64,000 nt of DNA, from the NCBI RefSeq assembly GCF_018977255.1, contig NW_024704772.1, positions 1,302,001 to 1,366,000 on the forward strand, written 5' to 3'. Positions within the stretch are counted from its first letter, which is position 1. The number at the start of each line of letters is the position of its first letter. The notes below the pieces were generated by a model that was given only the letters and a program-made list of their open reading frames with translations, was not told where the DNA came from and searched no databases. Made by a program: the position numbers and the translations under genes. This document shows, one piece after another, positions 1-64,000 of this stretch. This DNA is from Callorhinchus milii (Eukaryota).

Positions 1-144
1 AACAGAACAGCTGAGTCTGCACTGCGACAAGCACTAATTCAGAAGTGCGTGATAGGAATGAGGCGAGAGAATTTCAAGTGTGAAATTACATTGTTTAAAT
101 TCTTAATTTAAGTATTTTAGTATTAGGAAAGAGGCAATAATTAA

Positions 145-270
145 AAGGCAAAATACTGCAGAGAAATAAAAATAAAAGTTGCTGGGAACACTCAGCAGAT
201 CAGCCAGCATCCATGGAGAGAGGAAAGTGGGTTCACGTTTCAGGTCAATGACCTTTTGTCAGAACTGGGG
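145..270 (-). mobile_element. Penelope-like (PLE) terminal-repeat fragment, degenerate hammerhead core
   Basis: Same family as 4261-4465 and 24626-25050 (aaatactgca...ctcagcag..cagcatc.atggaga...gtttc.ggtc..tgacc...tcagaactgg). The minus-strand core reads CTGACAAAAGGTC...GACCTGAAAC, with G8 lost. Confidence 0.6.
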
Positions 271-3200
271 GATATTGGAGTGGATCGGTTTTATGAGAAC
301 AAATAGAGAAAGGAGTGCGGAAAGAAACACTGAGGAAAAGGATAAGGTGGAGGACAGGCGTGTAGAACCCTGAGAACCCCGACGACTGATAAGCGTTCAT
401 AACCGTGAGGACCAAGGCTAACTGAATCAAGTAGCTTTTATTGAGAATATATAATTTCTTTAAAGCAATCTCAAAGAGTAAGGATAACATTCTCAAAATT
501 CTTTCAAATAAAATTGTTGGGTCAACCAGCTATTTGCCTCATTTGTGGTATGCTCGATTTCAAATAATCTCAACTTCTCTTGCAGAACCTTGCCAAGCAG
601 AGAGAGAGGGAGAGAGAGAGAGAGAGAGAAAGACGGAGATCAGAAACAAAAGTTAATAGCTATTCCAGCACCAGTACAATCAATTAAAGCTGTCTTGCCA
701 GTGTGAACACACAGACACACCAAAAAGACACGCCATCACATCTATCCTGGTATCAGAGCTGGAAATTTGGAATCCTGCCAGGAATCTGGGTACCCAGATA
801 TTGAAGTTGAGCTTCTCTCAGTCTTGTTATGATATTTTTAGAAATTCCCTTTTCACCTGAGGACATTGGTGTTTAACAAAGACTATCCTGGAAAGACCGA
901 TATATCGCTAGCAATGTTTAATACTAATCACCACCATGAACAGGGCTTCTATTGCTGTTCCTTGGAGATCCGAGTTCTGGACAAATCTAAAATTTCTTCA
1001 CCTAAACATGGTTAAGGAGGAAACCTGCCATTACCTCCAATACCTTCCTCAACCTTTCAACTCAACTCACTGAACTATTACACAACCTGTGCGTATGATT
1101 CGACCCTCAGCTCTCTTTCCTCCCTCATATTCGATCTTGTTTTTCTGCATCTTCACCACATCGCCCGCCTGACATCGCTGATCACAATTATTTTCCTAAA
1201 AATCGAGCAATTCTGGAAAAAAGAAAATTGAGGAATTCATATTTTCAGCTTTAATAAGAAACAAATCCTCTAATATTGTTGCTTTAACTTGATTCACTTC
1301 ACTTCTTTAGGCTGGAAATAACATTTGAGAACCAAAATTTTTATTCGGAGCTCTTGATACATAAAACGTCTGAGGACCTCAGAGTGTCCTTCAAATTTCC
1401 CCAGTTAGAATCTGACAGTTTCTGCGACAACAGATCGATATTCTGCCCTTGCATTATCCTGACCTCCAGTCACTGAGAGACAGAAAGCAAGAGATCGATG
1501 TTCCCATGAGGAGCCTTCAGCTACTGATGCTGTGTTCAGCGCTGACAGCTGTGGTCAAAGGGTAACAAATGCCCGCTTCAATTCACTCCCCAGAAATTAA
1601 ATGGGGGGGGGCTGCAAGCAGCCAACCGCAGTACATCATTGACTTTCACAGTCAACTCACAATAGGTGGTTCAATATAAAAAGTAGGTTAGGTAGAAGGT
1701 TTACAAAAAGGGCAAAAATAAAACACCTGACAGGTTTCATTAAACCTCTGATCTGAAGTATGAACCCAACAGTGTTAAGTGGAAGGTCAACAATTCCTTC
1801 CACCCCCCTTCACAACAGGATATTTACACTGAAGGACAATATCAACAGGAAAAGCAGTCAATTAAATCTCCCGCTTATTCTAGAATTACGGTTTGATTCA
1901 GAATAGCGCCCTAGAGGTGTGATCGGTAGGCATACGTTAGGATGTGAAATTGCACGGAAGGCTGTCCACTCAATAAGCTTTCAATCTTCATACAAAGCAA
2001 AAATTCTTTAACCAAATTTATATCTTCCTCCTAACCGTCACTGAAAATTATCTACATCACCGTTAAGAAAAATCCTTTTGAAGAAATAAATTAAATGACA
2101 TCTCTCCCCCTCCCACCCCTTGTCCCCTTTATGCTATGCATCATCCACGCTCGGCACGTGGGAGGACGACTCCAGCAGAAGCACTCGCTTAGCCCAGGGC
2201 AACTTCCTCTTTCCCTGTGGTAGCATTTGCCCTCTGAGATCAGCACTGTGTGGGAGCAAGGCCACGTCAATCACTCTCAGCGCAGTGCGAGGGCTCGACT
2301 TTATTTAAAATGGAAAATTTCTTTGACACATAAACATTTACGGTCTTTTAAGACGCTTCAGTTATAGAAAAAAAAACAATATTTGCAAATGAAAAAAGAT
2401 CGGCACTTTCATAGCACCTTATAACTAAATATCCAAAAGTACTTCACAGCAATTATTGAGGTTTTTTGGTAGGCGAGTATAGCAGCCATTTTGTACGCAA
2501 GTCCCAAACAGCCATGAAGTAAATGACTAGCATATTATTGGCAAGGACACTGAGAAGCTCCCTTTCCTTTTCAAGGAGTTCCATGGGATTTTTAACTTAG
2601 TTTAAGCACGCTGAAGGGATATTACCTCTGATAAAAATCTGGTCAGGACTCACTCAACTGCTATTGATCTTAGGTCCAGACATCAGGGTAGAATCCAAAC
2701 CTACTGACCCAGAGGTGGGAATCCCACCAAATCAGCCAGGTTGACCCACAACGTACGAGAGAGTTTGCAATTTGAAAGCTCTACAATACATTCAGAATTA
2801 ACAAAATTCTTGAATGGAGCATTGAGCTGAACTACTCCATCTCAAAGCCTAGCCAGCAGCTAGTCAAACCCAGCCACGGAGAATCACATTTGACAGGCTG
2901 AATTTGAACTCTGATCTTTGAGTGGGAGTCTAGTGATTTGGGAGTCCAGTGATATACTACTGAGTTTACCAATTTTCACCCACGTTTTGTAAAGAATGGT
3001 ATTTTTCAGTTTAACCATCAGGACACCTTTAATCTATTGGTAACTCAGATTATTAAAGCAGTGGGGGGGGGGGGGGGGCGGAGAAAGGAAAGAGAGAAAT
3101 GGGGGATAACATTATTGCTGCATTCACATGCCATATTTGACATTAATATTAAATATTAACCAAAAGTAGAAGCTTTCTTTGAATAGCTGGTGCAAAGCCA

Positions 3201-3914
3201 ATGTATGCCAGACTCTACTGACCGAGGTTTCAGACACCCCTTAAATTTGATTGAAACAACTGTTACACTGAATTTGAAGTTTGGGAGCTATCTTTTAAAT
3301 AGAGACATTCAGATTACAGTCGCAGAATAGATTGTTGCAACTTCAAAACACAAAAAATAGATTACAGATTAACAAGCAAGTTATTGTACTACGTTCTGCT
3401 GTATAAAGTCCAAAAAGGTAAATGAGGCGTTTCTACAAGCCAATATCGGCTTCAGTCTGGCAATCATGAGCTGGGCATGACAGTAACAGTGTGTGGAGGG
3501 GAAAGAGAATTTAATAAAGAGCAACGGTAGATGTTGGACCAGATGTTATCCTAGGAATATGAAAGAAGTTGGAAGGCCTCAGGAGAATTTTCGGAAACCG
3601 GTCACCTTTTTAGGAACCTCAGTCTCCAAGCCAGAAATGGAGCAAGCAACCTGTCCACAAGCCATCAATACTGTTCTGAAACTGACTGCTAACAGATGTG
3701 GAAAAGAGGCACGAGCCAAGTCATCCTTGGAAACTCTTTCTGCTGAGGGAGCATCTCACCACCACAATATCTGAGCCAACTTTGCAAAATCAAGGACGAT
3801 GTTCTTTAAATAATAAGGAATAATCCTCGTATTTGATGCAGTGCCTTTCCCGTTGAAGATAAACGGTCTTGATCACTCAATCCACAAAGACCTCATTCCC
3901 CGCTTTTGATCAAG

Positions 3915-4165
3915 GATTATTACCTAGCAGTAAGTAGGAAACCGATTGTTAAGTCAATTGGCGGATCACTTTCCTGGGGTAATAATCTCCCAAAAAACAA
4001 TAATAATTTCGCCATTCAATCCACAACAGCTTGTGGGACACTGCTGAGCGCAGTTGGCTGTTGCGTTTCGCACACAAAGTATACAGTCAATCCACTTTAC
4101 AATATATTCTGTGAAGTGCTTTGAAACATCTCAAACAAAAAATAATTTTAAAATAAATAAAAATT
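3915..4165 (+). mobile_element. 5'-truncated tRNA/CORE-type SINE with L2-like tail
   Basis: Body (tacctagcagtaagtaggaacc...gggacactgctg...ctgtgaagtgctttga) matches the full-length copies at 40127 and 43031. Confidence 0.75.
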
Positions 4166-4255
4166 TTAAGTTGCAAATATGAATCCTTAGTCTAACATCC
4201 AGCAGTTTCATCCCTCAAATAATTCATCGGGGTCCCAAAGATTGAAAAACACATA

Positions 4256-4465
4256 CAATAAAACACAAAATACTGCAGGTGCTGGAAATCTGAAACAAAA
4301 ACAGAGAGAGCTGGGAAAACTGAGCAGGTCAGGCAGCATCTATGGAGAAAGGAAAGTGAGTCAACATTTCGGGTCCACGACCCTTCGTCAGACTTGACTC
4401 ACCTTTCCTTTCTCCATGGATGCTGCCTGACCTGCTGAGTATTCCCAGCTCTCTCTGTTTTTGTT
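4256..4465. mobile_element. Penelope-like fold-back insertion with 15-bp target-site duplication
   Basis: Inverted arms of about 70 bp (4294-4364 / 4394-4465). ATTGAAAAACACATA is duplicated at 4241-4255 and 4466-4480. A hammerhead-like core lies in the loop on the minus strand. Confidence 0.75.
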
Positions 4466-7400
4466 ATTGAAAAACACATAACAGAATTCAATCAATACCA
4501 GCCAGCAGCATAGAAATTATTTACTAGCTTTCACAAATTGCAACACTCTTAAATGAGTACACAGAATCCTATAATACAGAAGTACAAATGGCCTTAAGCA
4601 CTGACAACAAGTTGTAAAATATGCTAAAGATGCTTAATTTTAGGAACTAATGGACCTTCATTTGAAATTGACGTCACACCTCACTCGTCAAGATCTGGTA
4701 GGGAAGGTAGGTAGGGAAGTCCTATTTATTATTGATGAGCTTCCTTCAAAAGCTGATTTAATGAAGCGGTTACTGAAAACAGCATCGGTGAGCAGGTAAA
4801 GACCCGACTCTGGAAGAGAAGAGTCTCACCAGATCAGGTTGACCTCCTCTGCAGATTTTATAGGAATCAGCACAGCAACAAAACTCTGAAGCCAATTGCT
4901 GAATCATGGCTTTTATCAGCCATAGATTTACATTGTGCAACGCTAGACTTAAAATGTAAACTAATAAATATTGTGTGTTTTACACACTACTCTGACTACA
5001 ATCCAGTCCTTGCTTTCACCAAAAAATTAATGCTATAAATTTGTTTGTCCTATTAGTTTCCGTAATATGTCACTAATTCATTTGGGCTAGTAATAATAAT
5101 CCTTGCATTTGATATAGCACCTTATAACGTCTTCAAGACGCCTCCAAGCGCTTCACAGGATATACTATAAAGTGAATTGATTTATAATAAAACTATTTGC
5201 AGATTACCGACCTCACTCATCAATCTCCCTGCGTGAAGGACTCTATAATAATGTAGTTGTTTAGCTACAGCAAAAAAGAATAGCAATAAGTGACCAAATG
5301 TGAAGTCATGCAAGGAGTCTCTAATCACTCCACAGTAAAATTCTGGATATTGTTTTCCAAATGTTTAACTTGGGCAGTGAAAGAGTCAGTGAAGAACAAA
5401 GCAGCAAATCAATCGAGTTAAAATAAATGAAAGCCAAATGTAATTTGTGCTTAATCCGCTCAGATCAAGACATAAAAGGCCATCAAAACACAGACAGAGA
5501 ACTGGATGAGCCAGGATTTAATAACAGCCTAATACACTCAAACGCCCCCGCTAGAACACAAACAAAAGGCCTGAACAAAAAGCAAGCGACTCCTCCACAC
5601 TCCTCCATATGGGCCATGCATCAGCGATCGCAATCAGACCAATAACAGTGCTTTATCACACAAGGCCGAGAGCGATCGTGTAGTTCAAATGGCAGGTGAG
5701 GCGTGGCGACCCTGGCAAATCACATTTCTATTGCTATTTCTCTGGAGTGTTGTGTAGTGATCAAGCAAGTCACGTTACAATATGTAGGGGAGTAAAATAA
5801 AATTGAATTCTCTCTCTCGCTCCCTCCCTGAAAACTCTGATGCTCCTGCCTTAAGGTTTTCAAACCGACCTTGTATTTTTCCAGGAAACAGCAACAAGAC
5901 TAAGATTTCTGAAGGGAGCTCACCATCTTAGTAAGATCAATGGGGAATCAATGATTACTATCTTGCATTTTCCCTTATTGATATTTTTTATATACTGCTG
6001 ATGACTTAAGGGAACCATTGAGAGCAGTTACTGAACCAGACAGCATGTGGGAGCTGAAATAGCAATTAGCCTAGGTGTTCCAGCTATCACATTGCGTTGT
6101 GTTAATTTATTCATAAAGTTGTAAATCCTTCCAGACAATGACAGAAAAACAAAACTATCTTCCCTCCAGATATGCCTTCTATAGTGATAAAGCATAAACC
6201 ACATCGACGGTTTTGCTTTCAGTCACCTCTAGAACAAACTGTGGTCAATGTGAACTATAAGATGAGTCAGCAAAGACATCCTTTTTATTAAGGATTATTA
6301 TTATTGCCATTGGCCAACGTAAGATGAGTGAACAACAAACATTGGCATGCAGGAAACTATCAAACTGACTTTCTGCAAGTGTGTCCAGGAGGATTAACAA
6401 AACCTAGAAATCCGAGTTAAAAGTTTGTTCCAATTTTCACATGGCCTGACCTCCAGTTGAATCCATCAGATTCATCAATATTGTACTTAGTATTAAAAAG
6501 CAATGGATTGTTAAAGTTTAAAAACTTCCTTTTCTGTATTATTTTCCTCCTCGCACACAAAATACAGTCAATTCACTTTACTCTCTTCCCATTTCCAGGT
6601 TTCGGCTGAAGACCTTTCTTTTCGACTACGCCTTTGGTCACCTTCCTCCCCCTCCCCCTGGCTCGGCCTCGGGATCCGTTACTGTGAAACGCTCTGAGAC
6701 GCCGTCGGATGTGGAGGGCGCTAAATAAATACAAGTTATTATTACAGTATATTCTGTGAAGTGCTTTGAGACTTTGAATACATGATAAGGCGCTATATTA
6801 AATGCAAGGATTATTATATTGGCTCCTTATACTGCGCAAAAACAACAAAAAATTACATTTGTATAGCGCCTTTCAAGTCAAGAGAGAGTGCAATGTAGTG
6901 ACTGTATTTGTAGGCAAATATAGAGTAACTTCAAGCTGAGATGCACAAAGGAGCACAACTCCTGGCTGATTTTCCCCAGCCCTTATTAGCTCAGGGTTCC
7001 CAAACCAAACTGCATGCCTCCACTCCCACTGTGGCTGAAGTGAGCAAATGAGATTTCTGGACCGCAAGGTTCAAAGCCACACCGTACCGTTTATTTACCA
7101 CTGACCCCAAACTAGTTTAATACACAATCGTTTTCCAATTTTAATAATGCCCCACGCACTCTTCTAAAAGGTTGTTGAGAGGGCTCAGATGTGCCTAGTG
7201 TAAAATTTGATAAGAATACAAAAAAATCATCCAGGGCTCACTTCATACCATAACCAATTCAAAAGCAATTAGGTATAGGTATATATACACACACATATAT
7301 ATAATATATAAAAATAAAAAATATTTAGGACACATGAAGCATTCATATACTCAAGGCTTACAGAGATCCAGCAATACAAACAGAGCAGCTCTACTCGTTA

Positions 7401-10400
7401 AACTATACAGGGGAATATGTTGCATCACCCTTCAATATCAAACAGTCTGCCTTTACAGTCCACTGTAGACCCTAGTGCCTCTGGGACTGTTGATATCATC
7501 TTTTGTGTCCTGCGCACATTGTACAAGAAGTGCCATTAATATCACTAGTTCTGTGAAGTGATGGCAGCAACAACATGGAATAAGTTCTTATTTTGCGCTC
7601 ATTTATAATCCAGCCACTAGACACGAACACAGTCATTCTGTACATGGTAAACTTTAATCATGTGGCCGCCTCAGATACAAGGACTACTCGCTACTCGGCC
7701 ACTCCCCCCACCACAGTATTTTTAGAGTGATCAAAATTCCCCAAAATTCACACAAATAAGACTTCACAAGTAATGATAAAATAGATCAGTCTATTGAGTG
7801 CCCTAACAGTGAGTTTCTACTGTACTGAATCCAAACTGCAGGACTGTGTCCCGTAAAGGACACGAGGTGCCTGCACCTTTTCATCCTCCATTTTGTACAA
7901 TACTGCAGCTTGTACATATTGTAGGGCATACAACATGTGAGGAATGCGATGACATCAACCATGCTTCCTTCCTGGAATTCTATGCCTTATGCACTCCTTC
8001 ACCCATAATTACAGTTGCTTCAGTGACCTGTATCAACTGCATTTCCTTTGCATTTTGACCAAATGATACTTTGACGGACATTTGGATCTAACAAGTAAAC
8101 ACTTTTGAAATGGGCAGAGCGTATTTTACAGAGATTTCTCCAGCTGGCCTACAGAAGTTTGTCGTTAAATAACTATTAAAAATTAAACGACAAGGCAACA
8201 TAACCCACACACCTTGCATTCAGGCTCAACATGCCAAACTTAGAGGAGAAGTGCGTCCCAAATATTCAATCATGACTTAAGTTTTCAGGGCGGAAGATAT
8301 TATAACCATCTGACTCATCTGTTTGATGATTCATGACCTGAGTTTCTTTTCCTCTGCTCTAGAAATTAAATAGTTAACCACCCCTTGCCAGGATATGCAA
8401 GAAATAAACTACAGGAATAAACTATGGGAAGAGGGCAGGCAAATAGGACTGAAAGGATTGCTCTTAAATGAGCACAGAAAGCATGGGCCAAATGGCTGTC
8501 TTCTGTGCTGTAAATTTCTATTATTCTATGCATAAAGTTAATTGGTAGATGGGAACACTGAAACAGGGGGAGGGAGAAAGAAAAATAATCCTTGCAGAAA
8601 GTTAGATACATGCACTTTTCTGTAATGCTGCAAGTGAAGACAAAGCAAAACTTTGAATGTGAAGAAATGGGAAACAGCTTGAGAGATAAATACATAAAAA
8701 GCCAAAACCCGCCAGTGGGAATTTCAGTCCGCCAGACAATAGCAACAGTTTCACTCCTTGACTTTACATAACATAACGATGGATGAAGTGCGCTTTGACT
8801 TGGGGATGTGTAGAACATTGGTGAAATCCTCGTGATGTGGCCGTTTCTGAATGTTGATTTAGCCTAAGGCAGGGTGTAATTAGAGACATTTGATCTAACT
8901 CAGCACAGGAAGTAGTCAGGCCTCAGAACAGGGCTGGAACACTGACAACCTTTGTGCTCAGGCTCTATTCTGGGAGCATCTGGAATCAATTAAATGGAGT
9001 GACTCACGAGCACTTGAAACCATAATTCACTCTTTAAATACTAATGAACATTTCATACCTCTGCAGCAACAACCTTCTGGAGGCTCTTTCTTTCACAAAA
9101 GAATATTTGTACACAGTGGTTAATTCTAGCGATTAGGCCATCTACGAAAGACCAACTCACAAGATGAACCACGAGACCATCAAAATAAAGCAGCAGTTTA
9201 TTTTTCTTCTAAATGTCACTAAAAACAGATATGATTATATAAACAGCCAACAGTAGAATAAATGATTGAAAACAGAATTTATCCCATGACCCCCAACGAC
9301 CTGAGATCACAGCAGTGTCCTAACTTGCCTACAGGCTACCAAAGATATTGCATTTTCAATAAAAAACTGACTCATCCAACGCAGTCTATAAAGATGTCAA
9401 ATGAAACCCATCTACACCACCAACTATCAATGACTTCTCACATCCTTTGGAAGCAAGCAACTGTTTTTTAGGCATTTCCCAGGAAACAATTTCCCCCTTC
9501 CTGTCAATATCTCCCCTATTCTCCTGAAGCTACTGACTTATGCTGGGATTTAGCTCCATGCACATAACTTAAGAGGCTGTTCTTCATATGTGAACCTTGA
9601 CAAGAGCATTGGCAAGCTATTTGAACACAGGAGGCATCAGAGCTGAATCATAGGTAATAATCAATGCCTACTACTTAATAACTAAAGCAATTGAGCAGTT
9701 AACTCCAGTAAAAGGTTGAACAACAGAACTTGGGAATAATTGCCAATCATTTCTTTTTGGTTACCCGCACAGCTTGACCGAGGTGAGAAGGAGAAACATG
9801 ATGAAGATGGTTTCTGTGATGGACATCCAATAAGTTTCCCTTATTTAATCACTGGCAAAATATGTAATGATTTACAAAATCTCTCAAACTAAAATGCTAG
9901 GTTTGCTGCTAGTTCGTATTCTACAATTTGAGCTCTTAGAACATCAAAATTCAAAGATAGTAGTGATTGCTGTCAGATGAGTAAGTAAAATAAATGCTTT
10001 CTGAAACTTCACTTTACCCCAGAGGGTGAAATTTAAAGATTAATATAAATACAGTTCTTTGTTCTATGTTTTAGAACTGCTGGAAGCAGAAGTGTTTGCA
10101 CCCAAAACTCGAGACATTTACTGAAGTTGTTATAACTCATTTCAGATAATTATGGATACATTCATCTAACATATTAGTACACAAACTACAATAATATGAT
10201 TTTTTTTACAAAGGACCTATCTTCCATTGACACTATACTTTAAAAATAAGTTCTCCTTCTGTAGGCTGCGTTTGAAAGTTTTTTTTAAAAAAAAGCACAG
10301 CTGGCGGAGGCACTAAATGGTCAGAGGCCCCAGGGAGAACATATGGCCGCCATCTCACTCTCCAAACAAAGTCAATATGTTTTCATTAGAAATTCTTGGT

Positions 10401-13400
10401 TTCTTAAAGGACCGTGGTAACATTACTCTTAATCTGTTGCACATGTTTGTGCTGGACTTCATGACACTGCATATATTTGCTAAAAATCAAACCCACAGAG
10501 ATACTGTAATACAACAAAGTCCTTTTGAGACTTGAACAGGTTTGTAATTCAGATCTTGTAGTCATTTAACAAAACCATTTAGTGAACTGGAAATATTTTA
10601 GTATAAATGCCAATTTCTAAAGAATATTTACATGCTCTTGAGCAAATATAAAGTATACTATGTGTATGGAGTCACAACAAAATCTGGTTATGGTATTATT
10701 TGGCTTTGGTCTGGTAATACTTATTGGATAAAGGGCGTTATCTCGTCTTCGAGACGTCTCAAAGTGCTTCACAGAATATACTGCAACGTGAATATTTTGT
10801 GGGTGATATGGAATAAATTTACATAAAAATGTACAACTGTAATTTCACAAGTCTTAAATAGGATGACAGATAACACCTGAAGATAAGATTAGACATTCAG
10901 TCTTGTTCTCTCATCATTAAGCTAACCCCAACATTAGTATAACGGATATGGCTGCAACTTCACTCTTTTTTCAATTGTCTGGTGTCCTTTGTATAATGTA
11001 ATGGTGGAATAATCCATTGAGTTGTCAAATATAAACAAGAAAACACCTATAATTCCATTGTTAAATATGATTCAAGAAGTTGTAGAGAAACATGAGGTAT
11101 AAATTTGGAAGACTGGGTGGATCCTTCCAGCACAATAACATATTGATAGACTGTTCACAGGACACCATCGTGAAGCATGATTTGCCTTCTCAATATCTAC
11201 ATTGCAGATGTAGTTCTGAAAGTACTTCTGTAGATGTGGTCGCTGGCATGTGATAGAATACACACCAATGTATACATTCAGCTGCAAGATGCTCCAGAAT
11301 AGCACACAAAAAACTGTGCCAACATGCGGCTTCTTCACTGATGGAAAAGGCAATTAATTGAGCTCTCTCCAATCATCTGGAGACCATTACAAGCTGAGAA
11401 TCTTTCATAGAGCACTGTTGCCACGTGGAGCAGAATTCTCCCAACTGCGTCTATGCATAGGGTTTTATTATGTTACTTCAGAATTGTGCAACATTCACAT
11501 TCTACAGGATATTCCCTCCAATGGTTTCACTACCCGGGAGGTAGAAAGGCTTTTACATCATTTATTTGGCACTGCTAATCTATTCAGCTCAATTTAGAGA
11601 TGTACCACCACATGGCCAGTGTCAAAGTAGCACTTACTTAGACAAAACTACATTACACAGATTTTTCCTTTTCTTCAGATATTCCAAAATCAGGAAATAA
11701 ATGCCATGGTAATGTACCTAACGCCCAATGCCATTCTTCCTTGCCTTTGGTTTCAAATTCCTGGAACCACTTTAATGATAACTATAATGTAAATAGTCAA
11801 AGCTCTTTCTTCACTTAGCAGTAGAAAAGGTTTCATCCTAAGAAATTTTGGGCACAAATAAATGTAATAATTCCACTTATTTTGTTAAAAAAAACATTAG
11901 TCCCAAATTGGTTGAATAAATGCCAACAGAGATTTAGGTCAATGGGAGAGCTAAACCATAAAATAAAAGATTGTCAGGCAACACTGCTTTAAAGCAAGTT
12001 TGGCTGCTGATCCTGGGAATACTTTTCCTCATGGCTAATGAAAAAACGTCTCTGACCTCCCCCCAATCATTCTCCATGACTTCCAGACTCTGAATGGATT
12101 AACAAATTCCAGCTCTGACATAAAAAACACAATCCGCCCACACTTCACTTCCTGCTTCGCAGCAGTTTAGAAATCAGACTCCCACAGGTCTTTGGGCCTC
12201 AATCCTCAACCACTGCTTTTGCAGGAATGTTATATAAAAGAACAGATAATCCACGAGAAAGCTTTGTATATAGTGACTAATCAACAGCAAATAATTATAA
12301 ACAGCAAATTCATGTACAGAGCTGAAAAAAACAGCAGACTCCAAACGAAATAAGCAGCCACACTCATTGATGTAATATTTTAATTAGTCTTTGGAGACGC
12401 GTGCTTGCTGAAGATTTTATTATAGAAAGTTTCACATCTTTCACAACAATATCTGCATCCTTAAAACGTAGAAAATTCAGGCACATGTTTACATTTTCAG
12501 ACTTCCTTCGCCTGGTTCCAGTGAAGTTGTTAGAACAAATGGGGCACCTTTTCAGCAATTTGCATTTATATAGCCACTTCACGCAGGATAGCGCTCGGAG
12601 TCATGTTTAAAACACAGCCGTTGATAATTTTTCTGCATCACAAAGTAAATATCATGGAATCTATCAACAGTTTGATCCTTAAAAAAAAGGAGTAACTATC
12701 AATGGAGTTAATCAGCAAAGTCTACTTTAGTTCAGCAAACAGAAAGCCCAATCAGGATTGAATCCAGACTAAACTGATGGAATGAGTGTGTTTTGGGATG
12801 TCTTATACTCCAGATATGCTACACCTTGGTCACTGGAACATATAGTACAAGTTTTCCGAACACGCTAAGACATGAATAAAAAGTGACTTTTGTAGGCATC
12901 AGTTATGTGCAATGAGATACAGATATTTCAGCTCAAGTGGGTAAACACAGAAAAGCCCTTTTATAATGCAGTAGTTGGGGTGGTGTGGGGGGGGGTTAGG
13001 GTTAGGGGGGAATAAAATGACAGCCAGATTTATAACAGGGTTAGATCAACATTCAGCATTTTCTTCATGATATCACTGTGCATGCACACAGAAAACAGGA
13101 ACAACTTAGTAACCACAATTATAAGAAGTGTGCTTCCCCAAAATGCGTTATTGCCTTCAACAGAATTAAGGGAGAAAAACTGAGAATGCACATTGAATTC
13201 TAGAAGATCCAAATAAGATTAGTCAATTTGTTTTTAAATGTTACCCTGTTTAGAAAATGATATTCTTAGATGCAGTTGAAAGACATTCTGTAAAGCCACA
13301 GTAAAAACAAACTGTATATATCACACAGACTAGAAGACACCAATAATTGTCCCACCCGACCCGATCCAAATATAGTACACTCAGAAACCTCTGGGAACAA

Positions 13401-15996
13401 TATACAGAAAAACAGTCAGAAGAACTCATTCCACCCTAACAAACTACCACAGCTTTCAAACTCCTGTCATTCACTCTAGTTTGAGGCCAAAAATCTGGAT
13501 TCAGTATTGTATTCTAGCAATTGGCTGCCGTGTTTCGTCACAAAATACACAAGTCACTACACTTTACAGTATATGCTGTAAAGCGCTTTGAGATGTCTTG
13601 AAGACGTGATAAGGCCCTAACATATGCAAGATTATTATTATACTGAAAGAAATGTTAGTTCAAATAAAACAGATTTAGTAATATGGAAATTATCACCACA
13701 GCTACGTTTCTTACATATCTCTACAAACAGGATAGCAAATGCAACAATGCTTTACATAACAAGTCTGCTATACTACACACAGAATGGTAGATAACGGTAG
13801 AAGTTAAAGTAATCCAATCAAGGAGTTCAAATGACACAACAAACCACAACAACAATACTCAAAGCAGTTTGGAAGAGTCATCTGAATCTCAAGATTAGAT
13901 TACATCATTGCAATTAGTCCTCCTTATCAGATATTTAATACAATTTATACTATTAAATATTTTAAACTAAGAAATTACAACCAGCGCAGAAGTGCCACAG
14001 TGCTTGGGCAGTTATAACAGGGCATTATTAACTTGTTTTTGTGACATAACTAAGGTTTAATGTTACCGTGATGTACAGGATTTATCCCAGAGATAGATCT
14101 GACCTCACTGAAGATTTTTAAAAAATATATTAACCTTGCGTTTCACCCACAAAATAGTCAATTCATTTACAGTATGTTCTGTGAAGCATCTTCAGACGTC
14201 TCAAAGACATGATAAGGCTCTAGTATTACCGCGCCTTATCATATCTTCTAGCCGCCTTAAAACACTTCACGAGGTATATTGTAAAGTGAATTGACTGTAT
14301 ATTTTGTGGTCAAAAATATACAGTCAATATATAAACCAAACTGCTTAGTTGTTTCTATTCCTGCACTAGCCACACGTGCCTCTCCTGCAATATGTCCTGT
14401 GTAATTAAACCTAGGAGTGTTAGTCTAATGACCTGGGCTGTATCAGATTTCAGCTGAAAGAATAAGGGATGTACAAACAAAAGCCAGAGAGCAATTCCAT
14501 CAATTATCCAAGCCTGATGAGCATGAGCTGGCACATGCCATCTCTGTAACAGTGCCACAACCTCCACAGAATACTTTGATGAGAAGCAGCTTTGAAATTC
14601 AATCCAGGCAACAGTCTGTTGTGTGCACTCAAAGAAAGATATCAATAATTAATTTACCCCATTCGTTTCCAGTAAGGCACAGACAGTTATTTTGGTGCAT
14701 AGAATAGCCATTTACTTTGTTCGCCAATGTATTCATTTAGAAGAGCCTAACATTTTCATGTGTGATAATCATTATATGCTCCCCTTTCCCCTCAAGACAT
14801 GGACTTATGCTGGTAGTTCGAAGAGTGCCAGTCACTCTGACACCTCCTTCAAGCGAGAAAGAGGTTAACAACGTATTGTTCAACAACAGTCTCATCTTGT
14901 CCCCACTCAACATGAACACACTTCAACTGGAGTCACTGGAGAGTAGATGGAAAGTCCGGCAGGTAAGGATAACGGCAGGATTTGAATGAGCTGGAGCTTG
15001 GTGGATATGTGGATGGTGCAGAGGTGGAGGCTGGCAAGAAGGGCATTTAAGTAGTCAATTTCAAGGCAATCACAGCTTAAATTACCCACCTTCTACTCCG
15101 CTCAGGACCCACTCTGTCTCTATGAAGCAATTTGAGACATTTTCCTACATGAAAGTGCTATACGCATGTAAGTTATTGTTGACCTTCCCTCCAAACAAAA
15201 TTCCCTGTTGAAGTCCTTCCCTCCCTTGAACAAAATGAAACAACTTTATTTTACAACTTCCAATCAAAATTAAAGCTGCATTACTCACAGAGCTGACGAT
15301 TTCCCATTTCCAACTGAGATGACAGGAAATCACATTTTATTTACTCTCATACGTTCAAATGATTTGAAGGAAACCTGAGGCAAACATCAACCAAATGCAC
15401 AACAAAGTATTACTGACATCAACCACTGCTGCTGAACACATCTGCAAAATAAATGGTAGATGTGCATTGACTATAGCTCTGCAGAAAAGGGACATGGAAG
15501 TTTTTTCTCTTTTTTAAGTATTGGATGAATGATAGTAATAGAATATTAATACTACAGTTCACAAAAATTATAAACATAACTGGGTCAGCTTCCCTCGAAG
15601 ACTTGGATTTTATGCGGTGAGAAGCAGTCAGAAGCCAGATCTGATTAACCTCCAGTCTACCATGGAGTTAATTTGGGCGGGTATTGTATAACGCAACACT
15701 ATTCTACTACTTGGGGTTAAGCAGGGGAAAAGTAACCAGACTTCTCACCCCTGATTACACTTCAGTAGCCCTCTGTTAGCCAGACATATCTTAGTTAAGA
15801 CCTGGATCAGACTCACCAGAGGCACTAGATCACTGCCATTTACTGAATCCTAAGATTTAACCCGTCAGAGGCAGGGAATTAATTTGCTAAAGATTTCAAT
15901 AACTGCAAGCCATACCCTTTTAGAGAAATCGGCTAGATTAATATTACCCTTTTAAATTAAGCATTCAGTTCCTTTTAGCACAATTGCAAGTTGCAG

Positions 15997-17012
15997 CTCT
16001 GTCCTCGGTCCCCTCTTCAGCCTCTACATGCTCCCCTTTGGTGACATCATCTGCAGACACGGGGTCGACTTCCATATGTACGTGGATGACAATAACTCTG
16101 CCTCCACTCTCGATTCCAGGACAACTGACACCATGACAGACTGTCTGTTTGACATCAAGTCCTGGATGAGAGCTAAATTTCTACAGCTGAATGTCAAGAA
16201 GCCTGAGGCTCTCTGATTGGCGCCTCAGCATCTCAGGCACTGGCAGCATCAGCATCCCTAGTTGACCACTCCACCTCACCAAGCCAGTTAGGAACCTGGG
16301 CGTCTTGTTCGACCTCAACTATCCTTGCTCCCCCATATCAATGCCATGACCCGCTCTGCCTTGCCCTACCTCCACAACATTGCCCAACTCCTCCACTGCT
16401 TCACCCTGCAGGCTGCCGAAACCCCCATACACACATTCATTCACCTCAAGGCTCGACTATGGAAACTCTCCTGTCGGCCTCTCCAACTCTTCCCTCCATA
16501 AGCTGCAGATCATCCAGAACTCTACAGCTCATGTCCTCCCAGCAGCAAGCTCTGTGACTCCATCACCCCCACCCTCGCCAGGCTCTACGTCACTCAAAGG
16601 ATAGAATTCAAAATCCTCGTCCTCACTTTCAAGGTCCTCCATGGCCTGCCGCCTCTTAGATCTCTGACCTGCTGACCCCCCATCAACCTGTCCTCTCACT
16701 CTGCTCAGCAGGGTCCGGCCTGCTCCAGGTGTCCCACCCGACCTGCCCTACCATCAGCGGCTGGGCTTTCAGCCTCTCTGCCCCCACTCTTTGGAACTCC
16801 ATCCCATAATCCCTTCACCTTGCTCCCTCTCTTGCCTCCTTCAAGGCACGACTCAAGACCCTCGTTTTTGACCCTGTCTTCAGCCACCCTCCTACCCCCT
16901 CTGCCCACCCTCATCCAAATCCTGCCCACCACGCTCGGGTCCTGATCCCTGACTATTCAACGCCTTGGGACGTCCTCCTGACATGAAAGGCGCTTTGCAA
17001 ATGTAATGTTGT
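15997..17012 (+). mobile_element. Decayed L2-clade LINE 3' portion (RT C-terminus and 3' UTR)
   Basis: Frameshifted ORF2 remnants: MLPFGDII.RHGVDFHMYVDD (YADD-like), DIKSWM..FLQLN.KK.E, FTSRLDYGNS, LHKLQIIQN. Tail gaaaggcgctttgcaaatgtaa. Confidence 0.85.
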
Positions 17013-20000
17013 GGTTGGATTAGAAAGGCCTTCAATGGATTGAAAATACTAGGGAGTTAATGGCACTCAGTTGCTGTTTTTTCTCTTCCACTACAACTAG
17101 TTTCAGTTCCGTTTCAAGATTATCAGTTCCATGCTGGACTAACGGCAAAATACAGAGGTGGAGGTAAAACTCACCAGCACACATCACTGCTCCAAACAGA
17201 CGAACCCACAGGATGCCACAGCAATGTGCGTCAGTTAGCTTACCACAGTGCTACTGCTGCAAGTTAACCATGGGTTTAGAAATTCCACAGGTTCCGAATT
17301 TTTGAGAATATGAAAAGAATCTTACCAACATGTTAACCTCCCTTTCTCTTTCAAATAGGAATTCTGTGCTGGATTTCAAGCATTATTGTTTTTATGAGAA
17401 TTTTCACACTGACCAAGTAGCTCCTCTACCTCTAATTAAGCAGAATGAAAGCCACACTCAATCATGAAGCAGTTGTATGTCTGCCATCAAGTCCACTATC
17501 TGCCAAATTATAATATCATTAGCTGCTAGTTTAATAATGGCCAAGTAGAAAAAGGTGATCATCGGGTAACAATTGAAGTAATTTAATAAGAGTGTAAAAA
17601 TATAATTACTTATACAAATGCTGTAAGACAAGGCTGTCTTGTTTCCTGCTTGGGGGACTGAAATCAATAGGCATTAGCATTGTGAAAACAAGAGACATAC
17701 ATGACCCTACATGAAAAGTAAAACAAACAGGCTGTATGCCTTATGATGCGTAGAAATATGATGAGTTTGAGGAGTTTACCAGCATCAATGGAAATAGAAG
17801 CTGCTGTTTTTGAGATACAAATTTCATACCCTATTATTTTATTTAATCTAGAAGACGTGAAAAGTGCTGTACCAAATGCAAGGATCATTTATATATTATA
17901 TTTTAAAACCCACCATTACACATGGTTTCTCTTTCCATCTCAAATCAGATATTGCATAAACAGTGGTGGAAAAAGGTTGTGAATAAAGTTTTATATTCAT
18001 CCCAGCCTTCTCGAGTATCAAATATTTCAAGCATGCAAAGAACACTGCTTGACCGCACACAACAAACTAGGCCTACAGCTAAATAAGGGTAATGAAAACC
18101 AAATGCTATGACATTCAAGGACTTCTCTCATACAACTTTAGGGCACTAGCTACTTTTATTTAGCAATGAATTAGTTAGTCTGTGATGCGTTCACCCTTTT
18201 GGGGCCTTAGCACCCTACAGCAAACGAGGAAAAAAAATCAACTGAGATTTCCACTTTTGATCCCTAGTTAATGAGCACTACTGGAATCTGCAAGCGAGTA
18301 GATGTCTGGTGACGACCGAACAGGTTTGTCCTTTCAATCAAACAGCATTCGGAAACTCACACGTGTAGAATAAGCTTGATTGAGATATCAGAATGTGCTT
18401 CCACATATTCATACCCCAACAAAAGACTTCTGAGCTTTCAGAGAAGGGAGGGAGAAAAGCAGCAAAAAAATTCTCAATTGACTTTTTTTGTGTTCTACAC
18501 GTCAAGAGAAGAGTTCAAATTTGCCTCAAAGGAAATGGAGCCTCACTGTTCGTAGAAAACGCAGGCCATTGGCTTGTGCTTCCCTTCCTCTCCCCACACA
18601 CCAAATCAGACAGCTGGAGCGTGGGTAGAAACAGTAAACAGTCATTTCCTCACAACGGCTCGAAATAAAAATGGAAAATGCATCCAGGCAAATGTCCAGC
18701 TCGCAATTAGTCTTTTAGTTTCCCTGCCAACCGATGTTTACACCTTTCTTTACACTGGAAGTACTGTAGTGTCCAGAACCAATTAGTGCAGGAAATCCCT
18801 CCCCCAACCCCACCATTGCACACTGCAATAATTCCTCATCACCCCAGAGCAAAACCATTACCATGACAACCAATGATGAGTTTAAATGTGCTCCGTGCTT
18901 TGTTCCAAGGCCAGGACGTAGCTTTACCAGAAACGGGGTGGTATTTCAGCAATGTACTGTGTTTAAGCTTTAAACAAAATCCAGTCATTTTTATACTTTT
19001 TAAAATGAAAGGATCATTAGTTATGTACAGATAACAACAACAACAACTTGGATTTATATAGCGCCCTCCACGCTGGACGGATAAGACATACAGATTCCGC
19101 TTTTAAAATAAAGTTGTTAAGAATTTACTACCAAAGGGTAGCAACTCCTGGGAGTAATATCACACTAAGTTTCTTTTTAAATATTAGCATTTTGTTCAAC
19201 AAAAGAGCCATGCAAACCAGGTGTAGAATTTATCTATTGCACATTTTTGTATACAGCCCCTGTGAAGCATTATGATCAAATTTAAATGTTGCATTTGTGT
19301 TAGTGAAGAGGATCAAATGAGATATTTGTTCAAAATAAAAAGCAATGAGGATATCAGTGCAAGTAAACTACTGAAACAAATCATAGTCCTACCCCACAGC
19401 ACAGCAAGTTAGAAAATAAATTGGACTGGACTATCCCAAACTGCCTTCCTTCAAATCTTGTGTATCAGATTTCTAAGCAAATTCTAGCTATAGAATTAGC
19501 CATGTTTCAATAATAGTAGTTCTCAGTATAGAAATAGTTTTTTTTGCGCGAGCCATCAGCAAACATTTTTCTAAATCATTTTTTAAAATTAATCCCAATA
19601 TGCACAAGACAAATTTAATACTGAGATATTGAGGCTCAATATTCAAATAAGTTAAATTAAACTACTACCCAACTGCATATGATCAAGAGCATGTAGCATC
19701 TACTGTATATTGATTCAAGAAAACATTTCATCTTATGAAGGAATAGACGCACATCAAAACATGTGATTCACATTAACATTGATTTGTGAAGACTTCAGCA
19801 TCATGTGTCAGAACGCTGCTCAAAACTGGGTCACGTCTGTGTGCTTTTCAACCAAACCCAAGGATAGAAAATAACGTAGTTTACCATTTTTACTGAAAAA
19901 TCCTTCTTATTTCAGAGATATTTCACACACTGAAAAGTTCTGAATCTTACTGGCTTTTTATCAATGCTATAAGCAACCATCACTTCAGACCTCAAGATGA

Positions 20001-21814
20001 TCTTACTACTCAATTAAAGTCTGGATGTAGAGCATAAATTGCATGTACACAAGTACTAAAATCATATATTCTTGCACAATACATGTGAAATACAATTATC
20101 CTGACAGTTTATCGTGCCCCCCACCCACCCCCCATAAAAGAACTTAAATGCACGGTAAACCAAATGGAAAATAACAAAAGAAAATTTAAATCACAAAAGA
20201 AATGCAATATTTTCCACATTTCCACTTTGATTTTGCTTTTCATTTTAAAAAAGTGTCATTGATATTCATTTTCACAAAATTCTTACATCCATGAATCATC
20301 CAAATGATACTCATTGCCTACAATTCCAGATTGGTCTTCAGTCTGTGGAACACAGGACTACTGTATATTGATTCATGCATCGCTGACCACAGTTATCCAA
20401 AATGAATTTAGGAACAAAATATACAATAAAATCACTTTGTGCCATCAGGAAAACATTACCATATTCAGCAATAGAGAGTTGCTTCATTCTGACAAAAAAA
20501 ATAGGAAACACGAAGGAAATCACCTGAAACTTTGTAAGCAATGATGTACCAGGAAACATCTGCTATTCGACAGGAACACAGACAAAGCTCCCATATTTTT
20601 ATGCACATTTTTCTCCAAATATCTCTTCCAGAACTTTTCACAAGTCACTATTTACAATTTAATGTGTAATTTTCTATTTGGTAAAATATTTAGCTAAGTA
20701 AGACATTTGAGAAAAAAAGAGGATGTTCATTTTGGAGAATGGTAAAGTGATCAACTACCAATCTACTTCCCATTCAAATAACAAGGCAGATTTACTCATC
20801 CAATAACGTCCTTGCTGTATCACAATGAGAAAGAAATGCCTTTACTAAGATTCCATGTACAATGGTGTCAGATTTTTAAAAAATTGAATTGAATAAGAAC
20901 AGGATTTCATAGATGTAATTGTGTCCATTGTGTCTAATAATTGAAACTGGCCACTGAAAGGTACAAGTCATCTACTGCCACCCATGACACCACATCATAG
21001 CATTAATCACTCACTTTTATGACGATAATAAAAATCCTTGCATTTAATATAGTGCCTTATCATGTTGTCAGGACACCTCAAAGCATTTCACAGGATTTAC
21101 TGTGATGTGTTGTAATTGTGTATATGCAGGCAATGCGGCAGCCAATTTGCTCACAGGAAGTACTTGAACATGCCTTGGTGAGAAATATTTGCTAATTCAT
21201 CTCGTACACGTGCTATACTTTGGTCAAATGTGCTGGATTTGGTCTGGCTGGCAGAATATGGACATTCTCCTCCCTCTCATACCTACTAAATCTTGTGATT
21301 TCTTTCCTACTTGCTTTGAGCAAATTATTGTTATTAATGGTTAATTTTAAACACCAGAACTGTAAAGTTCTGCTCAATAAATTCATGACTTGTGCCTTTT
21401 TAAGATCTCGATCAGTCACCTGGCATTGAAAACACCATTCCAGGGTAGCAGAGAATATTGAAACATCTACACGAGGTCAAGTGTAGCCAGCCTGTTTATA
21501 GACCAGCAAATTGCACAATTAATGTGCACGGCTTCCAAAGAGCAATTGTAATTATAAACATGAATATTTGTGTAGTAAGAATACAAAGTTCACTAAATCA
21601 GCGCCCTCCCATTTCATTCCCTTCTAAAATGTAGTTTGGGGGTTTCAAAGTACAAAAGTCTTAAATGCCTATTGGCTTGAAGTTAACCAGCAATAGTCCC
21701 TTTCAATTCATTTCTTTAATTTTACACCAACTCATAATTAGACGACACAAGAGGAAAAAAACAAAACCACTCCCACCAACGACGACAACTTGTACTAACA
21801 TAGCACCCTCCATG

Positions 21815-22125
21815 CAAGGTAGCATTTCAGAGCGCTTAACAGTGGTGGACCCTGACTCCGAGCTGAGCCTGTGGGGGGAGGGGGAGAAACCATAAACTGG
21901 GTCAAAAAAGGTTTTCAGGCAGGACTTGAATAAGGGGGCGAGAAGGGGCAAGGCAGAGGGATTGAGGGAGAGTGCTATACAGTTTCGGAGCATAGTGGCT
22001 GAAAGTGCGATCTCCAATAGTGGAGTGGAGGGCGCGAGGGACAAGCAGGAGGCCGGTGCCAGTCAAGCGGACGTGCGGGGGGATGGATTGGGGAGTGAGG
22101 AGGTCGAAGAGGTAGGGAGGTGCTA
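21815..22125 (-). mobile_element. L2 LINE 3' fragment
   Basis: Minus-strand translation ALSATMLRNCIALSL..ALPLLAPLFKSCLKTFFF resembles the L2 ORF2 C-terminus; L2-type tail at ~21815-21850. Confidence 0.7.
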
Positions 22126-24625
22126 TTACCTGGTAATAGTACCAGATTGTTATTACGAAAGGTTAATGGCTAGTTTGTATTTTTACTGTAGAAATGCATG
22201 ACTAATTAACATTCTAAATCCTTAGTGGGAAGTGTTGGAAGACAGTAAAGCACAAATGTCACAATGAGTTTTCTCCTACACACATCAAAGATAAGAATCT
22301 ACTTGTCATCTTGCTCTGGGTTAGGTCAGAGAAATAAAATTTAATTCCAGGTAAAGCAAACACTTAGTTTGAGTTTAAGTGAAAGATGGAAAGATCTGTA
22401 ACTCAACAAGGAATGGATGTTAGAGACATAGTTCCAAGGAGGAAAGATGAATATAGATAAAAAGGCTAAGTTAAATAGACTTTTCTCAATTCTTAGTTAC
22501 TAAGCCTGAAATTGCACTCAGAAATGAAAAACTCAGAAAAAACACTCTGGTTAATGACCTTACAACAGCTAATAATTCAACTACTTCCCATAGCATGTAC
22601 TCCTCCTGGCCAATTCTTCCCAATTTCTTTTAAATCCTCAGCATCCAAGATCTTAATTTGGTTTAAAAAATAACACGAACCTCAATCAGTTGCAAAATAA
22701 TCAATATATTACACAACACAATAATTCAAACTTTTTACATATTGTAATAACCCTAAGCCTAAATTCAGGGATTTATGGCTGAAAAACAGCAGAAGCTATG
22801 TCAGAAAGCTATGACATATTGTCAGGGAGCTGGTCACTGATCTGATTTGTGCAATCCTAGCTAAAGCAGCTTTGTCCGCTCTAAACGGGATAAGCAGCAG
22901 TGAAACAAGCTTTATCTGTCATGATCTGGAATGGATTAGACACTCTGTTGGACCCAGGAGCACATCAATGCAAATCGCAGCCAAACCATAAAGCGTACTT
23001 GTTAAACCCAGCACCACTTCTAAACAAACTGCCAATACGTTTCTGAGGCAGACTTTTAAGAACACACAGGAAATGTATGGGTTTAGTTGTTGGTCTCTAA
23101 AACAAATAACTATTCTTTAACTGCAATTTCTGCACTTTGTTCTGAGTCTACACTTTCAAAGAAACCATTAATAGCTAACCACTTTCACACCTTCTAGTCA
23201 AATGTTACAAGCCCAAAGATTACACAACAAAAATCTCCTCTTCCTCTTCTGAAGCAATCAAACACACTGATAGGGTTATCAACTCACACAACAGTGAGGA
23301 ACATCAAGCCTGAGCCTCAACCGCACCTCACAACTCTACAGTTATTATCCAGCAAGGATCACTGCATAGGACTAAAGAATGGTTCATTTTTGCCTTCCGT
23401 TTGCTATGGTCACTGAAGCCAATTGCATTGTTTCAACTGATTCCCTGGCTGGAATCAAAACCTTCCTAGAATTTCTGTCTCGGGTTTTACACTAGACAGC
23501 TGTGAATTTACCAACAAAACTATTAGGGAGCTGCAATATTTTATTGAAACATCAACAAGCCATTGCATGACAGTACAAGGATATTTAAGGCAAAAAAAAG
23601 TTAGAAAGCAACACTATAAGAAACACTAATGCTTTTTTTCATGTGTCAAGTAACCAAATCAGTAAACAATAAAGTACTGAAATTTCCTGCACACTAACCA
23701 TCAAATTTGCTAAAAAGGCTAAGATTATAGGGCAATCGGCTACTCACTTGCTAATAACTTTATGCGAATAGATGTTAAAACGACCTTACTTCAGATTTCA
23801 GTCAGAAGGTAGGAGGAAAGATAACTTCAAAAGAAACCACATTACAAGCAGCAAACGATAAAGGTCAGCCAACTCATGCACACCCAACTTACTTGAATGA
23901 AGGCACTTCATTTATCTGTAAACAAACATTTACAAGTTTCTATTCATTCCCAGTAGAACGATTACACATTTTTATTTTCAGGTTTCAAAAGTAAGTTCAA
24001 AAGACTAAACTATGCAACTGGTGTATGTGACAATGACTAACCTGAAAGCCTAACACTTCTACAGAACATACTTTAACCCTAATATTATTTCCAAGCAAAA
24101 ATCTGTTCCGATATAGAGGAACTCTCACTGAGTGGTTGAACTCCACAAATGTTAACAGTATATTTTGTTATCTCCCTCTCCCACAGAATCTCAGCAAACC
24201 TTTAATTCTAGAATATTGCATAGATTTTTTAATTAGTAGATCATAGATACATAGATAAACCTTTTTAACATTAAGCAAAACATCTCTGCTGCTGAATCTG
24301 ACAATCTGAACAAGATTACAACTCAGTGCAAAATAGTATTCATAACCAGGAGCACCAGAGCATAAAAATGTTATCCCACAAGATATCCAGCAATATCTCA
24401 TCAATTGTAATCTGAAGAGAATTCCAAAGTGTAGTCCTGCCTTCGGTGTATCTGTATTTGCTCAAATACAAACAACATCTTGCAGGGATTAAAACGTACC
24501 TTCCAGTCGCTCAGAAGAGGTTCTCTGGCTGAATTGAAGCGGTCTTTCAACCACGATATAGCACCACATACCAAACACACTGAGTTATGGCAGTTTCTGA
24601 GAACTGCGTCAAATGACTGAATATA

Positions 24626-25050
24626 GCAAAATACTGCAGATGCTGGAAATCTGAAAACAAAAGCAGAAGTCGCTGAAAACACTCAACAGGTCAGACAGCA
24701 TCTATGGAGAAAGGAAAGTGAGTCAACGTTTCGGGTCCATGACCCTTCTTCAGAACTAGGGCATTTGGGAGGGAGGGCTTTTAAGGGCTAATAAGAAAGG
24801 GGGGAGGCAGGGCAAGGAAGACAAAGGAGAAAATGGAGTAGCAAACCCATCATCCCCTGTTCTCTACCCCCTTTTCTCCTCTGTCTTCCTTGCCATGCCC
24901 CTCTCTCTGTTAACCCTTAAAAGCCTCTCCCTCCCAACATGCCCCAGTTCTGACGAAGGGTCATGGACCCGAAACGTTGACCCTCTTTCCTTTCTCCTTA
25001 GATGCTGCCTGACCTGCTGAGTGTTTCCAGCGACTTCTGTTTTTGTTTTG
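24626..25050. mobile_element. Penelope-like element: inverted terminal repeats, each with a minimal hammerhead motif
   Basis: Imperfect inverted arms of about 180 bp. Cores CTGAAGAAGGGTCATGGACCCGAAACGTT (minus, 24725-24753) and CTGACGAAGGGTCATGGACCCGAAACGTT (plus, 24950-24978). TGAATATA flanks both sides (24618-24625, 25051-25058). Confidence 0.75.
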
Positions 25051-27469
25051 TGAATATACTGGTATTTTGATTCTGGTGCTAATTTTATTGTGCATATTGA
25101 AACATTCCGAGTCCACAGCAAGCAACATAAATCTATTCTTCAGTCTGAATACATAGGTGTATGTATTCCAGTAATCTGCTGCCAGTACAGTGCTGCGACA
25201 CAGGAACAGAATATATAACATTGCACAACACTTAAATTCCCACGTGACCCACTCACTTACATTGTACTGCCTCTACTCCACTCAACAAGAAATATTAAGC
25301 AAGCATGCTGTCAAAAACGTATGCACGTTCACATCTAAACACCCTCTTAAAAAATTGAAAACCTGTACAATGTCCTGCTGAATAAGATTCTTCTCTCTCC
25401 CCCCTCCCCAACCACCTGAGGCAACCTTACGTAGGACACAACTAATGAAGTTTCACAGAGGGAAACACCAGATTCTCCCAGTAATCTATTGGGGGAATGG
25501 GGCAAGAATAAAATAACCAATTTACTGTATAGCTTTCACTTTGAAGTTTATCATCTTTGATGACGTTCCAGCACTCTGAGATACTCTCAAGTGTGAAGGA
25601 CCCCATATAAATGAAGTAGTTGTTATGTATGTGGAGGTTGGAAACAAAGGCTGGGAGACCACACAAATAATTAAAATCAATAAATGACAGGTATCAATCA
25701 AGCAGTTGCCCTTCCATTTAGTTTAAGATTTCATGCAACGTTCATCCACTTCAGAACGCTGAAAATAAAATTGATGGGAGTTTGGACTTTTGTGCTGGAG
25801 AAATTCTCGTGGAAAATCTCACGTTTGAGCGTTGGGACCTGCCGGATGGGCCTAAACAGCCTGTTCCAGTTCTGCACATTCCTGCATTACTAATTTACTT
25901 TTAAAAAAAAGTACATTTTTTGTGGACGTTCCGCTCTGGACATGACAAAGTGCTACATCGAATGCAAGGATTATTATTATAATTATTATGAATGAAAACA
26001 AAAAAATCGCAGTTTACAAAGCACTATGTTTACTGATGTAAATCCAAATTTAGTTATCACCTTCCTAACATGTTCAGACTGTATTTTTCTAAAAAAAAAG
26101 TGAACAGTTTAGGGAGATTCCTTCAATTACTAAGTGGCGTTTTCTACAGCAAAAAAGCACATGCAAATATCCACTCGCAGGGTTGGGAATCAGGATTGTG
26201 AAGCCATGTTTCCAACATCTGGATAAAAACAGCACAACATCAGTAATTTCATACCAATTAACTTACTCACAAATTCTTTCCCCCTGGTACCGTTTAGGTA
26301 AACATGCAGCTGTTTGGCCAAAGTTCCACTGCTGACAAAAATGACTTTTTTTTCCCCCCCAATTTCTTATCTCTGAACAGCACTGAAATCACAATGAATA
26401 TTTTCCCAAAGAAGCGGCGTATACCCAGTTCTCTGCCCTCGGCTGTGTCTGGTTCCAGTGGGGCCCTACAAAACCGTTTACTGGACGAACAAACACTGCT
26501 TGTACTTGGGCCAGTTTTAAAAAGCGTTCCTGGTGGAAAAAAAGAACATCAGAAAATCTATCCTCCTCCCCCCCCCCACCCCCTCCCCACCCCCCCACAT
26601 TGCTGCAGCCCGCTCTAGGGTATGGGGAAACACTTGGGGCTGTGTACGATTTGGGGACTAAACGAGTAAACCACTCACCCCGTTATACCAAAACGCAGGG
26701 CAGCATTTTTTTTTAAAAAAAATAAACTTTTTTTTTTGCCTCGTCTCAGATGAATGGTGTTTTGGTTCCCCCCCCCTTTCCCCCCCCCCCCCCCCAAAAA
26801 AAGGCAAAAATGTGTGTGTTTTTTTAATCTGGGCTCTTGGCTGTCCGTCTGTCGCACGAATAAAAACACACACACAACACACACACACACTTCAAGGGTG
26901 TTGTCCTCTTTGGATACCGTTTATTCCTCCGCACCACGATTGCTTATATTGACCCCCAAAGCTCCCCCCCCCCCCCCACCCCCTCCTCCTCCCCTCCACA
27001 CAGCAAGAAATAAATAAGAACTGAGCGCACTCTTCAGCCCTTCTTCTTTTTTTTTAAAAAAGGAAAAACATTAACGAGTCACGTTTTCCGACCTGAGCAA
27101 AAAAAAAGGGGAAAGGTGCAAAGATGTTGGCGACGGTATTAAAATGGTGACTCCCGGGGAGTGGGGGGGGGGGGGGGGCTCCAGTGTGAAGGGGAGGGGG
27201 GGATAAAAATGGTGGGGGGGGGGGGGTGAGAGCAACGGTAAAAAAAAATACAAACCAACCAACAAACCACCGAGAGACCAGAAGACACATGTGAATAATA
27301 AAACAAGACAACAACATGGTCTGAACCAGACAAACCCCCCCACCACCACCCCCCCACCCCACCACCCCACACCCCCCCCCCACCACCACCACCCCACCAG
27401 AAAAAAAAAGGGTCGTGAATAAGCCACCGTGTGGGCTTTTCTGCGAAATATTTTTTATACACACATATA

Positions 27470-27528
<59 letters not shown>

Positions 27529-27575
27529 TAAACGTCTGCGGTGATGAGGGTCACTAACGCCGTGTGTGTGTGTAC

Positions 27576-27749
27576 CTGAGCGGCCGCTGTGCCGGACACC
27601 CCGTTCTCTCCCGAAGTCAGCGCCGGCTCCAGCCTCTGCCGCTTCGCCTCAGCCCCCGCGGGATCTCCCGGCTCCTCGTCCCGCTTCAACCCCCGCAGCA
27701 TCCGCTCGGGGCCAAAGCCGCTACTACCAACCACCGCCTCCGCCGCCAT
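27576..27749 (-). CDS. First coding exon (58 aa) of a gene continuing left of the window; tentatively RBFOX-family RNA-binding protein
   Basis: ATG in a CpG island (gcccgATGGCGGCG) and phase-0 donor CAG|gtacac. RGLKRDEE...EAKRQRLE...Q resembles RGMKRESE...LSKRPRTE...Q of the long RBFOX2 first exon as I recall it. No RRM exon is visible in the window. Confidence 0.5.
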
Positions 27750-29150
27750 CGGGCTTCAGGGAGTACAACGAGAGGCGGAGGGAGGAGATGGAGGGAGGGG
27801 AGGGAGGGAGGGAGGAGGGTAAAGCCGTCACAGGGAGTGGGCGGGCGGGGAAGGAGGCGGCAAAGATGGGGGAAGGAGGGAGGGAGGGAAGAGGGAGAGC
27901 GCGCGGGCGGCACGACGCCGGGAGACTGACTTGTTAGTTTCGTTTTTTTTTAAAAAATTAAAATTAATTGTAATTATTCATAAAAAAAATATTTTTTTCT
28001 TCATTATTTCACCACAAAAACAAAAAGGACTTTTAACCACTCTCCATCCCCGGAGGGAGAGGGGGAGAGAGAGGGGGGGAAACAAACCCGACAAAAGAGC
28101 AGCAACTACACCCACATCGCCCCCCCCACCCCCAGCACCGTGAGGGGGAGCTTCACCGACTGCCTCACGGCGAGGGTGAGGGGGGGGGGGGGGGGAAGTT
28201 TTCCCTCAAGGAAAAGAAAATGGAGGCGGAGAAGGAATGGCTGTAAATATACCGCGCGCGCGTGTGCGTGTGTGTATGTGCTATATATTCAGTGTTATCA
28301 GAGGCTCTCAGCGCGGCTGTGAGGGGGGATTTTTTTTTTGAGGAGGGGGTCGGTCTCGCCATCGGGCAGTAGTTAGTTGGCAGCTTTCTGGGCTCTCGCT
28401 GTCGCGCGCATGCGTTTGCCTCCCGCCCCGGGGGTCGGCCTCGGGAAGCTTCGCTCGGCAGCACGAGCCCAACCGTCGCCTCGCGCCTCGTCCCCAGGGA
28501 CGCGGAAAGCGGCAGGTGCGCATGCGCCCGCGCGCCTCCGAGGCACGATCGGGCCGGGCGGGGGAGCACGTGACGCGGACTCGGGTAGCTCTCGGCTGCG
28601 TGCCTTTCCGAGCAGCTTTTCGGCAAAGATCGGAAGCGTTCGGCTACTCGGCTCCCTTGACCAGCTCTGGACAAAGGACGGGGGGGCGGGAGCGAGGAGA
28701 GAGAGACAGCGCGAGGGAGAGAGGGCACCAACGGGCGGACTGGCAACACCGCGAAGTGTTTTACCTGAAAGAGAATTTTGTTTGCGGGACATCAACAGCC
28801 GGCGGTTTCTCTCCAGGTCCCGCAAAACTCGGGAAAAGTCGGCTGCCAGTGACGGGACGTGCGGACATGCCGTGGGGTTGCTGTGGTAACCGAAGACGCC
28901 ATCGCCGGACAGCGTCCCCGCGCCCCACAGCGACCCCCATCGGCACTAGACCGCACTGCACTGAGGAGCCTGTTTTCCAGACACTGGATGGGATGTAACC
29001 AACATCAGAGGTTTTTCCAAAGCTCTTCGCTGCAATTACTCTCCCGTGAGGTGACGATGAACGGTATATTGCACGGAAAGGCGCCCCCTCTCCCCCCCCA
29101 AGCCCCCCAGGCAGAGAATAATCCATCCAGCTCGCGATCACAAACACACT
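27750..29150. promoter_or_regulatory. CpG-island promoter / 5' region of the minus-strand gene
   Basis: CpG-dense; NRF1 motif TGCGCATGCGC (28517-28527); E-box CACGTGAC (28567-28574); GC boxes. Confidence 0.7.
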
Positions 29151-30771
29151 GCACACAGTTACTACACTTTGCAGAAAACTCCAAGCAGCTCAGTTCTAAT
29201 TTCCAGTTGAGTCATTGAATATTTAACATTCACCGTAACAGTAAGGCATGACCCTGATTTAACATCTTACTAAAAGGGCCGCACCACTGACAATACAGTG
29301 GTCATGTAACACTATACTAGAGTGAGCCTAGACTGGGAGCTCAGACTGTAATCATTCAACACTTAACAATTTAACAATACACTCGCAATCCAGTCAGCAG
29401 ACTACAGTAATATTTTTAATTATATCATGGAAGGCTGCTTCTACAAAGACAGGGCATGCAAATCCCAGAGTCTGGTTGCTAAGGCAGTCTTGTTGTTGAG
29501 AGACATTTGTCAATAAGCTTCCAGTCTTATTATTTGCCTTCAGATGTTGTGGAATTGAGGATCTTTCATCTACTTAAGACCCATTGACAAAACATTAACT
29601 TTGAGAAAACAGGATGGTCTGGTGATTTCTTTTATCAACAAAATCAAGCGTCTCAACAAAGAACCCAGCTTTGTTTACTCCGTGTAAATTGCTGCATCAG
29701 AATGCATGTTGTAATTTGCAACCATGGGCACGCATTGGGCACTAACACCTACTGATTATATCTCAACACACTTCATTTAATAATAATTTGGTCACTCAAT
29801 CCACGACTGTTTGTGGAATACTGCTGTGCAAAATTGGCTGCTGAATTTTGCTCATAAAGTACACACTGTACAGTATATTATGTGAAGCGCTTTGAGACGT
29901 CTTGATGATGTGATAAGGCACCATATCAAATGCAAGAATTATTATTCTTTAAAAACAAACAGTATATATCACTACATCTCATAAGGAAAAGAGCCCGCAT
30001 TCCTGCTCTGCCCACTCTGGAATCAGAGATTGGGTCTTCTGCAGCAAGTCACTTCTGCTGCCAGAGGAAAAAGGCGCTGTAACGTTCAGGAATCAGGCAG
30101 CCTTGTATTGGTAGCTTCACGATACACACTCTCCCCTCCTCCTCGCTCACTGCAACCTCATTAACATTTGCAGAACCTGGGCAAAAAAATGCCGGAGAGC
30201 CGACATTCCGGTACGGCTCCATCCTCCACTACCATTACCTCAGTATTGGGAGGAAAATCCCGAACGGGTCCCGCACATTCCTTGTGCACCACATGTTTTC
30301 TACCTGCGGGCAAAACAGTCTGCATTAAAAAGAAATAAGAATGGTTACACAGCTCGTCCACAAGAGGGTGCAGAAAATCCACATTGCACTGAAGCAACAG
30401 CCTCTACCGTGAACTCAAAATACTGCTGTCGGCACTTGAACCCACGACTTTTTGACTCGGAGGCGAGAGCCCTACCCACTGGCCAGACTGACATTAACAC
30501 AGATATAAATAGCTGCGTGTAATCGCTCAATAATGAAAACGTTGGATGGATAACTTTCGAATAAAAACAATCATAGAATCTGACAGCGTTGTGCCAAGAT
30601 TCCAAGGCTGTCATGTTCGTGGCCCAGTCGGGAACAGAGTCAAGTAAGCTTTCAAGTTTCTCCCTTTCCGCCACATTTCAGCATGAGGGAATTTCACTGG
30701 CAGAGAGAAAACTGAAGGAAGGAAATACTCTTCCACCAACCATATTCCCAGAGTTCAGTAAAAGTTTGATA

Positions 30772-30777
30772 TTTATT
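30772..30777 (-). terminator. Candidate polyadenylation signal of THAP7-like
   Basis: AATAAA on the minus strand about 460 nt downstream of the stop codon. Confidence 0.5.
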
Positions 30778-31234
30778 TAAACCAGTGATAATGTACAAGT
30801 CGATCAAAATTAAAATGCAAGCTTAGTCAGGTGCTAGCAACGTATACAGGTATATTTTCTCTATATCTGGTAAGCTATGTTCTCTCTGTGTATGCCCTCC
30901 CCCTCCTATGGCAAGTATAACTGTGCAGCCGAATATCCCATTATTGTTACTCAGAAACCACCTGCTTGAAGATGCTCTGTCTCCGTGAAGCACTTTGAAT
31001 TGCGTGCAATGTGTTGTTGAGGCGACAGTTGAGCGTTCCTCCTCACCGAGGGAGGCAAAAATCAGGGGGAGCGTCATGGGAAGATCCCTGGAGCGGGACG
31101 AGGAGGGTAACTCTGTAGCCCGCTGTTCGGTGCTGAAATACACCAGCGTTCTGCACAGTTCCCCCTCTTCACTGTACCTTTTCTCAGGAAAGGCTGACCT
31201 GGCTGAGCAGCAGCACACGACTGACCGCCTCTGA

Positions 31235-33535
31235 CTAAAGCTCCACACACTCGCCCAATACTTGAATTTCAAACACTTCCATCGAGTGCTCCAACTGCAT
31301 CGGCAAAGTGGATTCGAGGGGCCTGTCGCAGGGACCCTTCCCCCGCAACCTCACCAGCGAGGCGATCCGAGCCCGTAGACGGTTCTCACGCTTCTTACAG
31401 GCTCTCAACTCTTTACTGGCTTTGTCAAAGGCCTCCTTCAGAGCCTCTGCTCTCTTCTTCCAGTACAGAGGACAGTCCACAGTGTAGCTGTGTTCCATGG
31501 GGATGTAGGCTGCAGGCAGAGGAGGGGCGCTAGGGATCCGAGCCATATAGAAGGCAAAAGGAATGGGAGTCCTGTCCTCCTCCACCTGTAAATGTTCAGC
31601 TTCAGTGGAGGGTTCAGTCAAGTGGTCAGGTTGAAGAGAAGAGCCATCATTGGCGACTTCCTCTGTAAGCGTGGACTGACTGATCTGAGCTTCGTACTCC
31701 ACTGCCTCAGTGGAGTACACCACATCCGAGCCCAAAGCCTCCAGCTCAATCACACAAGGGGAGGCAGGCACTTCGGTTACTGGTACTTCAGCCACTATTT
31801 CACACGAGGAGATTGGTTCGACAACACTCTCATTACAAGTGTTGACCTCAGCAAGAGATGCTCTGGATTCGAAAATGGAAGTGCATGCAGAGATCTCAAT
31901 GGCCGGCAGCAGGGTGTCGTCATTGGTCACCAGGACTGTAGCTTCTTCGTATGTCTCAAGGGGTATAGAGGTCTCAACGGCGAGGCTGACGGAAAGGGTG
32001 AAAGACAATTATAGATCAGATCGAAAACCCGAAGCTCTCAAAAACCGACGCTCTCCAACGCGGTCTAGAGTTAAACCAAACACTGCTTTTTCTAGCCAGG
32101 TTCCAGTGTAAAGTGCTTCGAGCCATTATCCTACATGAAAGGAATTACACAGTACAGCAAGTTAGCTGAGGTGACATTCCGTCTCTGTGAAGCGCTTTGA
32201 GATGTGTGGGGTGGTGCTAGCAAAAATCTGGGTGCAGGGGTCAGGGGGGGAACTCCCTGAGAGTGGGACGAGAAGGGAAAACCCACTGCTCGATGCTGCA
32301 ATACATCAGCGTTCTGCACAGTTTCAAGTTGAGGTCTGCGCTATGTTGAGAGACTACATCCGGTTTCCTCACCATTTTGCAATGTCCACAATTGCTGTTG
32401 CCTTTTGTCTCTTTGTTGCCTTCACCCCGATCTTCCACCGAGTGGAAGGTTCGAATATGGTTGGCAGAGCATCATCTTTCAGTCGGTGATATCCACTGGG
32501 AGAGGGAACACAATAAGGGATGAAGCTCGTATAGGCGTGTGCCGTTGCTTGGCTCAATGAGGCTCAGTCGGTAGCACTGTCACCCCTGAGTCAGAAAGTT
32601 GCGGAGTTCAAATTCCCATGTTGGGACTTTGAACTCAACAGTCCAGACTTAAATTGCACTATAGTGGTGGGAGCACAGATGAAAAAAGATTGGTCGTGGC
32701 TGTTTATGGGACATCACTGTGAACAAATTGCCCGCAGGTGGTCACACGGTTGCTTGGACTCAGCACCTTTGGGAGAGTACAGCAAAAAATAACTGCCTCA
32801 GTCTGTGAACACAGCACAAGCGTTAAAACTTTTTTTNGAATTCAGCATTGAAGCTCAGACAGGAGTACCACCTGTGTGAAACCCCCCCGACAGCTACCAT
32901 TCAGCTGTCGGGGGGTTTGGGGAGGAGACAATGGTCTGAAATAGGTTGAGAATTACCTGACTCCCACGAGCTCGAAGCTGTTCCTCTCAAAGTGCTTTGA
33001 ACAGAAGTAAATAAACTGTGAAGTGGGATCCCAGGGTCCGGTGCCCGACGCGTTTGTACGGCAGCAGTTTTCGAGCCAGAACAACCGACGAGGGCTCCCT
33101 TTCTTTGGCAGCCTGCAAACAAAAAGACAAGAGGGATCAGAAGATTCCTGCTCACCAATGAGGCCAACTCCTTTCAATTAACTCAGCACCAACTAGTGCA
33201 GGAACACGAGAGACGCAACCAGGGATGGTTTGCTGAGGGAAGGGTGAAGGCAGAGCAAAATTGATTTTGTATCTGATCTGGGAGCGGTTGATTTAATGAC
33301 AGGTGCACGTTTTCTTGGTCTGAACATCATTGGAAGCTGGGACAGTGAATAAAGGCAGGCCAGGCTGAGTGACTGCTGGGCAAAACAGGTAAGCCCACGG
33401 ATTCTTCCTGCATGAACGGTCGTTCGGCGTTTCCCAATCCACGTCTATTGTGTACCTGTGAAATGTTATCCCAGTCTTCCGGGATTCCCGCGTGTCCCTG
33501 GACCTGCAGCCCTGCACCGAGCAGTGGCGCGGCAT
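31235..33535 (-). CDS. THAP7: THAP domain-containing protein 7-like, 369 aa
   Basis: Exons (minus) 33456-33535, 32957-33112, 32373-32495, 31235-31985; all GT-AG and phase-compatible, 1110 nt. THAP finger [10 protein letters not shown]...FHRLPKK...W...FCSKHF...[14 protein letters not shown]; HCF-binding EHSY; coiled coil WKKRAEAL...[13 protein letters not shown]. Confidence 0.88.
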
Positions 33536-34319
33536 TCTGAGGAGACCGCTCCGATCTGTAACTGAGAAGAAAGTTCAAGCTGGACACTGTCTAGGATTGT
33601 GGCCGTCATTCGTTTAGCTCCACCTCCAAATCGAGGACTGAATTCTCGCCGTCCCACTGGTGAAGAAGAAAACAACAACTTGCGTTTATATACTGTCCTT
33701 TACGCAGGGTAGCGTCCCGGAGCCTACACAGAGAAGATCTGCGAAAACATAACCAGAGATCAAGCAACTGATCCCCTGCTCGTTTATGTGGACATGGGTT
33801 GAAGATGGAATTGGCTCTCCCAGCGTCCTAACTGACAACACAACCACGTTAAAGAAAGTTGCTCGATCACGTCAGGGCCGTTGGCCAGGAACGTCAACGT
33901 GCACAAGCCGACTGCGGCACCTGCCCGACAGTCACTACACTTCACAGTGAAACGCTTCTCGGCGGCATAGCGCCGCGTGAAGCGATAAAGGATCAGCAAC
34001 GATGCATCCGACAATCCCACAGTCTCTCACACTGGGGGGGGGTCAAGAACTCGCCTCTGACTCCATTGGAGACCAAAATACCGCCACCCCCCCATCATCA
34101 TCATCATCACTGATGGCCTCAGATGGCCCTCATTAGCTGCAGTACCGGATACAGTTAGCCCTCCAGACATTCTTCAACGCCTCCCCCCCCCCCACACACC
34201 CACACACACACCCCCTCCCCTCTACACGTTCTCTGCTGCACGGACTCCCCCAACACCTTCCTCACACACAACCCCCTTCCTCCCCCTTTTTCCTTTGACT
34301 CACTTGGCTCCCAGCTCGA

Positions 34320-35230
34320 CCTCACCAAAATGGCGCCCGCAGCGGCTCCGCTCCGCACCGCGCCCGTGCCCCAGCGGGGAAAGCCCCTCTGTCACCCATG
34401 ATGCGCCGCGGCGTCGGCGGCGGCGCCTCTTCAGCCCCGGGCGGCGCTGCACAAACCACCCGCCCCCTCCCTCGCTCGCTCGCCGCGGCGCGGCCCAATG
34501 CGCGGCTGGACACGGACTCCGAAATAGCTCCTTCCCTCCTTTTAGGTCAGTTCGTCTCCGGGGGGTAGCGCGGCGGTTGAGGGTGGAACAGAGGGAAAGG
34601 CCCGCGGGCCGCTTCGGGAGCATGCGCAGACTGGCTGGCGGTCAGGAGAGGGAGGGAGGGAGGGAGGGGGAGATGAAAAAGGCCCGCGGGCCGCTTCGGG
34701 AGCATGCGCAGACTGGCTGGCGGTTGGCTGGTGGGGGGGGGGTAGAGAGGAACAGGCCCGCGGGCCGCTTCGGGAGCATGCGCAGACTGGCTGGCGGTTG
34801 GCTGCCGGTGTGTGGGGGGGGGAGAGAGGAAAAGGCCCGCGGGCCGCTTCGGGAGCGCGCGCAGAGCGAGCGGGCGGGCGGGCGGGAGGGAGGGAGGGAG
34901 GCGCGCGCTGGCGGCTTGGCGCCAGACGCACGGCCGCTCGCGCCCGCCGGGCGCTCCGCCCTGTGAGGTGGGACGTGAGTGACAACGTCAAGACGCTCCC
35001 CGACGCGGGTCAGCCCCGCGCCCCCTCCCCCCCCCTCCCCCCCCCCCAAAAAAAAAGGCTGAGAGGTTGTTGCTCCCGAGGAGACGAGGTTAGTTAGTGC
35101 GGCTCCTGCCCCCCCCCCCCCCCTCCGCCCCCCCCCCAGAGGCCGTGCGAGAGGCCGGGGCTTCGCGAGGCGGCACTGCCGAGGCCTCGGGAGGCGGGGG
35201 GGGGGTATCAAGGGCCGCCGTTGGGTTCAC
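34320..35230. promoter_or_regulatory. CpG-island bidirectional promoter of THAP7-like (-) and ZBTB45 (+)
   Basis: Minus-strand non-coding exon donors at 34325 (ttttg|gtgag) and 34303; YY1-like AAAATGGCG at 34327-34335; CCAAT at 34495-34499; plus-strand donor gag|gttagt at 35089; four NRF1-like modules at 34599-34866. Confidence 0.75.
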
Positions 35231-35261
35231 GGCGACTCCTTCAGGCGGACCCTCTCACCCA

Positions 35262-35715
35262 CCTCAGGGATCAGGACCCCACCCCCTCCTGGGATTAGGG
35301 CTCACCCACAACCCCTGAGGGTGGGAGGGGGTCAGGAATCACCCCCACCTCCTGGGGTCAGGGCTCACACCCCTCTACCCCTGGGATTAGGGCTCAACCC
35401 TTCTCCCCCCCCCCCCCACCACCCCAGGGATCAGGGCTCACCCCCACCTCCACCCCCTGGGGGTCAGGAATCACCCCCACCTCCTGGGGTCAGGGCTCAA
35501 CCCTCCCCCCACCACACACACCCCAGGGGTCAGGGCTCAACCCTCCCCCCCCCCCACCACCCCAGGGATCAGGGCTCACCCCCACCTCCACTCCCTGGGG
35601 GTCAGGAATCACCCCCACCTCCTGGGGTCAGGGCTCAACCCCCCCCCCCCACACCCCAGGGGTCAGGGCTCAACTCCCCCCCCCCCCCCACCACCCCAGG
35701 GATCAGGGCCCTCCC
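35262..35715. repeat. C-rich minisatellite (ggggtcagggctcaccc-type units, ~130-bp higher-order repeat)
   Basis: ggggtcaggaatcacccccacctcctggggtcagggctca recurs at about 35328, 35460 and 35597. Confidence 0.85.
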
Positions 35716-36147
35716 AAACACCCACACACTGATTTTCTTGGTAGAACGCCTTTCACATCAGGAGGATGTCTCGGAACCCTTCGCAGGATTTACTGTAAAG
35801 TGTAATGACTCAGTGTTGTGAGGGTGAACCTCGTACTCTTTTTTTCCCCCCTCACCCCTCCTCCCGCTTTCTAACTTACACTGTGCGACTTACACTGCTT
35901 GAGCTGTGGCGCTGAGGGTGGGTTAATGTTTTGCCTTTGACGCTGTGTATATAGAATAACACACACACACACGGCGCGGCAAACCAAAACAAGCCTGGCT
36001 TCTTCTACAGTGCTTACACGGCACGCATTCTGAACGATACTGGGACTGGCGCATCAGGTCGTAAGTAACCTGCTTGTGTTCAAATCCCCTTCCCCCCCCC
36101 CCTCCCCGTTTTCAGGTGCGGCCACCCGGAGAGGAGGAAGGAGCACG

Positions 36148-39100
36148 ATGTCCGAGCAACTTCACAGCATCAACTTGCAGAATTTCAGCAAGTCGCTGCT
36201 GGAGACGCTCAACGCCCAGCGGCTGGGGGGACACTTCTGCGACGTGACGGTGCGGATCCACAGCACGGCGCTGCGTGCCCACCGCTGCGTCCTGGCAGCT
36301 GCCAGCCCCTTCTTCCACGACAAGCTCCTGCTGGGCTACAGCGAGATCGAGGTGCCGCCACTGGTGTCGGCGCAGACCTTGCGGCGCCTGGTGGACTTCA
36401 TGTACAGCGGCTCGCTCATGGTGTCCCATGTGGAGGCACTGCAGATCCTGACGGCGGCCAGCGTGCTCCAGATCAAGACCATCATCGACGAGTGCACCAG
36501 GATCATCTCTCAGAACGCCGCGCAGAAGAACCAGGGTCAGCTCCTCCAGCCGTTGGCCAACCAGAAGTTCGACCTCTCGGACGACAGGGAGGCCAATATC
36601 TGCCAGACCGTCAGCGAGCAGTTGCACAAGCTTCCTTTCGGGTTAATCGAGGCCGCGTTGTCGCCCCACACGGCCGAAAAAGAGATCGATTTTACCCGTG
36701 GGACAGCCAAGAATCTGCCTGGTGGTGAGCTTGCCTATAAAGCAGAGGACATGAGCCCTTCCCTGTGCAGGCAGCCTGGGCATAACAAGGCAGCTGGAGA
36801 TCATCCTGACCAAGAGAGTGTGGGTCTGATGGAGGGGGGCCGGGGCGGGGACAGCCGGCCCCTATGGTACAACGTCGCTGCCAATCAACGGGGTGAGACT
36901 TCACTCTACGGGCAGGGCGGGCACAGCAGAAAGCAGCGACAGCCAATCCGCCTGCTGATGTCGGATGGCAGTCAAGTGACCATCAAGGAGGAGGACGATG
37001 ACCTTCTATACTGTGGGGAGAGTGCCGCCGTGGCCCCGGCTTCCGATCAGCCCAACGAGCCAGTCGAGCATGAGGAGAGAGCCGAGGAAATGCCCGAGAC
37101 CAGCACCTTCGACCCCAGCCAGAGCACAGGGGGGGAGAGGAGGGACTCTGGGGGTGCCCTGACATTGAGCAGCCGAGGAGAGGAGATGGAGTTTTTCAAT
37201 GCCAGCGATCTCCTGCCGGAGGAACTCAAGTCTTTCTGGCAGGGCACCGACAAAGAGGACAAAGACCCTTCGTTACAGCACAACCGTAAAGTGGACGCCA
37301 AGTTGCACATGGATACCTTTTCCCGGCCGTCGACATTTATGCAGGACTTTCTCCCCACGCCTGCTCTCCATCCTGGAGGGCCAGCCAGCCAGCGCCCCCA
37401 CGGCTGCTCCCTGCAGTACGATCTCCAGGCTGATGCTGGGGCCCCAGGCCTCTCTGGCAACCGTAACCTGTTCCAGATGAGTGTGCCACACTCCCCCCAC
37501 AGCGTGCACCTGCCAGCCTTGCCCTCCACCTCGCAGAGTTGCGTCTCCAGCCTCCCGGCTCAGGGGCAGCCCCAGAACCCGCAGGCATTCCAGGACCAGG
37601 CAGGGTCAGGCCCTCCTCAGCCCGGCCAGGGTCCCAACGAGGCTGAGCGTAAGCCCTACGGATGCGCCCAGTGTGGGAAGACATTCAGCTCCAGACAGAA
37701 TTACGCGAAGCACATGTTCGTCCACACTGGTAGGTCAAGGGAGACTTTCTTTTTCCTTTCTTTTTTTGGGGTCAGCCAGAAACCCGTCATGGTGCCTTGT
37801 AAGCGAGGGTACCTGAGTTTGATTCCAGGGTGAAACCTTAGACAGTTTTTCTTACTTCACAGACCCCTGTTTACCTTGCAGTAACTAGGAACCCTGCCGT
37901 CAATTGGGGGATCACTTTCTGGGGGTAATAATCCCTTCCCCGAAATAAATTTTGTCATTCAATCCACGACTGTTTGTGGCACACTGCTGTTTATTTTGCC
38001 CACAAAATACACAGTCACTACACTTTACAATATACTCTGTGAAGCACTTTGAGCTGTCAAATGCAAGGATTATTGTTTATATAAGAGTATCCAAATCAAA
38101 CTGAGAATTCCATGCGTCCCACTTACACGTGGAAATCCCAGAGATAGATTGTTGGAATGGAATAAGCGCTGTCTCTCTGGGGAGACACATCCTGCTTACC
38201 TAATTCCGAAAAGAATTAAGCCCAAGTTAGCAAAAACTAAGTTTGGGGGCTCCAGATTGTGCATTGGGGCACCAGCTTATCGAGCTAAAACCACATAGTT
38301 TGCCCATTGAGAGCACTGTCTGGTAAGCTTTCCTGCTGCTTGTCCAGCTAGGACCACCCTACGGGTTAGGGCTTTGGCTTGCAGGGCTATTTTTTTCTTG
38401 GTCAGACGCTTCGCTGTAAGTACTGTGCAGTGTGTTTGTAGGTGAACACGGCAACTGGTTTGCGCACAGACAAACACATCTCCGCAAAAGCTCCCTTCAG
38501 TAGAGCATTCCATCTGAGGTGGGGGACGTTGCTGCTGCCGGTCAGTGTCTAGTGACCACTGTCAGGAGGTGATCTCAGGACGCAATCAGTTTGAGCTGCC
38601 GACGCTCACTGATTGACGAGTCTCCCTCGCGAATAAGCTCACGGGCCAGGTACCAGAGGGTGACTGGCACCTGTGGAAGCTCACGCCAGCAGAATGTGGG
38701 AATGTGTTCAGGAGAGAAGAAAATCTGATGAAGAGAGAAAAAACAGCTCTTTGTTCTCTGTCTCTCTCTCCTGGCACGGCAACACAGGCCTTTAATATCC
38801 AGCAGAGCTGGCTGTGTGGCTGTCTTTGTTTTGTCAGAGCCAGTGTCAAAGATAACCGGGTCCAATGCTGCTTAATGTAGCTCATACAGTACAAGGTTAC
38901 AGGATATGAAACATTTACAATTTATAATTTAGTAAAAGCAATTGGATCCCCCTCTCTCTCTCTCTCTCTCTCTCTCTAAGTCCCCTCTGTTTGTTCCTCT
39001 CGGTGTCTGAGCCCTGACCGGCCGTTAGCATTTGTTTTCACAGAAAACATCTTTTGCAGGGTTTTGTTTCCCAGAAAACATGTTTTTTCAGAGCAGGAAA

Positions 39101-40055
39101 GAACACACAGTACTCCCGCTCGGTTTATTGGCTGAGATTTCCTTTGCCTCGGGTCTGGCGAGGAAGCTGGCCAGTTCCTTCTCTGTCGTAACGGTCGCAT
39201 CCAGAATATTTTACTTAATTCCAAAAAGGAGCCTTTGGGATATCTGCCTGGGAACTATCGTCGGGGCCTGGGGAGCCCCAGAAATCTTCTGTTTTGTCAA
39301 CGTTACAGGATGTTTATGTCTTAAATTTTCAATCTCTCACCAAACACTCTTATCTTCTCTCTTACCCCCCCCCCCCCTTCCCCACCTTCAAAGATAACGT
39401 CAAAATGTTTCAAAGTGCTTCACAGGCAATTGCTGTCACTCACTAGTTCTTGGAGGTGAATGCAGTTGTACCCATCTCAAGAACCCCCTCTTCGACCATG
39501 CCTTCGGTCACCTACCCTCCCCGCCCTCCACCCCTCCTGATCCCAACCACCAGCTTGGGTGCGGATCGCTGAACGCCCAGTGCTTTGGGACTTCCTCCTG
39601 ATGTGAAAGGCGCTGTGTAAATGTCATTTGTTGTCATTGCCCTGAGACGCTGCCACGCCTGAAGGGCGCTGTATAAATTCAAGGTGTTGTTGTAAGGAAA
39701 CGATTGCTGTGCTCTGATTCCTGTTGGTTTTCTCTTTTCTTCCCCCCACCACCACCACCCTCTCCTGATTCCCACCCACCTCAACTCCCCCTCCGCAGGT
39801 GAGAAACCCCATCAGTGCAGTGTGTGTTGGCGTTCGTTCTCGCTGAGGGACTACTTGATAAAGCACATGGTCACGCACACGGGGGTGCGGGCGTATCAGT
39901 GCCCCGTGTGCAACAAACGCTTCACGCAGAAGAGTTCCCTTAACGTACACATGCGGCTGCACCGCGGGGAGAAGGCCTTCGAGTGTCACGTCTGCAACAA
40001 GCGCTTTTCCCACAAGACTCTGCTGGAGAGGCACATGGCCACGCACATCATTTAA
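36148..40055 (+). CDS. ZBTB45: Zinc finger and BTB domain-containing protein 45, 612 aa
   Basis: Exons 36148-37729 (acceptor at 36115/6, donor G|gtagg) and 39799-40055; 1839 nt. [31 protein letters not shown]; four C2H2 fingers including [11 protein letters not shown] and [12 protein letters not shown]; stop directly after finger 4 as in ZBTB45, whereas ZBTB20 has five fingers. Confidence 0.88.
37815..38075 (+). mobile_element. 5'-truncated tRNA/CORE SINE
   Basis: Matches the body and tail of the 40127 copy. Confidence 0.7.
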
Positions 40056-40126
40056 CTTTGGCTAGGCCAAGCCAAGCCACGCCAAGCCCACCCGGGAGAA
40101 ATCAGAGACACCCATTCAAGCAACCT

Positions 40127-40490
40127 GGAGTGCACGTAGCGTAGTGGTTAGAGCGCTCGCCTCGCAAGCGAGAGGACCTGGGTTCGACTCCCGACTGGGA
40201 AGAAACCTTAGGCAAGTTTTTTTACTCCGCACACACGCTTCTGTTTACCCAGGAGTAAGTAGGAACCCCGGTTGTTAGTCGATTGGCAGATCGCTTTCCG
40301 GGGGCAATAATCCCTCCACACACAACAAAAAAATTAGGTCACGCAATCCGCGACTGTTGGTGGGACACTGCTGTGCACAATTAGCTGCACGTTTCACCCA
40401 CACAATACACAGATAATCCACTTTACAATATATCCTGTGAAGCGCTTTGAGACGTCTCAACGACGTGATAAGGCTCTGTATCAAGTAATA
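40127..40490 (+). mobile_element. Full-length tRNA-derived CORE-type SINE with L2-like tail
   Basis: A box TAGCGTAGTGG, anticodon-like arm CTCGC-CTCGCAA-GCGAG, B box GGTTCGACTCC, CORE-like ttaggcaagttt...tttacccag, tail ctgtgaagcgctttgagacg...gataagg. Confidence 0.85.
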
Positions 40491-43030
40491 ATGGTAATAC
40501 TTGCATTTGATATAGCGCCTTATCACATGTTCTAGTCGTCTCAAAGCCCTTCACAGAATATACTGTAAAGTGAATTGTCTATATTTTGTGGGCGAAATCA
40601 AATATAAGGATTATTATTATTTATTATAACCTGGGCGCGGACCATGCCTGACTCACAATACACTAACCTGTGATTTAAATCTTACACCAGCTTTGGGGGG
40701 AGTGGATATATATAATACCATAATGGTCTCTCCAGCACAGCGCCTGGCTATGTGGTCTGTGCACAAAGATGTTACACAGCAAAGACCATTGCGAGTGCTC
40801 TGAGGGGTTTTAAAGAGAGGGAGAGGGGGTAATACACTGGTTAGCCAATGGGATGGTGTGGTGGGATAATCTACTGACCTTTCCGACTGTGGCCCCTTTG
40901 TCTTGTTCGGTTCCCCCTGCCCCGAACCCATGGGTCAGTGAGTGTGTGTGTGTGATGGTGACCATTCATGTTCTGGGTATTGGGGATGGGGGTGGGGGGG
41001 AAAGGAAATGGCTGTAAATATAGCCTAACTCTCAGTCGCAAGGTTTTTTTTAAAAAAAGAAGAAAAAACGTAAAATAATGAATCTAACTTGCAATTGGTG
41101 CCTTTTTACAAATTGAACAAAAATGAAAGTGAAATATTTTTGTTGCCTTGTTAAAAAAAAAAGTTTCCAATGGTGCGTGGGGATGTGGGGGGGGGGGGAG
41201 AGAGAGAGATTGGAGATCTGAGATTGGGGTTAAAACCAGCCTCACTCACATCCCCCGAGAGAGATTGATGGCTGGAGACTGACTTACAGGTGCTGTCATT
41301 CCTCAGTCTATACTCCCACATTCCATTCCTTGCCTCGGAGATGACATTGCTGGCGTCTTAAGCACTTATCGTCACATCAGCAGGAATCTCTTATGGTAGG
41401 AATGAGAATTCCTCAAGTCTGATCCCCTATAAAGAAAGTGTCCTTCAGTCATCGCACAATAGCGCTTGGTACGTCGTGGCTCTCCAGTAATGTGCGTTTT
41501 AAGCACAAACGTTTCACCTTATCTAAGCTAATTTCTCACGCTGTGCACCTTTGTAAAATGAATGAGTATTTGGACCCGCTTGATTTAGATGCTTGGTTAA
41601 GGAATGGGGGGGGGGGGGTGAATAACGAACGGACTGATGACAATTACTGCAGTATTCTAAGGTGTCATTTCACTACCATGATAAAACAGGATGACTGGTA
41701 AACAGTGAGGAATTTTATATTGGGGTCCGTTTTTTTTCATTTGTGCATTTCAACCCAAAAGTTAATCACTGGAAAGGTTCCCCCTCTGGTTAGTTTGGCT
41801 TAATTTACTTTCTATTTCCCCGTCAGTAACCACGTATGTAGTGGGTAGTTGTCTCTCTGTATTCTAATGTTGCCTTTGGCTGCTAACTCGGATGCCCGAA
41901 TTGTGGATGTATTACGAAACCTTAGTATTTGGGCTACAGGGAAGAATTCCACCCACCTCTCGATTTATCCTCTTTCCATCTGGAGAGATTGATGGAAATT
42001 CCTCAATTCAAATGCTTTTCAGAGAATTTCAGAGCGTCCAAACTTAGCAAATTGCTGAATTAATTCTGGTCTTCAGAAGCCGGCTTGCTGAAGTTTCTCA
42101 AAAGAAAAAACTTGCAGAAAACCTGGCTTCAAAACGAAGATTCTGTTTCAGAAACTACCAAATTGTGCAGGTTATGAAACAATGCATGAGGAGAATAATT
42201 CTGGAGCCGGGTGGAATTTCTGCTCACATTAAAGAAGAAAAGATGCGAATGAAGCTTTTTGCTTTTTTTTAGAAAAGTTTTAGTTTTGCAACATTTTTAT
42301 CTTTTCACCCCTTCAAAAAAACTGAACTATCTTCTGCCTTTGAAGGAAGCAGTGGATGGTTTAAATTTGGAACATTGTACAGACACTTCCTTTGGTGTTT
42401 GAGGTTAAGGAGGGATGGGCGGACGGACTTACTCTTGCTGCTAAGACAGGTAACAACCCCAGTTTGTGGGTAAGCTATCACCCAGAGCTGACACCTCCTG
42501 GTCAGGAGTCGACTAGTGACTACATCTGGGTTAACCCTAGGTTTGCAATAAAGGAAGGGAATTGGGGATTGATTGTGTGGCATATAACTCTATACCAAGC
42601 AGCCCTATAAACACCCCAGGGACTTGCTCTATGGATGTCTTCCCAACATGAAAGGCGCGATATAAATGTAATTTGTTCTTGTTGTTGCTCCCCAGACACG
42701 AGGGATGCTCTGAGACCCACGTTGCAAAATAGAGGACCTTTCCCTGTATTAATGATCTGTAATTTGCAAGCTACTTTCTCCAGCAGGCAGGAAAGGGAGT
42801 AGCGATGGAAGATGTTGACATGAAGATGAGCAATAAGAAAGGAAGCTATTGGGAAAAGAATGTTTTGCAAGTTGACCAGAGAGGTAGCTACCAGACAGAA
42901 AAGAATGACAGGCACCAGGTAAGGACAGATGAGCTGGAGTGGGCAAGGAGGAATTATCAGAGCTACAATTCAGTTGTTGTCAGAGTGTAGATATAACCTA
43001 AAACAAGTTTTTTTTATGATCTGGAGGAGT

Positions 43031-43384
43031 GAAGTCCTGTAGCATATGGGTTAGAGCACTCGCCTCGAAAGCGAGAGGACTCCGGTTCAATTTCCGGGCA
43101 GGGTGAAACCTTAGTCAAGTTTCCTTACTTCACACGCCTTGTTTACCTAGCAGTAAGTAGGAACCCGATTGTTAATCGATTTCCGGGGGTAATAATTCCA
43201 AAAAAAATAATAATTTGGTCACCCAGTCCATGACTGTTTGTAGGACACTGCTGTGTGCAATTGGCTGGCGTCTTTTGCCCACAAAATATACAGTCAATTC
43301 ACTTTACAGTATATTCTGAGAAGCGCTTTGAGATGTCACAACGACGTGATGAGGCGCTATATCAAATGCAAAGATTATTATTAT
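43031..43384 (+). mobile_element. Full-length tRNA/CORE SINE
   Basis: Same head, body and (TTA)n tail as the 40127 copy. Confidence 0.85.
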
Positions 43385-45319
43385 GATGATGATGGGAAAT
43401 TCAACCTTGCGGAATCTTTCTTGTCGTGTATTTCAGTGTTGTCGCTGAGACATGTAAGTGTTTGTTAATGACAGTAAGTGCCTCCGTACAGTCCACAACC
43501 ACTGCTTGTGACGGAACATCTATAAAAAGTTTATTTGGGACGAGGTAGATTTTTTTATATGAAAAAAAGAGACATTTTTATCGTAAATCGTTATAAAGTA
43601 CGAAGAGGATTTTTAAAAGTAATTAACGGTGTGAAAGGACTTACCTGTAGACCGGATCTGATAAGGCACACTCCTTTTGGGGGTGGAACAGTCTGCAACA
43701 TATTTATAGGTAGATTTGAGTAAATGTGTGAATTGTTTCTAAGTGCAATAGCCTATGGCGTGAAGCAGTGTATTACTGAGTAGCTGTCAATGTTCGAGGG
43801 AATGAATGTCTGACAGATGGGATCACTGTTGTTTAAGAGTGGAATCCTGATAAAAGCAGAATCATCTGTGCAAGTTACGCAGATCCATTTCATTCACTTG
43901 CATCAAAGTCACATTGCACATCAAAGTGCTCGATCTGTTACTCCCTCAACCCCACAACCATGTGCAATGCGTGGGATCAGGATTCCACTCAACTCGTTAC
44001 ACAAGTTACACGGTTCTCATGAGTGTTTGCTTCTGGACAAGGATCATGTCCCACCCAAGAGCTTCACAACACACATACGTCAAACAACAACTTTTTTCTG
44101 GTCAAAGGCACGAACTTGGCTTTCTATATACGTTGTGAGAAGTGCTGCCTAATTCTGCTGCTTTGAGCCAGTAGTGTTTTTTTTTATATTTAAAAAACTG
44201 TGTTAAGTGTGGGTACTCGCTTTACAGAGATGTGTGTGAGTGGTACGTGACAGTGGCAGGTGACGTGGTCATATTATATGGTCCTTTGCTTATGGCATTG
44301 CAATCAGTTCTCGAACTGTGCCACTTACTGTTGTATTTGTCATTGTTATTCACAACTTATCATATCACAAAAGTGGACAAAAATTGAGAGAGAAAAAAAG
44401 ACGGCCTTCAGCTCATTTAATCATTCACTTTACGGCGGGCTCAGTCTACACTAACACTAACCAACATATTACTGCTTTAACGTTACTTTTAACCACGAGT
44501 TTTGAGAGAAAAAACTGATCTGTGAACGTTTTCATTTCTTGCACGTGTCGCTGTCTTTTAAATAAAAAATTAGGCAAAGAATCAAATGCAGTATTAAAAA
44601 GATACTGAGCACTGAAACTGGAATGGGCTGTGGAATTATTTGTTCGATGAAAATGCCGGTGGTTTCAAGGCAAAGTGTGAGCAAAAGCCGTGATCTGATC
44701 CATCTGCAAAGTTGGTTCAACATCTCAGCTAAAGGACAATGTCTCCAACGAGGCATTGCTCTCCCCAGCACTGTGCTTTTGATTGGTTTGCAGATGGATT
44801 GTAGAAATCTATCGCTATGCTTAGAAGTATCCAAACCGAGTCCCACTTACACGTGTCACGGATACATGGAAATTACACTTGCACGTTTTGGAATGGAACG
44901 AGACACACGCCATTCTCACTTAAATTGGCTGCCCCCGTTTGGCCCACGCAACCTCCGTTCAGTTCACTTTAAAGCATGCAGCTCTCTGCGAAGCGCTTTG
45001 AGGCGCCTCAGTGACGCGACGGTATAGGCGCTATGTTCTGCGAAGAGCCGTGAGACAGCTCGAGCGACTCGATAGGGTGCCAGTATTATTACCATCCGGA
45101 AGGATTATTACTAAAGCCAAAGGGGCGAAGCCAAGGCTTGAGGGGAAGCCATAGAGAGTGCATTGGGGTACATGCTGGCGTTTAAGCAGCTGAAACTGCA
45201 CAGCTTGCCCATAGAGAGAGAGAGAGGGAGGGAGGGAGGGAGGGAGCACTGTGTTGGCAAGTCAGACAGATGCTCACTGGTACCTCTCTCTCTCAGTGTA
45301 GTGAGCACAGCTGGCTCAC

Positions 45320-45467
45320 GTTGCCTCACTTCCGCCCCGCTCGCTGCCTGACTGATCGCCATGGTGCCCCGCAGTCCGTGTCGTCAGTTCCGGTCCGAGC
45401 CCGTGCCCGAGCGCTGAGGAGACCCCGCGGCGCGGGCTCGCTCTCTTTCCCTCTCGGGCTGCGCGAC
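45320..45467 (+). promoter_or_regulatory. RPS11 promoter with TCT initiator / 5'TOP tract
   Basis: ETS site CACTTCCG (45327-45334) with adjacent GC box; CTCTCTTTCCCTCTC at 45441-45455; YY1-like ACATGGCGG over the start codon. Confidence 0.8.
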
Positions 45468-48685
<3,218 letters not shown>

Positions 48686-48734
48686 ACTCTCAGGTGGAGA
48701 CTGTCTGCCCTGGAGGATATCGCCATCACATCAC

Positions 48735-48740
48735 AATAAA
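48735..48740 (+). terminator. RPS11 polyadenylation signal
   Basis: AATAAA 50 nt after the stop, followed by a GT/T-rich element. Confidence 0.85.
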
Positions 48741-50010
48741 AGGTTTATAAGAAGGTTGAACGGCTTATAATTTGTGTCTCATTGAGTGTGAAACAATCAT
48801 CTTTGGGCTACTTGCTCTTCCAACAAATCCCATTGCATCCCACTTCTCAATCCCTCCTCCTTCCCTATCTTCACATCACATCTGAAGACCTTGCTCTTCA
48901 ACCGTGCCTCTCCATTACTGTTAAGCTTGCTGGGGCGCAACAACAGCAACAACATTCTTGTTGTGCCCCTCGCACGGTGTAGCCTCCCAGAGCGCTTCTA
49001 TGAATGGTGCTGCGGAAATGCAATTTGTTGACGATGCTGTAGGGTTGGAAGGACCCTGACGTTGGGAATGAAGGGAAGAAAGTAGGCTGCTGAGGTCTGA
49101 TTTCTTTGGTCAAGACTTTTAAAGGCAAACCTGTGAAATGTTTGGATGCTGCTGTTGTGATGTTTGAGAGTCATTTGAGCAAATGGTGCTCAGGATTGGG
49201 AAAGGAAGCTCTCTTGTGGCAGAGCAGATGAAGTGCACTCAATGCATATCTTCCCACATCAAATGCCCGTGTCCTCATAGTCACCCGTGGTCCAACAGGG
49301 GTCGCTAGTTAGGACCACAGAGGCCTGAAATTACACCAACTCTCTTAATATTCAAGGCGCACAGTTGTGGAATATTGATTTGAGGGTTTTAATGTAAAAG
49401 CTTTCAAGACCAAACTGAACATTCCAACCACCTAAACTTTAGGATTTCAGGGCCTTGGTGGGTAGATTTTCCTCCCTCACCCACTTCCTGTGGAGGGAGG
49501 ACAGAGCCCTGTAACACCTGAACGCTTCCTCCAGTGCGATCAATGAACTCGCACACTCACTAACTGAGTGTCGTGCAATTGTGTTGTAACTGGAATTGAG
49601 CCTCGTTAAGGATTAGCCTGTGCGGTAAGGACGAGTTTTGCTACCATGAAAAGTAATTCTCCGTGACGATGCCAGCAATGTTTTTATTTTGAGCTGCGTG
49701 AGCAAGTTACATAACATATTGTTAGTTACAACCTTCAGTGGTTTCTGAATTATTATTTTTTTTTGCCAGCAATTTAAACGTTTGCCGTGTTTCGCCCACA
49801 CAATACATAGTCTCCCCAATTTACAACGTTTTCTGTGAAGGCGACAATGCGATAAGGCGTTATGTCCAATGCAAGAATTATTATGATTATTTTGGGGTCC
49901 AATCTTGGCTGGCACATTCCTCTACCATAGGGGTTAGTTTTCAAAGCTCTTGCTGTCAGCAGCTTGGTGGAATTTGCCTGATTGAGTGCCTTTAGGAGAT
50001 GGGAAGAACT

Positions 50011-50016
50011 TTTATT
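50011..50016 (-). terminator. Candidate DHDH polyadenylation signal
   Basis: AATAAA on the minus strand 50 nt after the stop. Confidence 0.6.
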
Positions 50017-50065
50017 CCCAGGAAGTGACCGGCTGGCATCTGTGTGTCCGGAGCTCTTTGCCCGG

Positions 50066-53000
50066 CTACATGTTAGTGCGTTGCTTCCAGGCTGCAGCAC
50101 TGGGCTCCCCCTGCTGTTGGCACAGTTTGGGCCCTGGCACCGTATCCTGTGGGTAAATCACTCCTATTTGCTTGCGGACCTCGTCCATGATGCTTGCGAT
50201 GAGCTCGCTCTCAGCCAGTGGAATCAGGGGGCACTCCTTCAGGCCTGGGGATTCAAACATGAAATGGCATCAGAGAGGCTGGCCACGGAGAGAGATTCGG
50301 TGCAAACGTGCGCATCGGCCGTATATCAAACGCTCTCAGTCACACAGAGTCCCTGAGTCTCGTCCTGTACTTTTGCGTGGCAATGTGTTTACCAGAGAGG
50401 CTGTACCGGTCGTTAATTTCCTCTTCCCCCACCCCCCACACCCCACACCCACCCCGAATTTTTTTTTTAAAAATCAATAAATTAACGGCTCATTTTGGGG
50501 ACGTCGCCGTGTGCAAAATTGGCTGCCGTGTTTGCCCTCGCAAACGCACACAAGTCAGCTTACTGCACCGTAAACTCCCGTGAAGCGCTTTGAGATGTCC
50601 CGACGACTTGACAAGGCACCTCGTTGACACGGTGCGGTTTCTGTGCCGATTGCCGATTCCTGCCCTTGCACCATAACGCGCTTTGCGACCAAAGAAACCT
50701 TCGCAGCTGGGGAGGTTAATAGTTTTCACGAGAGGCAAGTGCAAGGTGTGGTAACGGTGAGACGGGGCGGAAGCTCACCTTTCTGGAGGCACTGACGGAC
50801 CTCCTCGGCCTCGTAGCGCAATCCCATGCTGTGCGGGAAGTTGAGAGGCTGGGAGGGCTCGGGCAGGGGGAACTCTTGCTTCTCTCTGTTCACCACCAGG
50901 CGAGTCGGGCACCACATGTGGTCAGGGATCTTCGGGGATTAACAACACAAAGGAGTAAAACATCACAACAGTGCCAATTTCCCCATCCCCGCACTAACGA
51001 CAACAACAACTTGCAGTTATAGAAGTGCCCCTCGCGCAGGGCAGCGTCCCAGAGCGCTTGAAGATTAAGCAGTTTCCCGCTGCAGGATTTGCTGTGCCTT
51101 TTTCCGTGGAGGTAAATATTGTGAGGGAGGTGATGTGGGAGTTTCCCCCTGTTTCCCCCTGGACCGAGTCTGATGATGTATCTCTGGGCCTCTTATTCGT
51201 TCCTTCCCATCTTTGCATTAATTTCCTACCGGCTGAGGTTTCAGTCTGTCAGAGAGATGGGTCTGTCCCCTGTCTGCCCACTGGCCCACATTACAGCACA
51301 GCTTTACCTTGATGGTGCCCTTGGTCCCTACAATGGTCGCCTCGTTGGTCAGTTGTACGGCCATCGTCACCGTCACAACAGCCATCCTCTTTCCCGAGTA
51401 CTTCAGCACGATCGTCACAGACTCGTCAACACCTAGGCCGGCCGAGAGGAGAGGGTACAAGTGTGACTCACCCAACCTGTGAAGTCCTACCCCCACCCTC
51501 CCTGCCCTCGCTCCATCCCTCCTGATCCCATCCCCCAGCTCGGGTGCAAATCACTGACTGTCCATCAGTGGGAGAGAAAAAAAAACAGCCGTGGTCTCTC
51601 CTTGTGCTCTCCTCTACCAACGCACCTTCGATCATCTTCCTAACTACCCCCATCCTCCCTACCCTCGCTCCACCTCTCCTGATCCCAACCCCCTGCTCGT
51701 GTCCAAATCCCTGACTGTCCGGTGCCTCGGGACAACAACAACAACAAAAATGACATTTGTAAAGCGCCTTTCACATCGGGAAGACGTCCCAAGGTGCTGG
51801 ACAGAGGACAGACAGAGTTATGAACCCGAGTTGGGTGTCGGGGTGGAGGGCGGGGGGGGAGCAGGGAGATCGAAAGATCCTCCCGATGTGAAAAGGGCAC
51901 CGTGTAAATGTCATTTATTGTTGTTGAATATTGTATTCTCCTCCCCTCTCCCCCCCCCGTCCCCCTCCATGATGTTCCAGTTAATCACTCTGTTTTCCAC
52001 AGGGAGTCCCTTGGGAAAGTATTGGCGGTTTCCCACATGTACCTGTGTGGGTCAGGAATCCAGTGGCATCAATGGAGTCTGGTTTTTCTCCCTTGAAAAC
52101 CATACAGACAAACTGTATGCTGTTACAGCCAATGTCTAGGAGCACCCCACCTCCCAGCTCTTTCTGCATCAGACGAGGAGTGTCCATCATGTATATGCCT
52201 TGCTCGACTATAACCATCTTTATATCCCCCAGGACATTCTGCGACAGGAGGCTCCGAATGGTGTTGGAGACTGGAAAGAAACGAGTCCATAATCCCTGGG
52301 GGTGAGGGGGAGAAAGCAGGTCAGTGTGGAGTCCTATAGCCTAGTGGTTAGAGCGCTCGCCTCACAAGCAAGAGGACACGGGGCAAAATCTTAGACAAGT
52401 TCCCTTACTCCACAAACACGCCTCTGTTTACCTAGCAGTATGAAGGAACCTGGTTGTTAGTCGATTGGCGGATCGCTTTCTGAGTATAATATTCCCTCCA
52501 AAAAGATCACTCGATCCACAACTGTTTAAGGGACACTGCTGTGCGCAATTGGTTGCCGCGTTTTGCCCACAAGATACAATCAATCCACTGTACAGTACAT
52601 CCTGACCAGTATCCAGCTGACCTCCATGAGGAACATGTTAGTCTGGCGAGCTGTCCTGACCAGCTCCTGGACCTCGCCCTCGTTCATGGCCAATGGCTTC
52701 TCACACAAGACGTTCTTCCCGGCCTCCATCATGGACAGCGCGACCTCCAGGTGACAGGGGTGAATCGTCCCCACGTAGATGATGTCTGTCAACAAACAGT
52801 TTCTCCTAAATGTCTTTCCCTTCATTTCCCTTCTCTTACCCCCTCCCGCCCCACAACCCACAAGATACACAATCAATTCACTCTACAGTAATAAGAACGA
52901 CAACTTGCATTTATATAGCGCCCCTCACGCAGGGTAGTTTCCCAAAGCACTTTTCCTGTCAAGCTTACTGTACTGGAATACCAGTGGATTACTATAACCC

Positions 53001-54111
53001 AACCACCTGATTTTATTCTCTCTGTCTTCCTCAATCCAGGAAAAAAAATCCTGTTAAGGTGTTAGTCGAGACAGGGGAGCAATGTTGGAAGCAAAGACAT
53101 TGAACCCCAAATCTTCTCCCAAACAGGATTACTGGGTGTAAAATGTGATGTGTGATGTGCTAATTAACACATTATAATTGGACATTAAACATTTCTCTCT
53201 CTCACACTCGTGCGCGCTCACCAGGTTTGGGATCTTGTGCCAGTTCCTCATATGAGCCGTAGGCAGTGGGGATGTTGTGCCGTTTGGCGAAGGCTTTGGC
53301 TCGCGAGAGATCCCGAGATGCCACACAAACCACCTGCGGGAGGGAAAGGAACAATTGTTCAGTTGGTATTGAGAGCTTCTCAACCAGTCTCTCTCTCTGT
53401 CTCTCTCTCTCACTCCGCTCCCCCTCTTTCCTCCCCTCTTCCCTTCCTTACACTCCCCGCCTCCCTACCCTCTCCTCTTTCGTCCCTCCCTCTCATCTCT
53501 CCCTCCCTCTCGTGTTCCCTCCCTCTCACAAATACACACTTTGTGGTAATGAACCGTGAAGCACTTTTGAGACATTTTGACATTAAAGGGCCTATAAAAA
53601 TACAAAGTTCTTCCTAATCACAAACACAGCGGTTTGAGATATCTCAACTACGTGATAAGGCGCGATATCAAATGCAAGGATTATTGTCCTGTTCTGACGA
53701 AGGGTCGTGGACCCAAAACGTTGATTCACTTTCCTTTCTTCATAGACGCTGCCTGACCTGAGTGTTCCCAGTGACTGCTGTTTTTGTTTCAGATTTCCAG
53801 CATCTGCAGAATCTTGCATTTTATGATTATTATTAATATTCTCTCTCTTCCCCTTTTACCCGGGTCTGTTCAAGTGAAGCTTAGAACAGACACTGCGACA
53901 CATAAAGACATCTGTCCTGCCCTAAGCCAGCAAACCCTTCTTTAACTTGGCCTCAATCTCTCCCAAAACAAGTTGCCGTCTGGAGGCGATGTGGCTCTCA
54001 GTAATCCGATGCAGTGATTACCTCATGATCTTCTGATGGCAGAGACCTTAAAGCCACCAAGAAGTCATGGCAGATCCTTCCCACCGAGCAGATGCCCCAT
54101 TTGGTAGCCAT
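50066..54111 (-). CDS. DHDH: Dimeric dihydrodiol / D-xylose dehydrogenase (Gfo/Idh/MocA family), 357 aa
   Basis: Exons (minus) 54022-54111, 53222-53333, 52622-52785, 52043-52295, 51308-51432, 50779-50929, 50066-50244; 1074 nt, in frame. [49 protein letters not shown]. Confidence 0.93.
52328..52600 (+). mobile_element. tRNA/CORE SINE in DHDH intron 3
   Basis: Head ggagtcctatagcctagtggttagagcgctcgcc plus family body. Confidence 0.8.
53691..53823 (+). mobile_element. Penelope-like terminal fragment
   Basis: gttCTGACGAAGGGTCGTGGACCCAAAACGTT (hammerhead G12 changed to A) followed by the family tail tttcagatttccagcatctgcag. Confidence 0.7.
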
Positions 54112-54183
54112 TGTGTAGGAGATGTTTCCGCAGCTCAGAGTCACGGAGATTGCTTCCACAACAGACCTCTGCGGTTCACTGCC

Positions 54184-54190
54184 TTATATA
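54184..54190 (-). promoter_or_regulatory. TATA box of DHDH
   Basis: TATATAA on the minus strand about 75 nt upstream of the ATG. Confidence 0.6.
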
Positions 54191-54624
54191 CAGCAGCTCC
54201 CAGCTCACTGATTGTGCCGCCTCATCATAAATGGGTTAAAGAACAATCCACTGTCAACAGGCAATACTTTCAGAGGGTGATGAGCATTGTTTAAGGTCCA
54301 ATCTGCTCGATCAGCTCAAACGTATTAATCTGTAGGCTTTATTGTGCCACGCTTACTGTCTGGCTTTCTGTTGTTTTTGCTAATTTAGAGCTGGTCATTT
54401 CTGCTGTGCTAAGGTTGAACAATAATCTGGGTCTTAATGGGGCGGAGGAGTTCTCCCCCGGTATCAGGATGACCCTCATGGGAGCAGTGGACAATCAGCG
54501 GGACAATACCAGGAGATGGGGAGCGAGGGAAGGAATGGGATAGAGAAAGGGAGAGGTTGAGGTGTCACTGTACTCAGTTTAAGGTTGTAGTTTAGTTGTG
54601 TTCTGTGGTAAGGGTGATTTAATC

Positions 54625-54785
54625 CTAAAATCTTGCAGCACCGAAAGAGGCCATTCAGCCCATTGTGCCTGCGCTGTCTCCCTACCCGACTGGTCCCACT
54701 CCCACGCTCCTTCCCCTCAGCCCCGCACATTTTTCCCTTTTCGGGTACCTATCCAATGCCCTTTTGAAAGTTATTGTTGAATCTT
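54625..54785 (-). mobile_element. CR1 LINE 3' end fragment
   Basis: gaggccattcagccca...tatccaatgcccttttgaa is typical of the reverse complement of chondrichthyan CR1 3' ends. Confidence 0.55.
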
Positions 54786-55304
54786 CAAAGATGTTTACAA
54801 AGTTAAGTACAACAAATTACTTTTTAGGCTTTGAGACATCCTTCCCCAAGTCGAAAGGGCATCTCAAAGTCACAGTGCAGTGAAGTGACTGTGTATTTGT
54901 AGATGAATGTGGCAGCACAATCGTCCACAGCGATGTCCTGCAAACAGCTATGGAGTGAGTGGCCAGTTGTATCTGGGGGACTGTGGGTCAGGACACCGGG
55001 AGAGATAAACTCCTATTTTCAAAGAGAGCCATAGGATCTTTAACCTCCACCTGAACAGGACAGAGGGTTTTAACATTGTCACCCGAAGAACGGCACCTCC
55101 AACAATGCCACACAGACCCACCGCAGCGCTGCATTGGAGCATCAGTTTAGACGATGTGTGTACGTAATAACAACAATGCATTTGATCTATCGCCCAGAAA
55201 GATCTCAAAGCCCTGAAAAGCATAGTGACTGCATTTTGTAGTCAATTACGCGCGCAGCGACATTCCCGCAAAGAGCCGTGAAGCGAACAACAGGATTTTT
55301 GTTG

Positions 55305-55915
55305 TGTGTGTATATATATACCTGTATGTGATGTGTGTATATATATACCTGTATGTGATGTGTGTATATATATACACCTGTATGTGATGTGTGTATATAT
55401 ATATCTGTATATGATGTGNNNNNNNNNNNNNNNNNNNNNNNNNNNNNNNNNNNNNNNNNNNNNNNNNNNNNNNNNNNNNNNNNNNNNNNNNNNNNNNNNN
55501 NNNNNNNNNNNNNNNNNNNNNNNNNNNNNNNNNNNNNNNNNNNNNNNNNNNNNNNNNNNNNNNNNNNNNNNNNNNNNNNNNNNNNNNNNNNNNNNNNNNN
55601 NNNNNNNNNNNNNNNNNNNNNNNNNNNNNNNNNNNNNNNNNNNNNNNNNNNNNNNNNNNNNNNNNNNNNNNNNNNNNNNNNNNNNNNNNNNNNNNNNNNN
55701 NNNNNNNNNNNNNNNNNNNNNNNNNNNNNNNNNNNNNNNNNNNNNNNNNNNNNNNNNNNNNNNNNNNNNNNNNNNNNNGTGTGTATGTATACCTGTATGT
55801 GATGTGTGTGTGTGTGTGTGTGTATATATATACCTGTATGTGATGTGTGTGTGTGTGTGTGCACCTCACACACCATATACAAGTGTATAGTATATAGTAT
55901 ATAGTATATATACAC
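55305..55915. repeat. TG/TA-rich minisatellite spanning an assembly gap (N 55419-55778)
   Basis: Unit tatatacctgtatgtgatgtgtg on both sides of the gap. Confidence 0.9.
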
Positions 55916-55931
55916 ACGATTTGGTTATAGC

Positions 55932-56162
55932 AGTTTCGATTCCTGATCTCTGTGTTAATCTCTGAACCGTTGCAGTTTCGCTTTCCCCCAAACCATGACT
56001 TGCGATCGGTGATCTCTGTGCGGCTCTGAGGTTTGAAGGATTAGACCTTCAGTCACTCGGAGACATCGGATGGAGAGTTAAAAGAGCGATTGAGTTCTTC
56101 TTCTCAACTTCGGTTTCTCTCCTCATCTTTGATTACGTGTCGAAAGCTGTTCATATGTGAGG
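55932..56162 (+). promoter_or_regulatory. ISRE/IRF-element cluster and putative non-coding first exon of the sacsin-like gene
   Basis: AGTTTCGCTTTCC (55974-55986) is a full ISRE consensus match; AGTTTCGATTCC (55932-55943); AACTTCGGTTTCT (56106-56118); donor-like tat|gtgagg at 56157. Confidence 0.6.
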
Positions 56163-56175
56163 TTTGAGATCAATC

Positions 56176-57065
56176 TCTTTTTCCTCCTCTCCCTTTTCCC
56201 CCTTTCTCTCTCTCTCTATTTCCCTCTCTCATTCCCCCTCTCTCCCCCTCCCTTTTCCCCCTTTCTCTCTCTCTATTTCCCTCTCTCATTCCCCCTCTCT
56301 CCCCCTCTCTTTTCCCCTTTTCTCTCTCTATTTCCCTCTCTCATTCCCCCTCTCTCCCCCTCTCTTTTCCCCTTTTCTCTCTCTATTTCCCTCTCTCATT
56401 CCCCCTCTCTCCCCCTCTCTTTTCCCCTTTTCTCTCTCCATTTCCCTCTCTCATTCCCCCACTCTCTCCCCCTCTCTTTTCCCCTTTCTCTCCTTTCCCT
56501 CTCTCATTCCCCCTCTCTCCCCCTCTCTTTTCCCCTTTTCTCTCTCCATTTCCCTCTCTCATTCCCCCACCTCTCCCCCTCTCTTTTTCCCTTTTTCTCT
56601 CCCTATTTCCCTCTCTCATTCCCCCTCTCTCATTCCCCTCTCTTTTTCCCTTTTTCTCTCCCTATTTCCCTCTCTCATTCCCCCTCTCTCCCCCTCTCTT
56701 TTCTCCCTTTCTCTCTCTATCTCTCTCTCATTCCCCCACCTCTCCCCCTCTCTTTTTCCCCTTTTCTCTCTCTATTTCCCTCTCATTCCCCCTCTCTCCC
56801 CCTCTCTTTTCCCCTTTTCTCTCTCTATTTCCCTCTCTCATTCCCCCTCTCTCATTCCCCCTCTCTTTTCCCCCTTTCTCTCTCTATTTCCCTCTCTTTT
56901 CCCCCTTTCTCTATTTCCCTCTCTCATTCCCCACCCCTCCCTCTCTCTTTTGCCCCCTTTCCCCCTATTTCCCCCCTTTTCTCTCATTTCCCCTTCCCAT
57001 TACTCCCCCCCCCCCCCTCTCATTCCCCTCTCTTTTGTCCCATTTCTCCCTTTCCCCCTCTCCCC
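56176..57065. repeat. Polypyrimidine satellite, ~56-bp unit
   Basis: Tandem ctatttccctctctcattccccctctctccccctctcttttccccttttctct; almost no G on the plus strand. Confidence 0.95.
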
Positions 57066-57725
57066 AATTTCCAAATCCCATTTCAATCCCATCCCAAACT
57101 GTATGTTGCAGTTGAAATGCTATTAAGTGAGTGATTCAATCGGTTGTGAATGAATGAATTAAATGAATTAATGAGCGTGAGGTTGAGAGAGCGATTTGGG
57201 TGGTGGGGGGTGTGTGGGGGGAATGGTAACTTTTTGGGGGAGATAGGGGGGGTGGGGGAAGGAGAGAGGGGGAAAGATAACCACAGGAGCCAGATTTCTG
57301 GTTGTAGGTTATTTGGGGTTTGAGTGGATGAGAGAGTGAGTTTGGATAAATAAAATGGGACTCTTTGATGTGAAATGTGTTTTTTTTAGGACAGGAATTG
57401 AGTGACTGAGAGTTGGGAGAGTTGCATACAAGTAAAGTGGAGGGAGGGTGAAGTTTTTTCCCCCCCTTCCCCCCCCCCCCCAAAAAAAAAATCTGATTGG
57501 GTTAATGCCATCCGGTCTTTGGAATTCGTGTTTCTCAATTACTTGCAAAACCACAATAATAATTGTATTTATTTTCTCTTTGTACTTTGTTAATTGTGCA
57601 CTGTACTTAACTGATAATAATAATCCTCGCATTTGATATAGTGCCTTATCGCACCTTTGAGATTATTATTCTACAACTCCCTTAAAGCACTTCGAGATAA
57701 GGCGCTGTATCAAATTTAAGGATTA

Positions 57726-58303
57726 TCTTCTATACTGATAAGATAAAATGTCCGTCTGTGCGTCCGCCAAGATCGCAATAACCCATCGCCAGAGAGACAT
57801 GATTTGTGCCTCATCGGAAAGGTCTTGCGTGGGAGCGTGTCACGGGCATCTTTTTTTCAGGAATTTCCTATCGTTGATGGGCTGCATATAAAAAAATATA
57901 TTTAAAAAAAAATACTTTAATTAAGCTCTGAAAAAGCACGCGTGGTATTCGGCAAGAACCGTAGCGGCAGAGGTCATACACCCTTCTGGTCGTACCCTAA
58001 TAAAGATAAAATGTGTGTCTGTCGTAGAGCCTAAATGAAATGTATGTCTCATTGATGTAGAGACAGCGACAGGAGTCCTCTTACAGGAGTTCACCCACTG
58101 AGTCCTCCCAAAAGGATACGTGTGCAAATCAGTGAACAAGGGATACCCGCGAGTTCAACAGCATATTTTCTTAATCTTGAGGGATAAATATGCCTCAGAA
58201 GCAAAGCTCAAGCCTTTAAAGGACAAATAAAAATGGTAGACATAAGAGAGAAGGACGATTAAATGAAACTGGTCACGAGTGTAGCTGCAACAGATACAGC
58301 TAG
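57726..58303 (+). mobile_element. Non-autonomous Helitron-like element
   Basis: A|TC...CTAG|T junctions with no TSD; splits a SINE tail (ggatta | ttattat); 5' end tcttctatactgataagataaaatgtccgtctgt; terminal hairpin TAGCTG..CAGCTA. Confidence 0.6.
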
Positions 58304-58339
58304 TTATTATGCAAATATAATAATAAATGATAACAATTA

Positions 58340-58846
58340 ATAATAATTATCCTTACATTGGAAACAGCGCCTTATCACATCTTTGAGACTCCTCAAAGCG
58401 CTTCATAGAGTACACTGTAAAGTGAATTGACTGTGCATTTTGTGGGCGAAACGCGGCAGCCGATTGCCCACTGTAATGTCCCTCAAACAGTCGTGGATGA
58501 GTGACCAAATTATTATTACTTTTAGTATTATTATTAATAGTTTGGGAGGGATTATTACTCCCGGAAAGCGATCCGCCAATTGACGAACAACCGGGTTCCT
58601 GCTTACTGCGAGGTAAACAGGCGTACGTGAGGCGTAAGGAAACTTGCCCAACCTGCCTGTCCTCTCATGAATCAAACCCAGGTCGCTTTACCTGAAACAG
58701 ACCAGTTTCATTTAATCGTCCTTCTCTCTTTTGTCTACCATTTTTATTTGTCCTTTTAACGGCTTGAGCTTTGCTTCTGAGGCATATTTATCCCTCAAGG
58801 TCTCGTTGCGAGGCGAGCGCTCCAATGACTAAGCTACAGGACTCCA
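58340..58846 (-). mobile_element. tRNA/CORE SINE interrupted by a ~115-bp insertion
   Basis: SINE reverse complement at 58340-58684 resumes at 58801-58846 (tctcgttgcgaggcgagcgctc...ctacaggactcc). Confidence 0.8.
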
Positions 58847-58932
58847 CATGTTTTATGACACATGCCAACTGTCCTAATCCTAACTTTTTTTTCTTTTGAT
58901 TTAGCTGCTGGAAAACACCCGGGGAAAGGAGG

Positions 58933-61900
58933 ATGCCGAAAGCAAGGTATTATTACTCTGAAATTCCCAGTGGTGTTTAGAGACATTTTACTATCTTTGT
59001 TGTTCTTGAATAATCTTCTTTTCGAGGTGCTTCAGTGCGAGCGACTCGGGTGTCGATTGTCTCATTAACTTGGGCCTTTTCTGTTTGTTCTCGGCGTAGA
59101 AAATCTTTCGGACAAAAGGTCCCGTCGTTGTTGGACTACCTCAAAGGGATCCTGCGACGATATCCTGATGGTGGGCAGATCCTTAAGGTAAGTCGTACAT
59201 TACGATAATAATAATAATAGTAATAATCCTTGCATTTGATATAGCGCTTTTCACGTCGGGAGGACGTCCCAAAGCGCTTCACAGAACACACTGTAAAGTG
59301 AATTGACTGTATATTTGTGGGCGAACGCGGCAGCCAATTGCGCACAGCAATGTCCCACAAACAGTCGTGGATTGAAAATGACCAATTTATTATTGTTTTT
59401 GGTGTTGGAGGATTATTATTAGGCTCTGTGTGGAGTAAGGAAACTTGCCCAAGGTTTCGCCCTCTGCCTGGAATTAAACTCAGGTCTCTCGCTCGCAAAG
59501 CGAGTGCTCTAACCACTGAGCTACAGGACAGGGTATTGGGCATATTGAGTCGTAGGGCAGTGATTTCTGCGCTCGCCTCGCAAGCGAGAGGACCCAGGTT
59601 CGATTACCCGGACGGGGCAAAAACGTAGGCAAGTTTCTTTACTCCACGCGCACGCTGCTGTTTATCCAGCAGTAAGTAGGAACCCGGTTGTTAGTCGATT
59701 GGCGGATTGCTTTCTCCATTAAAAAGAATATTCCATCCAATCTGTTTGTGGGGACGCTACTGTTGCGCATTTCGCTCCCGCGTTTCGCCCACAAAATACC
59801 CAGTCAATTCGCTTCAGAGAATATCCCGTGAAGCGCTTTGAGACGTCTCGAAGACGTGATCAGGGGCTGCGTCAAAGCAAGGATTGTTATTATCGTTCTT
59901 GTTGTGATCATCTGTGAACGTTCTGGCAGGAGCTGATCCAGAACGCAGACGATGCCGAGGCCAGCCAGGTGGTCTTTCTGTTTGATGAGCGGACACACCC
60001 GTCCCACTCGCTCGTCCTGCCCGAGCTGGAGCCCTTCCAAGGTGAGTGATTCCCGCCGGGAGGTCACTGCCCACGGCATTCCGAGACCCTTTCCCAGCGC
60101 GATGGGCGCTGCAAGTTGTCTGTCACTTTGCAACCTCTGTGCTGTCGCCTTTCCCTTCCAGGACCCGCCCTCTTCGTGTACAACGACTCCATGTTCTCCG
60201 AGGAGGACTGGGAGGGCATTCAGACCATCAGCTGCAGCGTCAAACGTAACGACCCCAACAAGGTGGGCCAGTTTGGAATCGGATTCAACTCCGTCTACCA
60301 CATCACAGGTGATTAAAAGTCGACCCACTTTGCAGCGTGTATCCTGTGAAGCACTTTGCGACGCATTGAAGACGCGCGATGGAATGCAAGGATTATTATT
60401 GTCCGCGCCCAGACAGCTCAGCCGCAAAGTGCTGACTTGAACCCCCACCCCCCCCATCTTTGGAGTCCCGTAGCGAAGACCCCAGTCCTGGCCCTCCCCC
60501 CCATCCCCAAACCCCGATCCCCGACCCCCCCAGTCCTGGCCAGACTACACTGGCTCCTGCCCCAGAGAGGATCGGCTTCAAGATCCTCGCTCTTGTCTTC
60601 AAATCCCTGCACTCCTCTGCACCCCCCGACCTCCCTGACCTCCTCTCTCCTCAGCACAGTGCCCGTTGCCTCCGTTCCTCCGGGTCTGGCCCCTCCTCAT
60701 CCCCCGAGTCCTCCGTTCCACCCTCGGCAGCTGTGCCTTCAGCCACTACGCCCCGAGGCTCTGGAACTCCCTTCCTCACTCCCTTCGTCTCGCTCCCTCC
60801 CTTCCCATTTTCAGGTCTCTGCTGAAGACCTTTCTTTTCGACCGCACCTTTGGTCACCTTCCTCCCCCTCCCCACCCACCCCCCACCCCAGCTCGGCCCC
60901 GGGATCCGTTACTGTAAAGCGCTCTGAGACGCCGTCTGGCGTGGAGTGTGTTATATAAATCCAAGTTGTTGTTGTGTCTCTCTCACTCTCTCTCTCCCGG
61001 TAGATTTACCGGCTATATTCAGCGGGAGCAGCGTGGCGATGCTGGAGCCCCGGGAGACGATCTTCGAGCGCGAGGGCGGCCGCCGGTGGTCGCTGGAGGA
61101 CGCGGGTGACCGGGAAGTGCTGGAACGGTGCCGGGACCAATTTCAACCATTCCGGGACGTCCTGCGGCAAGTGGATGGTGCCATGAGCTGGGACGCCGCA
61201 ATGGAGAGCCGGTATTTCCGCGGGACCCTGTTCCGCTTTCCCTTACGCCGGGCGCCCACCGCCATCTCCGAGACCCTGTACGACCCCGGGAAGGTCACGG
61301 AGCTGTTCGAGTCGTTCGCCGCCGACGCCGACATGAGCCTCCTCTTCCTCCGCCATGTCGCCTCCGTCTCCCTCGGGTACCTGCGGGCTGACGGGGAGAG
61401 AACCGAGACGGTGCTGCGGGTCAGCGCCGTGGCGCAGGACCTCCCACTCCTCTCGCCGGGGGCGGGCGGGTCCGGTACCTGCATCAAAACCGTAGCCCGG
61501 CGCCAGAAGAAGGAGGGTGAGGAGGAGCGTCCCGGGCAGAGTTGTCGGTGGCTGCTGACCACATGCACCGGGGCGGGCGAGGACCTGGCGGGGCTGGCCG
61601 CCAGCTTGAGCCTGACCCCGAGGGTGGACCTGGCGTTCCCGCTGACCGAGCCGGAGCCGGGCTTCACCGGGCGGCTGAGCTGCTACCTGCCGCTGCCGGA
61701 CAACGAGAGTAACCGCACGGGGCTGCCCGTCCACCTCAACGCCTCCTTTGGGCTGACCGACAACCGGCGGCACGTCAAGTGGCCGGAACCGGACCAGCAG
61801 CACGACGAGGCCGCCCGGTGGAACGAGCTGCTGGTCAGCGAGGTCCTGCCCCGTGCCTACGACCAGCTAGTCCTGGACGCCGTCGCCTTGGTCGATGCCA

Positions 61901-64000
61901 CCGACTCGGTGTCGCCGGCTGAGGTTTACCGGCTGTGGCCGGACCAGGACAAGACGGGGCGGATCGAGCGCTGGGCAGTGGCGGGAGACGGTATCTGCCG
62001 GCGCTTGGCGGGACTGGAAGCCCTGCGCCTGACCGCCGCCACCAACCACCCACGGTGGGTCAAAGCCGAAGGCGCCGTGTTCGTGCCACTCGGGGTCCGG
62101 CCGGTGCTGCGGCAGGCGCTGGCGCGAGCGCTGGCGGGCGCGGGTGAGCCGCTGGTCGAGGCTCCGAGCCATGTGTTACGCGCAGTGGAGAGAGTGCTGG
62201 AGGCGGCGGGAGGAGGAGGAGGGGGGAATCACATGGTGACCCCCGCCTCCCTCCGCCAGGCTCTGGTGGGCACCGGCGCCGGCCTGACCCCGGCAGAGAA
62301 GCTGCTGCTCCTGGAGTTCGCTCTGGCAGACGGGCGGTTCGGGGAGCTCAACGCCCTGCCTTTGCTTCCCCGCCGCGACGGCTCCTTCGCCCGGTTCCTG
62401 AGGACCGACCCCGGCCACGGGCTGACCCTGGTCGAAACGGTGAACTTCCCCCGGTGAGTTACCGATAAGTTGACCGGCCTGTGTATGTGTGTATCAGGGG
62501 GTGGGGGGGGGTTCTGTGTGTGTGTGTGTGTGTTGGGGTGGGGAGCACCGTCTTGCCTCCGTCTTTCGGACGAGACGTTAAAGCCTCGTGTCAGACTAAC
62601 GGGAGGAGAAGGGAAGAGTTTCTCTCTCCCGATATCCTAGCCGACAAGCTTGCCCCCTCCCCTCCCACCCCCCACCCCCCCCATTTTGTCCCCCCCCCTC
62701 CCCCATTTTTTTCCCCCACCGCCCCCACACTTTTTCCCCCCTCAACCCGTCCAAAACCAGTCACCTACTTCACTGCTGATTACTTTATGATGTTTTCTAC
62801 GGATTCCAGGATTTTGCTCCCTGGCTTTGAGGGCCGTTTCCTGCCGAGGGATCTTCAAGCCCATGTGGAGGAACAGCTGAAGGAGATTGCTCGTAGGAGT
62901 GAGTGTCCCCCCCCCCACCCACCCCCCACCCACGCACCGCCTCGCGTCTGCCCGGCCTCAACACTCTTGTCCGGTTTACAGTTACACCTCTTTCATCCCC
63001 GGACCTAACAAGTTCGATAGAGTCTCCGGCCCCGAAACACCTGCGACCCCCCCCCCCGCCCACCACTCCGGGAATCCAAATACTCACCATTATTTCGATT
63101 CACCCTGAGCTTCCTCACTCCGTGAAGGGCTTTGAGACGTCTCGACGACGTGATAAAGCTTTGAATCAAAGGCGAGGGTTATTATTATCATTGTTGTAAC
63201 TTTCCGGTGTTTTTACTCTCTCTCTCTCCCCCCTCTCTCTCTCCCCCTCTCTCTCTCTCCCCCCTCTCTCTCTCTCCCCCCCTCTCTCTCGGGCAGAAAT
63301 CTTCACAAGCCTGGTGTGTCTGGACAGTGCCCTGATCCTGCGGCTAGCCGGACAGTCCCTCCCGAAGGACTGGACCTCGGCTGAGGTGACGTGGGACCCG
63401 AGCGAGGCCGGACACCCTCCGGTGGGCTGGCTGAAGGCGTTCTGGCGTTTCCTGCGGGACCACTGCCCGAGGGGGCTGGGCAAGGCTGAGGGTCTGCCTC
63501 TTGTGCCGCTGGGTGACGGTGATGAGGATGAAGGAGGTGAGGGACTTCGCCTGGCCCGTCTCTCTGCGACCACTTCGGCGATTTTCCAGGAGCAGAGCAG
63601 CTCCGAGTTGCCAGGGTCCGTTGCCGGCCTGGTGGAGGATCTCGGCGGGAGAGTGATCCGATGCGTGGAGATCTTCCTCAACCACCCAAAGCTCGGTGAC
63701 TACATCTTGGCTCCCAATGCCAACAACGTCCTGAGGATCTTTCTCAACCTGGGCTCCAACCATGTGGTGCGGGAGATGACGAAATTCACCATCCGGGACA
63801 GACAGGCTCTGCGCACTTACCTGACCGAAGCTCCCTTCCTCGGCCAAGAGGAGAAACACCTACTAGGGAGGCTTCCCATCTTCCAGCAGATGCCGTCCCT
63901 TGGGTATCGGAGGGACAAGTTAGTGCCTCTTGCCGGCCAACTGGCCATGAGCAACAAGGACCTGCTCACGATCCCGGAAGATGTCCTCCTGCCCGAGACC
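58933..64000 (+). CDS. Sacsin-like protein (divergent paralogue), 5' part; continues past the window
   Basis: Exons 58933-58946, 59100-59187, 59930-60041, 60162-60308, 61004-62453, 62810-62898, 63297->64000, all phase-compatible. SRR1 Hsp90-like motifs [77 protein letters not shown]. The start codon is less certain than the rest. Confidence 0.9.
59203..59530 (-). mobile_element. tRNA/CORE SINE
   Basis: Reverse complement of the family, (TAA)n tail at left and head at right. Confidence 0.85.
59547..59893 (+). mobile_element. tRNA/CORE SINE
   Basis: Head gcgctcgcctcgcaagcgagaggacccaggttcgatt, body and tail. Confidence 0.85.
60520..60975 (+). mobile_element. L2 LINE 3' fragment in a sacsin-like intron
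   Basis: [40 protein letters not shown]....[10 protein letters not shown], then an L2 tail. Confidence 0.85.

What the first reader, a model, noticed from the sequence alone, without database searches (positions are those of the whole stretch)
55932..56162. ISRE cluster suggests the sacsin-like gene is an interferon-stimulated gene
A full ISRE (CAGTTTCGCTTTCCC) and two IRF-like elements fall within 190 bp of unique sequence wedged between two satellites, ending in a splice donor that points at the sacsin-like exons. There is no CpG island. Sacsin-annotated transcripts are known virus-responsive genes in teleosts, whereas mammalian SACS is known as a neuronal chaperone-like protein. This points to an ancient antiviral sacsin branch in cartilaginous fish.
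Basis: partly seen in the sequence, partly recalled or inferred. Interest (0 to 1): 0.75.

Follow-up and report, generated by a model that had tools for sequence, protein, structure and literature searches.

The report
Interferon switch on chimaera sacsin paralogue
In the elephant shark, a fast-changing extra copy of the giant chaperone gene sacsin (mutated in a human ataxia) has a rare pair of interferon-response DNA motifs 3 kb before its start codon, likely at its first exon, so viral infection likely switches it on as it does sacsin-like genes of bony fish, although induction is untested.

Summary
Largely confirmed. One exact ISRE (55974-55985) and a one-mismatch ISRE (55932-55943) lie 42 bp apart in single-copy DNA between two satellites; the third element is at chance level. 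The same tandem pattern occurs 10 times in the 991-Mb genome (Callorhinchus milii). Three of the other nine lie at CMPK2/viperin, OAS/OASL and a HERC cluster; no immune family was found near 14 control matches. The downstream gene is intact (4338 aa: three ATPase repeats, J-domain, HEPN, no ubiquitin-like domain) and spliced in contigs of three runs, with 91-192 extra 5' bases that map upstream of 57300. The 56156->58905 junction and induction were not seen. The genome has three sacsins; only this fastest-evolving one has the ISRE pair. The branch is not cartilaginous-specific: Ubl-less sacsin-like proteins form a clade across chondrichthyans, ray-finned fish, lungfish, amphibians and a lizard, not a teleost duplicate as published. 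Virus induction of teleost and oyster sacsin is already in print, so this is likely a new member of a known kind (about 70%). The scan has no earlier sacsin-ISRE note, but has similar ISRE first-exon notes for other genes in this genome.

The parts
55932..55943 (+). ISRE-like element 1 (AGTTTCGATTCC, one mismatch to AGTTTCNNTTTC)
55973..55987 (+). Exact ISRE, element 2 (core 55974-55985), 42 bp after element 1; would lie inside the 5' leader if the donor at 56156 is used
56106..56117 (+). Weak third IRF-like element, two mismatches, chance level
55965..56156 (+). Predicted non-coding first exon (5' end at or before 55965 if this donor is used), with two short uORFs (ATG 55995 and 56070)
   Evidence: inferred: 192 unplaced 5' nt in the X2 contig; uORFs; junction not seen
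56157..56162 (+). Candidate splice donor GTGAGG
   Evidence: sequence; not unique among candidates
55303..55861 (.). Upstream TG/TA-rich tandem array (period 27-29 and 41; N at 55419-55778)
56209..56911 (.). Downstream CT-rich 55-bp minisatellite, 12.7 copies
58905..58946 (+). Exon 2 with start codon at 58933
   Evidence: contig depth in its bin equals 40-42 nt in X1-X3
59100..59187 (+). Coding exon 3
   Evidence: spliced contigs X1, X2, X3
59930..60041 (+). Coding exon 4 (first ATPase N-box)
60162..60308 (+). Coding exon 5
61004..62453 (+). Coding exon 6 (Pfam SACS, E 1.6e-18)
62810..62898 (+). Coding exon 7 (predicted; restores the single open frame)
63297..64000 (+). Start of the 11.1-kb last exon; runs on to G000:C31:1376413 with repeats 2-3, J-domain and HEPN
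52613..54111 (-). 5' coding exons of the head-to-head DHDH-like oxidoreductase (ATG at 54111), the rival target 1.8 kb away
   Evidence: Pfam GFO_IDH_MocA; the name DHDH is recalled from sequence likeness

Best explanation
The block holds two same-strand interferon-response motifs 42 bp apart and is likely the promoter and non-coding first exon of an intact, spliced sacsin-like gene, so IRF factors or ISGF3 would bind there after viral sensing or interferon and switch the gene on. Shown: the motifs, their rarity, their co-location with known antiviral genes elsewhere in the genome, the gene model, splicing of exons 3-6, and an extra 5' exon upstream of 57300. Inferred: that this exon is 55965-56156, that the factors bind, and that expression is inducible. 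The product (three GHKL-type ATPase repeats with intact N-box and glycine motifs, a J-domain with HPD, a HEPN without the Rx4-6H RNase motif, no Ubl) most likely works as an induced ATP-driven clamp and Hsp70 co-chaperone on protein or nucleoprotein assemblies in infected cells rather than as a standard RNase. My odds, given induction: chaperone-type about 55%, atypical nuclease about 20%, other 25%.
For: Tandem pattern AGTTTCNNTTYC-N5-45-AGTTTCNNTTYC: 10 matches in 991 Mb including this one. Of the other 9, one lies just upstream of an ORF in a gene with a dTMP-kinase exon, head-to-head with viperin, one is inside an OAS/OASL cluster, and one lies between a HECT end and the RCC1 start of tandem HERC genes. 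No immune family was found in 118 of 183 candidate ORFs around the 14 reversed-pattern matches. Contigs of X1 and X3 join exons 3-6 and of X2 exons 3-5; after exon 2 they leave 125, 192 and 91 nt with no listed piece in 57300-62460. One open frame of 4338 aa, domains, motifs. Sister gene B (C31:720-735 kb) has no exact or relaxed ISRE in 60 kb and canonical SACS has no pair in 140 kb. Ten IRF-domain loci (18 exon matches) exist in the genome. Literature passages: lumpfish sacs-like induced and sacs repressed by poly(I:C) (PMC11357929); trout sacsin-like among 8 genes induced across blood cell types by IPNV (PMC11258392); cod (PMC3534563); oyster (PMC7064767); ISRE presence predicts induction of zebrafish IFIT promoters (PMC3688568).
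Against: The junction to 56156 was not seen, and donor-like sites at 57126, 57176, 57335, 54954, 54607 and 54561 remain open. No stimulated sample; the runs are one study and their RNA status is a guess. The tandem pattern was tailored to this locus and is not more frequent than its reversed control genome-wide (10 versus 14, though at least 8 of the 14 share repeat-derived words). Six of the other nine matches have no immune gene nearby (IP6K-type intron, DHCR7-type promoter, simple duplications). The HERC subtype was not determined. The ORF screen misses short exons. No orthologue was found, so conservation could not be tested. The induced teleost transcripts were not themselves placed on my tree. 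'sacs' does not occur in the main text of the zebrafish ISG survey (10.1101/693333; its tables were not visible).
Confidence: 0.7

Rival explanations
1. The motifs are functional but act as an enhancer, or on the head-to-head DHDH-like gene; the sacsin-like gene starts at another exon (for example ending at 57126).
For: DHDH-like ATG is 1.8 kb away on the other strand. The 57126 site (TAA|GTGAGT) is closer to the donor consensus than 56156. Human DHDH is induced by heat shock through a neighbouring gene's promoter (PMC12864986 passages).
Against: A 192-nt exon ending at 57126 would start inside the pyrimidine run and is CpG-poor. The listing (10 of 48 papers, titles and abstract starts) showed none on interferon induction of DHDH. 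Even as an enhancer the pair would likely still induce the sacsin-like gene.
Confidence: 0.15
2. The block is the first exon of a constitutively expressed gene, and the ISRE likeness is chance or vestigial.
For: Spliced contigs are present in three runs with no known stimulation. About 1 in 90 windows of 64 kb would hold such a pair by chance at the background rates. Six of nine other tandem matches are not at immune genes.
Against: For a given 260-bp block the chance is about 4e-5 (from rates). The pair sits on the one sacsin copy that evolves fastest, in the clade whose teleost members are named in virus-response studies. Basal expression of interferon-stimulated genes is common (recalled).
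Confidence: 0.12
3. The motifs came in with a transposable element or arose from the flanking satellites and have no regulatory role.
For: The block is flanked by two tandem arrays, and the right one is rich in TTTC/TTCC words.
Against: The block has a single match in the genome (that search skips simple repeats) and shares no unit with either array.
Confidence: 0.03

Closest known systems
Teleost sacs-like / sacs2 (lumpfish XM_034562115, trout LOC110505631, cod, sole, sea bass; zebrafish si:dkeyp-118h9.7)
   Same: Virus- or poly(I:C)-induced sacsin-annotated transcripts (PMC11357929, PMC11258392, PMC3534563, PMC8875540; passages read). Teleost proteins of about 4250-4300 aa without Ubl fall in the same clade as this gene.
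   Different: Only 37-39% identical. No promoter analysis appeared in the passages read. PMC8395086 calls sacs2 probably a teleost genome-duplication product, which the tree does not fit. This gene has Trp where 105 of 109 scored relatives have the second HEPN His.
Human SACS (sacsin, ARSACS) and its elephant shark orthologue on C4
   Same: Three sacsin repeats, J-domain, HEPN; matching exon blocks in the first repeat.
   Different: 31-32% identity. No Ubl here (first N-box at residue 35 against median 118). Canonical SACS is conserved (85% chimaera-shark, 71% to human) and has no ISRE pair in 140 kb. HEPN signature differs: Arg and no His in canonical; Gln plus His in the sacsin-like clade.
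Tiamat-like Type XI-A proteins (bioRxiv 10.64898/2026.09.30.754977; passages read)
   Same: Described as aquatic-chordate SACSIN homologues with three ATPase domains, J and HEPN, lacking Ubl; related to the antiphage ATPase Tiamat; antiviral role stated as open and untested.
   Different: The passages give no promoter or interferon link. My hits extend the group to amphibians, lungfish and a lizard. No PD-(D/E)xK nuclease was found here.
Tandem-ISRE promoters of vertebrate ISGs (IFIT, PMC3688568; zebrafish herc7c, PMC10003058; passages read)
   Same: Two same-orientation ISREs close to the start of the gene.
   Different: Those were tested with reporters. Here the stronger site would lie just inside the transcript, and nothing is tested.

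Membership tests
ISRE-driven interferon-stimulated gene | ISRE consensus (AGTTTCNNTTTC) above chance | tested here: met
   One exact and one 1-mismatch site 42 bp apart; 0 of 4 background exact sites have a partner; 10 tandem matches genome-wide
ISRE-driven interferon-stimulated gene | ISRE close to the transcription start of the gene | tested here: inconclusive
   An upstream exon exists outside 57300-62460 and lengths fit 55965-56156; junction not seen, other donors open
ISRE-driven interferon-stimulated gene | Induction by interferon, poly(I:C) or virus, dependent on the ISRE | not testable with these tools
   No stimulated run identified; contigs give no levels
ISRE-driven interferon-stimulated gene | Conservation of the element in orthologues | not testable with these tools
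   No other vertebrate genome held; no protein above 44% identity in the divergent region
Sacsin family | Three sacsin repeats with GHKL ATPase motifs | tested here: met
   Pfam SACS x3; N-box at 35, 1364, 2363 and glycine motif at 107, 1438, 2435
Sacsin family | J-domain with HPD and C-terminal HEPN | tested here: met
   WHPDK at 4108 (Pfam DnaJ E 0.005, below cut-off); HEPN E 7e-9; best structure match 3O10
Canonical SACS orthologue | N-terminal ubiquitin-like domain and placement with human SACS | tested here: not met
   No Ubl; the orthologue is the C4 gene (P0125, 100%)
Ubl-less sacsin-like clade (Type XI-A) | Groups with fish and amphibian sacsin-like proteins | tested here: met
   29-row clade, 100/100; sister to B plus elasmobranchs, 98/98 and 100/100
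Active HEPN RNase | Rx4-6H catalytic motif (PMC3710099) | tested here: not met
   No R-x4-6-H in the last 135 residues; TQYPNCW at the site; the upstream clade-specific His is kept

The most novel reading that the evidence does not exclude
Jawed vertebrates carry a second, Ubl-less sacsin lineage that is a true interferon-induced antiviral effector related to the bacterial antiphage ATPase Tiamat. It has its own HEPN signature (His in 109 of 109 and a second His in 105 of 109 scored members, both essentially absent from canonical SACS) that may form an atypical nuclease site. In chimaeras it split early into a conserved ISRE-less copy and this fast-evolving ISRE-driven copy; mammals appear to keep only the neuronal SACS.
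Probability: 0.35. Interest if true: 0.72.

Novelty: new member of a known kind. Interest (0 to 1): 0.48.

Why it matters
Sacsin-annotated genes recur among the most induced transcripts in fish and oyster virus studies, usually explained through human SACS. This locus gives a cis-regulatory reason, assigns the response to a separate ancient paralogue, would date the interferon wiring to cartilaginous fish or show that it was gained twice, and offers a natural three-way comparison (A, B, canonical SACS) in one genome. That makes the open question in the Tiamat preprint, whether eukaryotic sacsin-like proteins remain antiviral, directly testable. The promoter type itself is ordinary.

Tried and rejected
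No RNA holder was listed on record; X1-X4 are guesses, used only for what their contigs join. X4 covered little. No reads or contigs were laid on the ISRE block itself, so the junction and 5' end stay open. Third element rejected as chance. No NF-kB-type or GAS-type regex match in the block. A chimaera-specific A+B duplication was rejected by the AU test (p 7e-44, LG+G4, 13 rows, 1985 columns), but A is the longest chondrichthyan branch, so attraction toward the base cannot be fully excluded. Searches for an elasmobranch orthologue of A found none; lists are capped (120 of 3256) and 50% clustering could hide one. The tree used 38 of 55 extracted rows (17 near-redundant or mis-extracted rows left out for time) and one long-branched outgroup. 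Paper searches listed no study of sacsin promoters or of sacsin induction in cartilaginous fish; most subscription journals are not held. Supplements of 10.1101/693333 and the Tiamat preprint were not visible and may list these genes. PMC3121481 was not held. No structure prediction was run. An ATPase structure search failed on frame and was not repeated.

Full report
Source. The window is G000:C31:1302001-1366000 of a 991-Mb genome. A sacsin gene on contig C4 of this genome is 100% identical over the searched region to the named Callorhinchus milii sacsin, so the organism is the elephant shark, a chimaera.

The observation. CAGTTTCGCTTTCCC stands at 55973-55987 and is the only exact AGTTTCNNTTTC in the window. 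A one-mismatch site, AGTTTCGATTCC, stands 42 bp upstream on the same strand at 55932-55943; 42 bp is four turns of B-DNA (recalled value, low weight). The third element (56106-56117) has two mismatches, a class found at 1.4 per kb in 461 kb of background, so I drop it. In that background exact sites ran at 0.009 per kb, and 0 of 4 had a partner within 60 bp. The block is single-copy and lies between two tandem arrays. It is not a CpG island (GC 0.45) but keeps its CpGs (o/e 1.0; top 6% of 811 comparable windows).

Is the pair meaningful? The pattern AGTTTCNNTTYC-N5-45-AGTTTCNNTTYC matches 10 places in the genome, against 14 for the reversed control, so the count alone is not enriched; at least 8 of the 14 control matches share repeat-derived words. 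Location is what differs. I fetched 10 kb on each side of all matches, masked repeats and scanned candidate ORFs. Of the 9 other real matches, C3 lies just upstream of an ORF in a gene with a dTMP-kinase exon, head-to-head with viperin (TIGR04278, E 4e-31), which is the CMPK2/RSAD2 pair (name and ISG status of CMPK2 recalled). C8 lies inside an OAS/OASL cluster, and C1 between the HECT end of one HERC gene and the RCC1 start of the next (subtype not determined). The remaining six gave an IP6K-type gene, a DHCR7-type gene, or nothing. Around the 14 control matches, 118 of 183 candidate ORFs gave two retrotransposon hits and one C1 domain, no immune family. The pattern was tailored to this locus and the ORF screen misses short exons, so this is support, not proof.

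The gene. Seven coding exons from ATG 58933 give one open frame of 4338 aa ending beyond the window: three Pfam SACS domains with intact ATPase motifs, a J-domain with HPD, a HEPN, and no ubiquitin-like domain. Contigs from three runs of one study are spliced: X1 and X3 join exons 3-6, X2 exons 3-5. Depth in the exon-2 bin equals 40-42 nt, and 125, 192 and 91 further 5' bases have no listed piece in 57300-62460 (table 8 was cut, but pieces of 68-88 nt were listed). So a non-coding exon lies upstream of 57300. If its donor is 56156, the contigs begin at 56032, 55965 and 56066, putting element 1 just upstream and the exact ISRE just inside the leader. The junction itself was not seen, and other donor-like sites remain. 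A DHDH-like gene starts 1.8 kb away on the other strand (ATG 54111).

Paralogues. The genome has three sacsin genes: this one (A), B at C31:720-735 kb (equal to the annotated C. milii sacsin-like P0012), and canonical Ubl-bearing SACS on C4. A is 49% identical to B, 46-48% to shark and ray proteins, 37-42% to ray-finned fish and 31-32% to canonical SACS; B is 67-76% identical to sharks and rays; canonical SACS is 85% identical to a shark. B has no exact or relaxed ISRE in 60 kb that includes its upstream neighbour; canonical SACS has two isolated exact sites in 140 kb and no pair. In a tree of the third repeat (38 rows, LG+C20), Ubl-less proteins from chondrichthyans, sturgeon, gar, bowfin, teleosts, lungfish, amphibians and a lizard form one clade (100/100), and a lamprey protein groups with canonical SACS (single long outgroup). 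A is sister to B plus elasmobranchs (98/98; 100/100 in a 1985-column tree), and an A+B clade is rejected (p-AU 7e-44). A's end branch is 0.62 against 0.35 from the same node to B. No shark orthologue of A was found. No mammal or bird was among the named sacsin-like hits listed (capped lists).

HEPN. Among hits with a scorable C-terminus, 109 of 109 sacsin-like proteins (of 122, two of them invertebrate) have His in the K-x-H motif and Gln in T-Q-Y-P, and 105 of 109 have His five residues after that Gln. Canonical SACS has Tyr or Phe (115 of 116), Arg (115 of 116) and Leu (116 of 116) at these places (of 120). A keeps the first His and has Trp at the second, with no Rx4-6H motif. By the criteria of PMC3710099 (passages) it is not a standard HEPN RNase; that paper notes families with an alternative His.

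Mechanism. Most likely IRF factors (10 IRF-domain loci in the genome) or ISGF3 bind the paired motifs at the start of the gene and induce a large ATPase and Hsp70 co-chaperone in infected cells. Motifs, gene and splicing are shown; start site, binding and induction are inferred (0.7). The protein's antiviral action is inference from domains only.

What is known. Passages read: lumpfish sacs-like is induced and sacs repressed by poly(I:C) (PMC11357929); sacsin is repeatedly induced by nodavirus in several fish (PMC8875540), by poly(I:C) in cod (PMC3534563), by IPNV in trout leukocytes (PMC11258392) and in oyster (PMC7064767). PMC8395086 treats zebrafish sacs2 as probably a teleost duplicate, which my tree does not fit, though sacs2 itself was not in it. 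The Tiamat preprint already describes Ubl-less aquatic-chordate sacsins and leaves their antiviral role open. ISRE-dependent induction is shown for fish IFIT and herc7c promoters. My searches listed no paper on a sacsin promoter or on sacsin induction in cartilaginous fish. Earlier scan notes show similar ISRE first exons at other genes of this genome, none for sacsin.

Verdict. A real, probably functional interferon-type promoter on a divergent sacsin-like paralogue: a new member of a known kind, with a useful correction to the family's history and a testable lead. Interest 0.48.

Noticed in passing
G000:C17:12874750-12874778 (L059/L060): A tandem ISRE match, with a CCAAT box beside it, lies between a DHCR7-type gene (Pfam ERG4_ERG24) and an oppositely oriented gene resembling NAD synthetase (recalled); a possible interferon link to sterol synthesis.
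   Followed up: partly
G000:C5:64869106-64869148 (L049/L050): The tandem ISRE match is part of a long near-perfect inverted duplication with ISRE-like sites on both strands and CpG o/e 0.93; no gene identified within 10 kb.
   Followed up: no
G000:C8:9853401-9873400 (L053/L054): Cluster of several OAS units, one ending in ubiquitin-like domains (OASL type), with a tandem ISRE inside.
   Followed up: partly
G000:C31:720000-735500 (L026/L027): Second Ubl-less sacsin-like gene (B), 67-76% identical to shark and ray proteins, head-to-head with a gene resembling a branched-chain aminotransferase (recalled); no ISRE pair. Shark proteins of this lineage are annotated plainly as 'sacsin' although they are not SACS orthologues.
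   Followed up: yes
proteins: Clade-diagnostic HEPN residues: two histidines and Arg-to-Gln in sacsin-like proteins, against Arg without His in canonical SACS; may mark an atypical active site.
   Followed up: partly
window 36034-54111 and L004: Neighbours are a BTB zinc-finger gene, RPS11 (Pfam S17), the DHDH-like gene and, downstream, a PH-domain gene resembling PLEKHA4 (recalled; no Pfam hit on the short exon tried), matching the human DHDH/PLEKHA4 region named in PMC12864986.
   Followed up: partly
window 55995 and 56070: Two very short upstream ORFs (5 and 3 codons) in the predicted leader.
   Followed up: no
G000:C3:14260000-14261000 (L047): The first ORF of the CMPK2-like gene runs into a GC-rich repeat and seems to lose frame there; could be an assembly error.
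   Followed up: no
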